Of a stretch of DNA of 64,000 nucleotides, positions 1 through 64,000 are shown piece by piece (the first letter of the stretch is position 1; each line of letters starts with the position of its first letter). The DNA is from Blastocatellia bacterium (GTDB lineage: Bacteria > Acidobacteriota > Blastocatellia > UBA7656): assembly GCA_045807725.1 (NCBI GenBank), contig JBJMGV010000132.1, positions 7,151 to 71,150 of the forward strand, in the 5' to 3' direction. The position numbers were made by a program, and so were the translations under genes. The notes under the pieces are model-generated. The model made no database searches. It saw only the letters and a list, made by a program, of their open reading frames with translations, and was not told the origin of the DNA.

Positions 1-15
1 AAATACGTTTACGGA

Positions 16-426
16 TTGCGCACGGCCAGCGCCATCTTCTGGGGACTGGCGCAGTTCGGCTACCTGAAATTCGCCGCCCTCACGCTGGCCAGTTGTGGCG
101 TCTGGGTCGGCTTGCTTGCCGGCCTGGGCTTCTCGTTTGCAACCGGAATTGAGAAGCTAATAGGCGACCTCCATCGCATACAGATCATCCTGCTGATCGC
201 GCTGATCGTCATCGCCACCGTCTACGTCATCAGCCGCTTCGAGCGCCAGGTTATCGAAGAAGAGAAGAAGTTCTTCGTCGAGACTGAAGAAGAGAAAGAG
301 ATGATCGAGAAGGGCCGCGAGATTCTGCAAAAAGCGATCACGCACGTTCACTTGCCAACGCCGCACAGTGAAGAGAGCGATGAACCGCGCCCGGTGGCGC
401 GCGAAAAGACGACCCGCGAGGATTGA
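16..426 (+). CDS. Hypothetical small membrane protein; the 5' end may lie upstream of the window
   Basis: ORF with two hydrophobic helices followed by an acidic/charged tail. TTG start at window edge; no recognisable family. Confidence 0.35.
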   Translation: MRTASAIFWGLAQFGYLKFAALTLASCGVWVGLLAGLGFSFATGIEKLIGDLHRIQIILLIALIVIATVYVISRFERQVIEEEKKFFVETEEEKEMIEKGREILQKAITHVHLPTPHSEESDEPRPVAREKTTRED

Positions 427-476
427 CCGAAAACCACGAGCCGCGCCCGCCGCGTAGTGCCAGAGTGATACGAGCG

Positions 477-2786
477 ATGGCCGAAACGATTTCGCATTAC
501 CGCATCGAAAGGAAGCTCGGCGCGGGCGGCATGGGCGAGGTCTACTTGGCCGAAGACCTGCGGCTGGGCCGGCGGGTCGCGCTCAAATTCCTGCCCGCTT
601 CTTATCAGTATGACGCCGACCGCCGCGCCCGCTTTCTCAAAGAAGCGCGCGCCGCTTCCGCCTTGCGCTCGCCGTACATCGCCGCCATCTATGACATCGG
701 CGAACAGGACGGCACGATGTTTCTGGTGCTGGAATACGTCGAAGGCGAATTGCTGTCGGCGCGCGTCGAGCGCGGCGCAATGGCTCCGCGTGAAGCCGTC
801 GAGGTCGGCGAGCAGATTGCCGACGCGCTTGATGAAGCGCACAGCCTCGGCATCATCCACCGCGATGTCAAGAGCGCCAACCTGATCTGGACGCCGCGCG
901 GGCTGGTGAAGATGCTCGACTTTGGATTGGCGAAACTCAGCCAGATTCCTACGGCTCAATCTGACAGCAGCGACTACACGACGCCGCTCGGCCAGCAGAC
1001 CGCCGCCGGCATCGTGCTCGGCACGGTCACGTATATGTCGCCCGAACAGGCGCTGGGCCGTCCGCTCGATGGGCGCACAGACCTCTTCAGCTTAGGCGTC
1101 GTGCTCTACGAGACGCTTACGGCGCGGCTGCCCTTCACGGGAACAAGCGCCACAGAGATCATCGACCACATCCTGCACAGCGAACCCGTTGCGGTGTCGC
1201 GCTTCAATGCCAACACGCCGGCGGAGCTTGAGCGCATCGTCCGCAAGTGCATGGAGAAAGACCGCGACCGTCGTTACCAGTCGGCCCGCGAGCTGGCCAT
1301 TGACCTGCGCAACCTGAAGCGCGATCTTGATTCGGGCGCGCTCTCGACATCGGGCCTGTTGACGCAGAGCTTCACGAATGCTTCAGTGCGCCGCACGCGA
1401 ACGCGCCGCGCTATTGATTCGCTGGCCATCCTGCCGCTTGCCAACGAGAGCCTTGATGCGGAAGCCGATTATCTCGCCGACGGCATCACCGAATCGATCA
1501 TCAATAACCTGTCGCAGCTACCGAAGCTGCGCGTGATGGCGCGTTCGACCGTCTTTCGTTATAAAGGCCGCGCCGTTGATCCCATCAGCACGGGCATTGA
1601 GCTTGGCGTGCGCGCCGTGCTGGTCGGGCGTATGCTCCATCGCGGCGACCAGTTGATTATCAAAGTCGAGCTGGTGGACACGGGCGACGGCTCGCACGTC
1701 TGGGGTGAAACTTACAATCGACCGATGGCCGACATCTTCGCCATCGAGTCCGACATTTCGAGCGTCATCTCTGAGAAGCTGCGCCTGAAGCTCAGCAGCG
1801 CGCAGAAGCAGAAGCTGACGAAGCGCCACACCGGCAATACGGAAGCCTATCAGCTTTATCTCAAGGGCCGCTTTTATTGGAACAAGCGCACGCCCGACAG
1901 CCTGCGGCGCGGCATCGATTATTTCACCCAGGCCATAGCGGCTGATCCGAGCTACGCGATGGCTTACGCCGGCCTGGCCGACTCCTACAACATCCTGGCG
2001 AGCTACAGCGCGTCGGCCCCCGACGAAGCGTTTCCGAAAGCGCAGGCAGCGGCGGTCAGGGCGTTGCAATTGGACGAGCGATTGCCCGAAGCGCACGCCT
2101 CGATGGCGTTTGTGACGTTCGGCTATTCGTGGGACTTTGCGCAGGCCGACCGCGAGTTCAAGCGCGCGCTCGAACTCAGCCCCGGCTACGCGGTGGCGCA
2201 TCAATGGTACGCGTTATACCTTGCGGCGATGCGGCGTATGGATGAAGCCATCATCGAAATCCGCCGCGCCGAACAACTCGACCCGCTGTCGCTGCCGATT
2301 CTAACGAACAAGGGTTGGATACTCTATCTGGCGCGCCGCTACGACGAAGCGCGAGATACATTACAGAAGGCGCTTGAGCTTGACCGCGACTTCGTGCTGG
2401 CGCACCGGCGGTTGGGTCAGGTCTACGAAGCGCGCGAGATGTTCGCCGAGGCGCGGCGCGAGTACGAGAAGTGTTTAGAGCTTGCGCCCGATGATGTCGA
2501 AACGCTGGCCGCGCTCGGCCACGCTTATGCCGCAGGCGGCGAGCCGGACCGCGCCCGCGAAATCATCGCTCGATTGATCGAATCGGCCAGGAGCCGCTAC
2601 GTGCCGTCTTACCTGATCGCCGTCATTGAGATCGGCTTGAATGACGCGGACGCGGCTTTCACGTGGCTCGAACGCGCCTTTGCGGAACGCTATGGCTTTC
2701 TCGCTTACCTGAACGTCAGCCCGGTCTTTGACCCTCTGCGGCAGGACGAACGCCTGCGCGACCTGGCCACGCGCGTCGGGATTTGA
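477..2786 (+). CDS. Serine/threonine protein kinase (Hanks type) with C-terminal TPR repeat region
   Basis: N-terminal kinase motifs GAGGMGEVY, VALK, HRDVKSANL and DFGLAK; C-terminal ~400 aa rich in TPR-like helical repeats. ATG at 477 is in frame and directly precedes the kinase domain; the ORF track starts at TTG 423. Confidence 0.9.
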   Translation: MAETISHYRIERKLGAGGMGEVYLAEDLRLGRRVALKFLPASYQYDADRRARFLKEARAASALRSPYIAAIYDIGEQDGTMFLVLEYVEGELLSARVERGAMAPREAVEVGEQIADALDEAHSLGIIHRDVKSANLIWTPRGLVKMLDFGLAKLSQIPTAQSDSSDYTTPLGQQTAAGIVLGTVTYMSPEQALGRPLDGRTDLFSLGVVLYETLTARLPFTGTSATEIIDHILHSEPVAVSRFNANTPAELERIVRKCMEKDRDRRYQSARELAIDLRNLKRDLDSGALSTSGLLTQSFTNASVRRTRTRRAIDSLAILPLANESLDAEADYLADGITESIINNLSQLPKLRVMARSTVFRYKGRAVDPISTGIELGVRAVLVGRMLHRGDQLIIKVELVDTGDGSHVWGETYNRPMADIFAIESDISSVISEKLRLKLSSAQKQKLTKRHTGNTEAYQLYLKGRFYWNKRTPDSLRRGIDYFTQAIAADPSYAMAYAGLADSYNILASYSASAPDEAFPKAQAAAVRALQLDERLPEAHASMAFVTFGYSWDFAQADREFKRALELSPGYAVAHQWYALYLAAMRRMDEAIIEIRRAEQLDPLSLPILTNKGWILYLARRYDEARDTLQKALELDRDFVLAHRRLGQVYEAREMFAEARREYEKCLELAPDDVETLAALGHAYAAGGEPDRAREIIARLIESARSRYVPSYLIAVIEIGLNDADAAFTWLERAFAERYGFLAYLNVSPVFDPLRQDERLRDLATRVGI

Positions 2787-2787
2787 A

Positions 2788-3192
2788 CAGGATTCAGGAT
2801 TCAGGATTCAGGATACAGGAAGCAGGAAGCAGGAGGCAGTGGTCAGTGATCAGTGGTCAGTGGTCAGTTGATAGTTCCCCAAGCTCCGTCAGGAGCGCGA
2901 TGTTTATAGTTACCGATGCAATAGATGAAGCAAGCTCCGTCAGGAGCGCAATGTTTATAGTCAACGAGACGATTAGATTCTCAAGCTCCGTCAGGAGCGC
3001 GATGTTTATAGAAATGGCTGAAGGATGTGACGAAGCCCCGTAGGGGCGCAATGTTGACATCACGCTCCTGACGGAGCTTGGATCATCAACAACATTGTTG
3101 ACTATAAACATCGCGCTCCTGACGGAGCTTGGTCGAACGAACGACTATCAACTGGCCACTGGCCATTGACCACTGACCACTGGCCACTGCCT
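2788..3192. repeat. Complex palindromic MITE-like repeat element, copy 1. Tandem heptamer arms (caggatt; cagtggt) flank a core of three direct 29-bp repeats (2881-2909, 2932-2960, 2983-3011) plus inverted copies (around 3047-3080 and 3102-3130)
   Basis: Read directly. AAGCTCCGTCAGGAGCGCGATGTTTATAG occurs three times directly and twice reverse-complemented. The outer arms (2837-2872 vs 3150-3192) are imperfect inverted repeats made of GTCAGTG-type heptamers. The central block ggctgaaggatgtgacgaagccccgtaggggcgcaatgttgacat is shared with the 11.8 kb copy. Confidence 0.8.
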
Positions 3193-3243
3193 TAGGGTAG
3201 CAACTCGACGGTGGCGCGTTGGGCTGCCCGCGTAAGGCATCGG

Positions 3244-3933
3244 TCACGCGAACAGCGACTGCTCGTAGCGGTAGCAGTGAATCTCCATTGCGCCGAGCGC
3301 GAAGCGGACGGGCTTCAAAACGTAGCGACCCGCCGGCAACGCGGTATAAGCGGCCTCGGTCAGCAGTATCTCATCCGTTTCGGCAATGTCTTCGCCGAGC
3401 TTGCACGCCACATTCATCTCAGAGCCGAACATGTCTTCGTCGCCGATGACCAGCGTGTCGCCGAAGCCTATGCCGATGCTGCCGTGCAAGTGGCGTTCGG
3501 ACGGCAGCACATTGTTGATGGCGGTGAAGGCGCGCAGGATGTCGAGCGCCGCTTCGAGCGCCTGCGCCGGCTCACTGAAAATAGCAAAGATGTCGTCGGC
3601 CTCCTGCTTGATGACGCGCCCGCCGTTGCCGTTGATGGCGGGCCGCGCCACCTCTTCCATCTGGCGGATCATCGCGAGGAAGTGGATGATGCCGTGCGCC
3701 ATCGTCAGTTGGGTGAAGCCGCACATATCCATCGCCAGAATCGCTACTCGTTGTCCGAAGGTTTGCGTGATCTGCCGATCAATGTCGGCGGCGCGGGCGG
3801 CGTGCTGGTTGCGCTCCGAGAGCAGTTGATTCAGGTAATCGCGCCCGCTTGCGAATGACGTGGCGTGTGCCGGCAACGTGCGCGTCTCCGGCTCGTCGTG
3901 TAACTGGTCGGATGATGGCGGCTGCTCGCTCAT
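3244..3933 (-). CDS. Class III adenylate/guanylate cyclase, catalytic domain only
   Basis: Cyclase-homology-domain-like motifs: VAILAMDMCGFTQL, RVIKQEADDIFAIF, IGIGFGDTLVIGD; 229 aa with no sensor domain. The antisense ORFs 3211..3858 and 3386..3829 are rejected as artefacts. Confidence 0.75.
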   Translation of the reverse strand: MSEQPPSSDQLHDEPETRTLPAHATSFASGRDYLNQLLSERNQHAARAADIDRQITQTFGQRVAILAMDMCGFTQLTMAHGIIHFLAMIRQMEEVARPAINGNGGRVIKQEADDIFAIFSEPAQALEAALDILRAFTAINNVLPSERHLHGSIGIGFGDTLVIGDEDMFGSEMNVACKLGEDIAETDEILLTEAAYTALPAGRYVLKPVRFALGAMEIHCYRYEQSLFA

Positions 3934-3972
3934 ACGTGATTCTGCGAATTGAGTGTGTGGCGTTGGCTCTGG

Positions 3973-4044
3973 TTTACCGCAGAGGACGCAAAGGAACGCA
4001 AAGGCTTATCCAACTCTGCGCCTTTTGCGTCCTCTGCGGTAAAT
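3973..4044. repeat. Inverted-repeat hairpin (ccgcagaggacgcaaagg...cctttgcgtcctctgcgg) between convergent gene ends; possible terminator
   Basis: Near-perfect ~25-bp stem seen directly. No strong T-run, so terminator function is uncertain. Confidence 0.45.
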
Positions 4045-4054
4045 GTTTATCTCG

Positions 4055-5053
4055 CTACTTGGCCGTGACGAACTCGCGGATGTAGCCGTTGACCAGCGCC
4101 GGCTTCTCGTGGATGACCCAGTGCGTGCCTTCGGGGATGCGCTTGATCGTGAGCTGAGGCACGTACTTGTCCAGCCCTTCGAGGTTGCCGGTCAGTAGCG
4201 CCGTGTCCTTCTCGCCCCAGATCACCAGCGTCGGCACTTTCACATCAAACGAAGGGAAGTTTGCAGCGATGCTCGTCCCTTCCTTGTCCGTTGCGGTTGG
4301 CGGGCCGACGCGCGCGGCGCGGTAGTAATTCAGCCCGCCCGTCAGCGCGCCCGGCTGCGACCACGCTTCGATGTACGCCTTCTTGTCCTCTTCAGTGAAC
4401 GTGCCGTTCTTCAACCCTTCGCTGAGCACGACCCCGACCAGCGTGGCGTAGTTGTTGGCCGAGAGCGTCGCTTCGGCCTGCGGGCTGCGGAACATCAGCA
4501 TATACTGCGACGCCTTCTGCTGCGCCGGGTTCTCTTTCAGCTCGCGCGCAAAGACGCCGGGGTGTGGCGCGTTGATGATGACGAGCTTCTCCAGGTACTC
4601 AGGATGAGCGATGGCAAACGCCCACGCAATCGCGCCGCCCCAGTCGTGCGCAACGAGAATGAACTTCTTGTGACCGAGCTTGTCGGCAAGCGCCCTCACG
4701 TCTTCGATCAGATACTTGACTTGATACTGATCCACTTCAGCAGGCTTGGATGACAAATTGTAGCCGCGCATATCGGGCGCAACCGCCGTGTAATCCTTGC
4801 CGAAGTCGAGGAGCTGATTCTTCCACTCGTACCAGAATTCCGGGAAGCCGTGCAGGAACATAACCAGCTTTTTGCCATTGCCCGCCGTCACGTAATGCAG
4901 GCGGACGCCGTTCACTTCGACGTAGTCGTGCTTAATCATCGGCTGGCCTTTCTTATCGTCGGCAGTGCGAGCGGCGGCGCACAAAGCGAGCAACATCACG
5001 ACGAAGCCGCTTACCACCAGTCGCCGCGTCCAGCTTTTTGTGTGAGCAATCAT
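4055..5053 (-). CDS. Secreted alpha/beta-hydrolase fold enzyme (epoxide hydrolase/haloalkane dehalogenase-like)
   Basis: N-terminal signal peptide; HGFPEFWYEW and nucleophile-elbow-like AHDWGG motifs typical of the abhydrolase_1 family. Confidence 0.85.
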   Translation of the reverse strand: MIAHTKSWTRRLVVSGFVVMLLALCAAARTADDKKGQPMIKHDYVEVNGVRLHYVTAGNGKKLVMFLHGFPEFWYEWKNQLLDFGKDYTAVAPDMRGYNLSSKPAEVDQYQVKYLIEDVRALADKLGHKKFILVAHDWGGAIAWAFAIAHPEYLEKLVIINAPHPGVFARELKENPAQQKASQYMLMFRSPQAEATLSANNYATLVGVVLSEGLKNGTFTEEDKKAYIEAWSQPGALTGGLNYYRAARVGPPTATDKEGTSIAANFPSFDVKVPTLVIWGEKDTALLTGNLEGLDKYVPQLTIKRIPEGTHWVIHEKPALVNGYIREFVTAK

Positions 5054-5086
5054 GCGATTTCACCTTTTTAAGATTTGTGGCCCGCG

Positions 5087-5410
5087 TTACTTTTTGTCAA
5101 TCGGGTAGAGGTACTGTTGCGGCGGGCCTTCGTAGACGGTGTAGCAGCGCTGGCAACGGTGTAGCGTGTTGCCGGGCGCGGCCTGCTTCAGCGCGTCGGG
5201 CGGCGCGGTCTGCCACTGTTTGACGTGGCCCTGACAGCGGTTGCCTTTTTCGTTCTTCATCGTGCAGACGGTCTGACCGGGCAGCAGCGCCGTATACGCG
5301 CCCCGTCGCTCGGCCCCCGGCTGCATCATTCGTGATTGGATGTTTGCGACTCCCGCTTGTCCCATTAGCTTACCCCCTGAGTGACCTTTCCCGGCGGCAT
5401 GATAAGCCAA
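5087..5410 (-). CDS. Hypothetical small Cys-containing protein
   Basis: ORF only. Four Cys arranged CxxxxxC...CxxC; no family recognised; may not be real. Confidence 0.25.
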   Translation of the reverse strand: MAYHAAGKGHSGGKLMGQAGVANIQSRMMQPGAERRGAYTALLPGQTVCTMKNEKGNRCQGHVKQWQTAPPDALKQAAPGNTLHRCQRCYTVYEGPPQQYLYPIDKK

Positions 5411-5495
5411 CGCGGCGCTTTACGGAAGGGCGACGCCGAGACAATTTTTTACAGAACGCGCCGACGCGCTGCGGAGATTTCCGTGTATACTCTCG

Positions 5496-7226
5496 GTGAT
5501 GCGCAAGTGGCCAAAAGTCAACCTGTCTTCAAAAACACGGCTGATCGCCATCGCCGTCGTTGCCCTGCTGCTGCCGACCGTGGTGCTATCGGTCGTGCAG
5601 TTCCGCTCGCTGGTTGACCTCGAAGACAAAACCAAAGTCGCCGTGCAAGAGAATATGCGGCAGACCTTGCAGACCTTCTCGCGCAAGGTCGAAGAGAACC
5701 TGAAAGGCTTGGCGCGCAAGAACCTCGGCGATATTCCAATGGCGGACATCGAGCCGAAGAACACCCAGTCGCTCGAACGCCGCTTTGCCGCCGTCAAGCG
5801 CGAGCACCCGGAGATCGAAACGCTTTTCGCCTTCTCGCTCTGCCAGGATACCGATCAGTATTCCTGCCTCTTCTACACGGATGCGGGGCTGCGGCATCTG
5901 GACTGGCCGGCCATTATGATGACGCCGGAGGCGCTGACCGCTTACAAAGCGTTCAACCGTGCCTTCGCTTCGCGCACGCCCGACTCGAAGGCCGATTATC
6001 TGTTCTGGCAGACTTCGTGCTGCAAGGACTCGGCGAACAAAGACGGCAGCAAGTTTCAGGAGTTCATCTTCCGCCCGCTGCTGTGCTGCGAGACGAAAGA
6101 CTGCATCGCCTTTTCGGGCTTCTCGCTGAACGCCGGTTACATCGCCGACACCTACCTGCCGCAGATGATGCCGGCCTTGCTACGCAGTTGTGATATTGAT
6201 GACAAAGATTCGGCGCTTGCGCTCGGCATCTTCGACGAGACCAGCGACGAAGTCTTCACCAACCGCACCGGCCAGGGCGATTACGAAGTGAAGATGAGCT
6301 TCGCGCCCGCCTTCCCGCAGTGGAAGCTGGCGCTCGGTTACAAGAACACGACCATCGAGCAACTGGCGCGCGACAACTTCACCAAGAACCTGTTGCTGAC
6401 GTTGCTGTTGTTATCCATCTTGATTCTCGGCATCATCCTGACCTTGCGCGCCACCTCGCGCGAGATGAAGCTTGCGGAAGCGAAATCCACCTTCGTCTCC
6501 AACGTCTCGCACGAGCTGAAGACGCCGCTCGCCTTGATTCGTCTGTTCGCCGAGACGCTTGAACTGGGCCGCGTCAAGAATGCCGAGAAGGCGCACGAGT
6601 ATCACCGCATCATCAACAGCGAGAGCCGGCGGCTGACGCAGCTCATCAACAACATCCTCGACTTCTCGAAGATCGAAGCGGGCCGCAAAGAATACCAGTT
6701 CGTCGAATCGGATGTTGCCGAAGTCGTCGAAGAGGTGCTGAAGAGTTACGAATACCAGATCACCAGCGACGGCTTTGAACTGACCTCGGACATCGCCGCC
6801 GACCTGCCGCCGGTTGCCATTGACCGCGACGCGATTTCGCAAGCGGTCTTGAACCTCGTGAACAACGCGGTCAAGTATTGCGATGATGTGAAGAAGATCA
6901 ACGTGCGCGTGCGCCACCGCGACGGCTTCGTCGCCATCGAAGTAGCCGATCACGGCATCGGCATTCCGCGCTCAGAGCAAGAAAAGATATTCGAGAAGTT
7001 CTACCGCGTCAGCACAGGCCTCGTGCATGACACGAAGGGGAGCGGCCTCGGCCTTGCGCTCGTCAAGCACATCGTCGAAGCGCACAAAGGCAAGATTCAG
7101 CTTGAGAGCGCGCCCGGTCGCGGCAGCCGCTTCACGATATTGATTCCGGCGGGCAACGTCGAGACGGCGGCCAGGCCAGTGAAGTTTGATGGAGGGTATC
7201 CGATTGCAGAAGGTGCTAATCATTGA
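5496..7226 (+). CDS. Sensor histidine kinase with Cys-rich periplasmic sensing domain
   Basis: TM1 near N-terminus, ~260-aa extracytoplasmic region containing 8 Cys ([19 protein letters not shown]), second TM, HisKA motif [13 protein letters not shown], HATPase_c G-boxes ([15 protein letters not shown]). Confidence 0.9.
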
Positions 7227-7884
7227 AGACGAGCCGGACATGGTGCTCGGCCTCAAGGACAATTTCGAGTACGAAGGCTATGACGTGGTGGTGGCGCGCG
7301 ATGGCCGCGAAGGCTTGACCCGTGCCGTCAGTGAGCGGCCTGACGTGATCCTGCTCGACATCATGCTGCCGAAGATGAGCGGCCTCGATGTGTGCCGCGA
7401 ACTGCGTAACCAAGGGCTGGATACGCCGGTCATTATGCTGACGGCGCGTGGCCAGGAGATTGATAAAGTCATCGGCCTTGAGATGGGCGCTGACGATTAC
7501 GTCACCAAGCCGTTCAGCATTAAAGAACTGCTCGCGCGCGTCCGCGCACAGTTGCGCCGCGCCACGCGCCAGGTCGCCGAAGTCGAATCTTATAGCTTCG
7601 GCGACGTGGCTTTGAACTTCAAACGATACGAGGCGACCCGTAACGGCGAAGGGCTTGAGCTGTCGCCGCGCGAGTTCGAGCTGCTGAAGTATTTCATCCA
7701 GCATCGCGGCGAGACGATCACGCGCGATCAATTGCTGGACGATGTCTGGGGCTATGACAACTACCCGTTCACGCGCACGGTGGACAATCACATCGCCAAG
7801 CTGCGGCAGAAGGTCGAAGCCGTGCCCGCCGACCCGAAATACATCATCACCGTCCACCGCGTCGGTTATAAATTCCTCGGCTAA
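7189..7884 (+). CDS. OmpR/PhoB-family response regulator (REC + winged-helix)
   Basis: [10 protein letters not shown]...D-box, LTARG, C-terminal trans_reg_C motifs ([22 protein letters not shown]). Start overlaps the kinase stop (translational coupling). The ORF track start is TTG 7186; ATG at 7189. Confidence 0.9.
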
Positions 7885-7886
7885 AA

Positions 7887-7969
7887 TCCACGAAGGGCAC
7901 GAAGCACACAAAAGGCAAGAAAGGTTTTATCCTTTCCCATCCTTTGTGTGCTTTGTGCCCTTCGTGGAT
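7887..7969. terminator. Long perfect hairpin (ccacgaagggcacgaagcacacaaa...tttgtgtgctttgtgcccttcgtgg) between convergent response regulator and methyltransferase genes; probable bidirectional terminator
   Basis: ~26-bp stem seen directly. A weak T tract follows on the minus strand (tggattttag). Confidence 0.45.
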
Positions 7970-7973
7970 GATC

Positions 7974-8759
7974 TTATTTGACAGCGGCGACGCGCAGGCG
8001 GCAGTAGTCGGCGTGCCACGTGCCGTCGCGGAACAACACGGGGCGCAACGCATCTTCGATGGCTTGGATAATTGCCGGACGTTGAGCAACATCAACTTGC
8101 TTCATAAAATGATCGGTGAAGACCGCGAGCCAATCGCGCAAACCGGCTTCACCGCCTTCAAGCGGCGTTGGGCGCTCGAACCACGCGGCAAACGTCACCG
8201 TAAAGCCGATGCGTTCAAGCAGCGAAGCATACTCGCCAATGGTCGGAAAGTAATAGTAAGGTTCGTTACTAATTTCGTAACCGGCTTGTCGCAAGGCGCG
8301 GCGCAGCGCTGTCTCGATGTGATGGATGTTGCCACGGCCTCCGAACTCGGCGACGAAGCGGCCACCGGGTTTCAACGCCTGCCAGATCGAAGACGCCACC
8401 GCTTGCTGGTCTTTCATCCAGTGAATCGCCGCGTTTGAAAAGATTGCGTCGAATGGCTCATCGAAACGAAAGCTCTCGGCATCGGCCAACTCGAATCGCA
8501 ACTGCGGATAGTTGCGCCGCGCCGTAGCGATCATTTCGTCCGAGCGGTCGATGCCAACAACATCAGCGCCGCTGGCGGCAATCTGCGCGGTCAGGTGTCC
8601 GGTGCCGCATCCCACGTCGAGAATGCGCTCGCTTGCCTGCGGCGCGAGCCATTCAATGACGCCCGCGCCGTGCTTCCAGACGAACGAATAGCCCGCGTCA
8701 TAACGCGACGCATCCCACCGCTTTTCCGCCGAGCGCGAATGGTCTTCTGGCATAAGCAC
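7974..8759 (-). CDS. Class I SAM-dependent methyltransferase
   Basis: Motif I ILDVGCGTGHLT, post-I acidic DVVGIDRS, Methyltransf_11-like layout. Confidence 0.85.
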   Translation of the reverse strand: MLMPEDHSRSAEKRWDASRYDAGYSFVWKHGAGVIEWLAPQASERILDVGCGTGHLTAQIAASGADVVGIDRSDEMIATARRNYPQLRFELADAESFRFDEPFDAIFSNAAIHWMKDQQAVASSIWQALKPGGRFVAEFGGRGNIHHIETALRRALRQAGYEISNEPYYYFPTIGEYASLLERIGFTVTFAAWFERPTPLEGGEAGLRDWLAVFTDHFMKQVDVAQRPAIIQAIEDALRPVLFRDGTWHADYCRLRVAAVK

Positions 8760-9584
8760 TCACAACCCGCCGGCGACTTCGAGCACCTGGCCCGACACAT
8801 AATCGGAAAACGGCGAAGCGAAAAAGAAGATTGCGCCTGCCGCCTCGCGGGCTGTGCCGGCGCGGCCCATCGGGATCATCGGCGTCGTGCGCTCCAGCCG
8901 CTCGCCCGGTATGCCGATGGCGATCTCTGCCTCGCCGCGAAGGATCGATTCGCCTTTCTCTTTCGCTTGCGTCAACCGCGTGTCGATGCGACCGAAGGCG
9001 ACGGCGTTCACCTGTATGTTGAACTGGCCCCATTCTTTGGCGAGCGTTCTGGTCAGGCCGATGACGCCGGCTTTGCCCGATGCGTAGTTCGCCTGCCCCG
9101 GATTGCCGCGCGTGCCCGAAGTCGAGCTGATGTTGATGATCTTGCGGGCGCGCGCGTCGCCGTGCTCGGCCTTTTCGAGCTTGGCGGTTTCGCGCAGGTA
9201 AGCCGACGCTGCGCGAATGATGCGGAATGGCGCGGTCAGGTGGACGGCGAGAATGGCATCCCACTGCTCGTCGCTCATCTTGTGAATCACCGCGTCCCAC
9301 GTATAGCCGGCGTTGTTGACGATGATATCGAGACCGCCGAACCGAACAATCGCGTCGTTGACGATCAGGTCGGGGAAGGCCGGGTCGGTCACGTCGCCGA
9401 CCAGGCTCATCGCTTCGCCGCCAGCCGCGCGAATGGCTCCCACAGCCTCTTCGGCGGGCGCGGGGTCGATGTCGCTGAGCACGATACGCGCGCCGTGAGT
9501 GGCGAAGAGTTCCGCCGTTGCGCGCCCGATGCCGCGCCCCGCGCCGGTGATGATGGCAACTTTTCCTTCAAGCAATCGCTCCAC
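8760..9584 (-). CDS. Short-chain dehydrogenase/reductase (SDR) family oxidoreductase
   Basis: TGAGRGIGRA Rossmann motif, NNAG, catalytic YxxxK (YASGKAG). Confidence 0.9.
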   Translation of the reverse strand: MERLLEGKVAIITGAGRGIGRATAELFATHGARIVLSDIDPAPAEEAVGAIRAAGGEAMSLVGDVTDPAFPDLIVNDAIVRFGGLDIIVNNAGYTWDAVIHKMSDEQWDAILAVHLTAPFRIIRAASAYLRETAKLEKAEHGDARARKIINISSTSGTRGNPGQANYASGKAGVIGLTRTLAKEWGQFNIQVNAVAFGRIDTRLTQAKEKGESILRGEAEIAIGIPGERLERTTPMIPMGRAGTAREAAGAIFFFASPFSDYVSGQVLEVAGGL

Positions 9585-9701
9585 GTTTCGGCCTCCTGAT
9601 AAGTGATGAATGATCGCGCCGAGTCTATCACAGCATTTGCCCGCAGGTCATCGCTCGAATATCATTGGTCTTCGCTGAAATTTACTATCAGAGGCTAAGA
9701 T

Positions 9702-10451
9702 ATGAAAGGCATCGTACTGGCAGGCGGACTCGGCACACGGCTCTCGCCCTTGACCCGCATCACAAACAAGCATTTGCTCCCGGTCTTCGATCAACCGATG
9801 ATCTATTACCCGATACGCTATCTGGTCGAGGCGGGCATTAAAGACATTCTCGTCGTCACGGGCGGCAACAGCGCCGGCGATTTTCTGAAGCTGCTGCGCA
9901 ACGGCGCGGAGTTCGGCCTGAGCCGCATCCATTACGCTTACCAGGAGGGCGAAGGCGGCATCGCGGCGGCGCTCAGCCTGGCCGAATCGTTCGCCGACAG
10001 CGAGCCGGTCTGCGTCGTGCTCGGCGATAACATCCTCGAAAACAGCATCGCCACCTTCGTCAAGAAGTTCCGCCATCAAGGCTCAGGCGCGAAGATCCTG
10101 TTGAGCGAAGTGCCCGACCCGCATCGCTTCGGCGTGCCGATCATCGAAGACGACCGCATCACGCGCATTGAGGAGAAGCCCGCCGAACCGAAGTCGCCTT
10201 ACGCGGTAATCGGCGTTTATATGTACGACAACCGCGTCTTCGACATCATCAAGACGCTGAAGCCGAGCGGGCGCGGCGAGCTTGAGATCACCGATGTGAA
10301 CAACCAGTACATCGAGTGGGGCGACCTGACGTGGGACGTGATCGACGGCTGGTGGACGGACGCCGGCACCTTTGATAGCCTGCTGCACGCTTCCAATCTT
10401 GTCGCCAGACAGCGCGGCGCGAAAACCAGCAAGAGCGCGAGCGGCGATTAA
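9702..10451 (+). CDS. Sugar-1-phosphate nucleotidyltransferase (glucose-1-phosphate thymidylyl/uridylyltransferase-like)
   Basis: N-terminal GIVLAGGLGTRLSPLT signature of the NTP_transferase family; size ~250 aa. Confidence 0.85.
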   Translation: MKGIVLAGGLGTRLSPLTRITNKHLLPVFDQPMIYYPIRYLVEAGIKDILVVTGGNSAGDFLKLLRNGAEFGLSRIHYAYQEGEGGIAAALSLAESFADSEPVCVVLGDNILENSIATFVKKFRHQGSGAKILLSEVPDPHRFGVPIIEDDRITRIEEKPAEPKSPYAVIGVYMYDNRVFDIIKTLKPSGRGELEITDVNNQYIEWGDLTWDVIDGWWTDAGTFDSLLHASNLVARQRGAKTSKSASGD

Positions 10452-10492
10452 CGCACGCCCAATCGATTGCTCATTCTTTCGCCTTTGTGGTT

Positions 10493-11761
10493 TCATTCGT
10501 GTCTCAACGCTGTGATGGGATCGAGGCGCGCGGCTTTTATCGCCGGCCATAACCCGAAGATCATACCGACCGCCACCGAACCGAAGAAGCCGAAGGCCGC
10601 CGCCCATAGCGGGATCACCATATAAAGCGCCGGAACCAGCGTTGAGACCAGCTTGGCTAATCCCCATCCGATCAATAGGCCCGCGACGCCGCCCGCGCCC
10701 GTCAGCGTCACGGCTTCGGTCAAAAATTGCCAGATGATGTCCGAGCGTTTTGCGCCAACGGCTTTGCGTATGCCGATCTCTTTGGTGCGCTCGGTCACAG
10801 CGACCAGCATAATGTTCATTACACCAACACCGCCGACGATGAAGGCCACCATCGACATAATGATCATCACCACGAAGACCAGCCGCACGATGTCATCAAA
10901 CGTCGAGATGAAAGATTCCGGTGTGCCGATCTCGAAATTATTATCTTGCCCGAGCGACAGGTTGCGGCGGCGGCGCAAGACCTGCTCGATGCCACGTATG
11001 CCTTCCTGCATGCGGCCTTCACGCATACGGATGATGATGAAGTGATCGTCCACGTTCGGGTACATCTTGTGGAAGGTGTAATAGGGCACGAAGACATCAT
11101 TGTCTTCCTGGTTTTCAGAACCGAACGGCCCGCTTTTCTGCTTCTTGACCGTGCCGACGACAGTGAACTCCTGGCCGCCGACGTTGATCGTCTTGCCGAG
11201 GGGGTCTTCGCCGGGAAAGAGCGCCTCGACGATGTTGAAGGCCAGCACGCAGACATAAGCGCGGTGCTGGTTTTCCGAATCGGTGAAGTAGCGCCCTTGA
11301 TCGACCGGCACGTTCATCACCAGCTCGGCGACGGGGAAGTTGCCGACGAAGCGCGTGCGTCGCGTAACGTGATCTTTGTAGCGCGCTTCAGGCGGCAGCG
11401 GCGGCGCTTCGCCCGGCAGCGGAATGCCGTAGATCAATCCGGCGTAGACGTGCTCGACCGCCGCCACTTCATCGTGTATGGCCTGCGCGTCTTCGAGCGT
11501 GAGCGGCTTGCGGTTAAGGACTTCGGCGGGCGGGCGGCTCGTCATAATGAACGGGTAGCGCCAGACATAAACGTTACGCGTGCCGAAGCTCTCGGCTTGG
11601 TCGAGCACCGTCTGGCGAAAGCCGTTCAACACCGCCGCCATCGCTACGATCACCAGCACGCCGATGAAGACGCCGAGGATGGTCAGCGCGGCGCGGAACT
11701 TGTGCGCCACAAGCGTCGCCATCGCCAACTGCGTGTTCTCTTTGATGCTCGATAAATTCAT
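10493..11761 (-). CDS. ABC transporter permease, MacB/FtsX type; no ATPase adjacent
   Basis: N-terminal TM, large periplasmic MacB_PCD-like domain, C-terminal FtsX 3-TM bundle (GVMNIMLVAVTERTKEIGIRKAVGA). Confidence 0.85.
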   Translation of the reverse strand: MNLSSIKENTQLAMATLVAHKFRAALTILGVFIGVLVIVAMAAVLNGFRQTVLDQAESFGTRNVYVWRYPFIMTSRPPAEVLNRKPLTLEDAQAIHDEVAAVEHVYAGLIYGIPLPGEAPPLPPEARYKDHVTRRTRFVGNFPVAELVMNVPVDQGRYFTDSENQHRAYVCVLAFNIVEALFPGEDPLGKTINVGGQEFTVVGTVKKQKSGPFGSENQEDNDVFVPYYTFHKMYPNVDDHFIIIRMREGRMQEGIRGIEQVLRRRRNLSLGQDNNFEIGTPESFISTFDDIVRLVFVVMIIMSMVAFIVGGVGVMNIMLVAVTERTKEIGIRKAVGAKRSDIIWQFLTEAVTLTGAGGVAGLLIGWGLAKLVSTLVPALYMVIPLWAAAFGFFGSVAVGMIFGLWPAIKAARLDPITALRHE

Positions 11762-11763
11762 AA

Positions 11764-12092
11764 GTCAGGGGTCAGGGGCCGGGGGCCGGTTGTCCGTTGT
11801 CGGTTGTCAGTTGCCGGTTGTCAGTTGCCGGTTGTTGGTTAGTCCCGTAGGGACGCGATGTTTATAGTTATGGCTGAAGGATGCGACGAAGCCCCGTAGG
11901 GGCGCAATGTTGACATCTCGCTCCTGACGGAGCTTGCTTCATCTATCGCATTGTTGTCTATAAACATCGCGCTCCTACGGAGCTTCGTCACATCCTTCAG
12001 CTATATCTATACACATTGCGCTCCTGACGGAGCTTTGGGAATTATCAACTTTCAACTATCGACTGACCCCTGGCCCCGACACCCGGCCCCTG
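11764..12092. repeat. Complex palindromic MITE-like repeat element, copy 2. GTCAGGG/ttgtcag heptamer tandem arms plus a core homologous to the 2.8-3.2 kb element
   Basis: Shares ggctgaaggatgcgacgaagccccgtaggggcgcaatgttgacatctcgctcctgacggagctt and tataaacatcgcgctcct(g)acggagctt blocks with copy 1. The segment between the blocks (gcttcatctatcgcattg) is the reverse complement of the copy-1 'spacer' ttaccgatgcaatagatgaagc. The element is itself a long imperfect palindrome. Confidence 0.8.
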
Positions 12093-12095
12093 CGC

Positions 12096-13409
12096 TCACT
12101 CTGAGCGCAACGCTTCAATCGGGTCGAGGCGACCGGCGCGGCGGGCCGGATAGATGCCGAAGAAGACGCCGATGATCGTGCAGAGCGCGAACGCGACCAG
12201 CGGCGCCCACAGCGGGAACGAACTGGGCATCGGTGTGTAGGTCGCCATCAGCCACGAGAGGGCCGCCGCGATCAGCACGCCGGCCAGTCCTCCGGCGCAG
12301 CACAATACGACCGACTCGACCAGGAACTGATTGACCACGTCCTGCTGCCGCGCGCCGACCGCTTTGCGTATGCCGATCTCTTTTGTACGCTCGACTACAG
12401 AGACGAGCATGATGTTCATAATGACAATGCCGCCGACGACCAGCGAAATGCCGACGACAAACAGCGACACCGAAAAGATGGTGTTCGTCAGCATGGCGAA
12501 CAACTGGTTGACGCCTTCTGACGTGATGATGCCGAAGTCGTCCTCTTCGTGATAGTCGAGCTTGTGCTGCGTACGCATAGCGAGCCGCACTTGATCTTCG
12601 GCCTGCTGCATCTCGCCTTCGCGCGCCTTGACCGAGATGTTCACCGAGCGGCGCGAGCCATAGTTCTTCTCGTAAGTCGAGAGCGGCACCTTGACGTAGT
12701 TGTCCTGCGAAAAGCCGAAGACCGCGCCGCGCCGCTCGCCGATGCCGATCACCTGATACCACTTGTCGTCGATCTGTATCTCTTTGCCGATGGGGTCGGA
12801 GCCGGGGAAGAGCTTGTCGGCGATGTCCGCGCCGATCACCGTGACGTAGCGTGAATGGTCATCTTCCCATTCGAGAAAGCCGCGCCCTTCGTCAATCTTC
12901 TTGCCTTCGATGTCGAAGATGTTCGCCGTCATGCCGCCCATATCGATAGTGTCGAGTGAGGTTTTGCCGTAATGCACGCGAACATTGCGGTGCGTTTCGA
13001 CGCCGATGCCTTCGCAGGACGAGCAGAAGCGGCGCAAGACTTCGGCGTCCGTGGCGTGAACGTCGGGGTTGCGGCGGAGGGCTTCGAGGAACTTATCGAA
13101 GTTAGTGATAATGGGAAACTGGCTGACGACGAACGTGTTCGGCCCGAAGTTCGACACCTTCGTCTTCCAGTAGCGATCCATCCCTTGAATGAGCGAGATG
13201 ACGGCGATGATTGAGCTGATGCCGATGGTGATGCCGAGCAGCGTCAGAAACGAGCGCAGCTTGTTGGCGCGCAACGAGTCGAGCGCCACGCCGACGTAAT
13301 CGAAGAATCGGGCGTGCCCCTGACGGTCTTCGCTCGCGGTACGGCGGTCTTCATTCGCGTGTGGGATGGAGGTCGTTGCCATAACACTCAATGCCGTTAT
13401 AACCGGCAA
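12096..13409 (-). CDS. ABC transporter permease, MacB/FtsX type (paralog of 10493..11761)
   Basis: Same architecture; conserved C-terminal motif ERTKEIGIRKAVGARQQDVVNQFLVE. Confidence 0.85.
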   Translation of the reverse strand: MPVITALSVMATTSIPHANEDRRTASEDRQGHARFFDYVGVALDSLRANKLRSFLTLLGITIGISSIIAVISLIQGMDRYWKTKVSNFGPNTFVVSQFPIITNFDKFLEALRRNPDVHATDAEVLRRFCSSCEGIGVETHRNVRVHYGKTSLDTIDMGGMTANIFDIEGKKIDEGRGFLEWEDDHSRYVTVIGADIADKLFPGSDPIGKEIQIDDKWYQVIGIGERRGAVFGFSQDNYVKVPLSTYEKNYGSRRSVNISVKAREGEMQQAEDQVRLAMRTQHKLDYHEEDDFGIITSEGVNQLFAMLTNTIFSVSLFVVGISLVVGGIVIMNIMLVSVVERTKEIGIRKAVGARQQDVVNQFLVESVVLCCAGGLAGVLIAAALSWLMATYTPMPSSFPLWAPLVAFALCTIIGVFFGIYPARRAGRLDPIEALRSE

Positions 13410-13650
13410 TTATTTCCGGGTCAATCGCGCGTGAGCCATAGGGGCTTACGAGGCGCGGCGCGAAAAAGTTAGAGCCACTTGCAAAAACTTGTCTCTCGCC
13501 GCTCCGCGTGCGCGGCCCGCCTTTACAACGCCGCGCGGGTTGTGCGATTGTACCCGCACATTGACCGAGACGTTCAGCGATTCGTTATCGCCGACAGCAT
13601 AAATCAAGTCTTACGGCTCGGACAAACGCCGACCGTCAGAGAGTGCGGAG

Positions 13651-15210
13651 ATGAGCATCGTCAAAGGACTGCGCGAGGCGGCGGCCTCGTACACGAAAAA
13701 GACCGCCGCCGTCTGCGGCGACACGCGGCTGACGTTTAGGCAAACCGTCGAGCGCGTCAACCGCTTGTCGAGTGCGCTCGCCCAACTCGGCCTCGGTGCG
13801 GGCGACCGCGTTGCGGTGCTGGCGCTCAACTGCCACCGCTTCTTTGAACTCTATTATGCGGTGCCGCAGATGGGCGCTTGCCTCGTGCCCATCAACTTTC
13901 GCATCCCGCCCGCCGAAGTCAACTACATTCTCGATCATTCGGGCACGCGGGCGCTCTTCGTAGACGCCGCGCTCGCGCCGCTGGTCGATCAGATACGGCC
14001 ACAGCTTGAAACCGTCGAGCATTTCATCTCGATCAGCGACGCGCCGGCGGATGGTTATTTAAGTTATGAAACGTTGCTGGCCGACGCCGCGCCTGAATAC
14101 GCCGCGCCGGCGATTGATGATGACGAATTGCTCGGCTTGTTCTACACGTCGGGGACTACGGGAGAGCCGAAGGGCGTGATGCTGACGCACAACAACATCA
14201 TCGCCAACGTTCGCCACGTCGAAGCGTCTTATCATTATTCGCCTGACGAAATCTACCTGCACAGCGCGCCGATGTTTCATCTTGCCGACGGCGCGGCGGT
14301 CTTCACTAACGCGGCGCGCGGCTCGACGCAGGTCTTCATTCCGCGCTTCGAGCCGCAGGCGACACTCGCGGCCATCGAGCGCGAACGCGTCACGCACGCG
14401 CTGCTCGTGCCGACGATGATTAACTTCGTGCTGCAAGCGCCGAATCTCGCGGATTACGATCTATCGTCGCTGGCTCACGTCACCTATGGCGCGTCGCCGA
14501 TTGCGCCCGACGTGTTGCGGCGCGCGATGCAAGCATTCGGCTGCAACTTCGGGCAAGGGTACGGGCTGACCGAAGCCGCGCCGCTGTTGACAGGGTTGAA
14601 CGCCGACGATCATCGCCGCGCAATCAACGGCGACGAACACCTGCTGGCGTCGTGCGGCAAGGCCGTGCCCGGCGTCGAGGTGCGCGTGGTCGATATTGAC
14701 GGCAACGACGTGAAGCCTGGCGAAGTCGGCGAGATCATCGCGCGCGGGCCGAACATTATGCGCGGCTACTGGCGGCGCGACGATGACACGGCCAATACTG
14801 TTATTGATGGTTGGCTGCACACCGGCGACCTGGCCACGGTTGACGAGGAAGGCTACCTCTACCTCGTAGACCGCAAGAAAGATATGATCGTGACCGGCGG
14901 CGAAAACGTCTTCTCAACCGAAGTCGAAGCCGTGTTGTACGCGCACCCGGCGGTGAAAGAAGCGGCGGTCATTCCTGTGCCTGATGACCAGTGGGGCGAA
15001 GCCGTGCACGCCTGCGTTGCATTGAAAGATAACACCCCGGCAAGCGATGACGAGTTGATCGAATTCTGTCGCCCGCGACTGGCCAGTTACAAAGTGCCGC
15101 GCTCGATTGAAATCATCGCCGGCGAGTTGCCGAAAGGCGGAACCGGCAAGATACTGAAGAAACAATTGCGCGAACGTTACTGGCAAGGGCGCGAGCGGCG
15201 CGTCGGCTGA
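13651..15210 (+). CDS. AMP-dependent synthetase/ligase (fatty-acyl-CoA synthetase family)
   Basis: AMP-binding signature YTSGTTGEPKGV; C-terminal GELPKGGTGKILK. Confidence 0.9.
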   Translation: MSIVKGLREAAASYTKKTAAVCGDTRLTFRQTVERVNRLSSALAQLGLGAGDRVAVLALNCHRFFELYYAVPQMGACLVPINFRIPPAEVNYILDHSGTRALFVDAALAPLVDQIRPQLETVEHFISISDAPADGYLSYETLLADAAPEYAAPAIDDDELLGLFYTSGTTGEPKGVMLTHNNIIANVRHVEASYHYSPDEIYLHSAPMFHLADGAAVFTNAARGSTQVFIPRFEPQATLAAIERERVTHALLVPTMINFVLQAPNLADYDLSSLAHVTYGASPIAPDVLRRAMQAFGCNFGQGYGLTEAAPLLTGLNADDHRRAINGDEHLLASCGKAVPGVEVRVVDIDGNDVKPGEVGEIIARGPNIMRGYWRRDDDTANTVIDGWLHTGDLATVDEEGYLYLVDRKKDMIVTGGENVFSTEVEAVLYAHPAVKEAAVIPVPDDQWGEAVHACVALKDNTPASDDELIEFCRPRLASYKVPRSIEIIAGELPKGGTGKILKKQLRERYWQGRERRVG

Positions 15211-15251
15211 CGCGAGCAATGCTTACTTAATCCAGACGGGAGATTGACGAG

Positions 15252-16829
15252 ATGAATCTGACGCTAAGTCCAACCCGCTTTCTCGAACGTGCGAAAGCGC
15301 TGTATGGCAAGAAGGTCGGCATCGTTGACGGCGACGTGCGATTGACCTACGACGAATACGCTAATCGCTGCGATCAGCTATCGAACGCGCTCGGCGCGCT
15401 CGGCATCCATCGCGGTCAGTGTGTGGCGTGGCTCGGTTACAACAGCCACCAGTTGCTCGAAGCTTATTATGGCGTCGTGCAGATCGGCGCGGTGTTGTTG
15501 CCTCTCAACATACGACTGACGCCGCACGAGCTGGCTTACATCCTGAACGACTCGGAGACGGTGGCGCTGTTTTACAACCGCGACTTCGCGCCGCTGGTCG
15601 AAGACCTGCGTCCGCAGGTTCCGGGCGTCAAGCATTACGTCGCGCTCGAATCAGGCGCGAGTGACGTTTATTACGAAGACTTGCTTTCGGCTGCCGGAGC
15701 CGTTTTCACGCCGCCCGTTGACATCAAAGATGATGACCTGGCCGAGCTGTTCTACACGTCGGGGACGACGGCTAATCCCAAAGGCGTGATGATGACGCAT
15801 CGCAATCTTTACCTGCACGCCTTGCAAGTGATGGCCGGCAACGCGATCAAAGATACCATCGTGCAGCTTCACACCATCCCGCTCTTTCACGTCAACGGCT
15901 GGGGCACGCCGCACACGGTCACCGGCAGCGGCGCGCGTCACATCATCGTGCGCAAGTTCGATCCGACCGAAGTGTTCGACATCATTCAGCGTGAACGCGT
16001 CACCCACTTCTCGATGGTTCCGACGATGGCCGTGGCGCTGCTCAATCATCCGAAGGCGTCCGAGTACGACCTGTCGAGCGTCGAATACGTTGGCATCGGC
16101 GGCGCGGCCTCGCACGCCGGATTGATGCGCGCCATCGAAGAGAAGCTGGGCTTCCGCGCTTACGGCGGCTACGGCCTGACGGAGACGACGCCGGTGCTGA
16201 CGTTCTCGCATATCAAAGAGCACCTGAGCGATGCGCCCGACGACGAACGCTACCGCCGACAGGCGATGGCCGGCTACCCGATGCCCGGCGTCACGCTGGA
16301 TATTTTTGACGCGAACGACAAGCCCGTGCCGCACGACGGCAAGAGCGTCGGCGAAGTCGTCGTCCGCGCAGACAATGTGATGGCCGGTTACTGGAAGCAG
16401 CCCGAAGACACGGCCAACGTGATGCGCGGCGGCTGGTTCCACACCGGCGATATGGCGGTGATTGACGACGAAGGCTACGTGCTGATCGTTGACCGCAAGA
16501 AAGACATTATTATTTCGGGCGGCGAGAACATCGCTTCGATTGAGATTGAGACGGCGGTCTACGCGCACCCAGCGGTGCTCGAATGCGCGGTGATTGCGAT
16601 ACCGGATGAGAAGTGGGGCGAAGTGCCGAAGGCGCTCGTCGTGTTGAAGCCCGGCCAGTCGCTCACCGAAGAAGAGTTGATCGCGCATTGCCGCACGCAA
16701 CTGCCGGGCTTCAAGGTTCCGAAGTCCATCGAGTTCTTCGACGCACTGCCTAAGGGCGGCACCGGCAAAATCCTTAAGAAAGAGCTGCGCGAGAAGTACT
16801 GGGAAGGCTACGAAAAGCGCGTGCATTGA
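15252..16829 (+). CDS. AMP-dependent synthetase/ligase (paralog, tandem)
   Basis: YTSGTTANPKGVMMTH, PKGGTGKILKKELRE; same fold as upstream gene. Confidence 0.9.
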   Translation: MNLTLSPTRFLERAKALYGKKVGIVDGDVRLTYDEYANRCDQLSNALGALGIHRGQCVAWLGYNSHQLLEAYYGVVQIGAVLLPLNIRLTPHELAYILNDSETVALFYNRDFAPLVEDLRPQVPGVKHYVALESGASDVYYEDLLSAAGAVFTPPVDIKDDDLAELFYTSGTTANPKGVMMTHRNLYLHALQVMAGNAIKDTIVQLHTIPLFHVNGWGTPHTVTGSGARHIIVRKFDPTEVFDIIQRERVTHFSMVPTMAVALLNHPKASEYDLSSVEYVGIGGAASHAGLMRAIEEKLGFRAYGGYGLTETTPVLTFSHIKEHLSDAPDDERYRRQAMAGYPMPGVTLDIFDANDKPVPHDGKSVGEVVVRADNVMAGYWKQPEDTANVMRGGWFHTGDMAVIDDEGYVLIVDRKKDIIISGGENIASIEIETAVYAHPAVLECAVIAIPDEKWGEVPKALVVLKPGQSLTEEELIAHCRTQLPGFKVPKSIEFFDALPKGGTGKILKKELREKYWEGYEKRVH

Positions 16830-16911
16830 AGCGCATGTTGTCTCACGCGAGCCGCAAAGGGTATGACGCCACGTCGCGCCTTTTGCGGCAAATCTGGTTT
16901 GTGAGGAAGCT

Positions 16912-18468
16912 ATGTCAACTCATCCTGCTCGTCGCATCACCTGTTGCTTGCTGATGTTTTCGCTGCTTACCTGCTCGCTCATCACATCCACATTCGCGCA
17001 GGCGACGAAATCGCCCGCGAGCGGCAAGCGTTATAACCGCATCGTCATACGCAACGCGATGGTCGTTGATGGCAACGGCACGCCGGCGTCGGGGCCGAAA
17101 GACATCGTCATCGAAGGCAACCGGATTACTGACATCATTGGCTTCGATCCCATCTCGGCCCTGCAAGGCACGGCGCGACGGCCCGCAGCGGGCGATGTTG
17201 AGATTGATGCCACCGGCAAATACGTCCTGCCCGGACTCATCAACCTGCACGGCCACATTCAAGACGAGCGCGGCGGCGTGCCGATGCCCGTCGAGTATTG
17301 CTGGAAGCTATGGCTTGCCAATGGCATCACCACTGTGCGCGAAGTCGGCGGCGATACGAAGAAGTCGCTCGCCTGGCGCGAGCAGAGCCGCAAAGGCGAA
17401 ATCACCGCGCCGCGCTTTTTCATCTATGGCGTCTACAACTACCCGCCGCTGCCGACGACCAGAGAAGCCGCCCGTGATCGTGTCCGCGAGTTGAAAGCGA
17501 TGGGCGTTGACGGCATCAAGTTCTTTGCCATAGACCGCGACTTGATGCAGGCGATGCTCGACGAAGCGCACATTCAAGGCTTACGCACGGCGCATCACGC
17601 GGCAGTAGCCGAGACCAACGCGTGGGACGATATCAAGTTCGGCACAACCAGCATCGAGCACTGGTACGGCATCCCCGATGCCGCAGTCGTGAGCGGCAGG
17701 CAGGACTTCCCGCCGAGCTACAACTACGACAACGAAGTGGACCGCTTCCGCTACGCCGGTCACCTCTGGCGCGAGGCCGACTGGGAACGGCTGATGAAAC
17801 TGTTTGACGCGATGATTGCCGCTAACGTCGCGTGGGACCCGACCCTCGACATTTACGAAGCCAGCCGTGACCTGATGCGGGCGCAGAATCAGCCCTGGTT
17901 TCAAGACTACCTGCACCCTGTGCTTGAAGAGTTCTTTCGGCCCAACCCGAAAAATCACGGCTCATACTTTCTCGGCTGGACTTCGACTGATGAAACGTTT
18001 TGGAAGGAAAACTACCGATTGTGGATGCGCGCCGTGCGCGAGTTCGCCGAGCGCGGCGGCACGGTGGGCGCGGGCGAAGACGCCGGCTTCATCTATCAGA
18101 TGTATGGCTTCGGCCTGATCCGCGAGCTTGAGTTGCACCAGGAAGCCGGCTTTCACCCGCTGAAGGTGATCGAGCACGCGACCGGCAATAACGCTCGCAT
18201 ACTCGGCGAACAGGAGCGGCTGGGCCGCGTGCGCGTCGGGTACTTAGCCGACCTGATTGTCGTCAACGGCAACCCGCTTGAGAACTTGAAAGTGCTCTAC
18301 GCGACCGGCGTTGACGAAGTGCGCGACGGCAAGACCGCGCACACGGGCGGCGTCGAATGGACGATCAAGGATGGTATCCCTTATCACGGGCCGACGCTGC
18401 TGAGAGAGATTAAAGAGATGGTCGCCAAAGCCCGCGCCGAACGGTCGAGCAAATCGGCGCGGCAGTGA
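16912..18468 (+). CDS. Secreted amidohydrolase-family metal-dependent hydrolase
   Basis: Signal peptide; NLHGHIQ metal-binding His cluster; C-terminal DLIVVNGNPLENL typical of the amidohydrolase superfamily. Confidence 0.8.
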   Translation: MSTHPARRITCCLLMFSLLTCSLITSTFAQATKSPASGKRYNRIVIRNAMVVDGNGTPASGPKDIVIEGNRITDIIGFDPISALQGTARRPAAGDVEIDATGKYVLPGLINLHGHIQDERGGVPMPVEYCWKLWLANGITTVREVGGDTKKSLAWREQSRKGEITAPRFFIYGVYNYPPLPTTREAARDRVRELKAMGVDGIKFFAIDRDLMQAMLDEAHIQGLRTAHHAAVAETNAWDDIKFGTTSIEHWYGIPDAAVVSGRQDFPPSYNYDNEVDRFRYAGHLWREADWERLMKLFDAMIAANVAWDPTLDIYEASRDLMRAQNQPWFQDYLHPVLEEFFRPNPKNHGSYFLGWTSTDETFWKENYRLWMRAVREFAERGGTVGAGEDAGFIYQMYGFGLIRELELHQEAGFHPLKVIEHATGNNARILGEQERLGRVRVGYLADLIVVNGNPLENLKVLYATGVDEVRDGKTAHTGGVEWTIKDGIPYHGPTLLREIKEMVAKARAERSSKSARQ

Positions 18469-18473
18469 TTGGC

Positions 18474-19265
18474 TTATTGGCTCGCACCTTCGAGGTTAAA
18501 GAGCCGTTTGAAATTTGCGGAAGTAGCGCGGCCTATCTCTTCGGCTGCAAGTCCGCGCAGGTCGGCAATCGAGCGCGCCGTCTCGATGACGTAAGCCGGC
18601 TCGTTGCGCCGTCCGCGAAAGGGAACAGGCGCGAGAAACGGCGCGTCGGTTTCGATCAGAATCTTATCCACCGGCAGCGCGCGGGCGGTCTCGCGCAGGT
18701 CGTCGGCCTTCTTAAATGTGACGACGCCCGAAAACGAAATCAGAAAGCCCATCTCGACCGCCGCTTCGGCAAATGCTCGCGTGCCGGTGAAGCAGTGAAT
18801 GATGCCCGGCAAGCCCGCGCTCTGCCATTCCTCCCGCAAAATCTGCAAGGTGTCTTCTTCGGCTTCGCGTGTGTGAATGACTGCCGGCAAGCGGCGCTCG
18901 CGGGCCATCTGCAATTGTCTTCTGAACGCCGCGCGCTGCACGTCGCGCGGCGAGTTGTCGTAATGATAATCCAAACCGATCTCGCCCCACGCAATCACCT
19001 TCGGGTGCGCGGCCAGTTCGGCCAGCCGATCATACATCTGGTCATCAAGCAGGCGCGCTTCGTGCGGGTGAACGCCGACGGTGGTGTAGATGAAGTCGTA
19101 TTTATCGGCGATGCGCTGTGCGGCAGTGTGCGAATCTTTGGATAAGTCGCCATTGCCGACCGCGACGATGATCTCGACGCCAGCCTCTCGCGCCCGCTCG
19201 ATCATCGCCGTGCGGTCGCCGTCAAAGTCTTCGCTCTCGATGTGCGCGTGCGAATCAATATACAT
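18474..19265 (-). CDS. TatD-family metal-dependent hydrolase (DNase)
   Basis: MYIDSHAHI start, GVHPHEA, ETDAPFLAP motifs characteristic of TatD. Confidence 0.9.
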   Translation of the reverse strand: MYIDSHAHIESEDFDGDRTAMIERAREAGVEIIVAVGNGDLSKDSHTAAQRIADKYDFIYTTVGVHPHEARLLDDQMYDRLAELAAHPKVIAWGEIGLDYHYDNSPRDVQRAAFRRQLQMARERRLPAVIHTREAEEDTLQILREEWQSAGLPGIIHCFTGTRAFAEAAVEMGFLISFSGVVTFKKADDLRETARALPVDKILIETDAPFLAPVPFRGRRNEPAYVIETARSIADLRGLAAEEIGRATSANFKRLFNLEGASQ

Positions 19266-19284
19266 AATTCACCAGATGCGGGGG

Positions 19285-19470
19285 AGTCAGAAGTCAGAAG
19301 AAAGTATTCAGAAGTCAGAAGTCAGAAGTCAGAAGTCAGAATGAAAGCGGAAAGAATCGGGAGTTAGAATAAGAGCGGAGGCGCAGCAAGCGCCGAGTTC
19401 CTTTTCCATTCTGACTTCTGACTTCTGACTTCTTCCTCCTGACTTCTGACTTCTGACTTCTTCCTCCTGA
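19285..19470. repeat. Long hairpin whose arms are tandem GTCAGAA heptamers ((gtcagaa)n ... (ttctgac)n), intergenic between AIM24-like and TatD genes
   Basis: Read directly: at least 6 forward heptamers then at least 6 reverse-complement heptamers around a ~70-bp loop. Confidence 0.8.
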
Positions 19471-19480
19471 CCTCTCCTTC

Positions 19481-20545
19481 CTAGCTTGAGCCGAAGCTGA
19501 AGCCGCCGCCGCCGCCGCTCGATTGATTCGGGAAGAACGGCTTCATCAGCCCGGCAAAGGCGGCGAGGTTGCGAGTTTGAATCAGCAACTCGCCCGGTCC
19601 TATGAAGTCGGCGACGATGCCTTCGCCGCTCACCATACTGCGGAACCAACCCGACGCGGCTTTGCGCAGGCTGTATTGCGTTGTGCCTTCCCACGCCACC
19701 AGATGGCCGGTGTCAACGATGTAGCGTTCGCCGGGCGCAAGCGTCTTGCGATGGATCGCGCCGAACGACGAGACCAGCAGCAAGCCCGTGCCGCGCACCT
19801 GAAGGACAAATAGTCCTTCGCCGCCGAAGAAAGATTTCGCGCCGCCCCACTTCGTATCGACAATCAGGCTGCCGTCGCCCGCGAGGTATGAGCTGGACTG
19901 CACGTAGAACATCTGGTTGCTCATCTCAAGGGCGGCGATGTCGCCGGGCGAGCCGGGCGCAAAGGTCACTTCGCCGGGGCCGCCGCGCGCCGTGAAGGTC
20001 GAGACAAAGGCCGATTCGCCGCCCACCGCGCGTTTGAACGCGCCCATCAATCCGCCTTTCATCTGCGATTGCAATTCAACATTGGCCGACATCGAAACCA
20101 TCGCGCCGGCTTCGGCTTGTATGGACTGTTCGGGCTGCAACTGCACAACCGCCAGCGAGAAGGCCGGCTGATGCAGTATCTCGTAATTGTAACCGCGCCC
20201 CGACCCGCGCCCGTCGGCGTCGATGTGAATGCCTTGACCGGGCGGGTAGCCGGGTTGGCCGCCGCCATAATTCGGCTGGCCTTGATTATAATTCGGTGCG
20301 CCCTGGCCGTAGCCGGGCGGCGGACCTTGCGGATAAACGGGTGGCGGTGATGGTGGCGGAGGATAACCGGGCGGCCCCTGTTGATAACCGGGTGGGGGTC
20401 CCTGTTGATAGCCCGGCGGCGGACCTTGTTGATAACCCGGCGGCGGATAATTCGTCGGCGCGTCGGGCGCTCCCACGGGGTTGCCGCAGGTGGTACAGAA
20501 TCTGGTGTCGGGCGTAACGTCCGCGCCACATCGTTGACATTTCAT
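19481..20545 (-). CDS. AIM24/TIGR00266-family protein with N-terminal zinc-ribbon and Pro-rich PPGYQQGP repeat linker
   Basis: N-terminal CxxC...CxxC (KCQRCGA...CTTCGN); five PPGYQQGPP-like repeats; C-terminal ~230 aa matches the AIM24/DUF124 beta-rich domain (tryptophan RNA-binding attenuator-like fold family). Confidence 0.75.
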   Translation of the reverse strand: MKCQRCGADVTPDTRFCTTCGNPVGAPDAPTNYPPPGYQQGPPPGYQQGPPPGYQQGPPGYPPPPSPPPVYPQGPPPGYGQGAPNYNQGQPNYGGGQPGYPPGQGIHIDADGRGSGRGYNYEILHQPAFSLAVVQLQPEQSIQAEAGAMVSMSANVELQSQMKGGLMGAFKRAVGGESAFVSTFTARGGPGEVTFAPGSPGDIAALEMSNQMFYVQSSSYLAGDGSLIVDTKWGGAKSFFGGEGLFVLQVRGTGLLLVSSFGAIHRKTLAPGERYIVDTGHLVAWEGTTQYSLRKAASGWFRSMVSGEGIVADFIGPGELLIQTRNLAAFAGLMKPFFPNQSSGGGGGFSFGSS

Positions 20546-20595
20546 AGCGGGTCTCCTTGTTGATTAATCGTCAACCATTGCATCAAGGAAAAAGA

Positions 20596-20689
20596 AACCA
20601 CAGATGAACACGGATGAACACGGATAAAAGGACAAACGTGAATCTCTACATTCTTTCCATCTGTGTTGATCTGTGTTCATCTGTGGTTC
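20596..20689. repeat. Inverted repeat hairpin (ccacagatgaacacggatgaacacgg ... ctgtgttgatctgtgttcatctgtgg) downstream of priA; possible terminator
   Basis: Each arm itself contains a tandem 11-mer duplication (gatgaacacgg x2). Confidence 0.55.
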
Positions 20690-20695
20690 CATCTT

Positions 20696-23152
20696 TCACA
20701 TCAGACTGATCGGGTCAACTTCGATTGAAATCGAGCGCGGGTTCGCGCCGCGCGCAAGCAGTCGCGTCATCGCTGCGTCCAGGGCTTCGCGGGCGCGAGC
20801 GCGGCTGCGCGCCTTGATCAATATCTGAAAGCGATGCTCGCCCTTGATGCGCGAGATGGGCGCGGGCGCAGGCCCCAGCACGCGCAAGCCGGAATCGCGC
20901 ACGGCGCTGCGCAACTCTTTGGCGAGGTCGGTCGCTGTGTTGTTGGCCCGGTCGAATTCTTTGTCGTGCACACAGATGTTGATCAGCGCATTGAACGGCG
21001 GGTAATGCATCGAGCGGCGGAACTCAATCTCGCGCCGGTAGAACTCGTCGTAATCCTGCGCCTTCGCGCAGACCAGCGAATAATGTTCGGGATGATAGGT
21101 TTGAATCACGACGCGTCCCGGTCGGTCGCCGCGCCCGGCGCGACCCGCTACCTGGGTTAAGAGTTGAAAGGTGCGCTCGGCAGCGCGAAAGTCGGGCAGG
21201 CACAGCCCCGCGTCTACCGAGATGACGCCGACCAGCGTGACGTTGTGAAAGTCGTGGCCTTTGGCGATCATCTGCGTGCCGACGATCAGATCAATCGAGC
21301 CGGCGGCGAACTCCATCAATAGGTGTTCGAGGCTGCCGCGCCTGCGGGTCGTGTCACGGTCGATGCGAGCGATGGATTTGTCGGGGAACAGCTCGCGCAG
21401 CTTGGCTTCGAGCTGCTCGGTGCCTTCGCCGACGTACTGAATGTATTGCCCATCACAGGCCGGGCAGACGCGCGGCGTGGGCCTGATGTAGTTGCAGTAG
21501 TGACATTGCAGGCTCTGGTTATAGCGGTGATAGGTCAACGTCACGTCGCAGTTCGGGCAATGAATCGCGTCGCCGCACGAGCGGCACATCGCAAACGACG
21601 AATAGCCGCGCCGGTTCAACAGGACCATCACCTGCTCGCCGCGCTCGAAGGTTTCGGTCATCGCCGCCTTGATCTCATCTGAAAACGTCACCTGCTTGCC
21701 GTGCCGCTTGAAGACTTCGCGCATATCGACGGTTTCGACTGCCGCCAGCGCGCGGTTGCCGTAACGCGCGTCGAGCCGCATGTATTCGTACTTACCCGTC
21801 GTCGCGTTGTGGACGGATTCGAGTGAAGGCGTCGCCGAGCCGAGGACGACGATGGCCTTCGCGTGCAGGGCGCGCACGATGGCCGTGTCGCGCCCGTGAT
21901 AGCGCGGCGTCTCGTCCTGCTTGTACGAGGTCTCGTGCTCTTCGTCAACAACGATGATTCCCAGGTTTTCAATCGGCGCGAAGACCGCCGAGCGCGTGCC
22001 GATGACGACGCGCGCTTCGCCGTCCTTGATGCGCCGCCATTCGTCTGTGCGCTCACCTTCGCTCAAGCTCGAATGCAGGATCGCCACGGCGTCGCCGAAG
22101 ATGGCGCGCAGACGGCGCGAGAAGACCGGCGTCAGCGCAATCTCTGGAACCAGCATCAACGCGCCCTGGCCCCGCCTCGTCGCTTCACGCATTGCGCGGA
22201 TGTAGATTTCGGTCTTGCCGCTCCCGGTCACGCCGTGCAGTAAGAATGTTGCGTAGCGATGCTCGTCCAACCGCGCCGTGATGCGGTCGAGGGCCGTCTG
22301 CTGATCGTCATTGAGCGTGACGAGATTCAACTCTTGCTGCTCGATGTGCGAGAGCGGATCGCGGCGGACTTCGCGGGCAAAGACTTCGACGAGGCCGCGT
22401 TTTTCGAGCGTCCGCACGACCGACGCCGACACGTCCGCCGCGTCAAGCAAATCGCTGAAGGCGAGCGGCTCGTCGCTCTCTTCAAGCGTTTCCAGCACGC
22501 GCTGCTGAGCGGGCGTTGGCGTGGCGTCGCCGTTGCCGCCGTTGAAGGCGCGCTCGGTGAGCCGCACGGCGTTTTGTAATTTAGGCTTCAGACGACTTTC
22601 GCCGATGCGTTCGGCGACGCGCACGAAGCCGGCGCGCTCAAGCTGGCGAATCAGCGCCGAGGTGTGCGATTTGGACAGATGCCGCTCAAGCTCGCGCGAG
22701 CCGATGTGGCCGCTGGTGGCGACCAGTTCGAGGGCTTGCAGCTTTGACGACGACCAACTGAATCCTGCCGAGACTTGCGCGAGCGCCGCGCGCCCGGCTT
22801 CGGTGATCGTCAGTATCTGTTCGGTGGCGACGGTTGCGCCGGCGGGCAATGCCGTGCGCAGGCATTCGCCCCACGGCGCGTGATAATAATCGCTCATCCA
22901 GCGGGTCAGGTCGAGAATGTCGGGCGCAACGATGGGCGATTCGTCTACGAGTTCTTCAATCTCTTTGATGTCGCTTTCGGCCAACTCGCCGGCGAGGGCT
23001 GAGTGCAGCGCGACGATGAAGCCGGTGAGCAACTTTTTGCCGAACGGCACGACGACGCGGCAGCCGGCCTGCGCGCGCTCGGCCATATCGCCCGGCAGCC
23101 GATAGGTGAAGGTTTGCCTGATGTGAACCGGAACTGCGACCTCTGCGAACAT
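20696..23152 (-). CDS. priA: Primosomal protein N' (replication restart helicase PriA)
   Basis: Walker [14 protein letters not shown] box, Cys-rich zinc-binding insertion (CxxC x4), length ~818 aa, overall PriA layout. Confidence 0.9.
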
Positions 23153-23172
23153 CGCGGGGATTGTACACGCCG

Positions 23173-23213
23173 CAGTGGTCAGTTGTCAGTGGCCAGCGGT
23201 CAGTTTTCAGTGG
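23173..23213. repeat. Tandem cagtggtcagt-type heptamer repeats (same family as the arms of the 2.8 kb element)
   Basis: cagtggtcagttgtcagtggccagcggtcagttttcagtgg read directly. Confidence 0.5.
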
Positions 23214-23240
23214 CGACGAGTGAGAAGAGTTGATCAGTAG

Positions 23241-23894
23241 TCAGCGCGCGGAGCGCAGCCACTCACGAAAGGCGCGCAAGGTGGCGCTTTGCCCCTCGCG
23301 TTTGGTCTGCTCAAGAAAGCGGGTCAGGACTTCGCCGTTGAGCAACGGAAAGGCGCGGCTCGCTGCCGCTTCGACGAAGCCTTGCTCAGACAAGTGATAG
23401 ATGTAAAGCCGCCCCTTGCGATAGCGCCAATATTCGGGCACGCCGATGGCAGCGTAAAATTCCATCTTGCCGACCGACTCGCTCCAGATATCAATCTCAA
23501 CGACAACGTCGGGTGGCGGGTCGGTCATCAGGTCAATCTCATCCCTGCCGATAATCGCCGCCGCGTTCTGCACATAAAAACAGGTGTCCGGCTCTGCGCC
23601 CATCGCCAGTTGCTCGTCTTTGAAGGTCGTCGAGCCGGCGGTCTCAAGCGTTATGTCCATCTCTTGCGCAAACAGGCTGACCAGTTGCAACAGCATGTCC
23701 TTTGGCCGCTCGTGCGGTAATGACGGACTCATAATCTCCAACCTCCCGCGAATGTAGCTGACGCGCAGAGCGCTGTCGCCCAGTTCATCAAGAAGCTGCT
23801 CGTAGTCTTCCCACGATATGTCGTACAGGATCAGCCTGCCGCCCGCCGGCAGATGCGCAATGGCATCGAGAAGACTTGTGGCATGTGTCGTCAT
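23241..23894 (-). CDS. Uma2-family (DUF820) putative restriction-endonuclease-like protein
   Basis: Conserved PDVVVEI...SE catalytic-like motif and overall Uma2 length and pattern. Confidence 0.8.
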   Translation of the reverse strand: MTTHATSLLDAIAHLPAGGRLILYDISWEDYEQLLDELGDSALRVSYIRGRLEIMSPSLPHERPKDMLLQLVSLFAQEMDITLETAGSTTFKDEQLAMGAEPDTCFYVQNAAAIIGRDEIDLMTDPPPDVVVEIDIWSESVGKMEFYAAIGVPEYWRYRKGRLYIYHLSEQGFVEAAASRAFPLLNGEVLTRFLEQTKREGQSATLRAFREWLRSAR

Positions 23895-23986
23895 AGAGCC
23901 GCTCCGAACGACCGAGAATGTGCCACCATCATACTAAAGCGTGATGTGCTTGTCACCCGCCGCCGCTTTTGACATAGTTCAGACGG

Positions 23987-24925
23987 GTGAACCCGACTAT
24001 GCATTTATCAAGACCACTCAGCGAAGTCATCCGACCGACGACGATTATCGAAGCGCCGCGCTTGTCTGCACGGCTCGGCGTGCAATTGACGATTGCCAGC
24101 GAGACGTTTCAATTTACTGGCAGCTTCAAATTCCGCGCCGCTTATAACCTGGCTTCAAAGGTCGGCCAGCAGAAGATCATCACCGCCTCGTCGGGCAACT
24201 TCGGACAGGCGATGGCCTACGCCTGCCGGCTGCTCGGCAAATCCTGCACGGTCGTGATGCCGGCCACATCGGCTCGCGTGAAGGTAGACGCTGTGCGCGA
24301 GTTCGGCGGCACGGTTGATCTGATTGACGTGCGCGAGATCAGCCGCGCCGCGCGCGTTGCCGAATTGGCAAAAGAGCATTCGGATGCTTATGTCGCCAGC
24401 GCCTACGACGACCCGCTGGTCATCGAAGGCAACGCCAGTCTCGGCGCGGAGCTTGCCGCCAGGCGTGATCGGTTCGACGAAGTGATCGCGCCGGTCGGCG
24501 GCGGCGGTTTGACTTCGGGACTCATCACAGGCTTGCGCGAAGCGGGAAGCAATGTGCGTGTCGTCGGCGCGGAGCCGTTGATGGGCAACGACGCGGCGCG
24601 TTCGTTGCGCGCCGGTCACATTGTCGCCAACGAAGCCGAGCCGCAGACTATCGCCGACGGAGCACGCACGGTCAGCGTCGGCCAGCACAACTGGGCGATT
24701 CTCGAAAGCGGGCTGGCCCGCATTGTCGAAGTGCCCGAAGAGAATATCCGCGAAGGCGTGCGGCTGCTGTACGGGCTTGCGAACCTGAAGGCCGAGCCGA
24801 CCGGGGCGCTCTCAATCGGCGCATTGCTCACCGAGCCGGAGCGGTTCCGCGACCACCGCGTCTGCTGCGTCATCAGCGGCGGCAATGTGGACGCGGCGGT
24901 CTACCGCGAGATACTTGCCGAATAA
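23987..24925 (+). CDS. PLP-dependent threonine/serine dehydratase-family enzyme (fold type II)
   Basis: Lys-containing PLP motif FQFTGSFKFRAAYN, Gly-rich GGGGLTSG loop. Confidence 0.8.
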   Translation: MNPTMHLSRPLSEVIRPTTIIEAPRLSARLGVQLTIASETFQFTGSFKFRAAYNLASKVGQQKIITASSGNFGQAMAYACRLLGKSCTVVMPATSARVKVDAVREFGGTVDLIDVREISRAARVAELAKEHSDAYVASAYDDPLVIEGNASLGAELAARRDRFDEVIAPVGGGGLTSGLITGLREAGSNVRVVGAEPLMGNDAARSLRAGHIVANEAEPQTIADGARTVSVGQHNWAILESGLARIVEVPEENIREGVRLLYGLANLKAEPTGALSIGALLTEPERFRDHRVCCVISGGNVDAAVYREILAE

Positions 24926-24996
24926 CGAAACGACACCGGCTCGCTTGTGTGCCGAGCCGGTGTCGTTTGCCAATTCCAACCTGATGTGAATCCGCT

Positions 24997-25230
24997 TTAG
25001 TGCCGTCCGCGACGCATACAGTCGTTGTGCTCGCGGCGCGCTTCGTTCATACGGATGCGGCGTTGACGATAGGGGAGGCCGCGCGCCGAGCGAACGGCGT
25101 CTCTGTATGTGGCTTCACAAGCTCTCGTGTCGTCGCGGTATCTGCGTCCGCGTTGAGCCAGGGCCGACGATGCGAAGATGCTGCCGACCAGTAGAAACAA
25201 AACCATCAAGTGAATCAGCGTTCGTTTCAT
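24997..25230 (-). CDS. Small secreted basic protein (hypothetical)
   Basis: Signal peptide MKRTLIHLMVLFLLVGSIFASSALA followed by an Arg/Cys-containing 50-aa tail. Confidence 0.4.
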   Translation of the reverse strand: MKRTLIHLMVLFLLVGSIFASSALAQRGRRYRDDTRACEATYRDAVRSARGLPYRQRRIRMNEARREHNDCMRRGRH

Positions 25231-25407
25231 TTATCCTCCTGTGAAGTTGAAAAAAGAATCAACGTTCAATGGTTGTCGGTTCGTGCGTCCGTTTACTTGG
25301 ATTAGGAGAGCAACAGGCGGGCCAAAGCGACAGCGCGCGCGCGGCAGATTTGATCTGCTGCAATAATTCGTGATGCGCTGCCTGAGCCAGCATCGACCGA
25401 TAAAAAG

Positions 25408-25450
25408 GCCGGCGCTGACCTGTGACATTCTGGTCAGCGCCGGCCTTTCA
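25408..25450 (-). terminator. Rho-independent terminator for gene 25527..25895
   Basis: GC-rich perfect stem ggccggcgctgacc...ggtcagcgccggcc, followed on the minus strand by TTTTT. Confidence 0.6.
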
Positions 25451-25526
25451 GCCACACGAATAAAGGCGTGTGGTATTCAGGCACAACAAACTTTGCTCGC
25501 TAGCAAAGCGATGATGGCTTGATCGG

Positions 25527-25895
25527 TTAAAAGATGCGCCGACGCTCGCGCCGGTTCTTGTAAAGCCACAGCGCGGTCGCTGCGCCGCCGCCAACCGCCG
25601 CGCCAATCGCCGCGCCCTTCTTGCCTTTGGTGACGCCGCCGACCACCGCGCCGGCTCCCGCGCCAGTGCCGATGACCAGAGCCGCGCCGCCAGGGCCGGG
25701 CATCCAGCGATGGCGGTACTCGTAATTGACAATGCCCGGACCATCAAAGAAGGTGATCCGGCTGTCGCCTACCCGATAGCCATTCTTGTCGCGCCTGATG
25801 ATATTGCCGTATCGCTCCTGCGCCGATGCCGCGACGGGAAGCAGCAAGGCGAGGAACGACAGCGTCAGAAAGAAACTCGTCAGTTTCTTCTTCAT
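25527..25895 (-). CDS. Secreted glycine-zipper domain protein
   Basis: Signal peptide; Gly/Ala zipper GAGAGAVVGGVTKGKKGAAIGAAVGGGAATALW. Confidence 0.6.
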   Translation of the reverse strand: MKKKLTSFFLTLSFLALLLPVAASAQERYGNIIRRDKNGYRVGDSRITFFDGPGIVNYEYRHRWMPGPGGAALVIGTGAGAGAVVGGVTKGKKGAAIGAAVGGGAATALWLYKNRRERRRIF

Positions 25896-26089
25896 TATTG
25901 TCCTCCGGAGTTTGAATGAGCGGTTCGTGAGTGGTGAGTCTGAACAGCGGACTCAGCCATCAGCCGGATGCGCAAGACATCCCTTGGCGTTGTCCGCCGA
26001 ATGAGTTTCTTTTGACTGCCTGCCGCCGAAACGGCAGGGCTGATGACGCGCCCGGCAATGTGTGAATCGCCGGGCACATCCCCATCGCG

Positions 26090-26593
26090 CTAGAAGCCGG
26101 CGCTGTCGTCAGCCGACGGGCCATAGATGGACGGCACAGGAATATCCAGAAGCCGCAGGTAGACGGAAAGCTGGCCGCGATGATGGACCAGATGATTCAG
26201 GCCGATTGAACGCAGCGCGACCGCGCGCGGCAGTTCGAGGAGCACGCGCTCGCCGTTGCGCATCTGCCACGCCTTAGCGAACGCCTCGCCCGGCTGATTG
26301 CTCAACGCATCGAGCGCGCCGGCGACGCGCTGATCGAAGACCGTCACCAGCTCAGCCGCGTTTTCAGGATTGAACGGTTGATACTTGCCTGAGCCGAAGT
26401 CCAGCGCGTCTTCGGTCAGTACCATTGCAAACAGGCCGGGCAGTTCGGCGACGTGCCCGGCCAGGCGGCCCAGCGTCATGGATTTGTCATGCGGCTTCCA
26501 GGTCAGCGAATCCTGCGGCACGCGCTCCAACAGCTTTCGCGTCGTCGCCGCTTCGGCCTTCAATTCTGCGGCCAGTGCTTCATTAATTGTCAT
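26090..26593 (-). CDS. DinB/YfiT-family metal-dependent protein
   Basis: DinB_2-like four-helix pattern; His triad context including HHRGQLSVYLRL. Confidence 0.75.
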   Translation of the reverse strand: MTINEALAAELKAEAATTRKLLERVPQDSLTWKPHDKSMTLGRLAGHVAELPGLFAMVLTEDALDFGSGKYQPFNPENAAELVTVFDQRVAGALDALSNQPGEAFAKAWQMRNGERVLLELPRAVALRSIGLNHLVHHRGQLSVYLRLLDIPVPSIYGPSADDSAGF

Positions 26594-26624
26594 TGATCTC
26601 TCCTATAATTAAACATCGAATAGT

Positions 26625-26876
26625 TCAAGGCTCTTTAACTTTCGTTTTGCTCTCGCGGAGCGAAACGTCGTGGTCATCGAGCGGCGTGCGGTCGGCCTGC
26701 TGCTTGTCTGAAGCCGGGTCGGGCGCAAAGCGATTCGGGTTGTCGCGCTCGCCCTGCTCGTCGGTCTGCAACTCGGCGGGCTGCTGATCGAAGCCGTCCG
26801 CGTTGGCCTCCCATGGATTGTCGGTCGCTTCGTCTAAAGACTTCTTGGCGTCACGGTCGTCTTTACGTTCACTCAT
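26625..26876 (-). CDS. Hypothetical small acidic protein
   Basis: ORF only; highly charged (D/E/K-rich), no family. Confidence 0.3.
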   Translation of the reverse strand: MSERKDDRDAKKSLDEATDNPWEANADGFDQQPAELQTDEQGERDNPNRFAPDPASDKQQADRTPLDDHDVSLRESKTKVKEP

Positions 26877-26913
26877 ATGAATACCCTACCTTGCTCGGCT
26901 CGACTCGCGCCAA

Positions 26914-27663
26914 TTATTCTTTGGCGCGCAGAAAGGCGCGCAGATATTCGCGGTTCAACTGCGAAATGAAGTCGAGCGATATTTCTTTCGGGCAGACCGC
27001 CTCGCACGAGCCGATCACCGTGCAGTTGCCGAAGCCTTCGGCATCCATCGCCTTGACCATGTTGACGACGCGGCGGTCTTTCTCGACTTTGCCTTGCGGC
27101 AGCGTGTTCAGATGCGCCACCTTGGCGGAGACGAATAACATCGCCGAGGCGTTCTTACAAGCGGCGACGCACGCGCCACAAGCGATGCAGGCCGCCGCGT
27201 CCATCGCGCGGTCAGCATCCGGCTTGGGCACAGGGATAGCGTTGCCGTCGGGCGTGCCGCCGGTCGCTACCGAAATATAACCGCCTGCCTGGATGATGCG
27301 ATCAAAAGCCGAGCGGTCAACAACGAGGTCTTTGATTACGGGGAACGACCGCGCCCGCCACGGCTCGATGGTCAGCGTGTCGCCGTCTTTGAAGTGGCGC
27401 ATATGCAACTGGCAAGTCGTCGTCGCCGCCAGCGGCCCGTGCGCCACACCATTGATGACCAGGCCGCACATGCCGCAGATGCCTTCGCGGCAGTCGTGGT
27501 CAAAAGCGATTGGCTCCTTGCCTTCTTTAATCAACCCTTCGTTGACCACGTCGAGCATCTCCAGAAACGACATATGCTCAGAGATATTATTCGCTTTATA
27601 TTCGACGAACTGGCCGGCATCCGACGCGTTCTTCTGCCGCCACACTCGTAAGGTTAGATTCAT
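26914..27663 (-). CDS. sdhB: Succinate dehydrogenase/fumarate reductase iron-sulfur subunit
   Basis: N-terminal [10 protein letters not shown], 2Fe-2S Cys cluster ([10 protein letters not shown]), 4Fe-4S motifs ([11 protein letters not shown]; [12 protein letters not shown]). Confidence 0.9.
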
Positions 27664-27683
27664 GTTGGCTCGCAACTCCTTCT

Positions 27684-27752
27684 GACAGTCTATCGAGTCT
27701 ATCGAGTCGGGAAACGTTCTCCTGACTCGGCTGACTCGGCAGACTCGATAGA
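27684..27752. repeat. Intercistronic hairpin between sdhA and sdhB built from tandem 9-mers (gtctatcga x2 / ctgactcgg x2)
   Basis: Read directly; lies inside a probable operon. Confidence 0.6.
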
Positions 27753-29705
<1,953 letters not shown>

Positions 29706-29711
29706 AACGGT

Positions 29712-30398
29712 TCACTTAACCCATCCGGCGAGAATCGAGATGGGAATCGAGATGTTGCCGAGAAAAATAATCAGCGCGGCAATGCGCGCCGTGCGGTGAA
29801 TGGCCGTGACATTACTCTTGTTGCGTAGGCCGAGCGATTGCAGCGAACTCGACACGCCGTGACTCAGGTGCAAACAGAGCAGCGCCATTGCCAGTATGTA
29901 AAAGCCCGACACCGCCCAGTTGGAAAAGCCGCGCACCATCATTCCGTACACGTCGTGATGGAGCGGGTCGGCGGGGTCTTTCAAATTCATGAACTCCGGG
30001 TTGGTGACGCCGAGCGTGAAGTGCATCAGGTGGTAAATGATGAAGGCGAAGATGACCAGACCGCTGATGAAGATTGTGCGCGAGGCGTAGCTCGCAGCGG
30101 TCGGTTTACCCATCGCATATTTCGCAGGCCGCGCGTCGCTGTTGGCCGAGACCAGTTGCAGCGCCGCGACGATGTGCATAATGACGAGGGCCAGCAGACT
30201 GACGCGCGCCGTCCACAACAGGCCGGGCTTGGATTGGAGCAAGGCGGCATAGTTGTTGATGGCGTCGCGGCCCGCATAGATTTGCAGGTTGCCGGCCATA
30301 TGGACGATCACGAAGACAAACAGCGCGATGCCGGTGATGGCCATAACATACTTTTTGCCGAGCGAAGAACTGTAAGCGCGTACCAGGATATTCATCAA
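29712..30398 (-). CDS. sdhC: Succinate dehydrogenase cytochrome b subunit (b558-type membrane anchor)
   Basis: Five predicted TM helices with conserved His residues; position immediately upstream of sdhA. Confidence 0.75.
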   Translation of the reverse strand: MMNILVRAYSSSLGKKYVMAITGIALFVFVIVHMAGNLQIYAGRDAINNYAALLQSKPGLLWTARVSLLALVIMHIVAALQLVSANSDARPAKYAMGKPTAASYASRTIFISGLVIFAFIIYHLMHFTLGVTNPEFMNLKDPADPLHHDVYGMMVRGFSNWAVSGFYILAMALLCLHLSHGVSSSLQSLGLRNKSNVTAIHRTARIAALIIFLGNISIPISILAGWVK

Positions 30399-30557
30399 AG
30401 ACCCTTCTCGTCAGCGTTCGGGTATCGGGTGCTGATCTACCCTCGCGCGGGAATCATGACTGCTCAGGTGATACTGAGAAAATACCAACCCGCGCCCGCG
30501 ATGTAAAATTCAAAAGAATAATCTTGAAAATAAGCGCGGATTGCCTGCGCCTGAATC

Positions 30558-33203
30558 TTACCTGACCGAGGGTTTCAAGGAATCAGGCGTCCGCAACCGT
30601 TGCATCGCCTCGTTGCACTGCTTGACCTTGCCGGCTAATTCCGCCGCCCTGTTGCTGTCGGTCGGTCGTAAGGCATTGCGTTTTTGCAGGTCGGAGAATA
30701 CCTCAAGCGCCTTCTGGTAAAGGTCGCGGGCCTCGGCCCATTGCTGCGAGCGAACACCGCCAGCGGCCTTTGAATCCGCAGCCAGCGTCGCATGGGCGAG
30801 CGCGACAATACTTTGACACAGCCCGAAGTTGCGGAGGAAAACCATGTTGCTGGGGTCTAGCGAAACCAGGCTCTGAAATTCGGCGAGCGCTTTCTCTCCG
30901 ATCTCCTTGCCGCGCTCAGCTTGCCCGGACTTCGACAGCGCTTCGGAGAGGTCGGCCTGCACCCCGGCCAGATCAAAAAGTGCCTGCTTGTTCGTTGGGT
31001 CTTTTGCCGACAGGTCAACGCGAATCGCCAGCGCCTTGTTCAGCGCGTCAAGGGCGCTATTGTAGTCGCCCGTCGCCGTCAAGGCTTCGCCGTAGTAGAA
31101 CTGCGCCATCGCCAGCGTGCGCCAGGCGCGGGCGTTGGTCGGGTCGGCGGTCGTCATCGCCTCTAGCAGGGCGATGGACCGGCGATAGCTGTTCAGCCCT
31201 TCCGTTCGATCCAAGACCCAGCCTCCGCCGAGTTTCATCGAGCAGGTGGCGACGCTTAAGCGCATGCGGATGTTGGCAGGGTCTCGATTGAGCATGTCTT
31301 CGCGGATGGCGAGCGCTTTGCGATAGCAGTTCATCGTGCTGTTGAGATCGGTTGTCCGGGTCAGGCCATCGCCGAGACACTCGTATGCTCTGGCGTATTC
31401 GTCACGAACTCCCACATCATCGGGATTGGCGTCGGCCAACTGCTCAAAGGTCTCCAGCGACCGGCGATAGTTTTCGATGCAGCCGGCGAGGTCGCCTTTC
31501 TGTTCGAGGATGTCGGCAATCGCGCGATAACTGAGGCCGAAACCGAGTTGTAATTCCTTGCCGGGAGCAGAGTGACTGAGCGATTCACGAATCGCCAGCG
31601 CTTTATGGTAGCTCGACATCGCTCCTTCCGTATCGCCGAGGTTTTGTGTGTAAGGGTTCCCCTGGATGTCGCCGACCCGATCATAAGCTGTTGCCAGTTC
31701 CGTTTGCAGAGTCGGGTCATCGCCCGATTCGCGCGCGAGACTATCCAGATATTCGAGCGCCCGCGTGACGAGCAACTGCCGTGTGGGCGTTGAGCCGGCA
31801 AGGTTCTGCACCGAGTCGTGAATCTCGAAGAGGAAAGAGTTGGCCAGCCGGCGGACATCATTGAAGCGTTGCTCGGCTTTCATCCGCTGGACGTGCGCAA
31901 TGTGCGCCTCCCACAACGTCGCAATGACGCCGGCCATAAGGGTGAGCAACACAAGCAGAGCCGCCGCTGCCCCGGCTTTGTGGCGGTGGACGAACTTTGA
32001 GGTGCGATAGGCGAAGGTGTCTTTGCGGGCGATGACCGGCAAGCCTTCGAGGTGGCGGCGTGTGTCTTCGCTGAATTGTTCGACCGACGAATAACGCCGC
32101 ACAGGTTCCTTGCGCATGGCCATGAGGATAATGTTGTCGAGATCGCCGCTCAGCACACGCCGCAGCTTCGCCGGTTGACTGTTGCGCGCGATGCTCACGG
32201 TTTCCGGGCGGATGATGGCCGAAGTGCCATCGGCCATCTCGACCTCCTCGATGCGGCTGATCGCATCTGACGGTCGCTGGGGTTCAGTCTCACAGATGAT
32301 TCGTTCGACTTCGCTCGGCAGCGGCGTCCTGAACTGGTAAGGGTGATGGCCGGTCAGTAATTTGTACAACAGAACGCCGAGCGAATAAACGTCCGAGGCG
32401 GTCGTGATGGGAAAGCCACGTACTTGCTCCGGGCTGGCGTAATCTCTCGTCATCAGCCGCATCGCCGTCATGGTCGGCGCAATCGTCTGCGGCGACATCT
32501 CCGGGTTGAGGAATTTGGCGATGCCGAAATCGAGCAGCTTCGGCTCGCCGTCTGAAGTCACCAGTATGTTCGAGGGCTTGAGGTCGCGGTGAACGATCAG
32601 GTTCTGATGGGCGTGCTGCACCGCCGCGCAGATCTTGCGGAACAAGTGCAAACGCTCGACCGTTGACAGCCGCGCGCCATCGCAGTAATCCAGCAGCGAC
32701 AGCCCTTCGATGTACTCCATCACGAAGTAGGGCAGGCCGTCTTCGGTGGTGCCGCCATCTACAAGTCGTGCGATGTTAGGATGGTTCAGCGAGGCCAGTA
32801 TCTGGCGCTCGTTGCGAAAGCGGCGCAGGATGTCTTCGGTGTCCATGCCGCGCTTGATCAGCTTGATGGCGACGCGCTTCTTGAACGTGTCATCGGCGCG
32901 CGTAGCCAGGTAGACCGCGCCCATGCCGCCACGCCCGATCTCGCGGATGATTTTGTAAGGGCCGATATGCTGGCCCGCAAGCGACGGACTCCGGTTTCCT
33001 TGCAGCGCCTTTAACACCGCTTCGACCGCAGGCGATTCAATGAAGCTGGCCGCTTCGTTATGGTGCGCGATCAATTGCTCGACCTCTTGTTGCAGCTCCG
33101 CGTCACCCGCGCAGGCGTCGGCCAGAAACGTCATGCGCTCGCCCTGATCGTGGTCGAGCGCCGCTTGAAACAGCTCTTTTGCGCGATGATAGCGATTCAT
33201 CAA
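30558..33203 (-). CDS. Ser/Thr protein kinase with C-terminal TPR array, partner of the adjacent ECF sigma factor
   Basis: N-terminal ~70-aa sigma-interaction-like helix (MMNRYHRAKELFQAALDHDQ...), kinase motifs (GRGGMGAVYLA, HRDLKPSNIL, DFGIAK), TM segment, more than 400 aa of TPR repeats. Confidence 0.9.
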   Translation of the reverse strand: MMNRYHRAKELFQAALDHDQGERMTFLADACAGDAELQQEVEQLIAHHNEAASFIESPAVEAVLKALQGNRSPSLAGQHIGPYKIIREIGRGGMGAVYLATRADDTFKKRVAIKLIKRGMDTEDILRRFRNERQILASLNHPNIARLVDGGTTEDGLPYFVMEYIEGLSLLDYCDGARLSTVERLHLFRKICAAVQHAHQNLIVHRDLKPSNILVTSDGEPKLLDFGIAKFLNPEMSPQTIAPTMTAMRLMTRDYASPEQVRGFPITTASDVYSLGVLLYKLLTGHHPYQFRTPLPSEVERIICETEPQRPSDAISRIEEVEMADGTSAIIRPETVSIARNSQPAKLRRVLSGDLDNIILMAMRKEPVRRYSSVEQFSEDTRRHLEGLPVIARKDTFAYRTSKFVHRHKAGAAAALLVLLTLMAGVIATLWEAHIAHVQRMKAEQRFNDVRRLANSFLFEIHDSVQNLAGSTPTRQLLVTRALEYLDSLARESGDDPTLQTELATAYDRVGDIQGNPYTQNLGDTEGAMSSYHKALAIRESLSHSAPGKELQLGFGLSYRAIADILEQKGDLAGCIENYRRSLETFEQLADANPDDVGVRDEYARAYECLGDGLTRTTDLNSTMNCYRKALAIREDMLNRDPANIRMRLSVATCSMKLGGGWVLDRTEGLNSYRRSIALLEAMTTADPTNARAWRTLAMAQFYYGEALTATGDYNSALDALNKALAIRVDLSAKDPTNKQALFDLAGVQADLSEALSKSGQAERGKEIGEKALAEFQSLVSLDPSNMVFLRNFGLCQSIVALAHATLAADSKAAGGVRSQQWAEARDLYQKALEVFSDLQKRNALRPTDSNRAAELAGKVKQCNEAMQRLRTPDSLKPSVR

Positions 33204-33298
33204 TCATGCCTCTGTCAGCGGCCAAAGACGGAGTCATCGAATCAAACGATGACTGCCTGATGTTGGGATTGCCACCCTGACTGCTCTCGGTAGCTTCG

Positions 33299-33913
33299 TT
33301 AGCCCCGCTTGATCTCCCGATAGAGCCATGCCTTTGCCCAGTTCCAGTCGCGCTTGACGGTCGCCGGTGAGATGTCGAGGACTTCCGCCGTCTCCTCAAT
33401 CGTTAGACCACCGAAGAATCGCAACTCGACAATGCGGCCTTGCTGCGGATCCATTTCGGTCAGGCTGGCCAGCGCGTCGTCCAGCGCCAGGAGGTCAAGG
33501 TCACGTTCCACCGGCACGGCCATCGCGTCGTCAAAGGATAACTTCTGCGCCCCGCCGCCACGCTTGGCGTAAAGGTGTGCGCGGGCATGGTCTACGAGGA
33601 TGCGCCGCATCATCTGGGCGGCGACGCCAAAGAACTGCGCGCGGTTCTGCCAGTTCACCTGCCGCTGATCAATGATCCTCAAATAGACCTCGTTGATCAG
33701 CGCCGTCGGTTGCAACGTGTGGCCCTGACGCTCGCGGCGCAGATAGCGCGCGGCGAGCCTGTGCAGCTCGTTGTAGACCAGCGGCATCAACTCGTCAAGC
33801 GCATACTCGTTGCCCTTGCACCAGTCCACCAGCAAGAGCGTGACATCACTTGGTGAAGATGACATTGATGCCTCTGATGTGAACGAATCAGCTCTGAAAG
33901 AGCCACTGAGCAT
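33299..33913 (-). CDS. ECF-type sigma-70 family sigma factor of the STK-associated group
   Basis: Region 2 motif LLVDWCKGNEYALDELMPLVYNELHRLA; region 4 HTH LTIEETAEVLDISPATVKRDW; gene order sigma then kinase. Confidence 0.9.
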   Translation of the reverse strand: MLSGSFRADSFTSEASMSSSPSDVTLLLVDWCKGNEYALDELMPLVYNELHRLAARYLRRERQGHTLQPTALINEVYLRIIDQRQVNWQNRAQFFGVAAQMMRRILVDHARAHLYAKRGGGAQKLSFDDAMAVPVERDLDLLALDDALASLTEMDPQQGRIVELRFFGGLTIEETAEVLDISPATVKRDWNWAKAWLYREIKRG

Positions 33914-34358
33914 ATACAGGGTACGGAAAGCCTGTCAATCACAATCTCCCTGCGCCTTGAGGAGCAGCCTGCCGGCGCAACGCGAGAGCCTGTGACCGCG
34001 TGAGCCGATTCAGAGTTTCTTCTCGCGTTATTGAAAGAGCAACATTGAAAGAGCAACAAAGAGGCCGGCTCACGGCGGCCAGAAGGAGAGCGTGAAGATG
34101 TCTGCGCAACCAGATGAAGAAGGATTAACCAATGGAAATCAACGAGCTATTTATCGTAACCGAAACCACATCGAACTCTGGCCAGGAGACGATTGAAATC
34201 ATTACTGCCTCGATTGAACCATCGCCACGCGCGCTGCCGAAAAATTGTGAGCCGGTCTGAGCTTTTCGGGATTCTTTTCTCGCGTTAGTTGGCTGAGGAC
34301 AAATGATGTCCTCAGGTTCAACGATCAAGCTCTTAACTATCATCAGAAGGAGATCACT

Positions 34359-36146
34359 ATGGAACGCATCGTCCTGAGGCATCTCAATGGCACGAAAGCA
34401 AATCAGGTTGAAGAATTTCCTCTCAACCACTTTCAGGAACTCACGATTGGTCGCGATCCGTCCTCGACCGTCAAGTATGACCCCGACCGCGATGATCTGG
34501 TCGGTCGCGCGCACGCCCGCATCGCTCAGGACGCAGCCGACCCGGCGCAGTTCTCGATCACCGACCTCGGCAGTCGCAACGGCACCTTCGTCAACAAGCA
34601 GCGCATCGTCGGCGGCGCGCGCATCAATCCCGGCGATGTGATTCAACTGGGGCCGGGCGGGCCAGAGTTTCAATTCGACCTTGAGCCGCGCCCCGAAAAT
34701 GCCATGCGCCAGACGCGCATTGCCGGTGGCGATGATGCCAGTTCGCTGCCGCCAACCCGCGAAGGAACGTTCAGCGCCATGGCTCCGTTGTCGCAATCGG
34801 CCAATGTCGCCACAGCGGCGGCGGGCGGCACGCGCGTCGGCAAAGCGACGGTCGAGCGCATGATCTCGCAGACCAAAGGCGAGTCGAACAAGGTCATGTT
34901 GATGGCCATCGGCGGCATCCTGATCGTCGTCGCTGTCGTCGCTGCCGCGCTCATCTACAAGTCGCGCGTTGATGCGCAGCGCACAGAGCAGCAGATCGCC
35001 AAGAGCGGACAGATGAACAGCGAGGAGATGGCGAAGTTAGGGTCGGGTCTCAGCTCTGTCAAAGAGCGCACGGCTGGTATGACGCCCGCCGAGATCGCTT
35101 CGAGCTTCACCGACGCGACGGTTTATATACAGGTTTCGTGGCAGCTCATCGAGAATAGCAGCGGCAACCCGCTCTTCCATCGTTACCTGCCCAACCAGTA
35201 CAAAGACAAAACCGGCAAGGTGCAACCCCTGGTCAATAATGGCAAGCCCTTTGTGGCGGCTTATCGGGCGGTGCAGACCGGCGACGGACAGGCGTTGGAG
35301 CCGGCCCTGACCACGGACTCAAACGCGCTCGGCCTGCCCATTGGCAAATCAATCACCGGCAGCGGTTTCTGCGTCACCAGTGACGGCTTCATCCTGACCA
35401 ACCTGCATGTGGCCGCGCCCTGGAGGATATTCTACCACTTTGACGACATAGCCTTTCCCGGCGTGCTGGTTGACGAGCGCGGCAACCCCGTCGCCGGGCA
35501 GGATGGGCAGCCTGTGGCGATCAGCCCGTTCCGCTGGATACCGGCAGACACCAAGCAATTCGGCGGCTCGCAACTCGGTCGTCCGTCTACCGAAGGGCGC
35601 AACGATTCGCTCTATGTCACCTTCCCGAAGACCGAGCTGCGTATCCCTGCCAAGCTGGCGCGCACCTCTGACCGCCACGACGCCGCGATGCTCAAGATAG
35701 ACATCCCGCAGCCGTTGAAGTACGTCGAGCTGAATGACAACTACGACACGATCAAGCCCGGCGACCCGGCCTTCGTGCTCGGCTATCCGGGCGGCTCGCC
35801 GCCGCAGGTCGCCGTCATCCGCTACAAGGCGAAGGGCGACTGGTATCAGCAGCCGCAGGTCGGCATTGTGCCGAATGCGACCTTGAGCGTCGGCTACATC
35901 TCGCGCACGCTGCGCGATCAAGAGGGCACGGGCGGCAAAGATGCGGTCTACAGCACCTTCGGCGACATCTACCAGTTGACCATCAACACGACCGGCGGCG
36001 GCAACAGCGGCGGCCCGGTCTTCGACGATCAAGGCCGCGTCATTGGCCTCTATTCCTATGGCCTGGGCAGCGACTTCCAGGCGTCGGGCGCAGTGCCGAT
36101 TCGCTTTGCCAAAGAACTGATGGGCATTACCCCTGTTGTAAAGTAG
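34359..36146 (+). CDS. FHA domain / TM / trypsin-like (S1) serine protease fusion protein
   Basis: N-terminal FHA (TIGRDPSSTVKYD...GSRNGTFVN), a central TM helix (LMAIGGILIVVAVVAAALIY), C-terminal chymotrypsin-fold motifs (GSGFCVTSDGFILTNLHVA; catalytic Ser in GGNSGGPVFD). The RBS aggag precedes the ATG. Confidence 0.8.
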   Translation: MERIVLRHLNGTKANQVEEFPLNHFQELTIGRDPSSTVKYDPDRDDLVGRAHARIAQDAADPAQFSITDLGSRNGTFVNKQRIVGGARINPGDVIQLGPGGPEFQFDLEPRPENAMRQTRIAGGDDASSLPPTREGTFSAMAPLSQSANVATAAAGGTRVGKATVERMISQTKGESNKVMLMAIGGILIVVAVVAAALIYKSRVDAQRTEQQIAKSGQMNSEEMAKLGSGLSSVKERTAGMTPAEIASSFTDATVYIQVSWQLIENSSGNPLFHRYLPNQYKDKTGKVQPLVNNGKPFVAAYRAVQTGDGQALEPALTTDSNALGLPIGKSITGSGFCVTSDGFILTNLHVAAPWRIFYHFDDIAFPGVLVDERGNPVAGQDGQPVAISPFRWIPADTKQFGGSQLGRPSTEGRNDSLYVTFPKTELRIPAKLARTSDRHDAAMLKIDIPQPLKYVELNDNYDTIKPGDPAFVLGYPGGSPPQVAVIRYKAKGDWYQQPQVGIVPNATLSVGYISRTLRDQEGTGGKDAVYSTFGDIYQLTINTTGGGNSGGPVFDDQGRVIGLYSYGLGSDFQASGAVPIRFAKELMGITPVVK

Positions 36147-36225
36147 ATAACAAAACTAACCGGGCGGCGTCCGCGCGGACGCTGCCACCTTTGCGCCCGG
36201 CTTCCTTATCGGTAAGAGAACGCTC

Positions 36226-37494
36226 ATGAAAAGCGCGGCGATGCTGAATTCCTCAATAGGCGAATACCGGCTGGTCGATTTTCTCGGCGCGGGCGGCATG
36301 GGCGAAGTCTACCGCGCCGTCCACGCCCGCACGGGCCGCGTCGTCGCCATCAAAACGCTCAGCCGTGTAAGCCGCAACCCGAACATGATCGAGCGGTTTC
36401 GCAACGAAGCGAGCATTCAGGCGCAACTGTGGCACCCGAGCATTGCCCGGCTCTACGACTTTGTCGAAAACGGCGAGCATCTCTGCATCATCATGGAGTA
36501 CCTGGATGGCGAGACGCTCGACCACCGCATACGCGCGGTCGGCCCTTTTCCTTTCGTCGAGACGCTCCTGATCTTTCGCGCCATCGTCGAGGCCATCAGC
36601 TACCTGCACGACAACGGCGTCGTGCATCGTGACATCAAGTCCAACAACGTCAAGCTGACCTCGAAGGGTGAAGTGAAGCTGCTGGACTTTGGCATCGCCA
36701 AGACCGGCACTTCGCCGCAATTGACCGCGCTCGGCGATGTCATCGGCACGTTTGAATACCTGTCGCCAGAGCAACTCACAGGCAGTTCTGCTGATGCCCG
36801 CTCGGACATCTGGGCGCTCGGCGTGCTGCTCTACGAAATGGTTTCAGGCCGCGTGCCATTCGATGCCACGACCATCGGGCGGCTCGTTGAACAGATATGT
36901 AAAGGCGACTACAAATCGCCATCACAACTCAACCCCGGCGTGCCGCGCGAAATCGAAGCGATCATCACCCGCTGCCTGAAGCGAAACCCAGCGGCGCGAT
37001 ACAGGTCGGCGCATGAGCTTTTAGACGATGTGCAACGAGCGATGACCGCGCTCGACCCGCAGGCCATCGAACCTGCGCCCGGCATCATTTCCTCGCCGGC
37101 CCCCTGGCTGAAAACCAACTGGCAGATGGCGACCATCGCCGCGATGGCGCTGATTATAGTCATCCTTATCGTCGCCCTGATGACGAGCGGCCCGGCGACA
37201 AGCGGCACGGCGACGATGCCGCAACCATCATCGCCCGCGCCCGCGCCGACACTAGCCGCCGCTCCGGCGACCGTTAGCAGTGAGATGCGCGTCGTGCGCG
37301 TCAATACCTTTGAAGGTCGCGCCGATGTTTACCGCGACGGCCAGCTTATCGGCTCGACGCCTTACGAAATCAGCGCGCCCCTCGGCGAGCGCGTGCGGCT
37401 GACGTTGAAGCGCGCCGGTTATCAGGATGAGCCGCTCGATTTCACGATCACCGAAAACAAGAAAGAGTACACCATCACGATGAAGCGGCTGTGA
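36226..37494 (+). CDS. Ser/Thr protein kinase with C-terminal PEGA domain
   Basis: GAGGMGEVYRA, HRDIKSNNV, DFGIAK; TM; C-terminal PEGA-like beta domain (VRVNTFEGRADVYRDGQLIGSTPYE). Confidence 0.9.
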   Translation: MKSAAMLNSSIGEYRLVDFLGAGGMGEVYRAVHARTGRVVAIKTLSRVSRNPNMIERFRNEASIQAQLWHPSIARLYDFVENGEHLCIIMEYLDGETLDHRIRAVGPFPFVETLLIFRAIVEAISYLHDNGVVHRDIKSNNVKLTSKGEVKLLDFGIAKTGTSPQLTALGDVIGTFEYLSPEQLTGSSADARSDIWALGVLLYEMVSGRVPFDATTIGRLVEQICKGDYKSPSQLNPGVPREIEAIITRCLKRNPAARYRSAHELLDDVQRAMTALDPQAIEPAPGIISSPAPWLKTNWQMATIAAMALIIVILIVALMTSGPATSGTATMPQPSSPAPAPTLAAAPATVSSEMRVVRVNTFEGRADVYRDGQLIGSTPYEISAPLGERVRLTLKRAGYQDEPLDFTITENKKEYTITMKRL

Positions 37495-37525
37495 CTGCAC
37501 CAGCCAGCCGCCAGAGAAAGGGCAT

Positions 37526-38503
37526 GTGATCATGGTTACGCTATGGAAAAAACTGATGAGCCGGTGGTCGGGCACAGATGAATCTTCAACGGTCGCGGCG
37601 GAGCCGAGCCGGCCTGAGGTCATCGCGCAGACGGGCGAGCTGTCTCTGCCGAGCGCTGTGGTCCGCGACGGGCACGACTCCATCGCCCGCTACGAAGTCA
37701 TCGCGAGTCTGCTCACAGACATCGGCTGCCGCCGCAAAGTCAACGAAGACTCCGGGCGCTACGTCTATCCGCGCGATGAGCGGGTGCTGGCCGACAAGGG
37801 CTTGCTTGCCATTGTCGCTGATGGCATGGGCGGTCACTCTGCCGGCGACGTGGCGAGTCGCATCGCAACCGAAGTGATCAACCGCGTCTACTATGATGAC
37901 GACGCAGAGGCGGGTGAGGCGCTCAAACGCGCCTTCCGCGAGGCCAACCGGCAGATTTTCGAGGCCGCGCGAAACGACCGTGCGCTCGAAGGCATGGGTA
38001 CGACCTGCACGACGCTGGTGCTGCGCCAGGGCAAGGCCATCTGCGCGCACGTCGGCGACAGCCGCCTTTATCTGGTGCGCGACCGCAATATCTATGTGCT
38101 CACCGAAGACCATTCGGCGGTGATGGAGATGGTCAAGCGCGGCATGTTGACGCAAGGCGAAGCGCGCCACCACGCCGATAAGAATGTCATTCTGCGCGCG
38201 CTCGGCAGCCACGCCGACGTGCAGGTGACGGTCTGGAATGAAGCGCTACCGATCAGGGAAGGCGACCGTTTTCTGCTCTGCTCGGACGGTCTTTATGATC
38301 TCGTCGAGGATGAAGAGATCAAGCAAGCGGTGATCAGTCAAAGCCCGCACGCGGCCTGCGAGAGCTTGATCGAACTGGCCAAAGCGCGCGGCGGTTATGA
38401 CAACATCACGGTCGGCGTGCTCAGCGTGACGGCGGCGAGCAGCAGTGAAGCGCCGACGGCGCGCGCAACCCGCGAAGTGCAAGCGGCAAGCGGACTGGAG
38501 TAG
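37526..38503 (+). CDS. PP2C-family Ser/Thr protein phosphatase
   Basis: ADGMGGHSAGDVAS, GTTCTTL, LLCSDGL, GGYDNITV metal-binding/PP2C motifs. Confidence 0.9.
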   Translation: MIMVTLWKKLMSRWSGTDESSTVAAEPSRPEVIAQTGELSLPSAVVRDGHDSIARYEVIASLLTDIGCRRKVNEDSGRYVYPRDERVLADKGLLAIVADGMGGHSAGDVASRIATEVINRVYYDDDAEAGEALKRAFREANRQIFEAARNDRALEGMGTTCTTLVLRQGKAICAHVGDSRLYLVRDRNIYVLTEDHSAVMEMVKRGMLTQGEARHHADKNVILRALGSHADVQVTVWNEALPIREGDRFLLCSDGLYDLVEDEEIKQAVISQSPHAACESLIELAKARGGYDNITVGVLSVTAASSSEAPTARATREVQAASGLE

Positions 38504-38508
38504 CAGAA

Positions 38509-40158
38509 ATGATCGGGCGGCTGATCGGCAATTACAAAGTCCTCGAAAAGATCGGCGAAGGCGGCATGGGATCGGTCTGGCGCGGCGTTGACATCATGCT
38601 CGACCGCGAAGTCGCAATTAAAATGCTGCGGCCCGAACTGGCCAATGACCCGCAGATCGTCGAGCGATTCCGCGCCGAAGCCGTAACGCTGGCGCGGCTG
38701 AATCATCCGAACATCGCTATGCTCTACGCCTTCATTCGGCAAGCCAATGACTACTTCATGGTGATGGAATATGTGCGCGGTGAAACGTTGAGCCACGCCA
38801 TTTCGAGACTCGGGGCGATGCCCTGTGCGCAAGCCCTTGGGTTATTCTGCCAGGCATTGGAAGGCGTCCATCACGCGCATGAGATGGGCATCATTCACCG
38901 CGACCTCAAGCCGGCCAACGTCATGCTGACGCCCAACGGTTCGATCAAGGTGATGGACTTCGGCATCGCGCGGGCGCTGAGCGCCAGCCGTATGACGCGC
39001 ACGGGCCATCTGATCGGCACGCTTGAATACATGGCGCCGGAGTTGATTCAAGGGGCCGGCGGCGATGTGCGCTCGGACATCTACGCGCTGGGGTTATTGC
39101 TATACGAAATGCTGACGGGCCGCCTGCCGTTTGAAAGCGACAGCGATTACGAATTGATGCGCGCACAGGTCGAGGCCGCGCCGCCGCCGCCACGTCACTT
39201 CGCGCCGCACATTCCGCTCGACATCGAACAGGCATTGATGCGCGCGCTTGCGAAGCGGCCCGACGCGAGATTCCAAAGCGCCGCCGAGTTCCGCGCCGCG
39301 CTGCTCACATCCATTCCCGCGACTGGCCAGTTGCAGAGTCAGGCTCTCGCTAACGGCCCCCGGTTGAATGCCGCAAGCGCATCACTGGCAAGCGCGCCGT
39401 TGCCGGACAACCTGAAAGAGACACGGCTGGCAAACGATGGCGTGGCATCCTCGCTTGTTGCACCCGTCGCCCCACAGGCGACCGCAAGTCAAACGGGCCA
39501 GATGCCGACATCCGCCGAGCCTGTAATCAAAACCACACGATTGGGAGCCGAGGATGCGCCGCTACCCGCAGGCCAACAACACTGGCAAGCTCACCACGCC
39601 CAGGCCATTGGCTCGCCGCGCTCATCCGGCGGCGTCGTTCAAGTGGCGGGTGCAGCCGAGCCGGGGCGGAAATCGGGGAACGCCTTTGCGGAGATTTTAG
39701 GGAAGCTCGACTGGCGTCATTACGCGGGGTTTGGCGCACTATTGCTGGCGATTTTTAGCGTTCCCTTCTTGCTGGTGAGCAAGCCCGATCAGCGGCCTGC
39801 TTCGCAACCAGCCACGACGACGCGCCCGCAACCGACGACGGAATCGAATGCGACGACAGCGCCAACGTCGAAACCTGAGTCAGCGCCGCCATCAAAGCCG
39901 AGCAACGATCAACCCTTGCCACCGGTCTCTGGCAGCACGATATCTCCCGACACGTCGCCATCGCTGCCGCGACCCGGTCGCGTTCGTCGCTCAAGCTCTC
40001 AGCCCGATCATGGCGCGAAGCCGCCGGCGACCGACAGGGGAAACAACGACGGGAAGAAGGAAGAACAGGGCGGGCGGAAAGAAGAAAAGAAAGGCGGCAT
40101 CTTTCGCAAGCTGAAGAAGCTGAACCCGTTCAGTCACGGCGACAAAGACAAAGACTGA
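38509..40158 (+). CDS. Ser/Thr protein kinase with Pro/Ser/Thr-rich low-complexity C-terminus
   Basis: GEGGMGSVWRG, HRDLKPANVM, DFGIAR; TM segment; basic KKEEQGGRKEEKK tail. Confidence 0.9.
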   Translation: MIGRLIGNYKVLEKIGEGGMGSVWRGVDIMLDREVAIKMLRPELANDPQIVERFRAEAVTLARLNHPNIAMLYAFIRQANDYFMVMEYVRGETLSHAISRLGAMPCAQALGLFCQALEGVHHAHEMGIIHRDLKPANVMLTPNGSIKVMDFGIARALSASRMTRTGHLIGTLEYMAPELIQGAGGDVRSDIYALGLLLYEMLTGRLPFESDSDYELMRAQVEAAPPPPRHFAPHIPLDIEQALMRALAKRPDARFQSAAEFRAALLTSIPATGQLQSQALANGPRLNAASASLASAPLPDNLKETRLANDGVASSLVAPVAPQATASQTGQMPTSAEPVIKTTRLGAEDAPLPAGQQHWQAHHAQAIGSPRSSGGVVQVAGAAEPGRKSGNAFAEILGKLDWRHYAGFGALLLAIFSVPFLLVSKPDQRPASQPATTTRPQPTTESNATTAPTSKPESAPPSKPSNDQPLPPVSGSTISPDTSPSLPRPGRVRRSSSQPDHGAKPPATDRGNNDGKKEEQGGRKEEKKGGIFRKLKKLNPFSHGDKDKD

Positions 40159-40310
40159 TGCGGTGAGTCCGCTCACCATCTCGGCCTGCTGCGGTTCATC
40201 CGGTCATTCGTTCATCGCTGCTGATCGGATTGACCAATAACACAGCCTGCTTGCTGAAGCGTTTGGTGTGATCAAACGCTTCAGCCGAACAGGCATCAAG
40301 ACACAAGGCT

Positions 40311-43300
40311 ATGGACGAATACAGCGTAACTCAACCCACACTGCTGACATCGCGGCTGGCGTCGTTGAAACCCTTCGGCGGTTATGAGATTGAAGGGGAA
40401 CTCGGGCGCGGCGGCATGGGGGTCGTTTATCTGGCCCGCCAGGTTGAGCTGAACCGCCGGGTCGCGCTCAAGATGCTAACCGGCCACTACGGGGCGGACG
40501 AGCTGCGTCGGTTTCAGGAAGAAGCCGAGACAGCGGCGGGGCTGCATCACACCAACATCCTGCACATCTATGAAGTGGGCGAGTTTGAAGGCGCGCCGTT
40601 CTTCTCGATGGAATACATCGAGGGCGGCACGCTGGCAGATAGTCTGCGCAAAGCGTTGCCCTCGCCGCGTCAGGCTGCACAGTTGTTGATCCACATTGCT
40701 CGCGCGCTGCACTATGCTCATCAAAACGGCATCATCCATCGGGACATGAAACCGGCCAACGTGCTGCTCGACGCCGACGGCGTGCCGAAGGTTGCCGACT
40801 TCGGCATCGCGAAACGGCTGATGGATGACAGCCACCTGACACGTTCCGGCGCAGTGATTGGGACACCGACTTACATGGCTCCCGAACAGGCGAAAGGCAA
40901 TAGCCGGCACGTCGGGCCAACGGCGGATGTCTATTCACTGGGCGCGATTCTTTACGAGATGCTCGCGGGCCGCCCGCCTTTCCTGCCGGAAGACAGTGAG
41001 ACATCCATTACATTGCGTGTCTTGAACGAGGACCCGGTTTCGCCGGCATGGCACCGGCCAGAGATTCCACGCGACCTCGAAACGATCTGCCTGAAGTGCC
41101 TTGAGAAAGAGCCGCGCAACCGTTATGTGAGCGCAGCGGCATTGGCCGAAGACCTGCGCCGCTTTCTCGATGATGAATCGATTCTCGCGAGGCCGCCGAG
41201 CACCATCGGCAGCAGCATCAAGTGGGTGCGGCGGCACCCGTGGAAGTTTGTTGCGGTGGTGATGGTGCTGTTTCTGGTCGTCGCCGGCTCGGTGCGGCTC
41301 GCGCAGTGGGAGCTTTATCAGCGCCCGCATCTGGAATATGCATCGCTGGTTGATTGGACCAATGGCAGCCTTGAGCCTATCAAGAGGATTAGTTTGGAGA
41401 GCGGCTCACAGCGCGGCGGATACTTGCGGCTGACGCGGCGTGGCCGATACGGTCCCATCATCAAAGTCGAAGCCTTGAATGCGCGCGGCTACCCCGCCGT
41501 GCTGCGTCAAATAATGGTTGATGACATGCTGCCGGTCTACATCGAGCGTTTGATGGGCGCGCAGCCCTACTCCGAATCACGCCCGGAGACCAACATCGTC
41601 GAGCTGCTGTATGACGATAAAGATAACGCGGTGGAAGCGGTCGGGCGTGACCGCAACGCTCACATCAACTGGCGTATTCTCTACGACCATCGCAGCGACT
41701 CTGGCCCTTCAGGGCGCACGGCGCGGGCGCGCTTCGTTGACGCGCGCGGCTTTGATGCCGCCAGTCGCGGGGGCGCGTCGCAAATGGAATTCGAGCGCGA
41801 CGCTGCAGGCCACGATGTGAAGATTCGCTTCTTTAACAATTTCGGCAAGCCCGCCGCCAATGGTGAAGGCGTCTACGGCTGCACCCTCGAACGTGACGGC
41901 ACGGGCCACATCACCCGCCTGATCAACCTGGGGCCTGATGACCAGCCTGCGCCGAATCGTATAGGGCTGACCGAGTTCGCCATCCGTTGGGGGATAGAGA
42001 ACAATGGACGAAAAGAGAATTGGATAGAAATACGCGACGGCAATGGGCAGCCGACCTTGTGGAAGGGAATCGCCGCCTTCGTGTTTGAACTCGATGATAA
42101 GGGCAATGCGATGCGCTCGATCAATGTCGGCGCGGATGGGCAGCCGGTGCGCGATGCGGCAGCGCCCTGGTCGGCAATCGAACTGAAGCGCAACGAGCAT
42201 GACGAACTGACCCAGCGCATCTATCTCAAGGCCGACGCCGACGGCTCGCTCAAACAGATACTACAAAACGACATCAGCTACAACGACTTCGGCCACCCGT
42301 CAGAGATGAAAACGATAGGCGCGGGCGCAGGGTGGACGGCCTGGCAGCGCGACGAGAAGGGCAACATCACAGAGGAGAAGACGCTCGATGCCAACGGCCA
42401 GCCGGTCGCCAATGATAAAGGTTATGCGATCACCCGCTTCACCTACACGTCCGTGCCGCAGGGCTTTCGTGTCGAGCAGACCTACTTCGATGCGAACGGC
42501 GCGGAGACGTTTAACAGCGACGGCTATCATCGTTTGATTAACGAATACGATGTTGCCGGGGCGTTGCGGCAGATGGTTTATGCCGAATACGACCCGGCGC
42601 GGTTCAAGTACTATCGGTTTATCAGCGAGCCGGAATATGACCCGCAAAGCCGGCTTCGTCACATGATAAACCGCTACGAAGATGCTCAGGGACAGTTGGC
42701 CGCCAACGCCGGGCTGACCTTTATTGCCAGCGACGTTACTTACGATGATAACGGCAAAGTATTCGCCGAGTGGCGAACCTTCAGCGACCCGAAAGATTAT
42801 GGCGCGTCCTTCTTGCGCCTCGATACCGAGTGGCAAGCCAACGGCAAGATGAAGCGCCGTGTGCAGCAGTTCTGCGATGCCAATCGCCAGCCGCTATCTA
42901 CGCTTCCCAGTGGCTACGGCGCGCACAAAGAAGAAGAGTTCGATGCGAACGAACAGCGGCAGCGCGTCTATGAAACCGGGTTCGACGAGAACATGGTTGG
43001 GTTCAGCACGCGTGAAGCAAAGTTTTCCGGCGGCAATCTGCAAAGCGTCACGCACACGCGCAGCAATGGAACTGTTCTCAACTCTGTGCGCGTCATCATC
43101 ACCAGCATCACGCCGTCGCCGGAGCAACCGAAATCGGCGGCGCTGAAGCCCGGCGATCAACTGGTCGCCGCCAACGGCAAGCCGGTGACAAGCGCGCAGG
43201 CATGGGTCGCCGCAGGGAACTTCCCCGGCGGCTGGCTGGAAGTCTTGCGTGAAGGCCAGCGCCTTCGCATTGATGGTTTTGGCCCCGGCGATCTAGGGTT

Positions 43301-43334
43301 TCTACTACAAGACCGCGCCCCGGCAGCGCCCTAG
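40311..43334 (+). CDS. Ser/Thr protein kinase with large extracytoplasmic repeat region and C-terminal PDZ-like domain
   Basis: Kinase motifs (GRGGMGVVYLA, HRDMKPANVL, DFGIAK), a TM helix (VAVVMVLFLVVAGSV), ~650-aa region of degenerate DANGQP/DxNGxP beta-repeats, PDZ-like terminal segment (LKPGDQLVAANGKPV). Confidence 0.85.
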   Translation: MDEYSVTQPTLLTSRLASLKPFGGYEIEGELGRGGMGVVYLARQVELNRRVALKMLTGHYGADELRRFQEEAETAAGLHHTNILHIYEVGEFEGAPFFSMEYIEGGTLADSLRKALPSPRQAAQLLIHIARALHYAHQNGIIHRDMKPANVLLDADGVPKVADFGIAKRLMDDSHLTRSGAVIGTPTYMAPEQAKGNSRHVGPTADVYSLGAILYEMLAGRPPFLPEDSETSITLRVLNEDPVSPAWHRPEIPRDLETICLKCLEKEPRNRYVSAAALAEDLRRFLDDESILARPPSTIGSSIKWVRRHPWKFVAVVMVLFLVVAGSVRLAQWELYQRPHLEYASLVDWTNGSLEPIKRISLESGSQRGGYLRLTRRGRYGPIIKVEALNARGYPAVLRQIMVDDMLPVYIERLMGAQPYSESRPETNIVELLYDDKDNAVEAVGRDRNAHINWRILYDHRSDSGPSGRTARARFVDARGFDAASRGGASQMEFERDAAGHDVKIRFFNNFGKPAANGEGVYGCTLERDGTGHITRLINLGPDDQPAPNRIGLTEFAIRWGIENNGRKENWIEIRDGNGQPTLWKGIAAFVFELDDKGNAMRSINVGADGQPVRDAAAPWSAIELKRNEHDELTQRIYLKADADGSLKQILQNDISYNDFGHPSEMKTIGAGAGWTAWQRDEKGNITEEKTLDANGQPVANDKGYAITRFTYTSVPQGFRVEQTYFDANGAETFNSDGYHRLINEYDVAGALRQMVYAEYDPARFKYYRFISEPEYDPQSRLRHMINRYEDAQGQLAANAGLTFIASDVTYDDNGKVFAEWRTFSDPKDYGASFLRLDTEWQANGKMKRRVQQFCDANRQPLSTLPSGYGAHKEEEFDANEQRQRVYETGFDENMVGFSTREAKFSGGNLQSVTHTRSNGTVLNSVRVIITSITPSPEQPKSAALKPGDQLVAANGKPVTSAQAWVAAGNFPGGWLEVLREGQRLRIDGFGPGDLGFLLQDRAPAAP

Positions 43335-43420
43335 TTGTGCGCCAAACTGCCGACGCCTGGAAATCAGTACGGCTTAACGACCCGCATGCCTTTGAGCATC
43401 CTGCGGGCCAGGAGGAATCT

Positions 43421-44056
43421 ATGTCTGACTTATTAGTTAAATCGCCGGGAAGGCAGGCTTCGGCTAAAGACGAGATCGGCCTGCTCGAAGTCCTGAGCCT
43501 GTTAGTCGAAACCGGGAAGGTCAAGACCACTGCCGACCTGCTCAAGTACGCGACGCAGTATGGCGCTCCTGAAGCCGAAGAGCGACTGCGCGTTCTTGAA
43601 GCAGAGAACATTCCCCTGGACCTCTCGTTCGATGCGATCAGCGTGCACCTGCGCCTGCTCGCCTATAAACGGAACAGTCAACTGCTGGCGAGCTGTCGCG
43701 GTCAAAAGGTAGGACTCATTCTTCCCCTGCCACCGCACCTGCCGACCTTGTTTCTTCCTGTCACCGAAGCGACCTATCTGGAGCCGGGCCAGATGCCTGC
43801 GCACGGCGCGCTACACGAGTTTTCGGAACAGGCGGTGAAAGGTACGCGCGCTTGCCGCGCGAAAGCGCAGGAGATGCAGGTGCTCGTCTTTGAAGCCTTC
43901 CGCGACGGCGGCGAGCTGTTCGCAGAGATGGCGGTAGCCGACGTGCTGGAGCCGAAGATGCTGCCGGGTGACATCCGCCTGATCGCTCATCTGCGGCCAC
44001 ACCGCAATCCCGGCGATGTTCAGATTCAACCGACAACGGAGGTTTCGTTCATATGA
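43421..44056 (+). CDS. Hypothetical protein
   Basis: ORF with a GGAGGA RBS 7 bp upstream of ATG 43421 (the ORF track starts at TTG 43337); no recognisable domain. Confidence 0.5.
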   Translation: MSDLLVKSPGRQASAKDEIGLLEVLSLLVETGKVKTTADLLKYATQYGAPEAEERLRVLEAENIPLDLSFDAISVHLRLLAYKRNSQLLASCRGQKVGLILPLPPHLPTLFLPVTEATYLEPGQMPAHGALHEFSEQAVKGTRACRAKAQEMQVLVFEAFRDGGELFAEMAVADVLEPKMLPGDIRLIAHLRPHRNPGDVQIQPTTEVSFI

Positions 44057-45510
44057 GACTCCCTCTGCGCTTTGCTGCCTCACTCGGCGTGATGGCCCTG
44101 CTGGTTATTTTCTGCGCACCCGCATACGCCTCAGACGTGATGCCGCAGGCTATTCCTCCGCCAATCATTGATTCATGGGAGATGACCTGGCCGGCTGGTG
44201 TGCTGATGCTCGTGCTGTTGTTCAGCGCCTTCTTCGCTATGACGAAGTACGAGGTTCCGCTGCCCCTGGCGATGAGTCTCGTCAGCCTGGCGTTCCTGGT
44301 CATCCAGTGGGAAAGCGCGCCGCACATCCTTCGCATAGGCTTCGAGCATTACGCGCCCATCACGGTGTTGTTCACTGCCGTCGCCGTCCCCGCGCACATG
44401 ATTGAGCGCTCGCAAGGGTTCAAGTGGATCGCGGCATGGCTCGGCCACCAGTTGGGCAAAATCCGCCTGCGCCGCCCGCGCCTGACGACGCCGCTGCTGG
44501 TCGGCATCCTGCTCATTGCCACGTATGTCACGGCAGGGCTGATGCACAACGTCACTTCGATTCTGATTATGACGCCGGTCATCATTCGGCTGTGCGCGTC
44601 TTATCAGGTGCCGTCGCGCTGGATACTCAGCGCCGCGCTGATTGCCAGCAACCTTGGCGGCTTCTCGACGCGCTGGGGCGACACGCCCAACATCATCGAG
44701 TCGGCGACGTGGGGCTTGGGCGCGGGCGACTTCATGCGTGAAGTCCTGCCCGCGAATCTGATCGTGCTGGCGATGTTGATCGGCGTCTCTACGCTCCTCA
44801 CCCAGCGCGGAATCACGAAACGGAGCCGAGCGGCTGGCGCGGGCGCGTCTGAGGTGCCGTTCTACACGTTGGGAGTCGCGCAGACCGCCGCCGATTGGAA
44901 GCAGGCGAAAGCCGACCTCGCCATTGATTACCGATTGCTCACGGTCGGCCTCGTGATGCTGCTGTTGTTCATCGTGCTGCATGTCATCTTCACCAAGCTT
45001 GCCATCGCCATCGGTGCGATCACGATTGTCACTGCGGTCCTGCTCGACCGAAAAAAGGAGCGTTATCACACGCTCACTGCGCTCGGCTTCGATGTCTATC
45101 TTGCCTTCGCCGCCATCTTCGTTCTCGCCGGCTGCGTCTCGCATTCGTGGATCGGCAAGACGCTTCACGAGCAACTGATGGCCGTGAAAGGCGCGCCGTG
45201 GGGCATCGCCGTGACCGGCTATTTTGGCACGACCTTTACCGAAGCCGCTTCGTGGGCGACCGCCGTGTCCGGTTCTATTTTTCAACTCGCCCCTTCGCAT
45301 GCGGCGGCCTGGGCGCTCGGCGGTGGAATCTGCGCCGGCAGCAGTTCGCTGGTCACTGCCGCGTCTGCCGGCATCATTCTGGCCGAAGAGAGCCAGCGCT
45401 TTAACGACCCCGAACACGCCATCACCTTCAGCCGCTACCTTGCGTTCGGTCTGCCGTTCTCGCTGCTGATGCTCGTTTTCTACAGCCTCTACTTCACGCT
45501 CGTGCATTAG
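44053..45510 (+). CDS. Polytopic membrane transporter (ArsB/NhaD/CitMHS-superfamily-like permease)
   Basis: At least 10 predicted TM helices with an internal repeat organisation. Family assignment is by general resemblance only. Confidence 0.6.
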   Translation: MRLPLRFAASLGVMALLVIFCAPAYASDVMPQAIPPPIIDSWEMTWPAGVLMLVLLFSAFFAMTKYEVPLPLAMSLVSLAFLVIQWESAPHILRIGFEHYAPITVLFTAVAVPAHMIERSQGFKWIAAWLGHQLGKIRLRRPRLTTPLLVGILLIATYVTAGLMHNVTSILIMTPVIIRLCASYQVPSRWILSAALIASNLGGFSTRWGDTPNIIESATWGLGAGDFMREVLPANLIVLAMLIGVSTLLTQRGITKRSRAAGAGASEVPFYTLGVAQTAADWKQAKADLAIDYRLLTVGLVMLLLFIVLHVIFTKLAIAIGAITIVTAVLLDRKKERYHTLTALGFDVYLAFAAIFVLAGCVSHSWIGKTLHEQLMAVKGAPWGIAVTGYFGTTFTEAASWATAVSGSIFQLAPSHAAAWALGGGICAGSSSLVTAASAGIILAEESQRFNDPEHAITFSRYLAFGLPFSLLMLVFYSLYFTLVH

Positions 45511-45520
45511 CCGGTTAGCC

Positions 45521-47341
45521 ATGACGAAACAACCTCGCAAAGCCAAAGCCTCACCACTGCTCGGCGACCTCGCGGTCGTCTGGGCGCGGCGCAAACAGAT
45601 ATGGCGGCTTCTTGGTCGCGCCGACAAGCTCAGCTTTCTATCGAGCCTGCTCATCATGGCGACCATCGCCTTCGTTGAAAATCAAATCCCATTGCTGCTC
45701 GGAACGTTCTTCGACGACGTGACGAACATCGCGGCGCGGCCACAGGAGATGCGGTCGTTCGTGTTCCGTGCGCTGTTGATTCTCACGGCCCTCTACCTCG
45801 GCAAAGAGTCCTTGCAACTCATAAGGCGCTGGCTTGTCACTCGCACCAACACGCGCATCGAATCCGGCATGACCGTACGGCTCGTCGCTCACCTGCTCAA
45901 GATTGATCTCGGCGCGCTCGCTCGTGAGCGCGTCGGGTCATTACACGGACGCATCTCGCGCAGCGTCGAAGGCTTCGGCAAATTCCTGCGCGTTGTCTTA
46001 ACTGATTTTCTGCCGGCGATTCTGACTGCCGGAGTCGCCATCTATTACGGCCTCAAGACGAACTGGAAGATTGGCCTCGTTATGGTCAGCGTGGTGCCGG
46101 TTTCGTTGATCATTACGATCTGGCAGGTCAGTTCGCAGAAGGGCATTCGCCAGAAACTCCTGCGCGCCAAAGAAGGATTGGACGGCACAGTGGTCGAGCA
46201 ACTGGGCGGACTCGAATACATCCGCGCGGCCAACACCTATCCAGCGGAAGTGGCGCGCATCAAGACGGCTGCCGAAGCGCGCCGAGAGCGTGAGACTAAA
46301 CACGGCTTCGCGATGGCGCGATTTGATTGGGCCAAATCCGTCAACGAGGGACTTTTTCACGTCGCCATCATCGGCTACGCCATCGTGCTCGCTTCACGCG
46401 GCGAGATCGACTACGGCAAGGTGATTACCTTCTCGCTTCTCTATCTCAACATCGCGCGCCCGCTGAAAGAAGTCCACCGCATACTCGACGAAACTTACGA
46501 CAGCAGCCAGCAGGTCAGCGTGCTGCTCGACATGCTGAATCAGCCGTTGGATAAATCCTTCGATGTGGTCACTGTCCGACCGCCGCGTCTCGATGGCAGC
46601 ATTCCGTTGCTGGAATGCCGAGAGCTGGTTGCCGCTTACACGGCGCACGACGGCCAGTCGCGGCGCATACTCGACGGGCTGACGCTGAAGATTCATCAGG
46701 GGCAGACCATCGGCATTGCGGGGCGCTCTGGCTCAGGCAAATCCACATGGCTGCGCTGCGTGCTGCGCTTGATTCATCCGGCGGCGGGCGAAGTCCTGGT
46801 TGGCGGCGTGCCCATCAACGTTCTCTCCCGCGAAGACATCGGCAAATCCATCGGCTATGTCAGCCAGGTGCCCTTTGTCTTTTCGGGATCGGTCGCGGAA
46901 AACATCGGCTATGGCTGCGGCGCTGTCAGCTTGGATCACATTCAAGAGGCCGCCCGACGCGCCCACATCCACGAAGAGATTCTGCAAATGCCGCAAGGCT
47001 ATGACACGCAGCTCACAGAGCGCGGCGGCAATCTCTCCGGCGGCCAGCGCCAGCGCATCGCCCTGGCGCGGATGTTTCTGAAGAATCCGCCCGTCCTCAT
47101 CCTTGACGAAGGAACGTCGGCGCTCGACAACATCAGCGAGCGCCGCGTCCGCGCCGCCATTGATCACGCGCGGCAGACGCACACCGTCATCATGGTCGCC
47201 CATCGCTTGACCACGCTGAATCAGACCGACTGTATTTTCGTCTTCGACCAGGGGCGCATTGTTGAACAAGGCGCTTTTGACGATCTTGTCGCAAGCCGTG
47301 GCGTCTTCGCCGAACTCGTGCGCAGCGCCGAAGCCACTTAG
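45521..47341 (+). CDS. ABC transporter, fused permease/ATP-binding exporter (type I exporter fold)
   Basis: Six N-terminal TM helices; Walker A GRSGSGKST, ABC signature LSGGQRQRIALAR, Walker B ILILDEGTSALD. Confidence 0.9.
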   Translation: MTKQPRKAKASPLLGDLAVVWARRKQIWRLLGRADKLSFLSSLLIMATIAFVENQIPLLLGTFFDDVTNIAARPQEMRSFVFRALLILTALYLGKESLQLIRRWLVTRTNTRIESGMTVRLVAHLLKIDLGALARERVGSLHGRISRSVEGFGKFLRVVLTDFLPAILTAGVAIYYGLKTNWKIGLVMVSVVPVSLIITIWQVSSQKGIRQKLLRAKEGLDGTVVEQLGGLEYIRAANTYPAEVARIKTAAEARRERETKHGFAMARFDWAKSVNEGLFHVAIIGYAIVLASRGEIDYGKVITFSLLYLNIARPLKEVHRILDETYDSSQQVSVLLDMLNQPLDKSFDVVTVRPPRLDGSIPLLECRELVAAYTAHDGQSRRILDGLTLKIHQGQTIGIAGRSGSGKSTWLRCVLRLIHPAAGEVLVGGVPINVLSREDIGKSIGYVSQVPFVFSGSVAENIGYGCGAVSLDHIQEAARRAHIHEEILQMPQGYDTQLTERGGNLSGGQRQRIALARMFLKNPPVLILDEGTSALDNISERRVRAAIDHARQTHTVIMVAHRLTTLNQTDCIFVFDQGRIVEQGAFDDLVASRGVFAELVRSAEAT

Positions 47342-47356
47342 AGAGGAAGCCGGATA

Positions 47357-48415
47357 ATGATGAGCACAAAACCAGTCGTCTTCGTATGGCCGGGTGATCT
47401 CCACCTGGAGTTTACCGACCGGCCAAATTACCAGACCGCATTGTGGATGGTGGATGAAGTGAATGAGCTGGTCCAACCGGACTTCGTTCAGTTCGCCGGA
47501 GACAATGTGCAGCACGCCCGCGAGAACGAATGGAGCCTCTTCAAGAACGTGACCGACAAATTGAAGATGCCCTTTCACGCGCTGGTCGGCGACCACGACG
47601 CGCACCATGATCCCGGCTGTTATTCGTACCAGTCGCATGTCGGCGCGACCTACCACGCCTTCACCGTCGGCGGCTATCGCTTCATCTGTTTGAACACGAA
47701 TCAGTATAAGCCGCTCGGTATGAGCGAGGAGCAGGTCATCTGGTTTCGTTACGAAGTAGACGCGGCCCTCGCGCGCAACGAGCGCGCCATTGTCTTCCAG
47801 CACAACTATCCTTTTCAGGTCTGGGAAGACTTCGCCGGGCCGGGCATGGAGGCGTGGCGCGAGGTGATGCAGACGCGCCCGATTACGGCGCTCTTTTCCG
47901 GTCATACGCACTACGATCAGGTGGCAAATGATGGCCGCAATGTTTATGTGGCGACGCGATCTATTGGCGACCCCGAAGGCGGTGCCGCCGGCTACGCCAT
48001 CATTCATCTCGATGGCGACGATCTGGCTATGACCTATCGCACCATTGAAGACAGCGGGCCTGTCGTGCTAATTACACATCCGCGACGCATCATCCTTGCA
48101 ACCAGGGCCGCGCATATTGTCACGGGGCCGACAGATTGCCAGGTGCGTGGATGGTCTGCTGTGCCCATCACTTCGGCGCGTGCGCGCATTGATGAAGGCG
48201 CTTGGAGCGAGATGCGCAAGATCGGCGGGATGACGTGGAATTTTCCTATCCCCGGTGACACGCTGGCCAAAGGCGAGCACACATTGGAAGTCCGCCTGAC
48301 CGATCAGAACGAAGCCGAAGGAACAGATCGCATCACGTTCGCCTGCGACCTGTCTGGCCGCTATAACCCTTATCCGATGGTCGAGCCTGTGGTGAAGGGA
48401 ACGAAGTTCTGCTGA
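47357..48415 (+). CDS. Calcineurin-like metallophosphoesterase
   Basis: GDLH, GDNV, GDHD, GHTH metal-binding motifs in canonical order. Confidence 0.85.
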   Translation: MMSTKPVVFVWPGDLHLEFTDRPNYQTALWMVDEVNELVQPDFVQFAGDNVQHARENEWSLFKNVTDKLKMPFHALVGDHDAHHDPGCYSYQSHVGATYHAFTVGGYRFICLNTNQYKPLGMSEEQVIWFRYEVDAALARNERAIVFQHNYPFQVWEDFAGPGMEAWREVMQTRPITALFSGHTHYDQVANDGRNVYVATRSIGDPEGGAAGYAIIHLDGDDLAMTYRTIEDSGPVVLITHPRRIILATRAAHIVTGPTDCQVRGWSAVPITSARARIDEGAWSEMRKIGGMTWNFPIPGDTLAKGEHTLEVRLTDQNEAEGTDRITFACDLSGRYNPYPMVEPVVKGTKFC

Positions 48416-48467
48416 ACGAAAGCCTTGCCGTTTGCATAGCAGCGGGCCGAAATCGGGCGGCGCTTGC

Positions 48468-48568
48468 TCTAAATCGAAGCACATGAGATGGGGATAGGGA
48501 AGATTGGCCACAGAGGCACAGAGACACCGAGCGGGAATAAAACATGTTGAGAAGATCAGGACTTCTTC
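48468..48568. repeat. ~100-bp dispersed repeat, copy A; reverse-complement homolog at 57498..57595
   Basis: About 93% identity by eye to the inverted 57.5 kb copy (ttggccacagaggcacagagacaccgagcgggaataaaacatgttgagaagatcaggacttc). Confidence 0.7.
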
Positions 48569-48704
48569 AATTCCGCCCTCTATGGTGATCAAGCCGAACG
48601 ATTCCGGGTCCTGCATCAGGCTTCAATCTATAACGCGAGAACGGTTGGCGAATCGGCTCATCCTTCAGTGATGATGAATGACTATGACCTTCCATTCGTC
48701 CGCG

Positions 48705-50000
48705 TCACTGCGCACGATGAGACCTCCATGAATCGCGGAGCGCATTCCACATCCGACCGGCCAGCGGGTTCCGAGATCGAGAGAAACGCCCGCTGGCAAA
48801 TCGGTCGCGAGCTTGAATGTCTGCCGGCAGTTCGAGCAGAAGACGATAAGCCGTCACATCGTCGGTCGAGAAGGCGTGGACACAGCCCCACAGATACAGA
48901 TGGAAGCGGCGGTATAATCGCTCGCCCCAACGGGCGACGATTTCGTCGCGGTGACGGTCCAGGTTCTCGGCCCAGTGCCTGGTCGTGAGCAAGTAATTGT
49001 GGCGGTCATTACGCACCTCAATCAACTCGAAGGGCGTCTTCACAACCGCGTCAAGGTAATCCGTCAGTTGTAGCGGCGTCGTGTTCCCCGGCCAGATGTG
49101 TGAGAGCACAAATGAGGAGAAGGCGTACTTTTGCCGCGCGGCGCATGCGTCAAGAAATACGCGCCCGCCCGGCTTCAATAATTTCTCATACTGCGCCAGG
49201 GTGGCGGCATAGTCCGGCAGATGCTCGGTGACGCCGAGATTCACAATCGCGTCAAAGCGCTCCTCGGATGCGTATTCGAGGAAGTGCTCGCGGACGACCT
49301 GGCACGGCAGATTCTCGTGAGCGATCAGATCGTTGACGTAACGCTCCGACTCGGCTGAGATCGTCAGCGAGGTCACGCGCACGCCGCGCTTGCCGGCGTA
49401 CTCCGTAAACGCGCCCCAGCCCGCGCCGATGTCGAGGACGCGCCAGCCGGGCCGTATGCCGCAAGCGGCGATGGCCGTGTCCAGTTTGCGCCGGATGGCG
49501 CTGTGCAGCGGCTCCGCGTCATCCTCGAAATAGCCGTGCGAATAGCAGCGGTGTTGTTGATCGAGAAAGAGCAAATAGAAATCCGACTCGCTGTCGTAAT
49601 GCTCACTGATCCACTGCTTGTCGCGCTCCACCTGGCCGAAGAGCAAGCGTTGCCCATAAGTTGACCAGAGGTAAAGCAGCGGGTGGCGGTCGGTGAGCCG
49701 TGTGCGAAGATCCAGCGCCGCCACCAGATCGCCTTCGATGCCGATGTCGCTATCCAGGTAGGCTTCGCCGATTCGCTTCTCGTCCATAGAAGTGATGGCT
49801 GCTAAGCCGCGCTGGTTATGGATGGCGACTCGGAATTTGACCGCCCCATTGCCGATGCGGCGCAACGCTCCATCAAGTTCCAGCTCGAATGCCGTGTCGG
49901 GCAGCAGGCTAGAGGCCAGGGAATCTATGATCTGTTTCAATCGTGCGGGCGGCTCAACTCTCTCGACACTCGCCGTTACAGGTAGCTTGATACTTTGCAC
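48705..50000 (-). CDS. Cyclopropane-fatty-acyl-phospholipid synthase-family SAM-dependent methyltransferase
   Basis: CMAS-family layout: RVLDIGAGWGAFTEYAG SAM motif, GVRVTSLTIS, C-terminal lipid-binding region. Confidence 0.85.
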   Translation of the reverse strand: MQSIKLPVTASVERVEPPARLKQIIDSLASSLLPDTAFELELDGALRRIGNGAVKFRVAIHNQRGLAAITSMDEKRIGEAYLDSDIGIEGDLVAALDLRTRLTDRHPLLYLWSTYGQRLLFGQVERDKQWISEHYDSESDFYLLFLDQQHRCYSHGYFEDDAEPLHSAIRRKLDTAIAACGIRPGWRVLDIGAGWGAFTEYAGKRGVRVTSLTISAESERYVNDLIAHENLPCQVVREHFLEYASEERFDAIVNLGVTEHLPDYAATLAQYEKLLKPGGRVFLDACAARQKYAFSSFVLSHIWPGNTTPLQLTDYLDAVVKTPFELIEVRNDRHNYLLTTRHWAENLDRHRDEIVARWGERLYRRFHLYLWGCVHAFSTDDVTAYRLLLELPADIQARDRFASGRFSRSRNPLAGRMWNALRDSWRSHRAQ

Positions 50001-50121
50001 TTTAATAATCTCCTTCTCTGTATGTCGTGCGCGGCGCAGGGTCGCTCCAGCAGACCGGCTCTGGCCAGCGGATCACTTTAACTATTCGTTCCTGAGAATT
50101 GCTCCTACTGATTGACGGCAG

Positions 50122-51147
50122 CTAAATCTGTTGCTTGAGCCAACCGATCACCTGATTTTCCAGACCAGGCGGGCTGAGCTGGCCAAGATCGAGGCGCTTC
50201 GGGAAATAGATATGGCCGCCCGGCTCGACCCATATAGTGGAAAGCGCGTGGGAAGCCCCGGCGATGGCCGGTATTACGGTTTCGGGTGGCACAAGCGGAT
50301 CATGTCGGCTCTGCACGACCAGCGACGGGATACGCAGCCGGTGTAGCCTTGCTGCCACGCTTTCGCGTTCGTAATAGTCTCCGGCGCTGCGAAAGCTGAA
50401 GCGAGCCACGACGGTCAGCGAGTCTCGCTCTCGGCAAGAGCGGGCGCGGGCGACCACTGCCGTAGGTATCTGCACACGACCGCGCCCGGCGGCGGCGGCA
50501 TAGGCTTTATTCAAACTGCTGAAGATGTGAAGCCGGTAGGGCCTGCGCGTGGGATGGTCGAAGGCTCTCGTCGCGTGATGCAGGTCCAGCGGCGGACAGA
50601 TGGCCGCGACCGCGCGCAGCCGCGAGTCCGCCTGCTCGACGGCGGCGCGTAAAGCGATGTGGCCGCCGACTGAATAGCCGAGCAGCAAAACATGCTTGTA
50701 GCGCGCGACCTCAGGGGCGGCCAGCGCCGCCCACAGGTCTTGAGTGATGCCGCCGTGGAGGATGTCTTCGCCGGAGAAGTCCGCGCCGCGCAGCGACAGA
50801 CGCAAGCAAGAGAATCCAGCTTGCGTAGCGGCCTGCGCGGCGCTCGCACAGTAAGGACTCATGGCGTTGCCGGACAGGCCATGCACGATCAGGACAATCG
50901 TATCGGCCCCTTCGACCTCGGAGAGCAGCCCGGTCAGGCGCACAGGCCCCATCACCGGGTCAGCAACGTCGGTCTGAAAGGCGCGAGATTCGCAGTTTGT
51001 CGGTGGATGGAGCAGGGAGAGCAGCGCCGGGACTATTGTCCAGAGGTGCCCTGCCGCGTGTCCCAACAACCGCCGCGCTGGAGACGCTTTCGACTGGCGT
51101 GGCCGAAGGCTTGGTGTTGTTCTGTTAATCAGCAATCCATTCGTCAT
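50122..51147 (-). CDS. Alpha/beta hydrolase
   Basis: Nucleophile elbow GYSVGGHIAL, abhydrolase fold length. Confidence 0.8.
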   Translation of the reverse strand: MTNGLLINRTTPSLRPRQSKASPARRLLGHAAGHLWTIVPALLSLLHPPTNCESRAFQTDVADPVMGPVRLTGLLSEVEGADTIVLIVHGLSGNAMSPYCASAAQAATQAGFSCLRLSLRGADFSGEDILHGGITQDLWAALAAPEVARYKHVLLLGYSVGGHIALRAAVEQADSRLRAVAAICPPLDLHHATRAFDHPTRRPYRLHIFSSLNKAYAAAAGRGRVQIPTAVVARARSCRERDSLTVVARFSFRSAGDYYERESVAARLHRLRIPSLVVQSRHDPLVPPETVIPAIAGASHALSTIWVEPGGHIYFPKRLDLGQLSPPGLENQVIGWLKQQI

Positions 51148-51249
51148 TTTCGTTACCGTCTCCGTCTGTAATTAATCAGGGGCGGCTACAGCAAGCCGCC
51201 CCTGACTGTCGCGTTCGTGCGCGGTTAGCGATATGCCTTGCGGCTCGCG

Positions 51250-51738
51250 CTAGTAATCAATCGTGCCGACGAGGGTCAACTCGAAACCGCCAGTGAGCGG
51301 GTTAACGGTCACCACGAAGTCGGCGCTGCCGCTCGCCTCCGCAAACCGGCCCGTGCCCCCGACAAAGTGGAATATCCCGTGATCAATACCTATGGTTGGA
51401 TCGAATGATCCTTGAACTACCATGTTCAGCTTATCGCCATTGGCGGCAACGACTGTCGCTGTGCCGCTGGACGGTATCTTGCCGTTGGCGTCGGGCGGGC
51501 CATAATTGACGGTCCCGGTGGTGGTCCACAAACCAAGATGGGTAGCCGTGCCGGAAGCGGTGACGTTAGCGCCGATTATGTGGCCCGCTTCATCTGTGAT
51601 AAAGGACGCGACTCCGTTGCCGTTAAGGGCAAAGGGGCGTTCGGTGGCTGCGGCGGGGATCGCTCCCAGCAGCAAGAGGGTGATTACCGTGATAATTCGC
51701 ATCGTTGAAAATCGTCTCATCTGTTTTCTCCTTTTCAT
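51250..51738 (-). CDS. Small secreted beta-rich protein (hypothetical)
   Basis: Signal peptide (ITVITLLLLGAIPAAA), Gly/Thr-rich ~130-aa mature part. Confidence 0.55.
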   Translation of the reverse strand: MKRRKQMRRFSTMRIITVITLLLLGAIPAAATERPFALNGNGVASFITDEAGHIIGANVTASGTATHLGLWTTTGTVNYGPPDANGKIPSSGTATVVAANGDKLNMVVQGSFDPTIGIDHGIFHFVGGTGRFAEASGSADFVVTVNPLTGGFELTLVGTIDY

Positions 51739-52100
51739 TAGCTACGTACTGACTATCGAGTGACGCATAGAGTAATTAACCATACTTGTGGCTCCTCTAT
51801 ACTTCCGCCCTGGCGCTGAGCCGGTCATCAAGACCTGCTCAAGCCTGTTGTCACTCTAGAGTGGTCAACAATCGAAAAACATCACACCCTGTTTTTTGCT
51901 GAAGCTCACAGGCCATCGGCGAGGAGGATGCAGAGGCGCGGCGGCGCGGCGGGTGAGATGGACACGGCAAGGCGCGCCGGCCAACCTTTTCAGGCTGCCT
52001 AAGCGCTTGAGGTCAAGGTGGATTATCGAAGGCGAGGAATGTGTACCGGCTACGAGCAGGATGTGGCTTTGGCGGGCGCTCTCCGGCAGACTCGCGAAGA

Positions 52101-53105
52101 CTATTTTCTCAGCACTTCAAAATAGTGGTAGGCAATCTCTTCAGTTGTTCCTTGACTGGTCATTCCCTTGAGGAGCAACTCGTAATCGCCGGCCTTGAGC
52201 AGGCGTGCCGGCAGATTCAAGATGACGGCTCGCCCGGCGCGCACACGGTGCGCCGCTAAATCGCCTTGCGACCAGACCTGCGCCCCACCCGGCGCGCGAA
52301 GCTCAGCGCCGAAGCTTCGGTATTCATCTTCCGGCTCGATGCCGACTTCGACTTTCACCCTTTGCGCCGATTGAGGCAGTATCAGCTTCGGGCGGGCGCT
52401 GTCGTTGCGTGAGAGGCCCGGCCATAAGGCCAGCGAGACGATGGCAGCAGGCGGGGGGCGGGTTGTGGATTCTTCCAACTGGCGCTGGAGTTCACCGATC
52501 ACTTGCTGGCTGCGCTCGCGCTCGTCGCGCTCGCGCTCAAGCTCGGTGGACATCTCTTCGCGGCGCGCCCGCTCGTCGGCGACCTGCTGTTGGAGAGCGT
52601 GCTCGTCGCGCTCGCGCGCCTGTTGCTCTGCGCGAAGCCCCGCAAGCTGCGCGCGCAGGCGAACGCTATCTGTAATCAGCCATGCGCCACCGATCATGAC
52701 CAGCACAGCGGCGGCGGCTAGCGCGTATCTGGCCACCGGGTTGAGTCCCGCCAGAAAGGCTCTGACAACGCCCGGCCATGTGATGGAGGCTTTAACGCCC
52801 GACTGTCGCGCCCCTTTCTCTACTACCGCGAACTCAGGCGCGACGCGGGCTAAAGCTCTGGCGAATTCCACCTTTCGGCGTCGCTCTGCCGAGGCAAAAA
52901 AGCGGCCCTCGAACTGCCCGCGCTCGCGCTCAGAGAGTTCCCTTCGCACATAAGCATCGATCAAATCGCTCTCTGCCGCCTCTATGCTTCGCAGGCATAG
53001 CGGGTCTTGAAAGGCGCGCTCTTCGACCTCTACCTGCTCTTCTTCCGTGAGATCGCCAAGCAGGTAGCGAACGAGCAACTCTTCGCTGAACGAATCCACT
53101 CTCAT
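52101..53105 (-). CDS. Single-pass membrane anti-sigma-factor-like protein (paralog of 63170..63937)
   Basis: Acidic N-terminal cytoplasmic domain (LLGDLTEEEQVEVEERAF...DLIDAYVRRELSERERGQFEGRF), one TM helix, coiled-coil ER-rich segment, C-terminal extracytoplasmic domain; sits directly downstream of an ECF sigma gene. Confidence 0.6.
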   Translation of the reverse strand: MRVDSFSEELLVRYLLGDLTEEEQVEVEERAFQDPLCLRSIEAAESDLIDAYVRRELSERERGQFEGRFFASAERRRKVEFARALARVAPEFAVVEKGARQSGVKASITWPGVVRAFLAGLNPVARYALAAAAVLVMIGGAWLITDSVRLRAQLAGLRAEQQARERDEHALQQQVADERARREEMSTELERERDERERSQQVIGELQRQLEESTTRPPPAAIVSLALWPGLSRNDSARPKLILPQSAQRVKVEVGIEPEDEYRSFGAELRAPGGAQVWSQGDLAAHRVRAGRAVILNLPARLLKAGDYELLLKGMTSQGTTEEIAYHYFEVLRK

Positions 53106-53164
53106 GCTTAAAATGTCCCTTTATAGAATAAGTGGCAAAAACCGCCTATTCATCACAAGGCGCG

Positions 53165-53791
53165 TCATTTTTCCAGACACTGCTCGACGCATGCCTGGAG
53201 CTTTTCTCTGAGACGTAGCGCACGCATCCTTAGCGTGTTGACCGGGACCTTGAAGCGGTCGGTCAGCCGCTTGCGGTTTTCTATCTTGGTTCCTTTCTCT
53301 CCCTGATAATAGGCGATGATCAACTCGCGGTTATCGGCAGGCAGATTTTCCAGACATTGGCGCAGGCATTCAATTGGCGCTTCCGACTCTGAAGCATCGT
53401 CGGCGAGGGGTTGCGAGTTGGCCATCTCACTCATCGCCTGTTGCTCCCTGGCCCGTTCTTTGCCGATCTCCAGCAGGAGCAAGCGCGCCACGCCCATACA
53501 ATAAGCGGATGGGGTGCGAACCTCTTCGCCTGCGGCCAGCTTTCTGGCCACACGGTTCATGGTTTCGTCGGCGTGGTCTTCAGGAAACGGACAGCCGCGC
53601 CATTCAAAAAATCGTATCAGGTTGCCGCGAACCTCAAGGTATTTCTCGCCGGCGCTGTCGCGGTCTTCCCCGAAAGCGGCCAGCAACCTATCGAACGCGT
53701 CTTGCGTTAAGGCCCACCTGAGGCGCGGCACGGAAGCCGCCGGCGTAGCTGCCGATTCGCTTTCGATGTCTCCCCTGCTCAGCCCTTCCAT
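53165..53791 (-). CDS. ECF-type sigma-70 family sigma factor
   Basis: Region 2-like core (NRVARKL...AYCMGVARLLLLE) and region 4 HTH (LPADNRELIIAYYQGEKGTKIENRKRLTDRFKVPVNTLRMRALRLREKL). 18 bp downstream of the TPR-CHAT gene. Confidence 0.75.
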   Translation of the reverse strand: MEGLSRGDIESESAATPAASVPRLRWALTQDAFDRLLAAFGEDRDSAGEKYLEVRGNLIRFFEWRGCPFPEDHADETMNRVARKLAAGEEVRTPSAYCMGVARLLLLEIGKERAREQQAMSEMANSQPLADDASESEAPIECLRQCLENLPADNRELIIAYYQGEKGTKIENRKRLTDRFKVPVNTLRMRALRLREKLQACVEQCLEK

Positions 53792-53809
53792 CGCTGCCTC
53801 CGCGTCCGA

Positions 53810-56800
53810 TCATTTCCACTCGCCCTGAAGCGTGAAGGCGGCCCAGTAGTGAGGGGCCATCCAGCGTTTGTCTTTCCACATCGAGACCTGAGCCGCGCGC
53901 AAGGCGGCGGCGGGCCTGAGTCCCTGCTTCAACATCGCTTCATAGAAACGCCCCATGAACTCAGACGTAGCCCGGTCGTCAACCTGCCACAGGCTCGCCA
54001 CGACGCGCGGCGTGCCGGCGTACATAAAGCCGCGCGTCAGCCCCACCAGCCCTTCGCCTTTGATCTCTTTGCCGAGCGCCGTCTGACATGCGCTGAGCAC
54101 CACGAGGTCGGCTTGCAGTTTCAAGTTATAGATGTCGTAAAGCCGCAGAAAGCCATTCTGTGCGTGGCCCTGCTCGTCTACGAGCGACAAGACTACCCCG
54201 GACAACTCCGGGTGATGGTTGTTGATCAAGCCGTGCGTGGCGAAATGAACGATGGCATAGCGGGCCAGTTCGGGGCTGGTCGCTGCCGCGCGGTTGGCGG
54301 CGAAGTCTACCGCTTCGAGCTTCTTGCTTTCGGGCACGAGGCGCATGATCTGGTCGGCTTCCTGTCGGCTGAAGCGCAGCCTGACGAAACCGCGCAGCCC
54401 CAATTCGGTGGCCGACCTGTTGACATCGCCCGTCGTCTCTGAGGCCGCCGTCGCCCGGCTCTTGCTCGCGCGTCCGATTCTCGGATCATCGCTATCAAAG
54501 ACGGGGTCGGCGAAAACGGCGACAGCCTTGTCAGCCGGTTTGCGCCCGCCGATCTCTCGCCGCAGAGCCGCCAGCACGGACGCCGAAGGGAGAGTGATGA
54601 TCTCGTGATCCGCGATCAGCGGCGACGAGACAGCGCCGGGACGCGGGGTGGGCAGAGCCGCGAAGGCTGTGTATTGCAGCATTCCTTCACCAACGATGAC
54701 CAGCCGTTTGTTCTGTAGTTCGGCAGCCACAGGGCCTAACAGCATACGGCTCAACAGGGCGGCGGCTTGCGGGTAATCGGTAGCGGCTTGCTCTATTCGT
54801 TTGCGCCTTTGTTCCGGGGTTTCGCCGATGGGCGACTGGTTGCGCGCCGTCAGCAGTTCGTAGACGCGCCGCGCCGCCTCTTCGATCTCCGCCCGTTTGG
54901 GCAGTTCAAAACTTTGTATCGAAGCCGGCGTCACCGCCCAGAGGAAGCTCTTCTCTTCGCCAAGCGCGTATTCCAGCAGCAGCGTCTGCTCGTCGAGCAG
55001 ATCGTGCTGAAGCGCTTCGAGGGTCAGCGGGGCCGGCTCAGTCAGCGCGGCGTATCGCGGGCTGATCTGCCGTATCTGCGCCTGGGTCTGCTCGTAGTCT
55101 GTCGTGAGCGTGTTGATCTCTTTAGCCGCCGTCGCCGCCTGTTCTTCGGTGTGCTTGCTGCTGAGCAGGCGCATCTGGCCGTCCGCCTTGTCGGAGATGG
55201 CTTGTCTTAGCAGCCGCTCGCGTTCAAGCAAGGACGGATCAACCCCTTCACGAATTTCACTGCTGGCTTCGGCGAGCATTTCGAGCAGGGATCGCGCACG
55301 GCCCCGCTCGCTCGCCTGTAAGGCGGCGGCGTCGAAGCCTGCCGAGGGCTGCTGTTTGTGCATGCGCATCAAGAGGTCAACATAAAACTCGTGCGACTTG
55401 CGAACCGACGCGAAGAAGGCGGCGCGCAGTTGATAGCTCTTGACGTTGACGCGCAATGACTCGACCGCCGCCAGCGCCGCCTCGATGCGACGGCGGGCCT
55501 CAATGAGGTTGCCGCGATCACGTTCGAGCCGCGCCATATGCGCCAGCACTCCCGCTTCATTGTTCGGATCGCCGATGGCGCGCGATATTTCCAATGCCTC
55601 GTTAAAGCAATCGAGCGCCTTCTGCGGCTCGCCCAGTTCCCGGTAGAGCGCGCCGACGTTTTTGAGCGCGCTTGCCATCTGACGCCGATTGCCGACGGCG
55701 CGATGCAAGGCAACCGACTGATTGAAATAATCAAGCGCCTGCTGCTTCTCTCCGAGGTTCGTGTAACAGCTAGCGATGTTGTTGAGCGAGACCGCTTCGC
55801 CGTCGCGGTTATTCATAGCGCGGCGTAGCGCGAGCGCGCGCTGGTTGATCTCAAGCGCCTTGCGAAAATCTTTCAGGTCGGCGTAGTTGACGGCGATGTT
55901 GTTGAGGACGTTCCCCTCGCGATACTGGTCGCCGGCGGCGCGAAAGATCTCTAGCGCCTGATTGTAGAAGTCAATCGCTTTCTGATACTCGCCCAACGTG
56001 CCGTAGACCCAGCCGATGTTATTGAGCGCGATGGCGTCGCTCTGGGCGGGGCCTAGCTGCTTGTGAATCACCTGCGCCTGGGTGTAGAGGTCGAGCGCCT
56101 TCTGATAATCGCCCAGGCCCGAATAGGCCGTGCCCATGTTGTTGAGGACGGTCGCCTCGCTCGAACGGTCATTCAACTGTCGCCTGATTGAAAGCGACTG
56201 CTGACAGAGGTCTATCGCCTTCTTATACTCGCCGAGGTCGCTGTGGATCACGCACTGGTTATTGAGCAGCGAGGCCTCTTTTCGCACGTCGCCCAGCGCG
56301 GCCAGCACCTTGCGCGACTGGTCAAAGAAGTCGAGCGCCTTCGGCCAGTCGCCCATGTACCCATAAGCCATGCCTATATTATTAAGCGTGCCGACCTCGC
56401 CGACGCGGTCGCCACTCGCTCGCCTGAGCGGCAACGCCTGATTGAATAGCTCAAGCGCTTTCTTCTTATCCCCGAATTCGATGTAGACCTGGCCGGTGAT
56501 GTCGAGCGTAATGGCTTCGACCTTCTGCCCCAGGCGACGCGCTTCTTCGCCGGGCTGACGGGCCGCGTCATGCGCAACGGGCAGGGCGCGCTCCGAGAAG
56601 TCGAGCGCCTTCTGCTTGTCGCCGGCACCAATGTAAGCGGAGCTGATCAGGTAGAGCGCGGTGGCTTCCCATGCCGGGTTTTTAGCCGACTGGCAGAGCG
56701 GGAGAGCCTGCTGGTATTTCTCTATAGCCTTCAGCCGCAACTCGGTGGTCGCTTGCCTGCCAAGCAGTATGCCTTCAGCGATCAACCCCTGAGCGGCGAC

Positions 56801-57328
56801 CAGGCTCTTGTCCTGCGCGGTCGCGGCTCGCAACTCCTGAACCTTAATCTCGTAGCGGCCCGCCGGGGCGGCTGGGTCGGGCGACCGCACCTCCAGCCGA
56901 TAGCTCCCGCCCGCCTCGGTTACGAACGTCACCAGTTCCAACTCGCCTATGCTGAAGCCGTCTGACTCGACGACCTTCTTGCCATCTGGAGCGAAGGCCG
57001 CCAGCGCGACGTTGATGCCGCGCTGATCGACGACCACCTGAACATATTGGTCGGTGGCGAGTCTAAGCTGATACGAATGTGTCTCTCCGCCGTTAAGCCC
57101 TCGTTCGATGGGCTTAGCGGCTTCGAGCACGCCGGCATTACTTTGATCCTGTGGCGCGGCACCATTCGCCTCGCCGGATCGTTGCAGCCGAGATGCCTCT
57201 GTGCGCGGATAAGCGGCGGGAGCCGAGAGCGCCAGGATCATCAGGCTCAGACCTAGAATGACGCCCTCTCTTAGTGAATGGCGAGCCGCCTGGGCTGCTC
57301 TTATCGCTACTATTGCCTGCTGTAGCAT
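53810..57328 (-). CDS. Membrane-anchored TPR repeat / CHAT domain (caspase-like clan CD peptidase) protein
   Basis: N-terminal signal anchor; more than 500 aa of TPR repeats (repeating ALxxxQxAL, NNIGxxY); C-terminal CHAT domain with His (HFATHG) and Cys (VVLSACQTALG) dyad context and the terminal HYWAAFTLQGEW motif. Confidence 0.85.
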   Translation of the reverse strand: MLQQAIVAIRAAQAARHSLREGVILGLSLMILALSAPAAYPRTEASRLQRSGEANGAAPQDQSNAGVLEAAKPIERGLNGGETHSYQLRLATDQYVQVVVDQRGINVALAAFAPDGKKVVESDGFSIGELELVTFVTEAGGSYRLEVRSPDPAAPAGRYEIKVQELRAATAQDKSLVAAQGLIAEGILLGRQATTELRLKAIEKYQQALPLCQSAKNPAWEATALYLISSAYIGAGDKQKALDFSERALPVAHDAARQPGEEARRLGQKVEAITLDITGQVYIEFGDKKKALELFNQALPLRRASGDRVGEVGTLNNIGMAYGYMGDWPKALDFFDQSRKVLAALGDVRKEASLLNNQCVIHSDLGEYKKAIDLCQQSLSIRRQLNDRSSEATVLNNMGTAYSGLGDYQKALDLYTQAQVIHKQLGPAQSDAIALNNIGWVYGTLGEYQKAIDFYNQALEIFRAAGDQYREGNVLNNIAVNYADLKDFRKALEINQRALALRRAMNNRDGEAVSLNNIASCYTNLGEKQQALDYFNQSVALHRAVGNRRQMASALKNVGALYRELGEPQKALDCFNEALEISRAIGDPNNEAGVLAHMARLERDRGNLIEARRRIEAALAAVESLRVNVKSYQLRAAFFASVRKSHEFYVDLLMRMHKQQPSAGFDAAALQASERGRARSLLEMLAEASSEIREGVDPSLLERERLLRQAISDKADGQMRLLSSKHTEEQAATAAKEINTLTTDYEQTQAQIRQISPRYAALTEPAPLTLEALQHDLLDEQTLLLEYALGEEKSFLWAVTPASIQSFELPKRAEIEEAARRVYELLTARNQSPIGETPEQRRKRIEQAATDYPQAAALLSRMLLGPVAAELQNKRLVIVGEGMLQYTAFAALPTPRPGAVSSPLIADHEIITLPSASVLAALRREIGGRKPADKAVAVFADPVFDSDDPRIGRASKSRATAASETTGDVNRSATELGLRGFVRLRFSRQEADQIMRLVPESKKLEAVDFAANRAAATSPELARYAIVHFATHGLINNHHPELSGVVLSLVDEQGHAQNGFLRLYDIYNLKLQADLVVLSACQTALGKEIKGEGLVGLTRGFMYAGTPRVVASLWQVDDRATSEFMGRFYEAMLKQGLRPAAALRAAQVSMWKDKRWMAPHYWAAFTLQGEWK

Positions 57329-57457
57329 GGGCCTCCAATCGGTGTGCTACGGATCAGCAAACGACTCTGCGAGGCACCTACTATACCTCCACTCAGCAGA
57401 TGAATTCAAAACTAAGAGCGCTTCTAAATCAGACCGCATGAGAAAGGCCCAAACGCA

Positions 57458-57595
57458 TTGGCCACAGAGGCGCAAAGGCAGAGAGAAGATCACTAAAGAA
57501 GTCCTGATATTCTCAACATGTGTTATTCCCGCTCGGTGTCTCTGTGCCTCTGTGGCCAATCTTCCCTGTCCCCATCTCATCTGCTTCGATTTAGA
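57458..57595. repeat. ~100-bp dispersed repeat, copy B (inverted relative to 48468..48568), preceded by a short direct partial copy that makes it a local hairpin
   Basis: gaagtcctgatattctcaacatgtgttattcccgctcggtgtctctgtgcctctgtggccaatcttccctgtccccatctcatctgcttcgatttaga matches the reverse complement of copy A. Confidence 0.7.
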
Positions 57596-58161
57596 CACTC
57601 AGGAATCCAGCCGGTCCATTGTCCAATACGGAGGACCGTGGTTTAAGATCGAGGTTGACATAACGAGAAGACCATCGTAGAGTAGCCGCGCTTCATCGTC
57701 CGTGCGGAATGAATAACGCGGGCCGGCCTCAATCAAAGGCAATTGCAAAGTTCGATTAAATCATCCGGGGATGATCCTGTCAGGCAGCGGAGCGAGGTCT
57801 GCCGCTCGTAACCCCGGGCTGTCACGCTAACAACGAAGCGGTTGCGAGGTAACGGAGCGCATCGCGCATCGGCTTTCGCGTCTCTCTGTGTCAGGCCCAA
57901 ATCGCAGCGCCATAGGTGAGCACGAAACGCGCCCGGATGGCGTGCCGTTGTGAGGTCACTTTCACGGCGTTTCGCCGCCGCGACGGTGAATGGCGGGTCG
58001 AGACTTTCAACGCCAGGCGAGTTTACTCGAAATGATTTCTCGTATTTGAGCATTCAAGAATGGTTGGCAGTTTTACCGGCAGGGCGCGCCGCCTCCCCGG
58101 ACACGCTGTCGGAGCCAGCTCGTTCAAAGCCCCAGTCTGACAAAAAGGAGAGTAAGCACCG

Positions 58162-59946
58162 ATGAGCGAACCGAAAGAATGGACTCTGATGTTCTATTTC
58201 GCAGGCGATAACAATCTAGCCCCCCTTGTCGTCTCCCTGCTCAAAGAGATCAAAGACGCCGGCTCCCAGCCGGATACCGATGTCCTGGTCTATTTCGACC
58301 CTAACGAGTTGGGCGTACCGACGCGCATATTCAATGTGAACCATGGCAGCAAGAAAAGGAAGAAAGCGCAAATCGGTCAAGGCACAGACCCCTTCGTGCA
58401 TAACATGAGGAGTGACTCTGTTGACCTGGATAAGATGAAGGTCGTTCCCGGCACGTTCACGGAGAAAATGTCCCGGATGCTCAAATTTCCAGATGAGGTG
58501 ATGGCGGAAGAGTCGTTAGAAACTTTTCTCGGCTTCTGCCGCGAGAAGTATCCGGCTAAACGCTACATGCTTTTTCTTCTCGGGCACGGCCTGGTGGTCG
58601 GCAATGATGCCTTTTTGCCGGATGACCATCCGATGAGCGCCATCACTCTGTGCAGACTCGGAGGGATTGTGAGAGGCTTCACCAAGGCATTAGGAAAGGA
58701 CAGCTCTTTGGAACTGCTGGCTCTACATAGCTGCTCGATGAGCGCTATCGAAGTGGCCTACGAGCTGAAAGGCACAGCGAAGTCTATGATGGCCTCAGAA
58801 GGCCCGGCCTTCGTCGGCAGTTGGCCCTATCGCCACCTGTTGATCAAGACCTTCAACGTTTCTGAAAAAGCGGTGGAAGACGCGCAGCAGAAGGCCGCGC
58901 AGATGAAGGCGGGTCAGGCTAAGGCGGTGATCCTCCCGATCATCAAGGCCCCGGCCCTGGTCAAGAAGCTCTATTACCTGACCGTGTATAACGCGGTTGA
59001 TTTTCTGTTTGCCGGCTACTCTCACGATCTGGCGTTTTGTAGTCTTAACCCCGGAAAAATAAATCGGCTCATGACCGCGCTCCACCAGTTGATCGTTCTG
59101 CTCAACAAGGGACTGAAGCAGACGAACGATAAGGTCAAGGCGCGCGCCGAACGCGGCAAGCGCGTCAAAGAGATGGTGCTGCTGGCCCACTGGGAGGCAC
59201 AAAGCTACTGGGGCGAGAGCTACACCGACCTTTACGACTTTTGCCGCTGCCTGCGCGAACACTGCAAGCCGGAGGATGAGCTGGCGCAGGCGTGTTGCGA
59301 TGTGATGAGTGCGCTCAAAGCGGTCGTCCTTTCACACAATTTCGGCTCGAAGGTGCAGTACTCGCATGGCCTCTCGATCTTCTTCCCTTGGTCAAAGCCG
59401 GCTACGGCGGCAGAGACGGAGAGTGATGAGACTAAGAAGCAATATGAAAGTGGCGACAATAACCAGTCCACCGCCCCCGAACGGCCTAAAGAGAGATATG
59501 AAAAACAAGGCATGGGAATTTGGGAACGGTATGAGCAGTATGCCTTCACGCAAGACTTAAAGAAGGTGGACAAGGAAAATTCCTGGTTCGACTTCCTCGA
59601 CATCTACTTCGAGGTGACCAAGCGCAAGTTCCGCCAGGAAGAAGATGGCACGCCGCTCCTACCGAAGTTTGTAAGCAGTAGGGGAAGCAGTCCACCGCTC
59701 GGCGCGTTGGCCGGCCTCTTATCCAGGGATAAGCCGGATCCGTCACTCGACAAACCGGACCCGTCAGTCGGAGTTGATTACGCCTGTTTGGCAATTAAGA
59801 ACTACCCCGACGAGAGGGATCTGAGAAAACGGTGGGAGGAAGCCAGAAAAAAGGCAGGCGTTACCCAACTGAAGAGCGCCCTCCAAAACCAGATCGATCA
59901 GCAAATCACCGCCGCAGCTCAAGAAGTATTGGCCTCGGCGGACTGA
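58162..59946 (+). CDS. Clostripain-like (C11 family, clan CD) cysteine peptidase, cytoplasmic
   Basis: N-terminal WTLMFYFAGDNNL (C11 signature), His-Gly (LLGHGL) and SC(S)M Cys motif (LALHSCSMSAI) in clan-CD order; AAGGAG RBS upstream; no signal peptide. Confidence 0.7.
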   Translation: MSEPKEWTLMFYFAGDNNLAPLVVSLLKEIKDAGSQPDTDVLVYFDPNELGVPTRIFNVNHGSKKRKKAQIGQGTDPFVHNMRSDSVDLDKMKVVPGTFTEKMSRMLKFPDEVMAEESLETFLGFCREKYPAKRYMLFLLGHGLVVGNDAFLPDDHPMSAITLCRLGGIVRGFTKALGKDSSLELLALHSCSMSAIEVAYELKGTAKSMMASEGPAFVGSWPYRHLLIKTFNVSEKAVEDAQQKAAQMKAGQAKAVILPIIKAPALVKKLYYLTVYNAVDFLFAGYSHDLAFCSLNPGKINRLMTALHQLIVLLNKGLKQTNDKVKARAERGKRVKEMVLLAHWEAQSYWGESYTDLYDFCRCLREHCKPEDELAQACCDVMSALKAVVLSHNFGSKVQYSHGLSIFFPWSKPATAAETESDETKKQYESGDNNQSTAPERPKERYEKQGMGIWERYEQYAFTQDLKKVDKENSWFDFLDIYFEVTKRKFRQEEDGTPLLPKFVSSRGSSPPLGALAGLLSRDKPDPSLDKPDPSVGVDYACLAIKNYPDERDLRKRWEEARKKAGVTQLKSALQNQIDQQITAAAQEVLASAD

Positions 59947-60026
59947 TTCCGCCCGGCTGGCTTTGCCTACTGCGGCTGTCCTGTTGCCGGCGAGCGCGTG
60001 GCTCGCGCTCGCCGGCGGTGCAAGCG

Positions 60027-63000
60027 ATGATTAAACGACGTCTACTCCTGCTGTTGATGCTTATCCTGTTGCTGCCCGCCGCTGCTTTGCGGTCGCAGGA
60101 CGAGGACGTGCTGACCCGCGAGAGCGATGAGAGCGCAACGACAATCGCAGAGCGACAGCGCGCGTTGACGGCGCTTTTGGCCGCCTCACAGCAGATGCGT
60201 GAAGCCGGGCAGGCGGCGCAGGCGGCGCGCTTTCTCAATCGCGCCGGTCGCTTGCATCTCCAACTCAGCTCGCCGCACGACGCCGTAGCCGCTTACCAGG
60301 AAGCGCTGTCGCTTGCCGAACAGTCGCTCGTCCCGGCTATCAAGGCCGATAGCCTTAACGGCCTGGGCGCAGCGCACAAGCATCTGGGCGACTGCGATCA
60401 GGCGCAAGCCTTTCTCCAACAGGCTATCGTCGTGAGCGAGCAGAGCGATTACGTCGCGGGCAAAGCCGAAGCGTTGCTCATACTAAGTGATTGTCAGACC
60501 TACAGCGATCACGCGCTGGCGCTGCGAACGGCGCAGCAGGCGCTCGCGCTCTTCCAGTCTATAGACCATAAATGGGGCATCGCTAAATCCTATGCCGCTG
60601 TCGGCGAGTATCAGTTCGATCAGAACAACTTGCCTGAGGCTACCGCCAGCTATGAAGCGGCGTTGAATCTTTGGCGCGAACTCAAGCTGTCAGACCAGCA
60701 GGCCGAGGCGCTCATCAGCCTCGGCTACATTGAATATCGCCGAGGGGCTTGGCAAAACGTCTTCGCGTTTTTCACGCAAGCGCAAGCGTTGCTCGACGAA
60801 CAGGCCGAGCCTTACAAAATGGGCCAGATTCATGCCGGCCTCGCCAATGCTTTTATCGAAAGCGGCATGCCAGAGACCGGGCTGGCCAAGTACATGCAAG
60901 CTCTTGATGACTATAACCAGACACATAACCGGCGCGCTGTGACGGCGATGATCTGGGGCATCGGTAGGGCTAATTACATTTTGGGCAACTATGAGGAAGC
61001 GCGTCGCCATTTAGAGAACGCGCTCGCAGAGGCTGAATCCATCAAAGAAAACAAGATCGCTGCCCTGTGCAATGACTTTTTGGGACAGACCGCGAGGGCA
61101 ACGAATGACCAGACCGCCGCCCTGCACTATTACGAGGTCGCGCTCAACTTGTATACGCAGGCGGCTAGCCCTATGGAGGCCGCGCGCGTGCTCGCTTTGA
61201 TAGGACAGGTCTACGAGCAGCAAGGGAAAGTTGAACAGGCACGGGCGTTTTACCAAAGCGCGTTGAAAACATTCCGCGCCCTCTCGCATCAGATTAACCA
61301 GTCGGCTACTCTTTATGCGCTGGGGAGCCTGGAGTTGAAGCAGCGCCGCTTAAATCTGGCGGAAGACTACTTGCGCCAGTCCATCGAAGTGACTGAGAAC
61401 ATCCGCCGCGTCTCCACGAGCCGGGACCTGACGGCTGCCTTTTCTGCCACCGTCTACGACCGCTACGAAAAGTATATTGACTGTCTGATGCAAGAGTATG
61501 AAGCGCGGCCAGCGCCTGACCTGCTCGTGCGCGCGTTCGAGACTAGCGATGTCGCGCGCGGGCGTTCGTTGTCCGAGCTGCTGCGGGCGACCGAAACCAA
61601 CCTTGTGCCCGGCCTTGACCCGCAACTGGCCGAGCGCGAAAAGTCGCTCCGTCTGCTGCTGCGGGTCAAAGAAGACGACAAAGTTACTCTGCTCAGCAAA
61701 ACCTATAAAACGAAAGAACTGGTTGCCTTAGACGCTGACCTGACGCGCTTGCAGGCTGAGTATAAAGAGGTCGGCGAAGCGATACAGGCGCGCTATCCTG
61801 CTTACGGGCCGGTGACTCGCCCGGTGGCCTGGAGTCTACAGCAAATTCAGGAGCAGGTCGTTGCCGACGACGAGACGGTGCTGTTGGAATATAGTTTCGG
61901 CTCAGACCAGAGCTACGCCTGGGCCGTCACGCGCGAGGGCATCAAGAGTTATCGCTTGCCCGCCGGGGCGCTCATCAATGAAACGGCGCAAAGAGTCTAT
62001 AAGCTGCTGGCCGTGCCGCCTGACCCGAATCAGACGAATGATCTCAACAACGCGCTTCAGGAATTGAGCGCGATGGTTCTGTCGCCGGTCGCCGCTGAGC
62101 TAAACAAGCGCCGGATTCTGATTGTCGCCGATAGTGCGCTACATTACATTCCTTTTCAGGCGTTGCCTACGCCTCAGCCGGGCGGCGAATCGCTTGTCGC
62201 CGATTACGAAATCATCAACATCCCTTCGGCCTCCATTCTCGGAGAGCTGCGCCAGGAGGCAACGCGGCGGCAGCCGACGAAAATGCTGGCCGCGTTCGGC
62301 GACCCGGTCTTCGCGTCGAACTATGCGCAGGCCAGCGGCGTGAGCAGCGGGCCTGTGGTCGCTATGCAATCGCTTGAGATGGCGCGCTGGCAAAACGCTC
62401 TGCGCGACGTTGCGCTCAACGCCGGACCCAACGGCGACACGCTCGACCCCGCAGCGATCAAGCCGCTCTTTTATGCCAAGCGCGAGCTGGCTACGTTGCG
62501 CGATGCGGCGGCGGGCGGCGAGACGGCCATCTCGTCGGGCTTCGCTGCCAGCCGCGAACAACTGCTGCACACCGACCTGTCGCAATACGCCATTCTTTAT
62601 TTCGCCACACACGGGCTGCTCGATCCGAAGCGGCCCGAAAACTCCGGCTTGTTGCTATCAACGGTGAATCGTGACGGGCAAGCGCAGAACGGCTTTGTCG
62701 GGTTGCAAGACATCTATGGCCTGCGCGCGCCGGTTGATCTGGTCGTCCTGAGCGCCTGTCAGACGGCGCTCGGCAAAGACGCGCGCGGCGAAGGCTTGCT
62801 CGGCCTCACGCGTGGGTTTATGTACGCCGGCGCATCCAGTGTAATGGCCAGTCTGTGGAAGGTAGACGACGAAGCGACCGCCGAGCTGATGCGCCAGACT
62901 TACGTCAATATGCTGCAAGAGGGAATGCCCCCGGCGGCGGCTTTGCGCGCGGCGCAGAATAGCATTCGTCAAAGGCCAGAGTGGCGCTCGCCTTATTACT

Positions 63001-63191
63001 GGGCCGGGTTCACGTTGCAGGGGGAATATCTTCACGTCATCCGCCCCGCTTCTGCCACAGGCGCTGCCGGTTTATATGGAAGGGGAATAGTAATCGGGGG
63101 GTTGATGCTGCTGGCCTTGATGGCCGTGTGGTTTTATCGCCGCCGCCAGCGGTCGCAAGCGATCATTAGCTATTCGATGACGAAAAAGTAA
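60027..63191 (+). CDS. TPR repeat / CHAT domain protein with N-terminal signal peptide and C-terminal TM anchor
   Basis: ATG at 60027 gives signal peptide MIKRRLLLLLMLILLLPAAALRSQ (the ORF track start 59832 overlaps the upstream gene); TPR array; CHAT motifs (YFATHG, VVLSACQTALG, YYWAGFTLQGEY); C-terminal hydrophobic helix plus basic tail. Confidence 0.85.
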   Translation: MIKRRLLLLLMLILLLPAAALRSQDEDVLTRESDESATTIAERQRALTALLAASQQMREAGQAAQAARFLNRAGRLHLQLSSPHDAVAAYQEALSLAEQSLVPAIKADSLNGLGAAHKHLGDCDQAQAFLQQAIVVSEQSDYVAGKAEALLILSDCQTYSDHALALRTAQQALALFQSIDHKWGIAKSYAAVGEYQFDQNNLPEATASYEAALNLWRELKLSDQQAEALISLGYIEYRRGAWQNVFAFFTQAQALLDEQAEPYKMGQIHAGLANAFIESGMPETGLAKYMQALDDYNQTHNRRAVTAMIWGIGRANYILGNYEEARRHLENALAEAESIKENKIAALCNDFLGQTARATNDQTAALHYYEVALNLYTQAASPMEAARVLALIGQVYEQQGKVEQARAFYQSALKTFRALSHQINQSATLYALGSLELKQRRLNLAEDYLRQSIEVTENIRRVSTSRDLTAAFSATVYDRYEKYIDCLMQEYEARPAPDLLVRAFETSDVARGRSLSELLRATETNLVPGLDPQLAEREKSLRLLLRVKEDDKVTLLSKTYKTKELVALDADLTRLQAEYKEVGEAIQARYPAYGPVTRPVAWSLQQIQEQVVADDETVLLEYSFGSDQSYAWAVTREGIKSYRLPAGALINETAQRVYKLLAVPPDPNQTNDLNNALQELSAMVLSPVAAELNKRRILIVADSALHYIPFQALPTPQPGGESLVADYEIINIPSASILGELRQEATRRQPTKMLAAFGDPVFASNYAQASGVSSGPVVAMQSLEMARWQNALRDVALNAGPNGDTLDPAAIKPLFYAKRELATLRDAAAGGETAISSGFAASREQLLHTDLSQYAILYFATHGLLDPKRPENSGLLLSTVNRDGQAQNGFVGLQDIYGLRAPVDLVVLSACQTALGKDARGEGLLGLTRGFMYAGASSVMASLWKVDDEATAELMRQTYVNMLQEGMPPAAALRAAQNSIRQRPEWRSPYYWAGFTLQGEYLHVIRPASATGAAGLYGRGIVIGGLMLLALMAVWFYRRRQRSQAIISYSMTKK

Positions 63192-63937
63192 CTGCCGCTG
63201 ATGCGTTGCTCGCTGCCATCGGCTCGGATGGCGAAAAGCTTCAACGCGTACTGCTCGCGCGCGAGATGCGCTGCCGGAATGACGACCCGCACCGACTGAG
63301 CGTCTTCTTCGACGATCTCCACAACTCGCTTCTCGCCATTGGTATTCTCTAACTCGACCCGATAACGCGCGGCCTGCGGCGGCGGTTGCGGCAAGATCAT
63401 GGTGACGCGCAGGGCGTCGGTATTCGACGCCAGCTTGATCGTATCTGTCGGCGCTCCTTCGGCGCGATTGCTCTGGCTGAGCGTCAGGGTCAGCGTGGCG
63501 AATGTGCGCGGCGGTTGCGGCGGGAAGAACCACAAAGCGCCGCTGATGAGAATGACGACGGCCACGGCGGCAGCCGCGCGCGCCGCCCACGACGTGCGGC
63601 CCCAAAACGCGCCGAAGCGCTCGGACCAGCTTGGCTCCGGCGCAGCGTCACTGCCACCTGACTGAAGCGCGGCGTCGCGTTCGTCAAGACAGCGCAAAAG
63701 CGCCGCCGCCACCGCGACACGTTCTTGTCTGGCTTCCGTCACCATATAATTTAGCTCGAAGCCCTGCCGCCGTTCGGGCGTGAGCTGATCGCGCAAATAC
63801 GCTTCGATCAAATCGTCTTCGACCAGGGCGATCTGATCGGGCCACTCCTCTTCGGCGAAGCAGTCGTCTTCAAACCGCTCCATCTCTTCTTTGGGCAGTT
63901 CTTCTAACAAATAAGCGATGATTCGTTCGTCAGTCAT
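63170..63937 (-). CDS. Single-pass membrane anti-sigma-factor-like protein (paralog of 52101..53105)
   Basis: N-terminus LLEELPKEEMERFEDDCFAEEE...DLIEAYLRDQLTPERRQGFELNY is similar to the 52.1 kb paralog; one TM helix; C-terminal extracytoplasmic domain. Convergent with the CHAT gene (22-bp overlap). Confidence 0.6.
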   Translation of the reverse strand: MTDERIIAYLLEELPKEEMERFEDDCFAEEEWPDQIALVEDDLIEAYLRDQLTPERRQGFELNYMVTEARQERVAVAAALLRCLDERDAALQSGGSDAAPEPSWSERFGAFWGRTSWAARAAAAVAVVILISGALWFFPPQPPRTFATLTLTLSQSNRAEGAPTDTIKLASNTDALRVTMILPQPPPQAARYRVELENTNGEKRVVEIVEEDAQSVRVVIPAAHLAREQYALKLFAIRADGSEQRISGSYFFVIE

Positions 63938-64000
63938 TCTCTAACGCCAGCCAAATCTGATAGGCGGTATTGCCCACTGCATCGCGCCACTGCTCATGAG

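Follow-up and report, generated by a model that had tools for sequence, protein, structure and literature searches.

Two paralogous TPR-CHAT/anti-sigma/sigma cassettes in Acidobacteriota as candidate two-polypeptide counterparts of DdvA

Analysis of a 64,000-nt stretch of DNA (the window) suggests that it carries two paralogous, self-contained Acidobacteriota signalling cassettes, which may be split, two-polypeptide counterparts of the anti-sigma factor DdvA with the CHAT protein as the site-1 protease; for this explanation as a whole, we put the probability at roughly one half. The six open reading frames of the region, whose coordinates and strands agreed with the first-pass annotation, encode a pair of paralogous TPR-CHAT proteins, a pair of single-pass anti-sigma-like proteins that are likewise paralogous, a divergent ECF-like sigma factor and a C11 peptidase (Table 1).

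Layout and linkage of the cassettes

The host, a soil acidobacterium, carries two related protease/anti-sigma/sigma cassettes. Cassette 1 is a single operon in the order CHAT1-sigma1-AS1 with gaps of 18 nt and 59 nt, just as had been described. Cassette 2 consists of a sigma2-AS2 operon facing a C11-CHAT2 operon, and here two points had to be corrected. AS2 (minus strand) is not co-directional with CHAT2 (plus strand) but converges on it with a 22-nt overlap of the 3' ends, so that the two genes do not form one operon; C11, regarded as an extra, is a fixed member of the cassette, and all 11 AS2-type loci of sufficient length contain it. Every orthologous AS2 locus has a sigma gene of the same family 85-110 nt upstream of AS2. 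The cognate sigma2 gene would start beyond base 64000, just off the window, so that of the two sigma genes the window includes sigma1 alone.

Table 1. Features of the two cassettes, with positions in the window (TM, transmembrane).
Feature	Position	Strand	Basis or remark
Sigma1, divergent ECF-like sigma, 208 aa	53165..53791	-	NCBIfam sub-threshold matches
AS1, single-pass anti-sigma-like, 334 aa	52101..53105	-	zf-HC2-type match, hydropathy
AS1 cytoplasmic tandem zf-HC2-type anti-sigma domain, residues 1-92	52830-53105	-	
AS1 TM helix, about residues 123-146	52668-52739	-	hydropathy
AS1 long charged helix, residues 147-212		-	
AS1 extracytoplasmic Ig-like beta-sandwich, residues 221-334	52104-52445	-	
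AS1 Arg233 codon	52407..52409	-	invariant in 105/105 aligned anti-sigmas
AS2, paralogous anti-sigma-like, 255 aa	63170..63937	-	ORF, paralogy, zf-HC2 match
AS2 anti-sigma domain, residues 1-87; TM helix, about 117-139; Ig-like/CopC-like beta-sandwich, 145-255			
AS2 invariant Arg158	63464-63466	-	
CHAT1, exported TPR-CHAT protease (predicted), 1172 aa	53810..57328	-	Pfam
CHAT1 signal-peptide-like N-terminus, residues 1-40; PPC-like beta-sandwich, 70-168; TPR superhelix, 171-626; helical linker, 632-777; CHAT domain, 780-1172			
CHAT1 catalytic His1032	54233-54235	-	
CHAT1 catalytic Cys1081	54086-54088	-	aligns to separase Cys
CHAT2, TPR-CHAT protease, 1054 aa	60027..63191	+	Pfam, hydropathy
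CHAT2 N-terminal signal peptide, residues 1-24; CHAT domain, 676-1001			hydropathy (signal peptide)
CHAT2 C-terminal TM anchor, about residues 1013-1036, then basic cytoplasmic tail	63063-63134	+	
CHAT2 catalytic His862	62610-62612	+	
CHAT2 catalytic Cys911	62757-62759	+	
C11 (clostripain-family, clan CD) cysteine peptidase, cytoplasmic (predicted), 594 aa	58162..59946	+	
C11 catalytic His142	58585-58587	+	aligns to clostripain 9cip
C11 catalytic Cys191	58732-58734	+	aligns to clostripain 9cip
Sigma-70-like promoter candidate TTGAAT-N18-TATAGT	57380..57409	-	52 nt upstream of CHAT1; low confidence
Promoter-like motif GAAAT-N17-CATTC, non-sigma-70	58029..58055	+	begins 133 nt upstream of C11 start codon

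Gene linkage, chosen beforehand as a test, was found to be conserved across Acidobacteriota in several gene orders; the sample comprised 80 species-representative Acidobacteriota loci. Nearly all loci belong to one phylum and the majority to a single class. The sigma gene lies directly upstream of the anti-sigma gene in 75 of 77 informative loci. A neighbouring CHAT gene occurs in 55 of 65 informative loci, in three orders (32 CHAT>sigma>AS, 22 sigma>AS>CHAT and one convergent), with reading frames that overlap or are closely spaced (at most 38 nt), i.e., at operon-like distances or tighter. Where the order is sigma>AS>CHAT, 8 of 20 loci show a 4-nt overlap between the anti-sigma stop and the CHAT start. 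No CHAT gene was present within 4-8 kb of the sigma and anti-sigma genes in 8 of the 65 informative loci, showing that CHAT is not strictly required in cis.

AS1-type proteins always occur with CHAT1-type and AS2-type always with CHAT2-type proteins. The trio is kept in three AS1-type loci with unrelated flanks, and the cassette sigma>AS2><CHAT2<C11 is complete in all metagenomic loci of sufficient length; trio or quartet persist with differing flanks down to about 22-30% anti-sigma identity. Comparison of the AS1- and AS2-type loci revealed no other conserved neighbour able to serve as a regulon, and no adjacent CBASS, CRISPR or other defence genes. The reported absence of CRISPR/cas from the region also holds, with neither Cas7-11 nor crRNA nor any cas gene being present.

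Sigma factor, anti-sigma proteins and proteases

The designation of sigma1 as an ECF sigma factor stood insofar as the sigma family matched ECF models only (best E-value 4.6e-13, sub-threshold); no curated HMM threshold of Pfam or NCBIfam was reached. For sigma1 itself, the NCBIfam matches were TIGR02989 (1.1e-11), TIGR02937 (1.1e-7) and the type III-E sigma model (1.1e-5), all below cutoffs, and the last of these was weakly matched by 4 of 7 family members, with a best E-value of 7.3e-6 that is far below cutoff. Region 4 of sigma1 aligns to E. coli RpoE and region 2, weakly, to the ECF sigma factor of PDB 6dxo.

The small membrane proteins had been described as paralogous, single-pass and anti-sigma-like, which was borne out on all three counts. 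Over the N-terminal 98 aa, AS1 and AS2 are 33% identical (E 8e-10), and the N-terminal 92 aa of AS1 and 87 aa of AS2 align near-gaplessly, with one 5-residue gap after Met1; the C-terminal domains are less similar, and AS2 weakly matches CopC (E 0.027). Hydropathy, from which all TM helices and signal-peptide-like segments were called, indicates a single TM helix per protein, preceded by the anti-sigma domain. The N-terminal domain is a zf-HC2-type anti-sigma domain, zf-HC2 being matched by 19 of 19 family members (best E 1.1e-8). It is of a non-zinc kind in which the CHCC zinc site is missing, looks like a tandem repeat and has no solved relative detectable by sequence; among the best 150 of 9,890 profile hits, there was no fused anti-sigma-CHAT relative of this domain. 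In the extracytoplasmic part, a single residue is fully invariant across both paralog families, namely the arginine at the position of Arg233 in AS1 and Arg158 in AS2. It sits in a flexible loop between strands beta1 and beta2, where residues 231-240 are modelled at low confidence (pLDDT 64), and may serve as the P1 residue or in recognition by the protease.

Both TPR-CHAT assignments were confirmed in Pfam, where the CHAT, TPR and C11 matches were all above cutoffs: seven TPR_12 stretches and CHAT at 4.8e-68 in CHAT1, TPR and CHAT at 1.5e-67 in CHAT2. The two proteins are 33% identical over 975 aa. The TPR superhelix, with about 11 repeats, is the largest part of CHAT1, whose PPC match is weak (E 0.015). 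The expected His/Cys dyad was found and is conserved in all 80 CHAT copies; together with the invariance of many other CHAT-domain positions, this argues for selection on catalysis. In a Foldseek search, the AlphaFold2 model of CHAT1 (pLDDT 82) matched separase (1.5e-15), DdvA (5.1e-15 for 8rw5 and 2.3e-14 for 8rot) and Csx29 (4.8e-13) in alignments spanning about 900-1300 columns; by sequence, the CHAT and sigma profiles detected no solved TPR-CHAT chain and no chain of the DdvA entries.

Hydropathy revealed a signal-peptide-like N-terminal segment in both CHAT proteins and, as had been proposed, places their bodies and the C-terminal domains of the anti-sigmas in the same extracytoplasmic compartment. 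The view that both proteases are membrane-anchored was upheld for CHAT2, whose C-terminal TM helix and Arg-rich tail recur in all seven CHAT2-type orthologues examined. It is not established for CHAT1, since the C-terminal helix and basic tail are absent from 115 of 115 CHAT1-type proteins, and the N-terminal hydrophobic segment, which 85 of 115 orthologues share, could be a signal peptide that is cleaved off.

C11 matched Pfam Peptidase_C11 at 6.5e-22. All 12 orthologues keep its catalytic His and Cys, and its C-terminal 180 aa contain no recognisable domain. Hydropathy indicated no hydrophobic segment, the upstream region leaves no coding room for a signal peptide, and the reading frame opens directly with the first strand of the fold; a signal peptide is therefore lacking. 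C11 and the CHAT2 body are thus predicted to be in different compartments, which makes a simple protease cascade unlikely.

Elements similar to the sigma-70-like promoter candidate of CHAT1, of the form TTGAA(A/T)-N18-19-TAT(A/G)(A/T/G)T, precede the CHAT gene in 7 of 28 related loci, most of which are from close relatives; one has a 19-nt spacer (L008) and one a TTGAAA -35 box (L027). The motif upstream of C11 follows a family consensus, GAAAC-N17-CATTA, which was derived after the sequences had been seen and occurs in 10 of 12 loci, where shuffled sequences would give 0.43, usually between -95 and -161. The sigma2 genes lack it and are instead preceded by a sigma-70-like TTGATT-N17-TATnnT element. 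For the C11-CHAT2 operon, the copy in the window is a putative promoter dependent on an ECF factor (sigma2); as this operon has its own conserved ECF-like motif, both proteases may, at least partly, be sigma targets.

Proposed mechanism and alternatives

In the resting state, the sigma factor would be held at the membrane by the anti-sigma. A periplasmic cue would be sensed via the TPR superhelix, in CHAT1 perhaps also via the PPC-like domain, leading to activation of the CHAT domain, with CHAT2 presumably tethered via its C-terminal TM helix. CHAT would then cut the extracytoplasmic domain of the anti-sigma, with the invariant Arg of the beta1-beta2 loop as the leading candidate for the site, and the truncated anti-sigma would be removed by intramembrane and cytoplasmic proteolysis, thereby freeing the sigma factor. 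C11 would most plausibly act on the cytoplasmic side, where it might, e.g., degrade the anti-sigma domain after release or cut the linker of that domain, and the C11-CHAT2 operon is perhaps sigma2-dependent, which would create positive feedback. The protease-gated sigma release put forward in the first-pass annotation is partly supported: the linkage, the dyad, the predicted compartment fit and the anti-sigma domain were found as proposed, and from them we infer cleavage and sigma binding.

It is possible, though unlikely, that the proteases are outputs, the CHAT and C11 genes being a conserved local regulon of an envelope-protease response while the sigma/anti-sigma pair senses otherwise. Separate transcription of C11-CHAT2, with an ECF-promoter-like motif that sigma2 lacks, would suit this reading, conserved ECF neighbours may be regulators or targets, as has been cautioned (PMC7826278), and regulon candidates are limited to these genes, no other neighbour being conserved. 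However, the CHAT gene of cassette 1 lies within the sigma/anti-sigma operon, upstream of sigma in the 32 loci of that order, the frames of CHAT and anti-sigma overlap in loci of the other order, anti-sigma type is strictly paired with CHAT type, and DdvA fuses both modules in one protein (PMC11506125); besides, a target can also be the activating protease, in positive feedback. More doubtful is a securin-like role of the anti-sigma, in which the Ig-like domain would be both tether and pseudo-substrate inhibitor of CHAT, the real substrates would be other envelope proteins and protease activation would be read out only secondarily as sigma release. The CHAT1 model resembles separase, which securin keeps inactive (PMC11506125), just as closely as it does DdvA, the invariant Arg loop equally fits an inhibitory pseudo-substrate, and the 66-residue charged helix of AS1 would hold the Ig-like domain far from the membrane; yet no conserved candidate substrate is nearby, C11 is left unaccounted for, and a physical CHAT/anti-sigma interaction is still required, giving a heavy overlap with site-1 cleavage by CHAT.

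The dominance of the TPR superhelix and the misaligned, incomplete active site of resting DdvA (PMC11506125) would be consistent with CHAT as a non-proteolytic sensor or scaffold, which binds a ligand through its TPR part and signals to the anti-sigma, with DegS, Prc or RseP-type housekeeping proteases making the cuts. The retention of His and Cys in all CHAT copies, together with the other invariant positions, renders this improbable. That the adjacency is coincidental, or stems from shared ancestry of a syntenic block that has no functional link, is very unlikely; the concentration of the loci in one phylum and mostly one class fits such an origin, but the genes stay together in three orders despite differing flanks and the low identity of the anti-sigmas.

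Comparison with known systems

The type III-E craspase comprises Csx29 (TPR-CHAT), Csx30 and RpoE/CASP-sigma (PMC10028731; summary in bioRxiv 10.1101/2023.06.23.546230). As in our cassettes, a TPR-CHAT protease is gene-linked to an ECF-like sigma factor and a sigma-sequestering protein, and the protease cut releases the sigma factor, an outcome that we infer here as well. The likeness extends to the Foldseek match of CHAT1 to Csx29 and, weakly, to the sub-cutoff matches with the type III-E sigma model. The cassettes differ from craspase in lacking Cas7-11, crRNA and cas genes, in having a membrane-bound anti-sigma that contains a zf-HC2 domain and is not homologous to Csx30, and in the predicted export of the protease, whereas Csx29 is cytoplasmic, so that activation cannot be RNA-guided. 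A Haliangium type III-B system with an associated sigma factor uses a SAVED-CHAT > PCaspase cascade (bioRxiv 10.1101/2023.06.23.546230). There, as in cassette 2, the genes of a CHAT protease, another clan CD protease and a sigma factor lie side by side, and in CalpL-CalpT-CalpS the protease cuts the anti-sigma. Unlike the cassettes described here, both systems are wholly cytoplasmic and cyclic-oligoadenylate-activated, and the second protease of cassette 2 is C11 rather than C14 and lies across the membrane from CHAT.

Classical regulated intramembrane proteolysis of anti-sigmas is represented by RseA/DegS/RseP and RsiW/PrsW/RasP, where the site-1 enzyme is the serine protease DegS or the membrane-embedded PrsW, encoded outside the sigma/anti-sigma operon. 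In these systems (reviewed in PMC7593790), as would be the case in the cassettes, the anti-sigma spans the membrane once, binds sigma through its cytoplasmic domain and is cut extracytoplasmically at site 1, which licenses later steps; the site-1 enzyme of the cassettes, however, would be a clan CD caspase-fold protease with a large TPR sensor, encoded within the sigma operon. ECF54 likewise has a conserved neighbouring CHAT-domain protein, in a context with subtilase and carboxypeptidase genes, and this protein has already been proposed to control the sigma factor by proteolysis (PMC8999054). ECF54 is, however, actinobacterial and described without an anti-sigma, whereas a dedicated anti-sigma is always present here, and the sigma factor appears to belong to a different, much more divergent family.

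In DdvA of Myxococcus xanthus, which was recently solved, an anti-sigma factor and a periplasmic TPR-CHAT part share one chain, and the CHAT domain has been proposed to act as the protein's own site-1 protease, making DdvA-DdvS an anti-sigma/sigma precedent; fused forms were found by the authors only in Myxococcota and one Comamonas (PMC11506125). The cassettes have in common with it the ECF-type sigma factor, the single-pass anti-sigma with an N-terminal cytoplasmic zf-HC2-class domain, and the periplasmic TPR-CHAT part with a His/Cys dyad that is proposed to cut the periplasmic part of the anti-sigma, as well as the fold, as evident from the 5.1e-15 match of the CHAT1 model. They differ in phylum, in the lack of adjacent CBASS, CRISPR and other defence genes, in an anti-sigma domain that is tandem-repeat-like without the CHCC zinc site, in the Ig-like periplasmic domain of the anti-sigma and in the cytoplasmic C11 peptidase added in cassette 2. 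Above all, anti-sigma and TPR-CHAT are separate polypeptides here, so that cleavage would be intermolecular, as compared with cleavage between the two protomers of the DdvA dimer.

Gene content of the window and layout of the two cassettes

ORF calling recovered all six genes named in the first-pass annotation at the positions listed in the table. They form two cassettes: cassette 1, consisting of the TPR-CHAT gene CHAT1, the sigma factor gene sigma1 and the gene of a small anti-sigma-like protein (AS1), and cassette 2, in which a second such gene (AS2) and its presumed sigma partner (sigma2) converge with the peptidase gene C11 and the TPR-CHAT gene CHAT2. The proposed paralogy of the anti-sigma proteins was borne out, with AS1 and AS2 sharing 33% identity in their first 98 residues (E 8e-10); the N-terminal 92 residues of AS1 and 87 residues of AS2 aligned near-gaplessly, with one 5-residue gap after Met1. 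The reported lack of cas genes was confirmed, with no cas domain being found in the window ORFs scanned or in the gene lists of the related loci.

AS2 and CHAT2, previously paired, are indeed adjacent but do not constitute an operon, because they are convergent, AS2 on the minus and CHAT2 on the plus strand, with their 3′ ends overlapping by 22 nt. A single sigma factor had been noted; sigma1 is present, but it is not the only one, as AS2 orthologues are each preceded by a sigma gene of their own. From the orthologous loci, the window would thus display one of two sigma genes, with sigma2 starting just past base 64000. An exact look-up of the AS2 and CHAT2 gene positions, made for reading past the end of the window, returned neither on record, so sigma2 was placed by orthology and not read off this contig.

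The window comes from the metagenome-assembled genome of a Blastocatellia bacterium (Acidobacteriota). G+C content was even along the window, and the genes flanking the cassettes are ordinary chromosomal genes according to domain scans. The window is unusually rich in signalling genes, among them a kinase-TPR gene and an FHA/trypsin-like peptidase gene followed by three Ser/Thr kinase genes. A canonical ECF sigma gene lies directly upstream of a TPR Ser/Thr kinase gene; such pairs of ECF sigma and Ser/Thr kinase are known, and this one has no relation to the CHAT cassettes. Two tandem AMP-binding genes are followed by an amidohydrolase gene.

Features of the window in order of position
Feature	Position	Strand	Remarks
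Kinase-TPR protein	423-2786	+	
AMP-binding genes (two)	13651-16829	+	acyl/aryl-CoA ligase-type
Amidohydrolase	16912-18468		
ECF sigma/kinase pair	30558-33913	-	
TPR Ser/Thr kinase	30558-33203	-	
Canonical ECF sigma	33299-33913	-	Sigma70_ECF PF07638, E 3.8e-55
FHA + trypsin-like peptidase	34359-36146	+	
Ser/Thr kinase	36226-37494	+	
Ser/Thr kinase	38509-40158	+	
Ser/Thr kinase	40311-43334	+	
AS1	52101-53105	-	
sigma1	53165-53791	-	208 aa
CHAT1	53810-57328	-	1172 aa
N-terminus of CHAT1	57241-57328	-	
Promoter candidate, CHAT1 operon	57380-57409	-	sigma-70-like, TTGAAT-N18-TATAGT; similar elements in 7 of 28 related loci; low confidence
C11 upstream motif	58029-58055		
C11	58162-59946	+	594 aa
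C11 residues 189-193	58726-58740	+	HSCSM
C11 residues 411-594	59392-59943	+	no Pfam match
CHAT2	60027-63191	+	1054 aa
AS2	63170-63937	-	

Conservation of gene linkage

Scanning a single genome for each GTDB species gave 158 relatives, and the best 80 loci of these 158 were analysed. Nearly all carry an Acidobacteriota label, namely Blastocatellia or Pyrinomonadaceae and in some cases Terriglobia, Bryobacteraceae or Ca. Angelobacter. Within these best 80 of 158 loci, the sigma gene was found immediately upstream of the anti-sigma gene in 75 of 77 informative cases, and a CHAT gene was adjacent in 55, arranged as CHAT>sigma>AS (32 loci), sigma>AS>CHAT (22) or convergently (1). It was located elsewhere in the flank in 2 loci and missing despite adequate flanks in 8, with the remaining 15 being too short to judge. 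Between CHAT stop and projected sigma start, distances ran from a 61-nt overlap to a 29-nt gap, apart from one outlier of 321 nt; sigma-AS gaps were about 50 nt, and a 4-nt overlap of AS stop and CHAT start was seen in 8 of 20 loci. These cassette-1 spacings are tight operon distances. Three AS1 orthologues on long contigs had unrelated flanks while CHAT, sigma and anti-sigma were kept together, one of the three in the reordered form sigma>AS>CHAT.

The cassette-2 layout, sigma>AS2 convergent with CHAT2<C11, was the same in three genomic and 34 metagenomic loci. Every cassette-2 locus with enough downstream DNA carried the convergent CHAT2-type gene, and C11 was present in 11 of the 11 loci reaching that far, down to about 40% AS2 identity; C11 being a chance neighbour was rejected on this count. 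Pairing by type was constant, AS1-type genes occurring with CHAT1-type and AS2-type with CHAT2-type genes. Anti-sigma and CHAT are separate genes in the window and in all of the 100+ related loci.

One metagenomic locus (L096, Ga0187894_10000488, 2199-9896) carries a cassette-1-like sigma>AS>CHAT set on the minus strand immediately beside a cassette-2 set, an arrangement unlike that of the window; there may be a tendency for both cassette types to be neighbours. Directly upstream of sigma, an ORF of about 335-342 aa was observed in the sigma>AS>CHAT locus L004 (8227-9234) and in the CHAT-less loci L041 (6215-7225) and L054 (6185-7213). A domain scan of the L004 protein revealed TPR repeats only, and the ORF may be a fourth component of that sub-type.

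Properties of the encoded proteins

CHAT1 comprises seven TPR_12 stretches and a CHAT domain (Pfam PF12770, E 4.8e-68, 230.1 bits against a cutoff of 24), and CHAT2 likewise shows TPR and CHAT (E 1.5e-67, 228.5 bits, same cutoff); the two are 33% identical across 975 residues. When the CHAT domain alone was compared with PDB sequences, a weak match to separase only was obtained, in which the CHAT Cys aligned with the catalytic Cys of separase. His1032 and Cys1081 of CHAT1 were invariant in alignments of 23 and of 46 sequences, and both residues were kept in all linked CHAT genes whose alignment reaches these positions (80 of 80).

Hydropathy revealed a signal-peptide-like N-terminal segment in CHAT1 and CHAT2, so that the TPR-CHAT module of both is predicted to be extracytoplasmic. 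The earlier claim that both are membrane-anchored fits CHAT2, whose C-terminus carries a further predicted TM helix and, after it, YRRRQRSQ; such a helix with an Arg-rich tail is common to all CHAT2-type proteins examined. It is less certain for CHAT1, as no C-terminal anchor was found in CHAT1 or any of its 115 orthologues, and CHAT1 may be soluble in the periplasm once its signal peptide is cleaved. The NCBI annotation of CHAT1 (P0387, 1143 aa) begins at Met30, inside the hydrophobic segment. The longer N-terminus is retained in the orthologues (1169-1199 aa), so the start in the database record is probably misplaced and conceals the export signal.

The AlphaFold2 model of CHAT1 (pLDDT 82, pTM 0.70) shows, from the N- to the C-terminus, the signal-segment helix, a disordered linker, a beta-sandwich with a weak Pfam PPC match, about eleven TPR pairs, a helical linker and the CHAT domain, into the early part of which three helices (812-826, 838-863 and 865-871) are inserted. 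The top Foldseek hits of the model in the PDB were human separase (1.5e-15), DdvA, the Myxococcus xanthus anti-sigma factor fused to a periplasmic TPR-CHAT part (8rw5, 5.1e-15; 8rot, 2.3e-14), and Csx29 of craspase (8eey_B, 4.8e-13). Model and search point to a separase/craspase-type layout, in which a TPR superhelix precedes the CHAT domain. A 23-sequence CHAT profile searched against PDB sequences returned TPR proteins only, neither DdvA nor Csx29; because separase, DdvA and Csx29 were undetectable by this sequence profile, their kinship to CHAT1 is one of architecture and fold.

C11 matched Peptidase_C11 (E 6.5e-22, 79 bits, Pfam cutoff 25.8), and its His142 and Cys191, which align to those of clostripain 9cip, were kept in 12 of 12 orthologues. 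Hydropathy revealed nothing hydrophobic, and the ORF, as in all orthologues, begins directly at the first strand of the fold, which leaves no room for a signal peptide. Two positions before the Cys, C11 has His (LHSC) where clostripain has Asp (FDAC). In clostripain, this Asp is thought to determine Arg specificity; the P1 specificity of C11 may, judging from this residue, be different. The C-terminal stretch of about 180 residues contains the short repeat DKPDPSLDKPDPSV, and the orthologue length of 436-637 aa indicates that the tail is variable.

One TM helix was detected in each of AS1 and AS2 by hydropathy, and in both families conservation is highest in the N-terminal domain (about 90 residues). 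Scanned alone, 19 of 19 sampled N-terminal domains matched zf-HC2 (PF13490; best E 1.1e-8), the domain at the N-terminus of class I anti-sigma factors. For the isolated AS1 domain the score was 25.4 bits, above the cutoff of 22.2, and the match was split into two stretches, suggestive of an internal duplication; full-length AS1 reached 18.9 bits, and full-length AS2 gave no zf-HC2 match in Pfam. The H-x3-C-x2-C zinc motif is absent from AS1, AS2 and the family consensus, and these would accordingly be non-zinc anti-sigma domains. In the AlphaFold2 model of AS1 (pLDDT 79), a helical N-terminal domain is followed by the TM helix, which continues as a charged helix about 65 residues long; then come a proline-rich break and, C-terminally, a beta-sandwich. 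A profile of the N-terminal domain retrieved 9,890 cluster representatives at E ≤ 1e-3 from 1.84 billion proteins searched, implying a large, essentially unannotated family, and found no anti-sigma match among PDB sequences. No fusion of the domain to TPR-CHAT, as a Rosetta stone, occurred in the top 150 of the 9,890 matches, in which the longest protein did not exceed 641 aa.

When 105 full-length anti-sigma proteins of the two paralog families were aligned, conservation of at least 95% was seen at thirteen positions in the cytoplasmic domain, three aromatic residues of the beta-sandwich core and one Arg (AS1 R233, AS2 R158), the latter present in 105 of 105 sequences. In the AS1 model, Arg233 lies in the loop joining strands one and two, where confidence falls (pLDDT 64).

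Against Pfam, sigma1 matched Sigma70_r4_2 only (17 bits, cutoff 25.7), and against NCBIfam TIGR02937 (31.6 bits, cutoff 42.9) and TIGR02989 (44.9 bits, cutoff 124.55). Together with six sigma neighbours of AS1- and AS2-type genes, it forms one alignable family, all seven members of which matched ECF models only in NCBIfam (TIGR02989, best E 4.6e-13; also TIGR02937 and SigZ); four of the seven also matched the type III-E CRISPR sigma model, at a best E of 7.3e-6. All of these NCBIfam matches fall under their curated cutoffs. Alignment of the family with an approximate sequence of E. coli RpoE by hhalign covered region 4 alone (probability 8%), and the best E-value of the sigma profile against PDB sequences was about 0.2-0.3. 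Taken together, the profiles are consistent with sigma1 being a divergent, ECF-like sigma factor. As such sigmas score under the Pfam and NCBIfam cutoffs tested, sigma-factor censuses relying on these cutoffs may have overlooked them.

Probable protease-sigma partnership and comparison with known systems

The separate genes, the linkage kept despite shuffled order and overlapping frames, and the strict pairing by type make it likely (probability about 0.85) that CHAT and the anti-sigma/sigma pair are direct functional partners. The simplest account is that an exported TPR-CHAT protease would serve as the input device of the sigma/anti-sigma pair, in a split form of DdvA. Whether this partnership specifically means that CHAT cuts the anti-sigma protein and frees the sigma factor is an even bet. 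Separase, clostripain, gingipain R and metacaspases, all clan CD peptidases, cleave after Arg; given its presence in all 105 sequences and its flexible loop, the exposed invariant Arg resembles a conserved P1 residue and is a candidate cleavage site. A role in binding or in structure would be just as possible for it. One main alternative to cleavage is that the anti-sigma protein acts as a securin-like tether or inhibitor of the protease.

Another main alternative, namely that the proteases are targets of the sigma factor, touches on the upstream motifs. The pattern G[ATC][AT]A[CT]-N17-CAT[AT][ATC] (consensus GAAAC-N17-CATTA) was found upstream of C11 in 10 of 12 loci, the window among them, and for the most part 95-161 nt ahead of the start codon, compared with a mean of 0.43 loci and a maximum of 4 in shuffled sequences; the pattern was fixed only after inspection of the sequences themselves and is of low confidence. 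Its AAC-containing upstream box resembles, at the same low confidence, ECF -35 elements such as the TGAAAC of sigmaW. The motif was absent upstream of the sigma2 genes, 9 of 23 of which showed a sigma-70-like TTGATT-N17-TATnnT instead. In one low-confidence reading, the sigma/anti-sigma genes would be constitutive and C11-CHAT2 sigma2-dependent. CHAT might also be a non-catalytic sensor; by their conserved residues, CHAT1, CHAT2 and C11 all look like active proteases.

C11 is the least explained element, being constant in cassette 2, catalytically intact and separated by the membrane from the body of CHAT2. Cassette 2 may be a two-compartment switch built of caspase-fold enzymes only, in which periplasmic, membrane-tethered CHAT2 and cytoplasmic C11 would attack the same anti-sigma protein from opposite sides of the inner membrane, replacing the usual site-2 protease and ClpXP steps and perhaps coupled via the conserved C-terminal TM helix and basic tail of CHAT2. 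The cassettes may further be the kind of module behind DdvA and craspase, a free-living exported CHAT/anti-sigma/sigma module from which fused DdvA and the CRISPR-linked Csx29-Csx30-RpoE system would have been assembled. That both proposals hold is improbable.

No account of a stand-alone exported TPR-CHAT protein with a separate anti-sigma and an ECF-like sigma was found in the literature searched, nor a described counterpart of the periplasmic CHAT and cytoplasmic C11 pairing. The main text of the ECF classification paper does not mention CHAT. This sigma group may already be catalogued among the ECF group descriptions, but its scores under the curated HMM cutoffs make this less likely. ECF54 is reported to have CHAT-domain neighbours but no anti-sigma and is actinobacterial (PMC8999054), whereas the present cassettes always include an anti-sigma gene. 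In the SAVED-CHAT>PCaspase system, CHAT forms one module with a sigma factor and another caspase-fold protease (bioRxiv 10.1101/2023.06.23.546230); its parts are all cytoplasmic, whereas CHAT2 and C11 are placed on opposite sides of the membrane. Type III-E craspase is associated with Cas7-11 and a CRISPR array, whereas the ORFs and gene lists scanned here showed no cas domain; its Csx29 TPR-CHAT is cytoplasmic, in contrast to CHAT1 and CHAT2 with their signal-peptide-like N-termini.

Acidobacteriota are among the most abundant and least understood soil phyla. To date, work on protease-gated sigma release by caspase-like CHAT proteins has concerned antiphage systems, namely craspase, DdvA and the SAVED-CHAT cascade, and the cassettes would carry this regulatory logic past defence islands to ordinary envelope signalling in this phylum. 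The DdvA type controls an adjacent antiphage defence island, and no such island was found at the cassettes: PADLOC defence models gave nothing apart from generic TPR-region matches, and the flanks of seven related loci held unrelated housekeeping genes, with one (L002) alone having, at a distance of about 9 kb, a type ISP restriction-modification gene.

Cryo-EM showed DdvA to be a periplasmic TPR-CHAT fused to a zf-HC2-class anti-sigma; without the TPR-CHAT domain it becomes exposed to RseP, and signal-induced cleavage of the linker by CHAT was proposed as the site-1 step (PMC11506125). The authors searched for fused proteins only, finding them in Myxococcota and one Comamonas (PMC11506125). 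An active site without the three-helix motif and a dimeric arrowhead assembly are DdvA-type traits. The cassettes resemble DdvA in their predicted extracytoplasmic TPR-CHAT module and differ from it in that anti-sigma domain, TM helix and TPR-CHAT, which are on one chain in DdvA, are distributed over separate genes. Self-cleavage of DdvA awaits proof, since no signal for DdvA is known and a single chain is both protease and substrate. In the split cassettes, with protease and presumed substrate being separate, CHAT as a site-1 protease is directly testable in vitro, and more than 100 sequence-diverse cassettes are on hand for covariation analysis.
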